The translations under genes and the position numbers were made by a program. Positions 1 to 31,412 of a DNA stretch of 31,412 bases are shown here, piece by piece; positions within the stretch are counted from its first letter, which is position 1, and every line of letters starts with the position of its first letter. The notes beneath the pieces were generated by a model that worked only from the letters and a program-made list of their open reading frames with translations, was not told where the DNA came from and searched no databases. Source of the stretch: Candidatus Limnocylindrales bacterium. GTDB lineage: Bacteria; Moduliflexota; Moduliflexia; Moduliflexales; JAUQPW01. The stretch spans positions 318,568 through 349,979 of the forward strand of contig DATMBG010000022.1 of assembly GCA_035559535.1 (NCBI GenBank). The letters run 5' to 3'.

Positions 1-110
1 TGACCTTCGACGACTACAAGGGCTCCTACGGGTACTTCACCTTCTTTGAAGGCCAGCCCGGCCTCTTGAAGGGCCAGGCGCATAAACTCTTCATGCCGAT
101 GATTTTCCAT
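1..110 (-). CDS. tadA: tRNA adenosine(34) deaminase, N-terminal part (runs off left edge)
   Basis: Not in the ORF track. Minus frame from ATG at 110 reads MENHRHEEFMRLALQEAGLAFKEGEVPVGALVVVEG, matching the TadA N-terminus (FMxxAL..A...GEVPVGA). AGGAG lies upstream and tRNA-Arg(ACG) is adjacent. Confidence 0.85.
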   Translation of the reverse strand, partial: MENHRHEEFMRLALQEAGLAFKEGEVPVGALVVVEG

Positions 111-206
111 AAAATCTACTTTTACTCCTACAGCACCTTATCTTTAAGAGTCGGCAGGACCTTCTGGAGCGTATCGAAGAAGGTAATACCCAGAGTAGAA
201 AAGAAA

Positions 207-280
207 TGCGCCCAGGAGGAGTCGAACCCCCAGCCTACAGATCCGTAGTCTGTTGCTCTATCCAATTGAGCTATGGGCGC
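207..280 (-). tRNA. tRNA-Arg(ACG)
   Basis: Reverse complement GCGCCCATAGCTCAATTGGATAGAGCAACAGACT-ACG-GATCTGTAGGCTGGGGGTTCGACTCCTCCTGGGCGCA forms a cloverleaf; CCA is not encoded. Confidence 0.97.
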
Positions 281-297
281 ACGACACAAACAAATTC

Positions 298-389
<92 letters not shown>

Positions 390-425
390 CAGCCCCTCCC
401 TCTCCCTCCCCGTATACGGGGAGGG
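390..425. repeat. G/C-rich palindromic REP-like element, copy 1
   Basis: CAGCCCCTCCCTCT followed by the perfect 22-bp palindrome CCCTCCCCGTATACGGGGAGGG (404-425); a related copy is at 29631-29666. Confidence 0.75.
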
Positions 426-499
426 CTGGGGTGGGACGCTGTTAAACTAACAATATATATTTTAATTGAAAACCCGATTTATTTCAACCTTTGTTTTAA

Positions 500-527
500 G
501 TACGGGCGCAAGGCATTGCGCCCCTAC
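500..527. repeat. GTAG-class REP-like palindrome
   Basis: GTACGGGCGCAA-GGCA-TTGCGCCCCTAC, a 12-bp stem with one mismatch; a similar element is at 15174-15201. Confidence 0.7.
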
Positions 528-568
528 CGGGTTCTGATCTCACAGCAATAAATTCTAAAATTTATAGG

Positions 569-655
569 CGGAGAGGGAGGGATTCGAACCCCCGGACCTC
601 GTAAAAGGTCTGCGGTTTTCAAGACCGCCCCGTTCGGCCACTCCGGCACCTCTCC
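569..655 (-). tRNA. tRNA-Ser(TGA)
   Basis: Reverse complement GGAGAGGTGCCGGAGTGGCCGAACGGGGCGGTCT-TGA-AAACCGC, long variable arm, GGTTCGAATCCCTCCCTCTCCG, followed by CCT rather than CCA. Only 3 nt separate it from the serS stop. Confidence 0.97.
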
Positions 656-658
656 GAT

Positions 659-1981
<1,323 letters not shown>

Positions 1982-2042
1982 CTAATCTAGGATAGATATC
2001 CCTTCTATCAATTATAGGGCTGAAAACAAAGTTCAACGTAAT

Positions 2043-2071
2043 AATTTAACAGCAAGGTCTCTTGAAGTCAA
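2043..2071 (-). promoter_or_regulatory. Putative sigma70 promoter for the serS-tRNA cluster
   Basis: Minus strand: TTGACT, 17 nt, TAAATT with an extended TGn, about 70 nt upstream of the serS ATG. Confidence 0.55.
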
Positions 2072-2216
2072 CGGTTTTTTATGAAGTCCCAGGCCTTTGT
2101 TGAGACTGGAAATTCGTTTCAGGTGGGGGGGGTTATAAAGATAAATTTTCATACTCTATGACGATCCAGAGGGAGGCAGGAAGGTTTTGAGTTAAAATTG
2201 ATCCTTCAGGCAGCGA

Positions 2217-2255
2217 AGCCCTTCCATAAACTCAGGACGGGTTTATGGAAGGGCT
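2217..2255. repeat. Perfect 15-bp inverted repeat downstream of clpG (terminator-like or REP-like hairpin)
   Basis: AGCCCTTCCATAAAC-tcaggacgg-GTTTATGGAAGGGCT, with no clear U-tract. Confidence 0.6.
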
Positions 2256-2348
2256 CCGGCCAGGCTCCGATGAGGGGTTGCTTTTCATGACAGCCTGGGA
2301 ACCTCCCATCAACCGGGTCAGGAGGGGGAGGTACAGGAACAGATCCTT

Positions 2349-5078
2349 CTAGGTTTTGCTTGCAGATACCGGCTCCTGGGTTACCGGCTCCTGGACTTTG
2401 TCAAAGAGTATAGTTTGGGAAGCCCGGTCATAGCGAAGCTTAACCGTTTCCCCTTCTTTAATATCTCCCTTAAGCATGGCCGCAGCCAATTTTGTCTCCA
2501 CTTCACTGCGAATGCGTCGTTTCAGTTCTCGAGCTCCGAACTCGGGTTGATAACCCACCTCGGCCAGATACTCAACCAGGGAATCCTCCAGGATCAGATT
2601 AATATTTTGGGCATGGGCCGTCCTTTTGACCCGTTCCAACTGTAATCTGACAATCTCCTTAATCTGTTCTTTACTCAGGGCGTGGAAAACAATGATTTCA
2701 TCTATACGATTGAGAAACTCGGGTCGAAAATGCTGCCTCAAGATCCCCATTAACTCATTCTTGAGTTGCTCGTAACTTAGCTTGTCCTGGTCCCGAGCAT
2801 GGAGATTTCGCTGAATAATATCAGAACCCAGATTGCTGGTAGCGATGATAATGGTATTGGTAAAATCCACTACCCGGCCTTTTCCATCGGTCAATCGACC
2901 TTCATCGAAAACCTGCAAAAGGATGTTATGGACATCGGGATGGGCTTTTTCAATTTCATCCAGTAAAATTACGCTGTAAGGACGGCGTCGCACCCGTTCG
3001 GTAAGCTGTCCACCTTCTTCGTACCCTACATAGCCCGGCGGAGCCCCTATCAAGCGGGAAACCGTATGACGCTCCATGTATTCGCTCATGTCAATGCGGA
3101 TGACGGCGTCTTCATCTCCGAAGACGACCCAGGCCAGTGACTTTGCCAGCTCGGTTTTACCAACCCCGGTGGGACCCAGAAACAGAAAGGTTGCAATGGG
3201 ATGACCGGCTTCTTTCAAACCCGCTCGGGCCAGACGAATGGCATCACTGACGGCTTTAATGGCTTCTTCCTGACCGACCACCCGTTCATGCAACTTCTCT
3301 TCCAGTTTAAGCAATCGTTCCCGTTCTTCCAAGGTAAGTTCGGTGACCGGAATACCGGTAAGTTTTGAGACAATCTCGGCAATATGTTCGGCCCTCACTT
3401 CGGCAGATTTAGAGGCTGTATCCTTCTTCCACTTTTCCGTTGCTTCGGCCATTTGCTGCTCTTTGGTTTTTATTTCAGATTCGATTTTTTTCGCCTTATC
3501 GAACTCCTTGCGGGATACGGCATAGTCTCGCTCTCGTTTGAGTTGTTTGATGGAATTCTCTAACTCTTGAATTTCTCTAGGGCGTGAGGTAGCGGAAATA
3601 CGGACCCGTGCAGCGGCCTGATCGATAAGATCAATGGCTTTATCCGGCAAGTAGCGGTTCGTAATGTACCGGTCTGAGAGTTCTGCCGCTGCTACAATGG
3701 CCTCATCGGTAATTCTGACCTTATGATGGGCTTCGTAACGATCCCGTAGACCATATAAAATGTTAATAGTTTGTTCTACGGTGGGTTCTGCAATGAATAC
3801 AGGTTGGAAGCGACGCTCCAGGGCCGCATCTTTTTCAATGTACTTCTGATATTCATTAAGGGTGGTTGCACCGATCAAATGGAGTTCTCCCCGGGCCAGA
3901 GCCGGTTTGAAGACATTGGCCACATCCAGGCTACCTTCTCCGGCCTGACCGGCTCCCATAATGGTGTGTAATTCATCGATAAAAATAATCAATTCGTCCT
4001 TATGGGCCACGATTTCATCTAAAACCTGTTTGACACGCTCCTCAAATTCGCCCCGGTATTTCGACCCGGCCACCATGGCGTTCACATTCAACTCAACCAA
4101 TCGCTTGTTGCGGAGAACCTCTGGAACTTCTTCGTTGACGATGCGTTGGGCCAGTCCTTCCACAATGGCAGTCTTGCCAACTCCCGGTTCCCCGATGAGC
4201 ACCGGATTGTTCTTGGTTCGTCGGGCCAGAATCTCAATGGTGGTTTCGATCTCCGTGGAACGTCCTATGACCGGATCCAGTTTCCCCTGGCGGGCTAAAG
4301 CGGTCAAATCCCGCACATATTTATCCAGATGGGGAGTAGGCGTTGGCGGCTCGACGCGTCCTTCTTCCGCTCCTTTTCCGACCACTTTCACAACCTGTTG
4401 ACGAAGGGCATTGGAGGTTAACCCGTACTTACGCAATACATCCCCTGCCAGCCCATCTTGCTCCTCTACCAGACCGATGAGCAAATGTTCCGGTCCGATG
4501 TAACTGTGGCCTAATTCACGGGAAATATCAAAAGCGCGCTCCAGGGCGCTCTTCACCCGAGGAGAAACCGTAACCTCCACCGTCTCTTTTTCGGGTTTTT
4601 GATACTCTCCCCTGGGAGCATTGGCTTCAATATAACCTCGGAGATCCTCAGGAGAGATTTTGAACTGGTTAAGGATGGCCCGGACGACTTCACTGTCGGT
4701 CAAAGCGTACAACAGATGTTCGGTATCCACCTCCTTTTTGCCGAACTCTACTGCCTTTTGGGCGGCCTGTTGGAGAAGCTCCTTTGTATGTTCGCTCAAG
4801 AAAGTATCGAGATCAACAGCCTCTCGATCCCTGCCGCGCCATCCTCTATCGGAAAAAATCGACTCAAAGTCCTCCAACCCTGAGTCCCTGAAAAAGTCCT
4901 CGAAAAGACTCCCTCGAAAAAGGGATTCCAGGGGTGATAAGGGTCTGCGATCTTGACGGCGAAGTCTCGCATAATCCATATCACAGATATCGAGGGTTCT
5001 TCGTCTTCCATCCTGAGTAACCGTGACGCGTACCGTCGCCGGTCTGATTCCACACATTTCACAAAGTTTGGCAGCCAT
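2349..5078 (-). CDS. clpG: ClpG/ClpK-type stand-alone AAA+ disaggregase (Clp/Hsp100, two AAA domains)
   Basis: Start moved to ATG 5078 (SD AGAAGGAG). N1 domain LCEMCGIRPA..LDICDMDY..SPLESLF; Clp_N repeats (VDTEHLL, GHSYIGPEHLL); VVKVVGKGAEEGR linker as in Pseudomonas ClpG; Walker A motifs GEPGVGKT and GPTGVGKT. Confidence 0.85.
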   Translation of the reverse strand: MAAKLCEMCGIRPATVRVTVTQDGRRRTLDICDMDYARLRRQDRRPLSPLESLFRGSLFEDFFRDSGLEDFESIFSDRGWRGRDREAVDLDTFLSEHTKELLQQAAQKAVEFGKKEVDTEHLLYALTDSEVVRAILNQFKISPEDLRGYIEANAPRGEYQKPEKETVEVTVSPRVKSALERAFDISRELGHSYIGPEHLLIGLVEEQDGLAGDVLRKYGLTSNALRQQVVKVVGKGAEEGRVEPPTPTPHLDKYVRDLTALARQGKLDPVIGRSTEIETTIEILARRTKNNPVLIGEPGVGKTAIVEGLAQRIVNEEVPEVLRNKRLVELNVNAMVAGSKYRGEFEERVKQVLDEIVAHKDELIIFIDELHTIMGAGQAGEGSLDVANVFKPALARGELHLIGATTLNEYQKYIEKDAALERRFQPVFIAEPTVEQTINILYGLRDRYEAHHKVRITDEAIVAAAELSDRYITNRYLPDKAIDLIDQAAARVRISATSRPREIQELENSIKQLKRERDYAVSRKEFDKAKKIESEIKTKEQQMAEATEKWKKDTASKSAEVRAEHIAEIVSKLTGIPVTELTLEERERLLKLEEKLHERVVGQEEAIKAVSDAIRLARAGLKEAGHPIATFLFLGPTGVGKTELAKSLAWVVFGDEDAVIRIDMSEYMERHTVSRLIGAPPGYVGYEEGGQLTERVRRRPYSVILLDEIEKAHPDVHNILLQVFDEGRLTDGKGRVVDFTNTIIIATSNLGSDIIQRNLHARDQDKLSYEQLKNELMGILRQHFRPEFLNRIDEIIVFHALSKEQIKEIVRLQLERVKRTAHAQNINLILEDSLVEYLAEVGYQPEFGARELKRRIRSEVETKLAAAMLKGDIKEGETVKLRYDRASQTILFDKVQEPVTQEPVSASKT

Positions 5079-5438
5079 GTCTTTATCTCCTTCTGTGTTA
5101 AAAAGAATCAACCCTCCCTGAGAGGGTGATCAAATTTACCGTATCCGGATAGATCCAGGATTCAGGCAGGCTCATATCCCTCAAAATCCATGTCTAAGTT
5201 GGCCCAGATTGATTTTCGGTGAGAAAATTAAAAACGATTCTGTTAGAGACACCTTTAAGGAGGGTTGCAGAAACGCCCATATCTTGCAAGGGATTCTACA
5301 GGAAGTTCAGATACCTGCACCCTTAGATTGTAGGGGAGATCCGTAAGAAGATCGGTAAAAGAACCCCTCGCCTGGGTAAGCAATTCTCCCTTTGAACCCT
5401 ATCAAGATCTATCCTGGATAAACAGGTTATATGTAGGG

Positions 5439-5466
5439 TTTATATCTCATTATTCAAAAATGTCAA
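5439..5466 (-). promoter_or_regulatory. Putative sigma70 promoter upstream of clpG
   Basis: Minus strand: TTGACA, 16 nt, TATAAA, with an AT-rich region upstream. Confidence 0.5.
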
Positions 5467-5720
5467 TAAAAATTTCCAAAAATACCCATATAAATTCTGA
5501 AAATCATAAGAAAATGAATTTTTACAAAATTTCTGAAACCTTTCTTCTTCCCATACATTGCTTCAAGCAGAAGTTAACAGCCCATTATAGCCCTCACCGA
5601 CTCGGCTTAATTTTATAGGTTTCTCTTTTTAGAGGTCTGAAAGGTTCAGAAAGCCTCTCTTTGGCCTTATCAAACCTTAAAGGGTCCCAAAGGGGACTGG
5701 ATTATGAGGTATAAAACCAT

Positions 5721-6572
5721 TTATTTTCTTCTTCGGCTACCGAACACAGGTTGCTCTGGCTCACGGGAGCGTGGTGTCGGAATATACTCCACCGAGGGAC
5801 GCCGTTGGGCCGTTTGGGGATAGAGTGCCATAATCTGATAGACCTGTTTGGGCATATTGGTACTGACCGGTAGACCGAGCTCTTGGGCTTCACGAACCGT
5901 GATGGGATAATCATGGGTGAAAACCCCGGTCGCCAGCGTCGTGGCCACCCGTTCTGCCTGCTGTTCACCCATTTTCTCCCTCAGTAATTCCATTACCATT
6001 GCTTTTACCTGCCGAATAGCCTTCTCGGCAATATCGGCCATGATTAACGTATTATCTTCTATCTCTTCGATGGGTTTTCGCTCCAGCACTTTCAGGATGG
6101 AAGCAGCAGGTTGCTGGCCGAGTTGGGGATCAACGGGTCCCAGAACGGCATTATTATCCATGACAATCTCGTCGGCAGCCAAAGCAATGAGGGTACCCCC
6201 TGACATGGCATAATGGGGTACAAACGCGGTCACCTTGGCCGGGTGCTGCTGTAAAGCATAGGCTATTTGTTCTGCCGCCAGGACTAACCCTCCAGGCGTA
6301 TGGATGATCAGATCAATGGGCACATCGGGATCGGTCAGTTTAATAGCACGCAGGATGGCTTCGGAGTCATCAATATCGATATATCGTACGAGGGGAAATC
6401 CCAGGAAACTCATGGTTTCCTGCCGATGAATCAGGGCAATTACCCGGCTGTTTCTTTCACGTTCCAGGCGCTCCAGCATCCGTAACCTCTCCATCTCCAG
6501 CATCTTCTGGCGAATGACCGGTTGCAGGGATGAAATAATAAAGAAAATCCACAGCAGAGAAAAAAAGTCCAT
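5721..6572 (-). CDS. SDH-family (ClpP/crotonase fold) serine protease with N-terminal membrane anchor
   Basis: Hydrophobic N-terminus; motifs LIIHTPGG, AMSGGTLIAL, LGPVDPQ and THDYPI; SD AGGAGG. Confidence 0.9.
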   Translation of the reverse strand: MDFFSLLWIFFIISSLQPVIRQKMLEMERLRMLERLERERNSRVIALIHRQETMSFLGFPLVRYIDIDDSEAILRAIKLTDPDVPIDLIIHTPGGLVLAAEQIAYALQQHPAKVTAFVPHYAMSGGTLIALAADEIVMDNNAVLGPVDPQLGQQPAASILKVLERKPIEEIEDNTLIMADIAEKAIRQVKAMVMELLREKMGEQQAERVATTLATGVFTHDYPITVREAQELGLPVSTNMPKQVYQIMALYPQTAQRRPSVEYIPTPRSREPEQPVFGSRRRK

Positions 6573-6599
6573 AAAACATCCCCTCCTTTTGGATTTACT

Positions 6600-7295
6600 C
6601 TACCAGGGAAAATATTCGTCGGCATAGACACGACGAATGTAACGATGGGATACAAACGGGCGTACCAACACGAGTCCGGTCAGGAAACCTCCGACATGGG
6701 CCCACCAGGCAACGCCACCAAACGCCTGCACTCCAGCTACAATGGTTAAAATACCATTGAGTAACTGGGACACAAACCAGAACCCGAGATAAAATACCGC
6801 CGGGATTTCGACAAACCAGGGTAAAAAGAACAACGGCACCAGGGTAATCACACGGGCAGTTGGAAAGAGTATCAGATAAGCCGCCAGTACCCCGCTGATT
6901 GCTCCACTTGCTCCCACGGTGGGGATAAGGGAGTTTGGGTTGAATGCAATATGAACAAAGGCCGCCGCGAGACCACAGAGCAGATAAAACAGGAGGTAGC
7001 GACCACTTCCCATCCGATCTTCCACATTGTCTCCAAAAATATAAAGGGCCATCATGTTGCTAATCAGATGGGCCCATCCACCATGAAGAAACATAGAAGT
7101 TAATAAGGTGAAGAATTCAAACGGACTGGGATAAGCTAATAAACGCGCAGGAACCAGGCTAAAAATGGTGACATAAACTTCGGCGAGAGGCCCTAAAGAC
7201 AGCAGAACGAAGAAAATAAAAACATTAATCGCAATAAGCGTCCAGTTCACTACAGGAAAAGACCTGGACTGGACTGTATCTTGCAACGGGAACAT
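6600..7295 (-). CDS. Rhomboid-family intramembrane serine protease
   Basis: MFPLQD N-terminus, TSMFLHGGWAHLISNM, catalytic GASG and AWWAHVGG, multiple TM segments. Confidence 0.95.
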   Translation of the reverse strand: MFPLQDTVQSRSFPVVNWTLIAINVFIFFVLLSLGPLAEVYVTIFSLVPARLLAYPSPFEFFTLLTSMFLHGGWAHLISNMMALYIFGDNVEDRMGSGRYLLFYLLCGLAAAFVHIAFNPNSLIPTVGASGAISGVLAAYLILFPTARVITLVPLFFLPWFVEIPAVFYLGFWFVSQLLNGILTIVAGVQAFGGVAWWAHVGGFLTGLVLVRPFVSHRYIRRVYADEYFPW

Positions 7296-7542
7296 AACCC
7301 CTTCACTTTTTAGAGTTCTGGCAAAGGCTATCCTCTCTTATCCCGGCAGAACTCCCTGCTGGTGGATACACCTTTGCCTTCCATGGGATAATTATACGAT
7401 CCTCCGATGGGATCAGATTTGAACCCTGCTTCTCCATGTGGAAATATCACGAGCTTACCTTATCGAAGGGGGATTAGATAGTCAAGCGAAAACTGTTGGA
7501 CCAGACAGGAAAGTCGAAGTTATGAGGAGAGCTGCTTAATTT

Positions 7543-8190
7543 ATGACCGGGCCTATTGCCGTGGAGGAAGCTGAACCGGGAGATACGTTGGAGGTTCGGA
7601 TCTTGGGCATGACCCCAAGACTTCCCTATAGTACCAATATTGCGGCCCATTGGGGCTACCTCTACAAAGACTTTAACACGGAGCGTATTACCATTTATAA
7701 ATTCGATGTAGGGACCCGACTCGCTCGAGCCGAGTTTGCTTTTACCTACAAAACGACCCCCAAGTACGACCGACCCGGTCCTATTACCCCTCCAAATCCG
7801 GAAGCTCGACAAAAGGTTCTTCAAGGGGTGGTAGTGCTTTTACGTCCTCACTTCGGCGTTATGGGGGTAGCTCCCAAAGAAAGTGGAAAGATCAATAGTA
7901 TTCCTCCAGGAGATTTCGGGGGAAATATCGACAATTGGAAAATCGGAGCTGGCGCTACCATGTATTATCCGGTCTTTAACAAGGGGGCTAATTTTTATAT
8001 GGGAGATCCCCATATGGCTGAAGGAGATGGTGAACTGAGCGGTACGGCCATCGAAGCCTCGGCCAATGGATGGGTACAGATCTTTGTACGAAAAGATTTT
8101 CCCATCACCAATCCGATTTTGGAGACTGAGACCCATTGGATCACCCAAAGACCCTATCGGCCAACAGGGGATACCCATTCTGATGGATAG
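7543..8190 (+). pseudogene. Acetamidase/formamidase family internal fragment
   Basis: TGPIAVEEAEPGDTLEV, GGNID and GDPHMAEGDGELSGTAIE motifs. An in-frame TAA at 7537-7539 lies just before the ATG, the N-terminal region is missing, and similarity appears to stop after THWIT. Confidence 0.7.
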
Positions 8191-8292
8191 ATCGCATTCT
8201 ATGGCAGGTAAAGGCCTGGGACCTGGGGTTTTACCTATTTAAAGCTGTGGTCCCGGCTCCTATAAAAAAAGAAAAGTTTTTTCCTTTTTAGC

Positions 8293-8360
8293 TTGACAAA
8301 CCTCCCAATTGTGGATATATATTGATATACCAAAACATAGATATACTATATATAGTATAT
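8293..8360 (+). promoter_or_regulatory. nrdR-nrdJ promoter with two NrdR boxes
   Basis: TTGACA at 8293-8298 with TATATA 17 nt later. Box ATACTATATATAGTAT at 8343-8358 lies within a perfect 20-bp palindrome; a weaker box TGGATATATATTGATA at 8312-8327 is 31 bp upstream. Confidence 0.8.
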
Positions 8361-8388
8361 TTTTTGCCTTTATTCTTTATCCAAAGTT

Positions 8389-8919
8389 ATGAAATGTCCT
8401 GTTTGTGAAAAAGATGAAGATAAGGTGATTGACTCACGTTCGGCCAGGGGGGGGAGTGTCATTCGGCGACGAAGGGAATGCCTGAGTTGTGGTCATCGTT
8501 TTACCACGTATGAGACCATTGAACAGGCCCCTATTTATGTGATCAAAAAAGATGGACGTCGAGAACCCTTTAATAGAGAAAAACTGTTAAGTGGAATTTT
8601 GATGGCCTGTAAGAAGCGTCCGATTCCCATGGAAACTTTAGAAACCATTGTCCAGGAGATTGAGACCAAAATTCATAATAACTTTCCTATCGAAGTACCC
8701 AGTCGCGTTATCGGAGAAATGGTTATGGACAGGCTACAAGAGCTGGATGAAGTCGCCTATGTCCGATTTGCTTCTGTCTACCGACAGTTCAAGAATGCCC
8801 AGGAATTCATGGAGGAATCCGAAGCGGTACAAAAACGGCGAATACAAAAGGAAATGGATAAGTCCCAGTTATGGATATTTAATCAGAAGCCAGAAATCGG
8901 AAGTCAGAAGTCTTTTTGA
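8389..8919 (+). CDS. nrdR: Transcriptional repressor NrdR
   Basis: [29 protein letters not shown] zinc ribbon, ATP-cone ([11 protein letters not shown]) and [13 protein letters not shown]. Confidence 0.98.
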
Positions 8920-8940
8920 ATTCTGACTCCTGAGGTCTGA
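8881..8940. repeat. Heptamer tandem/inverted repeat overlapping the nrdR 3' end
   Basis: AATCAGA-AGCCAGA-AATCGGA-AGTCAGA followed by the inverted arm TCTGACT-CCTGAGG-TCTGA. Confidence 0.75.
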
Positions 8941-8963
8941 TGCTTGGGAGAAGAGGGGGTATC

Positions 8964-11741
8964 ATGGAGCCATTCAACAACGGTGCTAAAGGAAACCTAG
9001 AAATTCTGAATCGTTTTACTGCCGGGTCCGTTGGAGAGGGTTTAAAAATCGAAAGGTTTTTTACCAAACCTGGCATTCATCCCTTTGATGAACTGGAATG
9101 GGAACTTCGGACGGCTCTCATTACCAATGAAAGAGGAGAAAAAATCTTTGAACAAAAAGATGTGGAAGTTCCCAAAACCTGGTCTCAGACGGCTACCAAC
9201 GTTGTGGTCCAGAAGTATTTCCATGGTACCCTGGGGACCCCCCAGCGGGAACGAAGTGTGAAAACCTTGATCCACCGGGTAGCCCGTACCCTTACCGACT
9301 GGGGAATCCGGGATGGATATTTCGCTTCCGACGAAGATGCAGAGGCTTTTTACCAGGAACTATGTCATATTCTGGTCAATCAGAAAGCGGCCTTTAACAG
9401 CCCGGTATGGTTTAATGTGGGGATTGAACTCAAACCTCAGTGCTCGGCATGTTTTATAAATTCGGTGGAAGATACCATGGAATCCATTCTAGATCTGGCC
9501 AAGACCGAAGGGATGCTTTTCAAGTACGGTTCAGGAACCGGCACGAATTTCTCGACCCTCCGTTCTTCAAAGGAAAGGCTTTCGGGGGGTGGGATACCCA
9601 GTGGGCCTGTTTCCTTTATGCGCGGATATGATGCCTTCGCGGGGGTCATCAAAAGTGGAGGGAAAACCCGAAGGGCAGCCAAAATGGTGATCCTTAACAT
9701 CGACCACCCGGATATTGTAGAATTCATTAACTGTAAGGCCAACGAAGAAAAAAAGGCCTGGGCGCTTATTGAAGCAGGATACAGTGGAGATTTCAATGTT
9801 CCAGGAGGGGCGTACGATAGTGTTGCTTTCCAGAATGCTAATCACAGTGTTCGGGTTACCGATGAGTTCATGCGGGCGGTTTTAGAAGATAAAGAATGGA
9901 AGACCCGGGCGGTAACCACAGGCCAGATCATAGATACTTATAAGGCTCGGGATCTTATGCGGATGATTGTAGAATCAGCGTATATTTGCGGGGATCCAGG
10001 TTTACAATTTGATACCACCATCAACGACTGGCATACCTGCCCGAATACAGGCCGGATTAATGCCAGCAACCCCTGCTCGGAATATATGCATCTAGATGAT
10101 AGCGCCTGTAATCTCTCTTCCCTGAATCTCATGAAGTTCCGAAAGGACAACGGAGAATTCGATATCGAAGCTTTTCGCCATGCGGTAGATATCATGATCC
10201 TGGCCCAGGATATCATTGTAGATAATGCCAGCTATCCTACTCCGAAAATTGACAAAAATGCCAAAGCTTACCGGCAGTTAGGATTGGGGTATGCGAATCT
10301 GGGGGCTCTCCTGATGGCCCGTGGACTACCCTATGATAGCGATGAGGGGAGGGCTTATGCTGCGACGATTACGGCGCTTATGTGTGGGGAAGCCTATCGG
10401 ATGTCGTCGATCCTTGCAGGGCGAATCGGTCCCTTTGAAGGGTATGCCAAAAATCGGGAACCCATGCTCCGGGTTATCCAAAAACACCGGGAACATGTAG
10501 ACAAAATTGATCGGTCTTTGGTACCCCATGAACTCTGGATGGCCGCAAAAGAGGTCTGGGATGAGGCTTATCTCCTGGGGAGTGAGTATGGTTATCGAAA
10601 CTCCCAGGTTACTGTGCTGGCACCTACAGGAACCATCGCGTTCCTCATGGATTGTGATACTACCGGTATAGAACCGGATATCAGCCTGGTTAAATATAAA
10701 AAGTTGGTCGGTGGCGGACTCCTCAAAATCGTCAATCGAACGGTTCCAGAAGCCTTGAAAAAACTCGGATACTCTGCAAACCAGATCCAGGCCATCTTAC
10801 AATACATTGACCAAAACGATACCATTGAAGGGGCTCCGGAGCTAAAACCAGAACATCTGCCGGTTTTCGATTGTGCTTTCAAACCCTTAAAAGGAACCCG
10901 CTCCATCCACTATAACGGGCATATTAAAATGATGGCAGCCGTTCAACCTTTCATCAGCGGGGCTATCAGCAAAACGGTTAATATGCCCCATGAAGCAACC
11001 CCCGAAGACATCTGGCAGGTATACATGGATGCCTGGAAGCTAGGGTTAAAAGCCATTGCTATTTATCGGGATGGATGCAAGCGGACCCAGCCTTTAAGTA
11101 CTTCCAAGGGAAGTCCGGGGACTAAAACCCTGAGTCCTGAGCCAAAATTAAGTTCACAACTCACTGATTTCAAGCCGGTCCGTAGGCGGCTCCCGGATGA
11201 AAGGAAGGCGATCACCCATAAGTTCAGCGTTGCAGGCCATGAGGGGTATATCACAGTGGGTATGTATGAAGACGGGAAACCCGGAGAAATCTTTATTGTT
11301 ATGTCTAAGGAAGGATCTACCATCTCAGGGCTCATGGATGCCTTTGCGACCGCTATCTCCATAGCTCTCCAGTATGGGGTCCCCTTAGAAGTTTTGGTGA
11401 ACAAATTCAGTCATATGCGGTTCGAACCTTCTGGATATACAGGGAATAAGCAGATCCCCATTGCTAAATCCATCATGGACTACATCTTCCGATGGTTGGC
11501 CTTAAAGTTCTTACCGGAAAAGGCAGAAGCCCAGGTGTTAGAACCGTCTACTCCTAAATCCTTGAGCAACGGCACCCCAGGTTCTGAAACTCTAGATGAA
11601 GAACGTCGGGGTATACTGGAAAAACAGATTTTCCAAACTCAGGCCGATGCACCCCTTTGCAGTGATTGTGGTTGCTTGATGGTCAGAAACGGTTCCTGCT
11701 ACAAATGTCTGAATTGTGGAGCAACCAGCGGCTGTTCATAA
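8964..11741 (+). CDS. nrdJ: Class II (adenosylcobalamin-dependent) ribonucleotide reductase with C-terminal TSCPD domain and Zn ribbon
   Basis: Start moved to ATG 8964 (SD AGAGGGGG). Motifs FNSPVWFN, QCSACFI, SGGKTRRAAKM, NASNPCSEY, APTGTI, RRRLPDERKAITHKF and CSDC..CYKCLNCGATSGCS. Confidence 0.96.
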   Translation: MEPFNNGAKGNLEILNRFTAGSVGEGLKIERFFTKPGIHPFDELEWELRTALITNERGEKIFEQKDVEVPKTWSQTATNVVVQKYFHGTLGTPQRERSVKTLIHRVARTLTDWGIRDGYFASDEDAEAFYQELCHILVNQKAAFNSPVWFNVGIELKPQCSACFINSVEDTMESILDLAKTEGMLFKYGSGTGTNFSTLRSSKERLSGGGIPSGPVSFMRGYDAFAGVIKSGGKTRRAAKMVILNIDHPDIVEFINCKANEEKKAWALIEAGYSGDFNVPGGAYDSVAFQNANHSVRVTDEFMRAVLEDKEWKTRAVTTGQIIDTYKARDLMRMIVESAYICGDPGLQFDTTINDWHTCPNTGRINASNPCSEYMHLDDSACNLSSLNLMKFRKDNGEFDIEAFRHAVDIMILAQDIIVDNASYPTPKIDKNAKAYRQLGLGYANLGALLMARGLPYDSDEGRAYAATITALMCGEAYRMSSILAGRIGPFEGYAKNREPMLRVIQKHREHVDKIDRSLVPHELWMAAKEVWDEAYLLGSEYGYRNSQVTVLAPTGTIAFLMDCDTTGIEPDISLVKYKKLVGGGLLKIVNRTVPEALKKLGYSANQIQAILQYIDQNDTIEGAPELKPEHLPVFDCAFKPLKGTRSIHYNGHIKMMAAVQPFISGAISKTVNMPHEATPEDIWQVYMDAWKLGLKAIAIYRDGCKRTQPLSTSKGSPGTKTLSPEPKLSSQLTDFKPVRRRLPDERKAITHKFSVAGHEGYITVGMYEDGKPGEIFIVMSKEGSTISGLMDAFATAISIALQYGVPLEVLVNKFSHMRFEPSGYTGNKQIPIAKSIMDYIFRWLALKFLPEKAEAQVLEPSTPKSLSNGTPGSETLDEERRGILEKQIFQTQADAPLCSDCGCLMVRNGSCYKCLNCGATSGCS

Positions 11742-11777
11742 CTATTGATTTTATTTATCCCTGCTTGTGGGGGGCGC

Positions 11778-11843
11778 GTCCCTCTGTCCCTGCATCCCTT
11801 GGTCTCTGCGTCCCCCTGTCCCTCTATCCAAGGTCCCCGTGTC
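11778..11843. repeat. Degenerate octamer tandem repeat between convergent genes
   Basis: GTCCCTCT-GTCCCTGC-ATCCCTTG-GTCTCTGC-GTCCCCCT-GTCCCTCT-ATCCAAG-GTCCCCGT-GTC. Confidence 0.75.
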
Positions 11844-12617
11844 TTAATAGGATGGGTAGCCTAAAACCAGAATCTCCGTACTTGCCGGTAAAGTGGCCTT
11901 GCGAACCTCAAGGGTTGAACTTTTGACCTTACGTACCGGATACTTATCTCCCACAAAAGAAATAAAGTTGTCGATCATACCTTTAAAATCATACTGCATC
12001 GGAATAACCACCCGGGGTTTCAATTGTTCAATCACGGTTAAGACATCCCTATGACTCATTGTCCAGCTTCCATCTACTGAAATAAGAACAATATCAATTC
12101 TCCCTAAGGTTTTAATCTGTTCTTCGTTTAGAGGATGCCCCAAATTACCCAGGTGGGCAATACAGACCTCTCCTATTTCAAAGACAAAAATCGAATTAAC
12201 CCCCAACCCTCCCCCGGTCCTGGTATAAACATTAAAGATCCGTATATCCTTGATTTTCTCATCGATCTTATTCCATTCCCCTTGGGGATTTACCCCCAAG
12301 AGCTGAATGGGATTCCCTTTGACTGCTTTTGTATTATCGTGGGCATGATGAAGATTGCTCACTGTAACAATATCCGGAGGGGTATCCGGAACATAGGGTA
12401 GAAAAGGATCTGTCAAAACCGTTGTACCCTCTGGCGAAGTAATCAAAAAGCTAGAATGCCCCAGCCGTTGAATAAGCACAGAGTTTGCGTTTACCAGTGT
12501 ATAGTTAACCGGAATGACCCGGTCACGGACCATTTCTAAATCACAACCCGCAAACGCCTGGGGCAGAAAAGTCAGGGTGAAAATCAAAGAAATAAAAAAG
12601 AACAGGTTCTTTTCCAT
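11844..12617 (-). CDS. Secreted MBL-fold metallo-hydrolase-like protein (degenerate metal motifs)
   Basis: Signal-peptide-like N-terminus ending AFA; motifs LGHSSFLI, VLTDPF, TVSNLHHAH, CIAHLGNLGH and KPRVVIPMQY. Confidence 0.85.
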   Translation of the reverse strand: MEKNLFFFISLIFTLTFLPQAFAGCDLEMVRDRVIPVNYTLVNANSVLIQRLGHSSFLITSPEGTTVLTDPFLPYVPDTPPDIVTVSNLHHAHDNTKAVKGNPIQLLGVNPQGEWNKIDEKIKDIRIFNVYTRTGGGLGVNSIFVFEIGEVCIAHLGNLGHPLNEEQIKTLGRIDIVLISVDGSWTMSHRDVLTVIEQLKPRVVIPMQYDFKGMIDNFISFVGDKYPVRKVKSSTLEVRKATLPASTEILVLGYPSY

Positions 12618-13235
12618 GAAAACTTACCTCCCACCTGTTGAACTAAACTTATTTTAAAAATCTGATGATATTTTCTATAAAGAAATCCTCCTTATTTGAG
12701 ATTGTCAAGATTGTCAAGGAACTTCTCCGAGTTTAAAGTAAAGAACAGGGGGGTAAAGAAAGACGTTTCTATCGCATCCTACCCAACCGGACTGATGTAT
12801 CTTTAATGAATTGAGACGTCCTTCTGACCCCTTTAGAAGGACCAGAAAGGGGTTAAATAAAACCCCACCAGATGCCGTATTTTACGAAAGAAACTCCAAC
12901 AGGGATACGTTAGGGAGATTTAACCCTCTTAATAAATTCTACTGAAGATATTCGTAAAAGCCTTCCAGTACTCTGTTAATCCAGGTTTTCCACCTTTTTA
13001 TTTAGGCTCCCGGTCCCCATCCCGGCCCCTTGTATTTTTCATTCTCCCCAGGCACAGAACTTGCTCCCTTAATCTTTAGAGTTTGTAGTGGGTAGAGCGG
13101 TTTTAAGCCTGATATTCGGGTTATTGTAAACCGATGGATAACAGATTCAGTCCGGATAAAAACTTTGACCCGGATTGGGAAGGATAGAACCCTCAAGAGG
13201 ATAGAAAGTTAAATCCCAAAAGGAGGGAAGGTAAT

Positions 13236-13694
13236 ATGAATGCCATTCAATTACTTACCGAGGACCATAACAAAGTAACCGGCTTATTCGATGAATATGA
13301 AGCAACAGACGATATAAATCGGAAGAAGGAAATTGCCGAGAAGGTTTTTATGGAGCTTGAAGTTCACTCTAAAATCGAAGAAGAGATCTTTTATCCGGCC
13401 GTAAGGTCGAAAACGGATGAGGAAGGTAAGTCTCTGATTTCTGAGAGTATTGAAGAACACCAGAGGGTTAAAGACCTCATTCAAGAACTTCGGGACCTTG
13501 ATCCTGAAAAGGATGAATTTGATGATAAATTCGACGAGCTTATAGATAACGTCGAGCACCATGTGGATGAAGAAGAAAGCGAAGTGTTTTCTAAGGCCGA
13601 AGAGTATTTCGGTAACGAGCTGGATCGTTTAGGCTCAGAAATGGAAACCCGCAAGGAACAACTTATGACTTCCCCTCGCTATATATCTTCTTAA
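13236..13694 (+). CDS. Hemerythrin (HHE cation-binding) domain protein
   Basis: LLTEDH, HSKIEEEIFYP, EEH and HHVDEEE motifs; SD AGGAGG. Confidence 0.92.
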   Translation: MNAIQLLTEDHNKVTGLFDEYEATDDINRKKEIAEKVFMELEVHSKIEEEIFYPAVRSKTDEEGKSLISESIEEHQRVKDLIQELRDLDPEKDEFDDKFDELIDNVEHHVDEEESEVFSKAEEYFGNELDRLGSEMETRKEQLMTSPRYISS

Positions 13695-13721
13695 ACGTGA
13701 AAAGGTTTTTTAAGAGTGGAA

Positions 13722-13778
13722 AAAGATCAAGACCGGAAGGTAAGTCTTCCTACCCTGTGGTCTTGATCTTTGTTCTTT
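13722..13778 (+). terminator. Putative intrinsic terminator after the hemerythrin gene
   Basis: AAAGATCAAGACC / GGTCTTGATCTTT 13-bp inverted repeat followed by a T-rich tract. Confidence 0.55.
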
Positions 13779-13866
13779 AGGTTCAGGCCCTTTTTCAGAG
13801 TTATAAACTCTAGCTCCTCAGACTCTCTGGTAACCCACCCCATGAAGAAAGAAAAGGAGATCTTAT

Positions 13867-14640
13867 ATGAAAACCGTGGTTGGAATTTTTACTTCACATT
13901 CCGATGCCAAACAGGCCGCCGAACGTTTACGATCGGTGGGCATCTCAAAGGATCGTATTAACTTTCTGATTCCGGGCTCTTCTGGAAAAGAGCCTCAGAC
14001 AATCCCAATTACAGAAACAGAACAACCTGGGATAGGCAAAGCTATCGGCAGTGTAGTTGGGGGGGCTGTAGGTGCCGGTGCAGGTCTGGCTATTCCGGCT
14101 TTCTTTTTACCGGGAGTCGGTCCCGTTATTGCCCTGGGATTTATTACCTCGGCTCTTTTAGGTACCGGTGGTGCCATTGGTGGAGCAATGGTCGGAGGGG
14201 CTTTGGAAGATTACCTTGCCCAGGGATTACCTAAAGACGAGTTATTTCTCTACGAAGATGCATTGAGACGAGGCCGTACCGTCTTGATGGCCCTTGTGGA
14301 AGAGGAGACCCAGGTGGAAACAGTCCGTGATATCCTCACACAGATCGGAGCAGAAAGTCTCGATTCGGCCCGTGAGGATTGGTGGATAGGACTCCGCCAT
14401 GCTGAAGAATTATCTTACACGGCCCAGGGTGGAAATTTTAAACGAGATGAACAGAGTTATCGGCGTGGTTTCGAAGCTGCTTTACATGTAGAAACCCGGG
14501 GTAAGCCTTATGAAGAGGTCCTAGACTATCTCCAGAAGCATGATCCAGGTCTGTATCAAGAAGAAGCTTTTCGCCGTGGATATGAACGTGGTCGGGCTTA
14601 TTATCAAGACTTAAGGGAAAGGTATCAAAGCAAGGATTAA
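13867..14640 (+). CDS. General stress protein-like membrane protein (YflT-like, Gly-rich TM hairpin)
   Basis: MKTVVGIFxSxxDAxxAAERL N-terminus, GAVGAGAG..PGVGPVIA Gly-rich segment and GLPKDE..YEDALRRG; SD AAGGAG. Confidence 0.75.
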   Translation: MKTVVGIFTSHSDAKQAAERLRSVGISKDRINFLIPGSSGKEPQTIPITETEQPGIGKAIGSVVGGAVGAGAGLAIPAFFLPGVGPVIALGFITSALLGTGGAIGGAMVGGALEDYLAQGLPKDELFLYEDALRRGRTVLMALVEEETQVETVRDILTQIGAESLDSAREDWWIGLRHAEELSYTAQGGNFKRDEQSYRRGFEAALHVETRGKPYEEVLDYLQKHDPGLYQEEAFRRGYERGRAYYQDLRERYQSKD

Positions 14641-14646
14641 TCTTTT

Positions 14647-14702
14647 GTACGTTGTCTGTTGTCTATGAAGAGGTAACGTACAACGGATAATGGATAATGG
14701 AC
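14647..14702. repeat. Heptamer tandem/inverted repeat
   Basis: GTACGTT-GTCTGTT-GTC followed by the inverted arm GTACAAC-GGATAAT-GGATAAT-GGAC. Confidence 0.6.
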
Positions 14703-14887
14703 CAAAAGAATGGCGTCAAGAGATATAAAACCTACAGTTAACCGGGATATTTCAGGTATCCACCCGGAGGGGGAGCAATCTAACCCAGGTACTAATCCCG
14801 GTGGGGATATAGAAGAAACAGACCTTATAACGGATCCGGGATACTTCTCTCATTCGTTATGAAAATGGGCAACCCCTGAAAGCCAAA

Positions 14888-15040
14888 ATGAGTAATATCA
14901 ACGTTGGCGATACCGAACGTTGGGCCTTTGTAGGAGGAGGCGCCCTGCTGATGCGTTCCGGTTTAAGGCATAGTTCTTTAAAGGGTCTATTTCTGACACT
15001 TTTAGGCGAGACTCTTATTTTGTCATTACTCACCGGATGA
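14888..15040 (+). pseudogene. YgaP/DUF2892-like N-terminal fragment (probable remnant of a DUF2892-SRPBCC cyclase gene)
   Basis: Reads [44 protein letters not shown]; NVGxxERW..GGALL is the DUF2892 pattern, and the GxC tail is missing. Confidence 0.6.
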
Positions 15041-15120
15041 GGTTGGAAGATGCGCCTTATGGTTACAAGATTTTTAGGGATAAAGAAGATCATTGCATTA
15101 AAAGAGTACTCAGACCATAA
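15019..15120 (+). pseudogene. C-terminal remnant of a Zn-dependent alcohol/formaldehyde dehydrogenase (YbdR-like)
   Basis: Reads [33 protein letters not shown], matching the family C-terminus FVITHRxxLEDAPxGYxxFxxKxDxCIKVVLxP. Confidence 0.75.
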
Positions 15121-15173
15121 TGTAATAAAGAAGGACCTTGGATAAAGTCTTACATGGAGTATAAAGATCTTTA

Positions 15174-15201
15174 GTAGGGGTGCGTGATTCCGCACCCTTA
15201 C
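15174..15201. repeat. GTAG-class REP-like palindrome
   Basis: GTAGGGGTGCG-TGATTC-CGCACCCTTAC, an 11-bp stem with one mismatch. Confidence 0.65.
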
Positions 15202-15231
15202 GGGAGGTAGGATCTCTCTTATCCAAAAATT

Positions 15232-15912
15232 ATGGAGATACGATTCCGAGATCGAAGGGAAGCGGGTCGTATACTAGGTCAGAGGCTGGCAACTTATGCG
15301 AATCGCCAGGATGTATTGATACTTGCGCTCCCACGGGGGGGTGTACCGGTAGCTTTTGAAGTGGCTAAAGCCCTTAAGGCTCCACTGGATGTATTCGTCG
15401 TACGTAAGCTTGGCGTACCCGGTGATGAGGAACTGGCAATGGGAGCCGTTGCTACAGGAGATGTATGCGTGCTTAATGAAGATGTGATTCGGGCTTTGAA
15501 GATACCTGAGACGGTTATTGAAACGGTTACAGAAAAAGAAAAGCGAGAACTTGAACGGCGTGAGTTTATTTATCGAGGGAATCGTCCCCCGCTGGATGTA
15601 CGTGCACGTACTGGTATTCTGGTAGATGATGGCCTTGCGACAGGCTCCACCATGCGAGCTGCAGTTGCTGCACTCAAGCAGCAGCAACCTGCCCGAATTA
15701 TTATTGCGGTTCCCGTTGCCGCACCTTCGACCTGTGAAGAGCTCCGGGCTGAGGTAGATGAGATTGTATGCCTGGCAACTCCGGAACCCCTCTTCGCCAT
15801 CAGCCTGTGGTATGAGGATTTCTCACAAACAACCGATGAAGAAGTCCGTAACCTGCTGGAACAGGCCATGGAGGGATCTTCTGCAAACTATACGAATTCA
15901 TCCCCACAATAA
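15232..15912 (+). CDS. Phosphoribosyltransferase family protein
   Basis: [27 protein letters not shown] and the PRPP-binding loop [12 protein letters not shown]. Confidence 0.92.
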
Positions 15913-15965
15913 CTCCCCTACTTCCGGTAAGACAAGAAGGAACCCGTAAGGTACAACATAGATAC

Positions 15966-17243
15966 CTAATAATCCAGCTCCATGGTTTCTAAGTTTCGGG
16001 CAAACGCCTGCAGGAATTGCGCTGCAGTACTTCCATCCACCGCTCGATAATCATAGGATAAAGAAGCGTACATCATCCAACGGATGCCGATCATATCCTC
16101 AACGACCACGGGTCGCTTCTTAACTGCACCAATTCCTAAAATCCCAATCTGGGGAGGTTGAATAAGGGGAGCATCTACCACAACCCCGAAAGCCCCGGCA
16201 TTGCTGACAGTAAAGGTTCCTCCCTGGAGTTCTTCAGGCTCGAGTTTCCTGGTTTGAGCCCGATAAATCAGATCCTCAATGGCTTTGGACATTCCCAATA
16301 AATTTAAGCCTTGAGCCTCTTTAATAAGAGGTACAACAACCCTATCTTCCAAAGGTACTGTAAAGCCGATATGGACAGATTCCTTTAAAGCAATCGTTCC
16401 GTCCTCTATAAGACCATTTAAGGTAGGAAATTGCTTGAGCGCCTTAACCGTGGCCACCAGGACAAAAGGTAGAAAGACCCACTCAGACGATCTTATGATC
16501 TTCTCTCCCTGGGTTTTTTCCAGGTGCCGGACGATCCGCGTCATATCTACTTCTATCAAAGCGGTTGCATGGGGTACGAGCTGGGGGCCTAAGACCCGGA
16601 GACGTGGGATCGCAGAGATACCAGGTTGTCTGAACCCTATTTCCCTTTCCTTACCTTCTGGTTTCTGCACTTCTTCTTCCAGAACCTGAGAGGGAGAAGG
16701 AATCGGCTCGGGTTTCGTTTCTTGAATCCTTCTTTTCGTTTTCAGGTCTGCCAGAATATCCTGCTTCATGATCCTACCACTCGGACCACTTCCCTGTTTC
16801 TGCTCGATTTCTTCTAGAGGGATCCCTTCCTTTTCGGCGATAGCCCGGGCCAGGGGAGAAATACGGGGACGTGGGGATGTCATTTCCACCTTTCTATCCT
16901 CCTGCCTTTGCACCTCTATCTCCTCCTGTCTCTCTATCTCTCCACGTCCCCGTGTCTCCGTCTCTCCGCGTTCTCCTGTCTCCGTGTCCCCACGTCCCTC
17001 CTCTACCTCTGTTTCAATCGAGGCGACTTCTGCCCCCACAGGGACCGTCTCTCCCTCGGCAAACAAGATTCGACTGAGTTTTCCTGTGGCCGGAGCCGGC
17101 ACTTCTGCATTTACTTTATCCGTACTCAGGACCAGAAGGACTTCATCCTTCTTTACAAAATCTCCCTCCTTTTTGTGCCACTCCAGAATCGTCCCTTCGA
17201 CTACACTTTCTCCCAATTGGGGGATTGTAACGCTGACTTTCAT
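15966..17243 (-). CDS. 2-oxoacid dehydrogenase E2 (SucB-like) protein with catalytic His replaced by Tyr
   Basis: Lipoyl domain (PQLGESVVEG, STDKV), peripheral-subunit-binding domain (ISPLARAIA..GSGPSGRI) and acyltransferase domain (GGTFTVSN), but SYDYRAVDG where DHRxxDG is expected. Confidence 0.9.
   Translation of the reverse strand: MKVSVTIPQLGESVVEGTILEWHKKEGDFVKKDEVLLVLSTDKVNAEVPAPATGKLSRILFAEGETVPVGAEVASIETEVEEGRGDTETGERGETETRGRGEIERQEEIEVQRQEDRKVEMTSPRPRISPLARAIAEKEGIPLEEIEQKQGSGPSGRIMKQDILADLKTKRRIQETKPEPIPSPSQVLEEEVQKPEGKEREIGFRQPGISAIPRLRVLGPQLVPHATALIEVDMTRIVRHLEKTQGEKIIRSSEWVFLPFVLVATVKALKQFPTLNGLIEDGTIALKESVHIGFTVPLEDRVVVPLIKEAQGLNLLGMSKAIEDLIYRAQTRKLEPEELQGGTFTVSNAGAFGVVVDAPLIQPPQIGILGIGAVKKRPVVVEDMIGIRWMMYASLSYDYRAVDGSTAAQFLQAFARNLETMELDY
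16865..16999. repeat. Octamer tandem/inverted repeat inside the E2 linker
   Basis: ACGTCCCC-GTGTCTCC-GTCTCTCC-GCGTTCTC-CTGTCTCC-GTGTCCCC-ACGTCCCT (16944-16999) with the inverted GGGGACGT-GGGGATGT (16865-16880); encodes GRGDTETGERGETETRGRGE. Confidence 0.75.
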
Positions 17244-17247
17244 TATG

Positions 17248-17316
17248 CATCGGAAGCCAGAAATCAGAGGTTATTCTAAATTCCCCACTCCGACTTCTGG
17301 CTTTTGATTCCTGATT
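17248..17316. repeat. Heptamer tandem/inverted repeat filling the kgd-E2 intergenic gap
   Basis: CATCGGA-AGCCAGA-AATCAGA followed by TCCGACT-TCTGGCT-TTTGATT-CCTGATT; same family as 8881-8940. Confidence 0.8.
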
Positions 17317-17319
17317 TCC

Positions 17320-20300
17320 CTATCCTTTAAGGGCCGTTTCAATAATTTGTCTTTGTTCCTCCTGATGAATCTTTAGAGAGCCGGTTGCAGGGCTGGCACT
17401 TTCTGGACGACCCACATAGATGGGTTCTGCATCTCTGAGTTTAGGGAAGAAGGATAAATCTTGCCGGAGTAATTTGCACAGGCGAGGACTTATATAACCC
17501 CAGGCACCCATATTTTGAGGCTCTTCCTGTACCCAGAAAAGCTCTTGCAGATTGGGATACGTTCGTAAGAGTTCTTGAAGCCGGGCTTCAGGGAAAGGAT
17601 AGAGTTGCTCCAGACGTAGCAGAGCCATGTGACGGATTTGACGTTTTTCTCGCTCTTGTAAGAGCTCGTAATAAACTTTACCATTACACAGAATAACCCG
17701 GGTTACCGGCTCTTTAGAATTCAATAGGGTATCATCCAGGATTTCCTGAAAATGACCCTTTATCATCTCCTCAAGGGTTGAAACTGCCCGTGGGTGTCGC
17801 AACAGACTCTTTGGGGTGGCTATAACGAGGGGTTTACAGGTTCCATCATAAACCTGACGACGCAGGAGGTGGAAATACTGGGCCGGGGTTGTACAATTAC
17901 AGACCTGAATATTATCCTTGGCGCAGAGTTGTAAAAATCGTTCAAGTCGAGCAGAAGAATGCTCTGGCCCCTGTCCTTCATAGCCATGGGGAAGTAACAG
18001 GACAATATCACTGGACTGACCCCATTTTTCTTCGGAACTGGCCAGGAATTGATCGATAATGACCTGAGCTCCGTTGGCAAAATCACCAAATTGGGCTTCC
18101 CAAAGCACCAGAGTGGAAGGATCCGCAACGCTATATCCGTATTCAAAACCGAGTACGGCTGCTTCAGAAAGAAGACTATCAAACACATCAAACTTTGCCT
18201 GGGTAGGTTCGAGATGGTTCAAGGGGACATATTCCTGTTCGGTTTCATAGTCATAGAGAATGGCATGGCGCTGGCTAAAAGTACCCCGGGCGCTATCTTC
18301 TCCGCTCAACCTTACGTGGATTCCTTCGGTCAGCAAACTACCAAACGCCAGGGCCTCGGCAAAGGCCCAATCTATAGGAGCCTGAGGATTGGTGAGAATG
18401 GCTCTCCGTTTTTCCAGGAACCCATGAAGTTTGGGATGCAGCTTGAAATCCGAGGGAAGTGTAGTCATTCGCTCTGTAATCAGGATTAATCGATCTTTCT
18501 CGACCCCGGTATCTGAAAGTTCTTTAGGCTTTGGTTTTGCCACGTCTATTAAAGGATTCTTGGATAGACGAGGGGTCGTTGTGGGCTTGAGGGACTTGAC
18601 CACTTCCAGGGCCTGTTCAAAGCGTTTGTGAAAATCTGCCGCCATTTCTTCAGCTTCCTCCGGCTTCAATTCGTTATCTCGAAGTAGCTGTTCGGTATAA
18701 ATCTGCCGGACCGAGGGATGCTCCTGGATTTTTTTATAAAGCACAGGGTGGGTGTAACTGGGTTCATCCACTTCGCTGTGACCGTGGCGACGATAGCAAA
18801 TAAGGTCAATAACTACATCGGTTGCAAACTTTTGCCGATAGGCAAACGCCAACTTTACCACATGGACCGTTGCTTCCGGATCGTCCCCGTTAACATGGAA
18901 TATGGGTACCTGCAACATTTTAGCAATGTCGGTTGCATAGAGCGTAGAACGGGCCTGCTCCGGAGAGGTGGTAAAACCTATTTGATTATTGATGACAATA
19001 TGAACGGTACCCCCCGTACGATATCCTCGAAGCTGAGAGAGGTTAAGCGTTTCAGCCACAATGCCCTGACCGGCAAAGGCAGCATCCCCATGGATTAGGA
19101 CCGGGATGACCTTTTTCCTGTTGGTATCGCCGATCCGCTCCTGTTTAGCCCGGGTCATTCCTTCTACGACCGGATTGACGGCTTCCAGATGACTTGGGTT
19201 TGAGGCCAGCGAAAGGTTGATTTTCTTACCGGTGGGAGTTTCATAGAATCCGGTAGCTCCCAGGTGATACTTGACATCTCCGGAACCTTGAGGTGCGGTC
19301 GGGTCTATATATTCTTCGAACTCCGAAAAGATTTTTTCATAGGATTTACCGATAATATTGGCCAATACATTTAATCGTCCCCGATGGGCCATCCCCATCA
19401 CGACTTCCACCACTCCCTGTTCCGCGGCTTCGTCTAATAAGGCATCGAGCATAGGAATCAGGGTCTCAGCCCCTTCCAGGGAAAAGCGCTTATAACCCAC
19501 ATATCGGGCATGGAGGAATTTCTCAAAGGCCTCGGCGGCATTCAATCTTAAGAGGATTCGGCGCTTGGCTTCACGGGAGAGCTGGGTTTTATTACGGCAA
19601 CTCTCCATCCGCTCCTGAAGCCACAGCTTTTGCTCCGGGTTTTGGATATTTCTATACTCCACACCGATTTTCCCACAGTAAGTTTCCCGCAAGGTATCCA
19701 AAATATCCCGCAGGGTAGCAACCGACTGGCCTCCCAATCCTCCCGTAATAAACTTTCGATCAAGATCCCAAATGGTCAATCCATACTGAGCCGGATCCAA
19801 CTCGGGATGATAGTGAGGCTCATAACCTAAAGGATTGAGATCTGCAAGTAAATGCCCTCGGACTCGATAAGCATTGATAAGCTGTAACACCCGGGCCTGT
19901 TTTTCTATAGCTTCAAGGTTACGGGTTAAATCCAGGAGCTCTTTATTCTCATCACGTTCCCAGTGGACAGGTTCATGGGGTAGCTTAAGATCCGTAAAGA
20001 TTTGTTCATAGAAGCCATCTTCTCCCTGGAGCAATTGATGAATTCGAGCCAGATAGGAACCCGATTCGGCCCCTTGAATGATCCGGTGATCATAGGTGCT
20101 GGTAAGGGTCATGACTTTACTGACCCCCAACTGAGAGAGGGTCTCCTCGGACATCCCTTGATACTCCGCCGGATAATCAATCGCACCCGTTGCGATAATG
20201 GCTCCCTGTCCTGGCATAAGCCTTGGGACCGAAGCTACCGTACCTATCATTCCAGGATTGGTTAAACTAATGGTCGTGTCCTGAAAATCCTGGAGTGTCA

Positions 20301-20988
20301 ACTTACCCGAGCGAGCCCGCTGAACCACATCGTTATACGCCTTCAGAAACTCAAGGAAGTTCATTTTATGAGCGTTCTTGATATTAGGTACCAGTAAAAC
20401 CCTGGAGCCATCTTTTTGCTCAACATCTATTGCCAGCCCCAGATTGACCTCGGTCCTCTGAACCCTATGGGGTTCTCCGTTTAAGACCATAAAGGCCGAG
20501 TTCATATTGGGATAATCCTTCAGGGCTTTAACCATCGCCCAGGCAATAATATGGGTATAAGAAGCCTTCCCCTGTCCCATCAAACTCAGGTGCTGATTGA
20601 TGATCCGCCTATTTTCTTCCAGTACTTTAACCGGTATCACACGAACAGACGTAGCCGTCGGCAAGGTTAAACTGGCCTCCATATTCTCTGCAATCTTGGC
20701 CATAACTCCCCGAAGGGCCTTGATTTCTCCCGTAGGCAACGAACGATAAGCCGTGGATAGTTCCTCTTTTTCCGGCTTCCGGCTTCTAACCTCCGGTCTT
20801 TTGTCCTCTCCAGGGGCTCCTCCATTACCTGCCTGAAAATCCCGTTCATAACCCGCAAAAAACCGCCGCCAGCTCTCACTTACCGCTGAAGGGTCCTTCA
20901 GGTACTGCTCATAAAGATCCTGGACAAAGTCGGAGTTAAATCCAAACTGCATTATTTTCAAGTCTTTATCCGACATTTTCTCTTTCAT
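17320..20988 (-). CDS. kgd: Multifunctional 2-oxoglutarate dehydrogenase Kgd/OdhA (E2o succinyltransferase fused to E1o)
   Basis: 1222 aa. FGFNSDFV..LYEQYLKDPSAVSESW N-terminal helix; E2-like domain with TSTYDHRIIQGAESG; E1o motifs YRVRGH, GMAHRGRLN, ThDP motif HGDAAFAGQG..NN, WEAQFGDFANGAQ and GQGPEHSSAR; SD AGGAGGT. Confidence 0.95.
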   Translation of the reverse strand: MKEKMSDKDLKIMQFGFNSDFVQDLYEQYLKDPSAVSESWRRFFAGYERDFQAGNGGAPGEDKRPEVRSRKPEKEELSTAYRSLPTGEIKALRGVMAKIAENMEASLTLPTATSVRVIPVKVLEENRRIINQHLSLMGQGKASYTHIIAWAMVKALKDYPNMNSAFMVLNGEPHRVQRTEVNLGLAIDVEQKDGSRVLLVPNIKNAHKMNFLEFLKAYNDVVQRARSGKLTLQDFQDTTISLTNPGMIGTVASVPRLMPGQGAIIATGAIDYPAEYQGMSEETLSQLGVSKVMTLTSTYDHRIIQGAESGSYLARIHQLLQGEDGFYEQIFTDLKLPHEPVHWERDENKELLDLTRNLEAIEKQARVLQLINAYRVRGHLLADLNPLGYEPHYHPELDPAQYGLTIWDLDRKFITGGLGGQSVATLRDILDTLRETYCGKIGVEYRNIQNPEQKLWLQERMESCRNKTQLSREAKRRILLRLNAAEAFEKFLHARYVGYKRFSLEGAETLIPMLDALLDEAAEQGVVEVVMGMAHRGRLNVLANIIGKSYEKIFSEFEEYIDPTAPQGSGDVKYHLGATGFYETPTGKKINLSLASNPSHLEAVNPVVEGMTRAKQERIGDTNRKKVIPVLIHGDAAFAGQGIVAETLNLSQLRGYRTGGTVHIVINNQIGFTTSPEQARSTLYATDIAKMLQVPIFHVNGDDPEATVHVVKLAFAYRQKFATDVVIDLICYRRHGHSEVDEPSYTHPVLYKKIQEHPSVRQIYTEQLLRDNELKPEEAEEMAADFHKRFEQALEVVKSLKPTTTPRLSKNPLIDVAKPKPKELSDTGVEKDRLILITERMTTLPSDFKLHPKLHGFLEKRRAILTNPQAPIDWAFAEALAFGSLLTEGIHVRLSGEDSARGTFSQRHAILYDYETEQEYVPLNHLEPTQAKFDVFDSLLSEAAVLGFEYGYSVADPSTLVLWEAQFGDFANGAQVIIDQFLASSEEKWGQSSDIVLLLPHGYEGQGPEHSSARLERFLQLCAKDNIQVCNCTTPAQYFHLLRRQVYDGTCKPLVIATPKSLLRHPRAVSTLEEMIKGHFQEILDDTLLNSKEPVTRVILCNGKVYYELLQEREKRQIRHMALLRLEQLYPFPEARLQELLRTYPNLQELFWVQEEPQNMGAWGYISPRLCKLLRQDLSFFPKLRDAEPIYVGRPESASPATGSLKIHQEEQRQIIETALKG

Positions 20989-21436
20989 ACCTCCTGATTA
21001 TTAATTTAAGGTTAAACAATCCCCTAAGGCCAGAGTAAATCTCGGATTTCTTTCGTAGTCAATCAGACTCCAAGTGAGTACTCCTTAATCCCCTCAGAGT
21101 AATCTTTCCATGAAGAAAAAGAATAAACCTTTTGCTCCCATGGGGGGGGGTGACTCTCTGCTGGAGCTGTAAAGGATACCCGGAGAAACACCCCTCGTCT
21201 TTCCTATCTAACGATTTTTCCCTAATCCTTTAACCGACCTTTTATACTATTTTTTATCTTTTATTTTCACCTTATGTTCCCTTGAAAATAGGAGGTTAAC
21301 ATAAAAACAATCATCCGGTTGAAGGAGCACCTGTTCGTCAGGCGCAGAAAGATCAGCAAAATATTTCAACCGACCGCCAGGGGTAAGGGTTAGGGTTGAT
21401 CAACCCCTTGATTTCAAGGCCACACATCTTTGAACT

Positions 21437-22852
21437 TCATGAGGAAGCAGTCTTCCACAGATTTCCTGCCAGACAGAGAACGGCTAACCATCCGATGATC
21501 CCTGAAAAGGCAAAGGCAGTTTTAGCGACCCACACACTTGCGGGAACTGCTTCAAATAGAGCTGAAGGGAGAAGCAAAGGAAATATACGGCAGATGGTGG
21601 CTACAGTGCCCAACCAGAAGGTCAAATCTACCAGTTGTGTGCTGGCTACTCGCTTCTTCTTAATAAAGCCCGGAATCATACGTACGGACATACCGAAAAT
21701 CAAGTGGGTAATGAAGCCTAACAAATACAGATGTCGTATCACATCATTCCCGATACTAACCGGGCGTCCCCACAGGGTAGCAATCCCCAGAAGGATTTCA
21801 AAGAAGGCCCCCACGACAAGCCATACATAAGCGGCATAGACCGGTCTCTCAAATCGACCAAATTCCCCGTAATCCGGCATACCCGGTCGGGTGGGTCGGC
21901 GGTCTGGGGCTGGTTGTAAAGCCCGTTGACCTGTCCAGGGTTCCCGAAAGCGGGTGAGAATATCCAGCTTCCAAACAAACCAGAAGATAATCCCTCCCTT
22001 TAGGAGCATCCCTACCTGGGATAGGTAGAAAGACGCCCGGGGTATCAGATCTGAAAGGGGAGGAAAAGCAGGAACAGTTTGTAAGCAAAAGGCAAAAAGG
22101 TAGGCATAAGCGACCCTACAAACAGGCCAATCGATAGGAGCAAGGCGGAAATAAAGCGGAAACGTACGAATCGAAAAGGCAAAGGCGACCGGAAGAAGAA
22201 CCAGACTAACAAATACCTGGATGGAAAATTCGTTCCAGGCCGGATTTATCATACTCCCTTTGCTCAAAACCATCTGGATAAGCAAAATAAGGTTGAGGCT
22301 GGCATAAAAAAGCCAGCCAACCAGCATCATACCAAAGTAGGGTTTTACCGATGTCAAGGCCGGACGTTGGTCCACCCCCTTTACCCCGTAAAGGGTTTTA
22401 CTTAACAAAAATAAATAGGCAAAAATACCCGACCCTTCTAACAATCCTGAGCCGACAACCATTCCGCCGAAAAGAACAAACAACGTGCTTCCGGTTACAT
22501 AAGGTAAAATTACATGGCCGATGCTCCGAAGCAAAAGCCCACCTCCCATCAGCCAAAGGATGCGGTGGATCCACCGGGGTTGAGAAATGGGGACTCCGGC
22601 CAGCCGGGGAATAAAATGGAGGCTAATTCCAAGGATAAATAACCCGGCCCAGCCAACCAACTGGAGATGGCCGTGGGTTTGAATAAAACTGTGATAGCCT
22701 TTTCCCAGTGGAAAGTCATAACCAATGACAAAAGTTAAATGGGCACCGATGTCAAACCCTGCAAATAAAGCAGCAGACAGCGCCACCCAGATATAGCCTA
22801 TTTGAAACTCTGCCTGTTTACTTCTCGATTCAGGAATAGACTCGTTTAACAC
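21437..22852 (-). CDS. NnrS-like polytopic membrane protein
   Basis: Many TM segments with the His motifs HGHLQLVGWAGLFILG..IPRL and HLYLLGFITHLIFGMSVRMIP; GTG start. Confidence 0.65.
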   Translation of the reverse strand: MLNESIPESRSKQAEFQIGYIWVALSAALFAGFDIGAHLTFVIGYDFPLGKGYHSFIQTHGHLQLVGWAGLFILGISLHFIPRLAGVPISQPRWIHRILWLMGGGLLLRSIGHVILPYVTGSTLFVLFGGMVVGSGLLEGSGIFAYLFLLSKTLYGVKGVDQRPALTSVKPYFGMMLVGWLFYASLNLILLIQMVLSKGSMINPAWNEFSIQVFVSLVLLPVAFAFSIRTFPLYFRLAPIDWPVCRVAYAYLFAFCLQTVPAFPPLSDLIPRASFYLSQVGMLLKGGIIFWFVWKLDILTRFREPWTGQRALQPAPDRRPTRPGMPDYGEFGRFERPVYAAYVWLVVGAFFEILLGIATLWGRPVSIGNDVIRHLYLLGFITHLIFGMSVRMIPGFIKKKRVASTQLVDLTFWLGTVATICRIFPLLLPSALFEAVPASVWVAKTAFAFSGIIGWLAVLCLAGNLWKTASS

Positions 22853-23080
22853 TGTCCCTGAAAGGAATAAAAAATAACTGAGATCATCCGAGAACCCAAA
22901 ATCGATTTAAATATAAACCGACTATTTGTTGCATCAAGGAAAAATTTGAACTTTTCAACAGGCCTGGAGAATCCAGTCCCATGGTCGGATATCCGACCGA
23001 ATTAAGAAGGTTAAAAGGGGAATCCTTTCAAAATTTTGAATCTTCTCTTGACGGCGAAGGAGATCGGCTTTCTCTTATAA

Positions 23081-23096
23081 GTGAAAGCAGATTCAC
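23081..23096. promoter_or_regulatory. Putative TetR operator 1 (GTGAA-N6-TTCAC)
   Basis: GTGAAAGCAGATTCAC just upstream of the tetR SD. Confidence 0.65.
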
Positions 23097-23110
23097 AAAA
23101 AGGAGAAGAT

Positions 23111-23710
23111 GTGGGTATAGAAAAACTGAGGACAGAAATCAGGAGAGAGCAAATCGTTCAGGCGGCCCTGAACCTGATTGCCAGCCATGGCATGAGGAAG
23201 TTAAGCATAGCCGGGGTAGCTCGCCGGGTTGGTCTGGTTCCCTCTGCCATTTACCGCCACTTTAAGAATAAGGACGAGGTATTGGATGCGACTCTGGAAT
23301 TTATCCGAAATAGACTCCTGGACAACGTCAAGGAGGTCTTTGAAGAAACTCCAGACCCGCTGGAGCGTCTCAGGCGATTGTTGATGCGCCATGTCAGACT
23401 GATCCGAGAGAACCAGGCCATCCCGCTGGTTATCTTTTCTGAAGAGGTCTACCACGGTTCCCCGGAGAGAAAAGCCAGAGTTCGTGGAATTATGCAGGGG
23501 TATCTGGATAGGGTGGGGGACATTGTTCGCCAGGGCCAGCGGGAAGGGCGTATACGTTCCGAGATCGATCCGAAAACAATCTCTCTGATGTTTATAGGTC
23601 TGTTCCAACCGGCGGCGATCTTCTGGCATATAAGTGATGGAGGGTTCGATGTAACAAAGCATACTGAGAAAGCCTGGAAGGTTTTCAGTAAAGCGATTCA
23701 GAGAGGTTAA
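23111..23710 (+). CDS. TetR/AcrR family transcriptional regulator
   Basis: RREQIVQAA..SIAGVARRVGLVPSAIYRHFKNKDEVL HTH; start moved to GTG 23111 after SD AGGAG. Confidence 0.95.
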   Translation: MGIEKLRTEIRREQIVQAALNLIASHGMRKLSIAGVARRVGLVPSAIYRHFKNKDEVLDATLEFIRNRLLDNVKEVFEETPDPLERLRRLLMRHVRLIRENQAIPLVIFSEEVYHGSPERKARVRGIMQGYLDRVGDIVRQGQREGRIRSEIDPKTISLMFIGLFQPAAIFWHISDGGFDVTKHTEKAWKVFSKAIQRG

Positions 23711-23724
23711 TTTTTGTAATTTCT

Positions 23725-23740
23725 GTGAATTCCTATTCAC
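23725..23740. promoter_or_regulatory. Putative TetR operator 2 (GTGAA-N6-TTCAC)
   Basis: tGTGAATTCCTATTCACa between tetR and the membrane fusion protein gene. Confidence 0.65.
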
Positions 23741-23849
23741 ATAAAATGGAATAGGAAAGATTACTACTCCCTTTTTTTAATGAAACCCTTCAGGCAGAAC
23801 AATTTTTTAGTTCTGGATACCAGTCGGTATTTGCAGAGGAGGGGCAGCC

Positions 23850-25025
23850 ATGAAGAATAAGAAAAAGCTGATCATCTTGTTCTCCATCCTGATAATCGCC
23901 GTCCTGCTGATCTACGAGTATATCCAGGGTAGATCCGGCAAGGAGCCGAACATCCTTCGGGTTTCCGGTAATATTGAAATTACAGACGCTGAAATAAGTT
24001 TCAAAATTGCAGGCCGGGTGGAAGAGCGTCTGGTCTCAGAAGGTGAGAGGGTCCAGGCGGGTCAGGTCGTGGCCCGATTAGATCATACGGAGCTGGTTCA
24101 TCAGGTTGCTCTGCGTAAAGCAGAAGTTGAAGTAGCCCGTGCAGCCCTTGCCGAACTCGAAGCAGGACCTCGACCGGAAGAAATTGCTCAGGCCGAGGCT
24201 GTGGTCCGGAAGGCACAGGCACAACTCGACGAACTGCTGGCCGGATCAAGGCCCCAGGATATAGCCGTTGCAGAGGCAGCGGTACAACGGGCGAAGGTTG
24301 AAGTAAACCGTTTAAAAGCAGACTATGAGCGGCGTTATAAACTCTACCAGGAGGGAATCCTATCCACCAACGAATATGAAGCGGCACAAACGGCTTATAA
24401 AGTAGCTACTGCCCAGCTAAAAGAAGCAGAAGAGCGTTTGAAACTCCTCAAAGAGGGTCCCCGAAAAGAGCAAATCGAACAAGCCCGTGCAGCGTTGATG
24501 CAGGCCAAAGAGACGCTTACTCTGGTCAAAAAAGGTCCTCGTAAAGAGACCATCGATCAAGCCCGTGCCCGCCTGGACCAGGCTAACCAGGCCCTGGCAA
24601 TGGCAGAAACCCAGTTAGACTATGCAACCCTGGTCTCACCGATCTCCGGGGTTGTGCTGTCTAAGAACGTCGAGCCGGGAGAATATGTTGCTCCCGGAAC
24701 ACCGGTTGTTACCCTTGGTAATCTGGATAATGTGTGGTTACGGGCCTATATCAACGAAACCGACCTGGGTCGCGTGAAAGTAGGCCAACGGGTGCAGGTG
24801 ACCACCGATACCTATCCAGGTAAAGTATATGAAGGACACATTTCCTTCATTGCTTCGCAGGCAGAGTTTACACCCAAGAATGTGCAGACCGAGAAGGAGC
24901 GCGTGAAGCTTGTTTATCGCATTAAAATCCATATCCCCAATCCCAATATGGAGCTGAAACCTGGAATGCCCGCCGACGCAGATATTCTGATCTCCAGTAC
25001 TGACAGGGAGGAGGTTTTAAAATGA
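23850..25025 (+). CDS. HlyD-family membrane fusion protein (YbhG-like)
   Basis: N-terminal TM, SGNIE, lipoyl-like halves, long coiled coil with GPRxEEIxQA repeats, AEFTPKNVQT and LKPGMPAD. Confidence 0.93.
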   Translation: MKNKKKLIILFSILIIAVLLIYEYIQGRSGKEPNILRVSGNIEITDAEISFKIAGRVEERLVSEGERVQAGQVVARLDHTELVHQVALRKAEVEVARAALAELEAGPRPEEIAQAEAVVRKAQAQLDELLAGSRPQDIAVAEAAVQRAKVEVNRLKADYERRYKLYQEGILSTNEYEAAQTAYKVATAQLKEAEERLKLLKEGPRKEQIEQARAALMQAKETLTLVKKGPRKETIDQARARLDQANQALAMAETQLDYATLVSPISGVVLSKNVEPGEYVAPGTPVVTLGNLDNVWLRAYINETDLGRVKVGQRVQVTTDTYPGKVYEGHISFIASQAEFTPKNVQTEKERVKLVYRIKIHIPNPNMELKPGMPADADILISSTDREEVLK

Positions 25026-25171
25026 GGAAACCTGAACTACGTCAAGATGCAGCAGCTAAAGAATGGGTTATGAGGGTCGTAAGCCATGCCAGGCGGTTAT
25101 CTGTGTTTGCAGTAAGGACGCCGACATGCCCAAGCCGATGGATATTGGAGGTATATCATGGAAGCTATTAA
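25022..25171 (+). CDS. 49-aa ORF, possible gene remnant (N-terminus resembles GalT-family N-termini)
   Basis: SD AGGAGG, ATGA overlap with the upstream stop, reads MRKPELRQDAAAKEWVMR.., and its end overlaps the next start. Confidence 0.3.
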   Translation: MRKPELRQDAAAKEWVMRVVSHARRLSVFAVRTPTCPSRWILEVYHGSY

Positions 25172-26081
25172 GATCAGCCGTCTTACAAAGACCTTTGGGG
25201 ACCTACGAGCGGTTGATGACCTTACTCTTGGTGTATCTCAAGGAGAAATCTTCGGACTTGTGGGCCCGGACGGGGCCGGGAAGACCACTACCCTGCGACT
25301 CCTCACGGCGATTCTGAGTCCTACTTCGGGAGATGCCTGGATAATGGGCAAACATATCGTTCGGGAAGCAGAAGCTCTTAAGGAAGAGATCGGTTACCTG
25401 AGCCAGCGCTTTGGACTCTACCCGGACCTGACGGTAATGGAAAATATCCATTTCTATGCAGATATCTATGGTGTACCACGCAGGAGTCGAGACTCAAAGA
25501 TTGATAGGTTACTCTCTTTCAGTAATTTAACCCCTTTCAAAAACCGTCTGGCAGGAAATTTATCCGGTGGAATGAAGCAAAAGCTTGGCCTGATTTGTGC
25601 GCTGATCCATACCCCAAAGGTACTCTTCCTGGATGAGCCGACCAACGGGGTGGATCCCCTTTCACGCCGGGACTTCTGGCGCATCCTGTATCAACTACTT
25701 CGTGAGAAAGTTACCATCTTTATTTCCACCGCTTATCTCGATGAAGCCGAGCGCTGCAATCGGGTGGGTCTCATCCATAAAGGCAGGCTTCTTGCCTGTG
25801 GAACCCCCCTGGAGGTGAAGAAGTTGATGCAGGGAACCATCCTGGAGGTTCGCCCCTCAGAGCCCCACAAAGCTACAACTCTCCTGCGCCAACGGTTTGG
25901 AGCCGACCTGGTAAGCCTGTTCGGTGATCGTGTTCACGTTATAACTCAGGAGCCAGACCGGACCCTGGTTCAGGTGGAAGGAATCCTCACCGAGGCTGGT
26001 CTTAAAGTCCTGGACACGCAATCTACCGAACCGACGCTTGAGGATGTGTTTATCTCGGTTCTTGCCAGGGATAAAGGGTGA
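25158..26081 (+). CDS. ABC transporter ATP-binding protein (YbhF N-half-like)
   Basis: GPDGAGKTT, LSGGMKQK, FLDEPT and C-terminal PTLEDVF; Y at the H-loop position (STAY). Confidence 0.95.
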   Translation: MEAIKISRLTKTFGDLRAVDDLTLGVSQGEIFGLVGPDGAGKTTTLRLLTAILSPTSGDAWIMGKHIVREAEALKEEIGYLSQRFGLYPDLTVMENIHFYADIYGVPRRSRDSKIDRLLSFSNLTPFKNRLAGNLSGGMKQKLGLICALIHTPKVLFLDEPTNGVDPLSRRDFWRILYQLLREKVTIFISTAYLDEAERCNRVGLIHKGRLLACGTPLEVKKLMQGTILEVRPSEPHKATTLLRQRFGADLVSLFGDRVHVITQEPDRTLVQVEGILTEAGLKVLDTQSTEPTLEDVFISVLARDKG

Positions 26082-26092
26082 AGGGGAAGGGG

Positions 26093-26208
26093 GAAGTGTG
26101 GGGGGTATGGAGGTAGGAGAGTATGGAGGTTTGGGTAAGTTGCCTCCACTCCTCCACTTCCCCACTTCCCCGCTTCCCCACTCCCATACTTCCATACCCC
26201 CACACTTC
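26093..26208. repeat. Octamer tandem/inverted repeat hairpin between the two ABC ATPase genes
   Basis: GAAGTGTGGGGGGTATGGAGGTAGGAGAGTATGG followed by CTCCACTC-CTCCACTT-CCCCACTT-CCCCGCTT-CCCCACTC-CCATACTT-CCATACCC-CCACACTT-C; the outer arms are complementary. Confidence 0.85.
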
Positions 26209-26227
26209 AATAACAGAAAAGAGGACC

Positions 26228-28426
26228 ATGAACACCGGTAAAAATGAAAAGGCTGTAATCGTAAAGGACCTGGAAAAGCGGTTTGGTAGCTTCATTGCTG
26301 TGAATCGTATTAGTTTCGAGGTTGCCAAAGGGGAGATTTTCGGTTTCCTGGGTCCCAACGGTTCGGGCAAATCCACAACAATTCGTATGCTGTGTGGTAT
26401 TCTGGCTCCTACTGCCGGGACAGGAACGGTTGCTGGATTTGATCTTCGTACCGAAGCGGAAAAGATCAAGGCCCATATTGGTTACATGAGCCAGAAGTTC
26501 TCGCTCTACGAGGATCTCACCGTCGAGGAGAATATAACCTTCTACAGTGGCATCTACCGCATCCCTCCGGAAAAAAAGAAAGAACGTAAGGAATGGGTCA
26601 TGGAGATGGCCGGTCTCAAGGAGCATCGACATTCTCAAACAGCCATTCTGTCGGGCGGTTGGAAACAGCGATTAGCCCTGGGGTGTGCCATTCTCCACGA
26701 GCCGCCGATTCTCTTCCTGGACGAACCCACATCGGGTGTGGACCCTATCAGTCGTCGTCAGTTCTGGGATCTGATCTATGAGCTTTCTGGCAAAGGAGTG
26801 ACGGTCTTCGTCACCACCCACTACCTGGATGAGGCCGAATATTGCCATCGCATCGGCTTTATCCACCAAGGTGAGTTGATTGCCGTGGGAACCCCCCAGG
26901 TGCTCAAGACCGAATTCATACAAGAAGATATCCTGGAAGTCTTGTGTGAACGGCCTCAGGACGTAATAGATGAGATCGAGAAGGTGGCAGGTGTCAAGGA
27001 AGTCACTCTGTTCGGTCAAGGATTGCATATCACAACCGGGGAGAGCCGTAAGGTTTCGGCAATTGTTCAGAACCTCCTCAACGCGCGAGGTTATCCGGCC
27101 GACCGTATCAAGAAAATAGTCCCTTCCCTGGAAGATGTATTCGTTTCACTCCTTTCGGCCCGGAATCGAGACCTCACTCCTTCTTCCCATCCCCGCCCCT
27201 TTAGGCCCTCCCTCCCCCTCTCCCAGGTTGGGAAAGGCGAAAGGGAGAAGGGGAAGGAAAGGGAGAGAGAGGAGGTGGGAAGAGGTTCGACGATAAAGTT
27301 ATTGCGAATTTGGGCAATTGCCCGTAAGGAGTTTACCCATATCATCCGCGATCCCCGAAGCCTCGGAATGGCCATTGCCATTCCCATACTCATGTTGGTA
27401 CTCTTTGGTTACGCACTGACGTTAGACGTGGATAACGTGCCGATGGTTATCTGGGATCAGGACAATTCCAAGATAAGTCAGGAGTTTATCAGTCACTTCG
27501 ATGGTTCTCGCTATTTCTCGATTCGGGGATATGCCCGTAACTATCGGGAAGTTGAGCGGGCCATTGATTCCGGACAGGTCCTCCTGGCCCTCGTTATTCC
27601 GACAGATTTCGCCCAGCGTATCGAGTCCGGGCGGTCGGTTTCGGTCCAATTGATTGTGGACGGGAGTGATTCCAACACAGCGATTATCGCCATAGGCTAC
27701 GTCGAGGCGGTAACTTTGACCTATTCCCGAAGTATTGCCATTGAGGAGATCCAGAGAGTCGGCGGGCGTACACCTTATCTACCACTGGAGTTGCGACCCC
27801 GGGTTTGGTTTAATACCGACATGGAATCCAAAAATTACATCATCCCCGGCCTCATCGCCGTGATTACCATGGTGATCGCAGCACTTTTGACTTCTCTAAC
27901 CGTCGCCCGCGAATGGGAACGCGGCACCATGGAGCAGTTGATTTCTACACCCGTCAAGGGCCAGGAACTGATCCTTGGGAAGCTTCTGCCCTACCTTGCC
28001 ATCGGTATGTTTAACGTGCTGCTGGCCGTGCTTATGGGCCAGTTCGTATTTCAGGTTCCCCTACATGGTAATGTGGCTTTACTCTTTGGGGTAGCTTTCA
28101 TATTTGTAACAGGGGCTTTATCCCTGGGCATGCTGATTAGTATCGTGACCAAGAACCAGCTTTTGGCTAACCAGTTGGCCATGGTACTGACCTTTCTGCC
28201 CTCGTTTCTGCTATCCGGGTTTGTGTACGCCATTAGCAATATGCCCCAGCTACTTCAACTCATCACGTACCTGATCCCTGCCAGGTATTTCATGACCCTC
28301 CTCAAGGGTATCTACCTGAAAGGTGTGGGGTTAGAGATCCTGGCCATGGAGACAGGCCTCCTGACCCTCTTCAGTGCGGCCATGGTAACTCTGGCCAATC
28401 TAAAGTTCAAGAAGAAGCTGGAGTAG
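26228..28426 (+). CDS. ABC ATPase fused in frame to an ABC-2 permease (YbhF C-half + YbhS-like)
   Basis: Start moved to ATG 26228 (SD AGAGGA). GPNGSGKS, LSGGW, LDEPT, TTH and PSLEDVF, then a low-complexity linker, then IARKEFTHIIRDPRSL, VDGSDSN and AREWERGTMEQL. Confidence 0.9.
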   Translation: MNTGKNEKAVIVKDLEKRFGSFIAVNRISFEVAKGEIFGFLGPNGSGKSTTIRMLCGILAPTAGTGTVAGFDLRTEAEKIKAHIGYMSQKFSLYEDLTVEENITFYSGIYRIPPEKKKERKEWVMEMAGLKEHRHSQTAILSGGWKQRLALGCAILHEPPILFLDEPTSGVDPISRRQFWDLIYELSGKGVTVFVTTHYLDEAEYCHRIGFIHQGELIAVGTPQVLKTEFIQEDILEVLCERPQDVIDEIEKVAGVKEVTLFGQGLHITTGESRKVSAIVQNLLNARGYPADRIKKIVPSLEDVFVSLLSARNRDLTPSSHPRPFRPSLPLSQVGKGEREKGKEREREEVGRGSTIKLLRIWAIARKEFTHIIRDPRSLGMAIAIPILMLVLFGYALTLDVDNVPMVIWDQDNSKISQEFISHFDGSRYFSIRGYARNYREVERAIDSGQVLLALVIPTDFAQRIESGRSVSVQLIVDGSDSNTAIIAIGYVEAVTLTYSRSIAIEEIQRVGGRTPYLPLELRPRVWFNTDMESKNYIIPGLIAVITMVIAALLTSLTVAREWERGTMEQLISTPVKGQELILGKLLPYLAIGMFNVLLAVLMGQFVFQVPLHGNVALLFGVAFIFVTGALSLGMLISIVTKNQLLANQLAMVLTFLPSFLLSGFVYAISNMPQLLQLITYLIPARYFMTLLKGIYLKGVGLEILAMETGLLTLFSAAMVTLANLKFKKKLE

Positions 28427-28428
28427 AT

Positions 28429-29559
28429 ATGTTTGAACGCATAAAATACATGCTCTTCAAGGAGTTCATCCAGATCTTTCGAGATCCACGGATGAAGTTT
28501 GTTATATTCGTGGCACCTGTGGTTCAGGTCCTGGTGTTTGGATATGCCGCAACAAACGATATACGACAGGTTCCCATTGCGGTTTACGATCTTGATAATA
28601 GCGTAACCAGTCGAGAACTCATAGCCCGTTTTGTGAGATCGGGTTATTTTAATATTGTGACGTTCGTTCAGGATGAGCGTCATGCCACTACGTTAATAGA
28701 CCGTGATAAGATCCGGGCTGTGCTTCGTATGAATAAAGGTTTCGAAGAGGATGTGGGAGCCGGAAGGACGGCCCAACTTCAGGTGATTGTAGATGGAACG
28801 GATTCCAATATGGCAGGAATCGTACTCAATTACAGTACCAGGATTGTCGAGCAGTTCTCACAGGAGATTTTAACCACAAGGCTCATGCGGCTTCAAGGCC
28901 CGGTCCGAACTCCCGGGCAAATAGAGGTGCAAACCCGGACCTGGTTCAATGAGAACCTTGAGAGTCGTAATTTTTACGTGCCTGCCATCATCGCCAACCT
29001 CGTTTTACTCATGACCATGTTGTTGACGAGTATGGCCGTTGTGCGTGAGAAGGAGATCGGTACCCTGGAGCAGATTCTTGTCACTCCCATCACCCCAGTG
29101 GAGTTCATCCTGGGTAAGACCACTCCTTTCATCCTCATTGGTTTTGCCAATGTAAGTTTAATTACAGGGGTGGGGGTATTCTGGTTTAAGGTACCCATCC
29201 GGGGAAGTCTGATATTGCTTTTCTTTGCCACAGCCCTTTACTTGATGACGACGTTAGGGGTGGGACTTTTGATTTCAACCATCAGTCAGACTCAACAGCA
29301 GGCTATGATGAGTTCTTTTTTCTTTACTTTTCCGGCGATGCTCTTGTCGGGATTCATGTTTCCAATTACCAGTATGCCTCAAGTCATCCAGTGGCTAACT
29401 TATCTGAACCCTCTGAGGTATTTCCTGGTCATTATTCGGGGTATCTTCCTTAAAGGGGTAGGAGTGAGCATTCTTTGGCCTCAAATGGTCGTATTAGCCC
29501 TCATAGGCCTTACCGTACTGGGGTTGGCATCGCGAAGATTCCAGAAAACCCTTACCTGA
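28429..29559 (+). CDS. ABC-2 type permease (YbhR-like)
   Basis: KEFIQIFRD, FGYAAT, VDGTDSN, VREKEIGTLEQ, LSGFMFP and NPLRYF. Confidence 0.95.
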   Translation: MFERIKYMLFKEFIQIFRDPRMKFVIFVAPVVQVLVFGYAATNDIRQVPIAVYDLDNSVTSRELIARFVRSGYFNIVTFVQDERHATTLIDRDKIRAVLRMNKGFEEDVGAGRTAQLQVIVDGTDSNMAGIVLNYSTRIVEQFSQEILTTRLMRLQGPVRTPGQIEVQTRTWFNENLESRNFYVPAIIANLVLLMTMLLTSMAVVREKEIGTLEQILVTPITPVEFILGKTTPFILIGFANVSLITGVGVFWFKVPIRGSLILLFFATALYLMTTLGVGLLISTISQTQQQAMMSSFFFTFPAMLLSGFMFPITSMPQVIQWLTYLNPLRYFLVIIRGIFLKGVGVSILWPQMVVLALIGLTVLGLASRRFQKTLT

Positions 29560-29630
29560 TGGCTAAGGAAATTGCTAAAGAGGGTTAATAATACCAAGTT
29601 GATATTAACCTATAGGAGGTAAAGTAGGGA

Positions 29631-29666
29631 CAGCCCCATCCTGACCCTCCCCCCATGGGGGGAGGG
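29631..29666. repeat. G/C-rich palindromic REP-like element, copy 2
   Basis: CAGCCCCATCCTGA followed by the perfect 22-bp palindrome CCCTCCCCCCATGGGGGGAGGG; same architecture as 390-425. Confidence 0.75.
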
Positions 29667-29920
29667 AAGGAAGTCAGGTTAGAAAAACTACCTCAGAAAA
29701 AGGGAAGGGAGGGGCTACCTGCTTGAGAGCGACCGACAGGGGTAGTTCCAGAGGGTTGTCCTGTAGGAGAGTAGATAATTGCCGCCCGGCCCCCCTTTAG
29801 GCAACATTTTTATTGTGAAGGGGGGAGACAGTAACGAAATAATCCCCTTAAAGAGGAAGGGAGAAGGAATGGAAGAAAGGGAAAGTCCATTTTTCTTTTC
29901 TTTCCTGCTAGAGTAAACCT

Positions 29921-31412
29921 ATGAAAAGTCCTGGTATGCCAACTACAGATCCCGTCCATGACGTTTTGCGCTATGAACGTCAACCCCTGGATGCGATCTT
30001 CGCACCGCGGAATGTGGCTGTAATCGGTGCGACCGAAAAGGCTGGCAGTGTCGGACGTACCGTTTTATGGAACCTCATCCATAATCCCTTTGGGGGAGTC
30101 GTTTTTCCTGTCAATCCGAACCGACATAGCGTATTAGGGATCAAAGCCTATCCCCATATTGGAGCGGTACCCGATCCGGTGGACCTTGCCGTTATTATCA
30201 CACCGGCACCTACGGTACCTGGAATCATCGGAGAGTGTGTCGATGCCGGTGTAAAAGGAGCGATTATCATCTCCGCCGGTTTCAAGGAGTGTGGGCCGGA
30301 AGGTGCTGAGTTAGAGCAACAAATCCTTGAGCAGGCGCGTCGTGGGAAGATACGCATCATTGGACCCAATTGTCTGGGTGTGATGAACCCGCTTACCGGT
30401 CTTAACGCCACCTTCGCCAGGACTATGGCACGACCCGGGAATGTCGGCTTTATCAGCCAGAGTGGTGCACTGTGCACAGCTATCCTGGATTGGAGTTTAC
30501 AAGAGAACGTAGGATTCAGCGCCTTCATCTCTATCGGCTCTATGCTCGACGTCGGTTGGGGGGATCTCATTTATTACCTGGGTGACAATCCCCACACCCA
30601 CAGTATCGTCATTTATATGGAGTCCATAGGGGATGCCCGATCGTTCCTCTCTGCGGCTCGGGAAGTAGCCCTCACTAAACCCATCATTGTCATCAAGGCC
30701 GGTCGTACAGAGGCTGCAGCGAAGGCCGCAGCTTCCCATACGGGGGCTCTCACCGGGAGCTATGAAGTCCTGGAGGCAGCTTTTCGCCGTTGTGGTGTAC
30801 TTCACGTCAATAACATTGCCTATCTTTTCCATATGGCCGAAGTGCTCGCCAAGCAACCGCGTCCCCGAGGTCCGCGGCTAACGATTGTTACCAACGCCGG
30901 TGGCCCCGGGGTACTTGCCACCGATGCCCTGATCGCAGAGGGGGGAGAATTGGCGGAATTATCCCCGGAAACCCTGGAATCCCTCAACCAACTTCTCCCG
31001 GTTTACTGGAGCCATAGCAACCCTATCGATATTTTAGGAGATGCCGACCCTCAGCGATATGCAAAAGTCCTGGAGATTGCCGCGAAAGATCCGAATAGCG
31101 ATGGTCTATTGGTCATTTTGACTCCCCAGGCGATGACCGATCCGACCCAAACGGCGGAGCAGTTGAAAGCTTACGCCCAGAATAGCCACATACCTATCCT
31201 CGCCAGTTGGATGGGTGGGGCCGATGTTGCGGCGGGAACAGCGATTCTTAACCAGGCCGGTATTCCTACCTTCCCTTACCCGGACACGGCTGCCAGGGTG
31301 TTCAATTACATGTGGCGATATAGTTACAACCTGCGGGGTCTATACGAAACTCCGGTCCTCCCGGTAGGGGGGTATGAGAGTGTCCACACCTCTATCCCCA
31401 CACCCCCCCCCC
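29921..31412 (+). CDS. Acetate--CoA ligase (NDP-forming) family / Pat-type protein, 5' part (runs off right edge)
   Basis: Not in the ORF track. Reads [96 protein letters not shown]-terminal GNAT domain is usual in this subfamily but would lie outside the window. Confidence 0.9.

Follow-up and report, generated by a model that had tools for sequence, protein, structure and literature searches.

A Kgd-type E2o-E1o fusion gene paired with an E2-like gene that has Tyr in place of the catalytic His: a possible further 2-oxoglutarate dehydrogenase architecture

In the window (the whole stretch of DNA analysed here, 31,412 nucleotides), a gene for a Kgd/OdhA-type E2o-E1o fusion is followed on the same strand by a gene for an E2-like protein, referred to here as E2Y, in which Tyr occupies the position of the catalytic His and the first helix of the canonical core (helix H1) is not recognizable. 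The reading that we favour, with a probability of about 0.6, is that E2Y serves as a dedicated lipoyl carrier and as a dock for both E3 and Kgd, with little or no transferase activity, and that succinyl transfer occurs inside Kgd. Observations of four kinds lead to this reading, namely the anatomy of the two genes, the persistence among relatives of the Tyr and of the adjacency of the two genes, the lost motifs and the pattern of selection. The features concerned, all on the minus strand, are as follows.

17320..20988, minus: kgd/odhA-type gene, E2o-E1o fusion, 1222 aa (ORF, Pfam and NCBIfam)
20842..20946, minus: N-terminal motif 2-oxogl_dehyd_N (PF16078), Kgd residues 15-49, predicted docking element for an E2-like core (Pfam)
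20026..20721, minus: acyltransferase (E2o) domain, Kgd residues 90-321 (PF00198 at 1.8e-50)
17320..19959, minus: ThDP-dependent E1o part, Kgd residues 344-1222 and stop codon (PF00676, PF02779, PF16870)
17244..17319, minus: spacer of 76 nt between kgd and the E2-like gene (sequence)
15966..17243, minus: E2-like gene, E2Y, 425 aa, with lipoyl domain, linker, peripheral-subunit binding domain (PSBD), linker and degenerate CAT-like core (ORF and Pfam)
17016..17231, minus: lipoyl domain, E2Y residues 5-76 (PF00364 at 3e-19)
16869..17003, minus: charged linker, E2Y residues 81-125 (24-bp and 8-bp tandem repeats, length varying among relatives)
16752..16868, minus: peripheral-subunit (E3/E1) binding domain, PSBD, E2Y residues 126-164 (PF02817 at 1.5e-11)
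16572..16646, minus: site of the canonical N-terminal strand and helix H1 (R-x-x-I-A-x-x-M-x-x-S), E2Y residues 200-224, degenerate and with Pro213
15978..16580, minus: CAT-like core, E2Y residues 222-422 (PF00198, 195.9 bits, cut-off 23)
16047..16049, minus: TAT codon of Tyr399, at the catalytic His position (sequence)

The product of the fusion gene matches NF008907, the NCBIfam equivalog for multifunctional Kgd, with 1818 bits (cut-off 878). It is also the sole match above cut-off in the genome to TIGR00239 (1149 bits), and hence the only E1o. Its Pfam domain order is PF16078-PF00198-PF00676-PF02779-PF16870, and a Pfam scan of all 1222 aa found no lipoyl domain. [quoted passage not shown] In the acyltransferase domain, the canonical helix H1 (LRGVMAKIAENMEAS) is intact and the motif TYDHRIIQG is present, with the codon for His301 at 20086-20088 on the minus strand. 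This His is invariant in an alignment of 20 fused homologues, and the domain is the proposed place of succinyl transfer. Pfam and the sequence thus bear out the first-pass annotation, which had described a 1222-aa E1o with its own acyltransferase domain, that same motif and no lipoyl domain. The nearest named relatives of Kgd are from Bryobacterales and Pyrinomonadaceae. Fusions of the Kgd type are common in Acidobacteriota and occur also in Gemmatimonadales, which goes beyond the 'few isolated cases' that appear in print.

E2Y begins 76 nt downstream of kgd. In scans of this spacer, neither promoter-like nor terminator-like sites were found on the minus strand, the counts being at the level of shuffled sequence, and the two genes are likely co-transcribed. 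The lipoyl domain retains the lipoyl-lysine, K43, in the STDKV turn (codon 17115-17117), and this residue is invariant in a 28-sequence alignment. With the PF00364 and PF02817 matches, both the lipoyl Lys and the binding domain that were originally read from this gene are accounted for, and we infer that E2Y is lipoylated and binds E3. The linker between these domains contains arrays identified by Tandem Repeats Finder (16883-16998) and has pLDDT values below 50 in the AF2 model. In a contig from one sequencing run (X3), 83 letters stand in place of 53 within this linker.

The core scores well above the PF00198 cut-off, but the match begins only at profile position 26 of 232. Read on the minus strand, the sequence tcc tat gat tat cga gcg gtg gat gga encodes SYDYRAVDG, which confirms both the motif and the TAT codon given in the first-pass annotation. 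Among 162 distinct E2 cores, the corresponding column contains His in 154, Tyr in 7 and Asp in 1, and all seven Tyr belong to the E2Y clade. Ser347, Asp398, Arg400 and the GGTFT motif are retained in E2Y, with S347 and D398 found in all members of the clade, while several near-invariant positions are altered (A295T, G301R, L302V and N362Q). E2Y also has Leu (L241) at a column where 45 of 64 canonical cores have Arg and 19 do not; mapped by hand from the alignment, this column corresponds to the Arg that contacts the CoA 3'-phosphate (Arg480 of the C. glutamicum protein, its role as given in the available part of the source).

The helix H1 motif had been called unrecognizable, and column counts and a pattern search agree. 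Among the 64 canonical cores, the helix H1 columns hold R in 62, I in 52, A in 46, M or L in 61 and S in 50. At the same columns, the Tyr clade shows I/V/G, mixed residues, P (6/7), R and G/Q/S. A regular expression for the motif matched 111 of the 112 next-nearest proteins and none of P0001, P0005, P0006 and P0007. The AF2 model of E2Y lacks the strand and helix at residues 176-225, with no helix and pLDDT of 33-38 at residues 200-224. A control protein, P0051, modelled with the same alignment, has a strand at 194-198 and a helix at 201-213. E2Y also falls below every NCBIfam E2 equivalog cut-off (PRK05704, 278.7 against 449; SucB_Actino, 275.6 against 423; sucB, 265.3 against 379). That the core is degenerate is argued as much by the lost helix H1 and the other changed near-invariant positions as by the Tyr.

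A shortened C-terminal 'knob', which would have pointed to lost contacts between trimers, was considered and rejected. The tail of E2Y after E419 is 6 residues long and is not an outlier, because the tails of canonical cores are 4-10 residues long and six of the 64 have 6 or fewer. The terminal helix seen in the AF2 control is absent from the E2Y model, and this was given no weight.

The Tyr is present in all 7 distinct clade sequences, down to about 56 % identity. These include a genome of the same genus, where the motif is SYDYRVVDG, and P0002-P0006, which are 88-56 % identical to E2Y. A sister sequence, P0007, keeps the His yet lacks the helix H1 motif. With P0007 included, the E2Y clade comprises 8 distinct sequences. 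It is recovered as monophyletic with SH-aLRT 100, has a stem 0.95 changes per column long and branches among bacterial E2s. It is small, as a search seeded with P0007 found no further members and an exhaustive search of representatives recovered only P0006 near E2Y (266 bits, the next match having 185 bits). Contigs from three runs of other studies (X1, X3 and X7) cover bases 16047-16049 with no listed difference; because the runs were compared as contigs and not as raw reads, TAT is confirmed at the contig level. No RNA data set was listed as containing the gene. A CAT (His) codon in reads or relatives would have pointed to an error or a private mutation. Retention of the Tyr in the same-genus genome, in P0002-P0006 and in the contigs from other studies indicates that it is neither.

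At all three loci whose gene order was read, kgd is followed by E2Y, and in each the E2 gene beside kgd carries the Tyr. These loci are the window, a locus from the same genus (L048) and a more distant locus (L078) in which the E2 is 56 % identical and the N-terminal part of Kgd is 73 % identical; the downstream neighbours of L048 and L078 are as in the window. For three further kgd/E2Y pairs, the longest contigs of both proteins are equal in size. Among 30 kgd loci from named genomes, an E2 gene was found in the flanks only at the same-genus locus, and the two genes thus stay together in this lineage alone. Of the 80 loci recovered by a metagenome scan with patterns drawn from the lipoyl domain of the clade alignment, L078 was the single one with a clade member. 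The phylum to which the organism belongs, with nine genomes in the collection examined, places it outside the Actinomycetota.

Elsewhere in the genome are five other E2 genes, each separate and all keeping the His. Immediately next to three of these lies a weak match to the E1o model (20-32 bits), and we infer that all five serve other complexes. The genome also has several E1 genes of the heterotetramer type. The genes for Lpd (two matches above cut-off), LipA and LipB lie at other sites, unlinked to kgd and E2Y.

Selection on each domain was assessed as dN/dS between two species of the genus (G000 and G001), a single genome pair. In E2Y, no non-synonymous changes were found in the 80 codons of the lipoyl domain or the 40 codons of the PSBD (dN/dS 0 for both), while the linker (residues 81-125) gave 0.41 and the core 0.159, with 14 amino-acid differences. 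The values for Kgd were 0.031 for the E2o domain and 0.074 for the E1o part. In the same genome pair, four canonical E2 paralogues had core dN/dS values of 0.023, 0.050, 0.073 and 0.010, and the value for the E2Y core is 2-16 times these. Constraint on E2Y is therefore strongest on the lipoyl domain and PSBD, and the core is relaxed yet under purifying selection. A dN/dS of 0.159 fits a scaffold, and would equally fit a slower enzyme.

Contact between the two proteins was predicted by co-folding Kgd residues 1-90 with E2Y residues 120-425, using alignments built for this analysis. The pair scored 0.62 in three runs and the best of three controls scored 0.00, and the controls were thus passed. 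The same mark was attained in 58 of 80 solved complexes, as against 2 of 110 mismatched pairs. The runs share at least 42 % of contacts, with partner pLDDT of at least 56. The predicted contact residues of Kgd are 14-18, 20-22, 25, 37, 39-40 and 43, and those of E2Y are 301-304, 336-340 and 362-363. However, we note that a single copy of the core was co-folded, leaving exposed faces that are buried in the trimer, and that the result could reflect memory of solved E1o-E2o complexes. The physical contact is therefore a prediction of the model. By a hand count, canonical-conserved columns changed in the clade make up 4 of 5 inside the predicted interface and 10 of 32 outside it, a comparison that carries no evidential weight because the numbers are small and it was made post hoc.

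Three other explanations were weighed against the favoured one. An error of assembly or sequencing at the Tyr codon, or decay of E2Y into a pseudogene, is so improbable that it was rejected, since intact ORFs with the Tyr occur in seven distinct sequences from several sources, the contigs of other studies agree at this codon and every domain is under purifying selection. It is also quite improbable that E2Y has no special tie to Kgd, being instead a lipoyl protein of general use, or an E2 that serves another complex, and a neighbour of kgd by chance. The specificity of the PSBD is not readable from sequence, the contact with Kgd is a predicted one and the heterotetramer-type E1 genes could supply other partners, but adjacency and gene order persist where the E2s are only 56 % identical, the other five E2s lie elsewhere (three of them beside weak E1-family matches), the co-fold passed its controls and an E2 flanks kgd only in the same genus among the 30 loci.

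The remaining explanation is that E2Y has kept its succinyltransferase activity and is a divergent E2o whose Tyr399 forms a hydrogen bond to the tetrahedral intermediate. There would then be two transferase sites, or the domain in Kgd would be redundant. This bears on a premise of the first-pass annotation, namely that the His is the general base of E2 enzymes, which is contested for E2o. According to the accessible text of PMC8146983, the H375A substitution in Escherichia coli E2o lowers kcat/Km only 54-fold, and a role for the His as hydrogen-bond donor was proposed. Tyr399 may accordingly leave residual or even useful activity, and by analogy its hydroxyl might partly fill the hydrogen-bonding role of the His. 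The Ser, the Asp and most of the core motifs are kept, the core is under purifying selection and the Tyr is strict in 7 of 7 sequences with no drift, such that it could be in use. Against this, E2Y has lost helix H1 including the Arg present in nearly all canonical cores, has Leu at the hand-mapped CoA 3'-phosphate Arg column and changes at further near-invariant positions, scores below all of the E2 equivalog cut-offs, and has a core that is evolving faster than those of the four canonical paralogues and the Kgd domain. We regard a working E2Y transferase as unlikely, and the inactivity of E2Y as no more than probable, given that the H375A enzyme loses only 54-fold. The proposal that a pseudo-E2 acts as carrier and scaffold while transfer happens inside Kgd gains from Kgd being the only E1o, from its acyltransferase domain retaining helix H1, the His and a low dN/dS, and from the selection pattern and co-fold of E2Y.

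If E2Y is such a carrier and dock, Kgd and E2Y would together make up a 2-oxoglutarate dehydrogenase that is self-contained and represents a fourth architecture. The E1o part of Kgd would decarboxylate 2-oxoglutarate and succinylate a lipoyl-lysine, the acceptor being on the neighbouring, dedicated E2Y and not on the PDH E2 as in Actinobacteria. The succinyl group would pass to CoA within the intact acyltransferase domain of Kgd, and the dihydrolipoyl arm would be re-oxidized by the unlinked Lpd docked on the PSBD of E2Y. The E2Y core would be kept mainly for oligomerization and for docking of the N-terminal motif of Kgd. A fuller version, offered tentatively and at somewhat less than even odds, is that E2Y arose independently in bacteria as an equivalent of mitochondrial E3BP, being a dead E2 paralogue in which what was once the active-site face now docks the N-terminal hairpin of Kgd. 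This would give a stand-alone ODH with Lpd in which the arm and the transferase site are on different proteins and there is no catalytic E2 core; helix H1 would have been lost first, as it already is in P0007, and the His afterwards.

Each of the known systems shares some of these properties. OdhA/Kgd of Corynebacterium and Mycobacterium is, like Kgd here, an E2o-E1o fusion with PF16078, an intact acyltransferase His and no lipoyl domain, and its lipoyl groups, as far as the consulted part of the literature goes, must be supplied in trans. However, the actinobacterial OdhA borrows from a catalytically active PDH E2 (AceF/DlaT), whereas here a dedicated E2-like gene adjoins kgd and its product differs from that PDH E2 in having Tyr for His and no helix H1. 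The best sequence match of E2Y among solved structures is an E2p chain of 553 aa (9y7v, 1.2e-78). In the eukaryotic E3BP (PDHX, protein X), the lipoyl-PSBD-core topology without the transferase His is as in E2Y, and the available part of one report (10.1101/2022.04.20.488913) describes it as an E2 paralogue recognized by the missing His and used for binding, not catalysis. E3BP belongs to PDH, in or on a catalytic E2p core, whereas the predicted partner of E2Y is the Kgd fusion and there is probably no separate catalytic E2o. The origin of E2Y is independent of eukaryotic E3BP, because E2Y branches among bacterial E2s and its match to human protein X (6h60, 4.8e-31) is far weaker than that to the bacterial E2p.

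A full LB-PS-E2-E1 fusion is reported from Thermoleophilia in the portion of Bruch et al. that is available, and L074 is an example (1430 aa, with two lipoyl stretches, PSBD, E2 domain and E1o). As is proposed for Kgd and E2Y, the fused E2o-E1o has its own lipoyl arm and PSBD and does not borrow from PDH, but the arm is in one chain and PF16078 has been replaced, whereas here a separate E2Y has a degenerate core and Kgd keeps PF16078. The overall reaction and domain repertoire of Kgd and E2Y are also those of canonical SucA and SucB. The other family of the same phylum has this form, with a SucA of 915-937 aa and, after it, an E2 that reads SYDHRIVDG in G007. In this genus, by comparison, E1o carries the transferase domain, and neither the His nor helix H1 is left in the separate E2. 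In the literature searched, no description of a bacterial pseudo-E2 or of a non-actinobacterial OdhA was found, the papers recovered being on actinobacteria and E3BP, although the homologue table in Fig. 5a of Bruch et al. may list cases.

In textbooks, the 2-oxoacid dehydrogenase complexes are machines with a catalytic E2 core at their centre. Two exceptions are known, namely OdhA of Actinobacteria, which relies on a borrowed PDH E2, and E3BP of eukaryotes, which is a dead E2 paralogue, and this locus joins both ideas outside the Actinobacteria. If the favoured reading is correct, it would be a natural system with lipoyl carriage, E3 docking and acyl transfer on different polypeptides. Such a system would be of use in studying what purposes an E2 core serves besides catalysis, how cores are recognized by the N-termini of E1o, and how pseudo-enzymes arise once gene fusion makes a domain redundant.

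The 2-oxoglutarate dehydrogenase genes of this stretch and their neighbours are as follows.

17320-20988, minus strand: Kgd, ORF of 1222 aa (ORF reading)
15966-17243, minus strand: E2Y, the E2-like neighbour, ORF of 425 aa (ORF reading), beginning 76 nt past the Kgd ORF
21437-22852, minus strand: 471-aa multi-pass membrane protein immediately upstream of kgd
13867-14640, plus strand: 257-aa ORF with a Gly-rich hydrophobic middle; a homologue holds a position near kgd-E2Y in L078, a fetched locus
659-12617 and 23081-31411: ordinary neighbours, namely seryl-tRNA synthetase, ClpB-type AAA+ chaperone, SDH-type ClpP-like protease with rhomboid, NrdR with class II ribonucleotide reductase carrying a TSCPD domain, hemerythrin, and TetR regulator with HlyD and ABC-2 transporter
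Window 3' end: ADP-forming acyl-CoA synthetase-like gene, truncated

For the ORFs at 13867-14640 and 21437-22852, Pfam gave no family with an E-value of 1e-5 or lower. Kgd, the sole E1o of the genome, is a Kgd/OdhA-type fusion (NCBIfam NF008907, 1818 bits versus a cut-off of 878) with Pfam matches to PF16078 (residues 15-49), PF00198 (90-321), PF00676, PF02779 and PF16870, and the Pfam search found no lipoyl domain in it. In the acyltransferase domain of Kgd, helix H1 is canonical (LRGVMAKIAENMEAS) and the motif TYDHRIIQG is present. [quoted passage not shown] E2Y falls under the cut-off of every E2 equivalog model in NCBIfam. In the DNA the E2Y motif is SYDYRAVDG, with TAT at 16047-16049. The first-pass annotation, which described a Kgd fusion adjacent to an E2 with Tyr in place of His, is borne out as written by the ORFs, Pfam, NCBIfam and the DNA. 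Tandem repeats with periods of 24 and 8 (window 16883-16998) encode the charged stretch that links the E2Y lipoyl domain to the PSBD (residues about 82-120); in the related contig from sequencing run X3, 83 letters stand here in place of 53.

Seven proteins of the genome match PF00198, namely Kgd, E2Y and five more E2s, all five of which keep the His. The E2Y orthologue in G001, a genome of the same genus, is 92% identical and has SYDYRVVDG. A search of 5.8 billion clustered proteins gave P0002-P0007 as the sole close relatives. Tyr is present in P0002-P0006 (88, 85, 83, 56 and 56% identical to E2Y), and P0007 (52%) alone of the close relatives keeps His (SYDHRVIEG); the next matches are canonical E2s, at most 43% identical. 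When 1.84 billion representatives were searched exhaustively with HMMER, a single protein came out near E2Y (P0006, 266 bits) before scores fell to 185 bits, and a search seeded with P0007 found no extra members. When 162 distinct E2 cores were aligned, the His column contained 154 H, 7 Y and 1 D, and all seven Y belong to the E2Y clade, a coherent group but a rare one, with 8 distinct sequences.

The TAT codon was also confirmed at contig level. Logan contigs of X1 (probably the source run; depth 28.9) are identical to the window sequence, and the codon is covered by contigs from X3 (about 94% identical, different study) and X7 (third study), for which the listed differences, in contigs rather than raw reads, are at 16042 and 16044 with none at 16047-16049. 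An error or private mutation is ruled out by P0002-P0006, G001 and the contigs from other studies. Over 15966-17243, a run labelled mine metagenome yielded pieces at least 99% identical, and runs with the label hot springs metagenome yielded a contig of about 94% identity (runs X2 and X3); these labels are only a hint of habitat. P0408 (452 aa, from the exhaustive HMMER search) is also an E2, with a full-length core, a PSBD and a lipoyl domain, and has Gln at the His position (SYDQRIIDG). Since its Pfam core match starts from profile position 4, it has helix H1, and it is an independent example of a His-less E2.

By its sequence, the E2Y core is degenerate beyond its Tyr. Across 64 canonical cores, no two sharing 70% identity or more, the H1 columns hold R in 62, I in 52, A in 46, M or L in 61 and S in 50. 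The corresponding residues of the Tyr clade are I/V/G, a mixture, Pro (in 6 of 7), R, and G/Q/S. A regular expression for the H1 motif matched 111 of the 112 next-nearest proteins, the single miss being a 224-aa fragment, and none of the clade proteins P0001, P0005, P0006 and P0007. The P0007 Pfam core match likewise begins late (profile position 28). Other positions with at least 80% conservation also differ in the clade (A295 to T or I; G301-L302 to RV, KV or GS; N362 to Q or H), several of them in P0007 too. [quoted passage not shown] Ser347, Asp398, Arg400 and GGTFT are kept. AlphaFold2 (28-sequence alignment) modelled the E2Y lipoyl domain, PSBD and core confidently but built neither strand nor helix over 176-225, with pLDDT 33-38 there (low confidence being no proof of disorder). 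With canonical P0051 placed first in the same 28 sequences, a strand (194-198) and a helix (201-213) appear.

The seven Tyr sequences and P0007 form one clade (SH-aLRT 100, stem 0.95 changes per column) in a tree made by a quick method and including a spurious ORF row (L078_1562_2545). The clade lies outside the phylum's canonical E2o group, and deeper placement lacks resolution. As P0007 is sister to all Tyr sequences, one His-to-Tyr change is enough, and loss of helix H1 preceded it. Between the window's genome and G001 (one genome pair, Nei-Gojobori 1986 method), dN/dS is 0 for both the E2Y lipoyl domain (80 codons) and PSBD (40 codons), 0.41 and 0.60 for the linkers (0.41 for the repeat-encoded one), 0.031 for the Kgd E2o domain and 0.074 for its E1o part. 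The arm and dock are therefore the most constrained parts of E2Y. Its core, at 0.159 versus 0.023, 0.050, 0.073 and 0.010 for those of four canonical E2 paralogues (lipoyl domains 0.04-0.19), appears, on this one pair, retained yet relaxed.

The kgd-then-E2 order recurs in relatives, namely in L048 (same genus) and L078, where kgd, a Tyr-E2 and a phosphoribosyltransferase are followed by a further neighbour that the window also has (identity to the window 56% for E2, 73% for the N-terminal part of Kgd). For three further E2-Kgd pairs, the longest contigs of both proteins are equal in size, which suggests, but does not prove, that each pair is on one contig. Among nine genomes of the phylum, both of this genus have the fusion, and two of the other family have plain SucA, followed in one (G007) by an E2 with SYDHRIVDG. 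In the flanks (up to 10 kb, some shorter) of 30 kgd loci from named genomes (Bryobacterales, Pyrinomonadaceae, Gemmatimonadales and Actinomycetota), no E2 gene was found except at the same-genus locus. Kgd-type fusions of 46-62% identity are carried by Bryobacterales, Bryobacteraceae, Pyrinomonadaceae, other Acidobacteriota and one Gemmatimonadales MAG, with no E2 gene in the fetched flanks of L049-L057, L070 and L072. The spread of E2o-E1o fusions outside Actinobacteria exceeds the "few isolated cases" that the literature mentions.

Bruch et al. report that the PF16078 N-terminus matters for the interaction of OdhA with E2, and the human E1o N-terminus is reported to sit on the E2o linker-core region (PMC8146983). 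For Kgd 1-90 co-folded with E2Y 120-425, three runs gave a score of 0.62, versus 0.00 for the best of three controls; the mark used was reached by 58/80 solved complexes and 2/110 mismatched pairs, and a pass is possible through likeness to solved complexes. At least 42% of contacts agree between runs (partner pLDDT at least 56), and join Kgd 14-25 and 37-43 to E2Y 298, 301-304, 332-340, 345 and 362-363. A single core copy was used, so faces buried in the trimer are exposed. The model supports, but does not show, binding of the Kgd N-terminus to the E2Y core.

We propose that Kgd would decarboxylate 2-oxoglutarate and succinylate the E2Y lipoyl-lysine K43, that the succinyl group would pass to CoA through Kgd's own acyltransferase domain, and that the arm would be re-oxidised by an unlinked Lpd docked on the E2Y PSBD, the E2Y core serving in assembly and docking. 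The genome has two Lpd matches above the cut-off, LipA and LipB. We give this whole mechanism a probability of about 0.6. The main rival, that E2Y is still an acyl transferase, is unlikely. It draws on E. coli E2o H375A, for which a loss of only 54-fold and a hydrogen-bond role for the His are reported (PMC8146983), a role that by analogy the Tyr hydroxyl might fill.

In its working, the proposed Kgd-E2Y system would resemble the actinobacterial OdhA/AceF pair, but the proposed lipoyl donor at this locus would be a dedicated one, with a degenerate core. The eukaryotic E3-binding protein, described as catalytically inactive and told from E2 by the missing histidine (10.1101/2022.04.20.488913), is likewise an E2 paralogue without His; unlike it, E2Y would be part of ODH, and it is of independent origin. 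The third solution on record is the full LB-PS-E2-E1 fusion, reported for Thermoleophilia (Bruch et al.). An example is the 1430-aa Actinomycetota protein at L074:7878-12167 (plus strand), with two lipoyl stretches, PSBD, E2 core and E1o in a single chain. No account of a pseudo-E2 partnered with Kgd in any bacterium turned up in the literature searched, which took in the text of Bruch et al. The kgd-E2Y system is directly testable.
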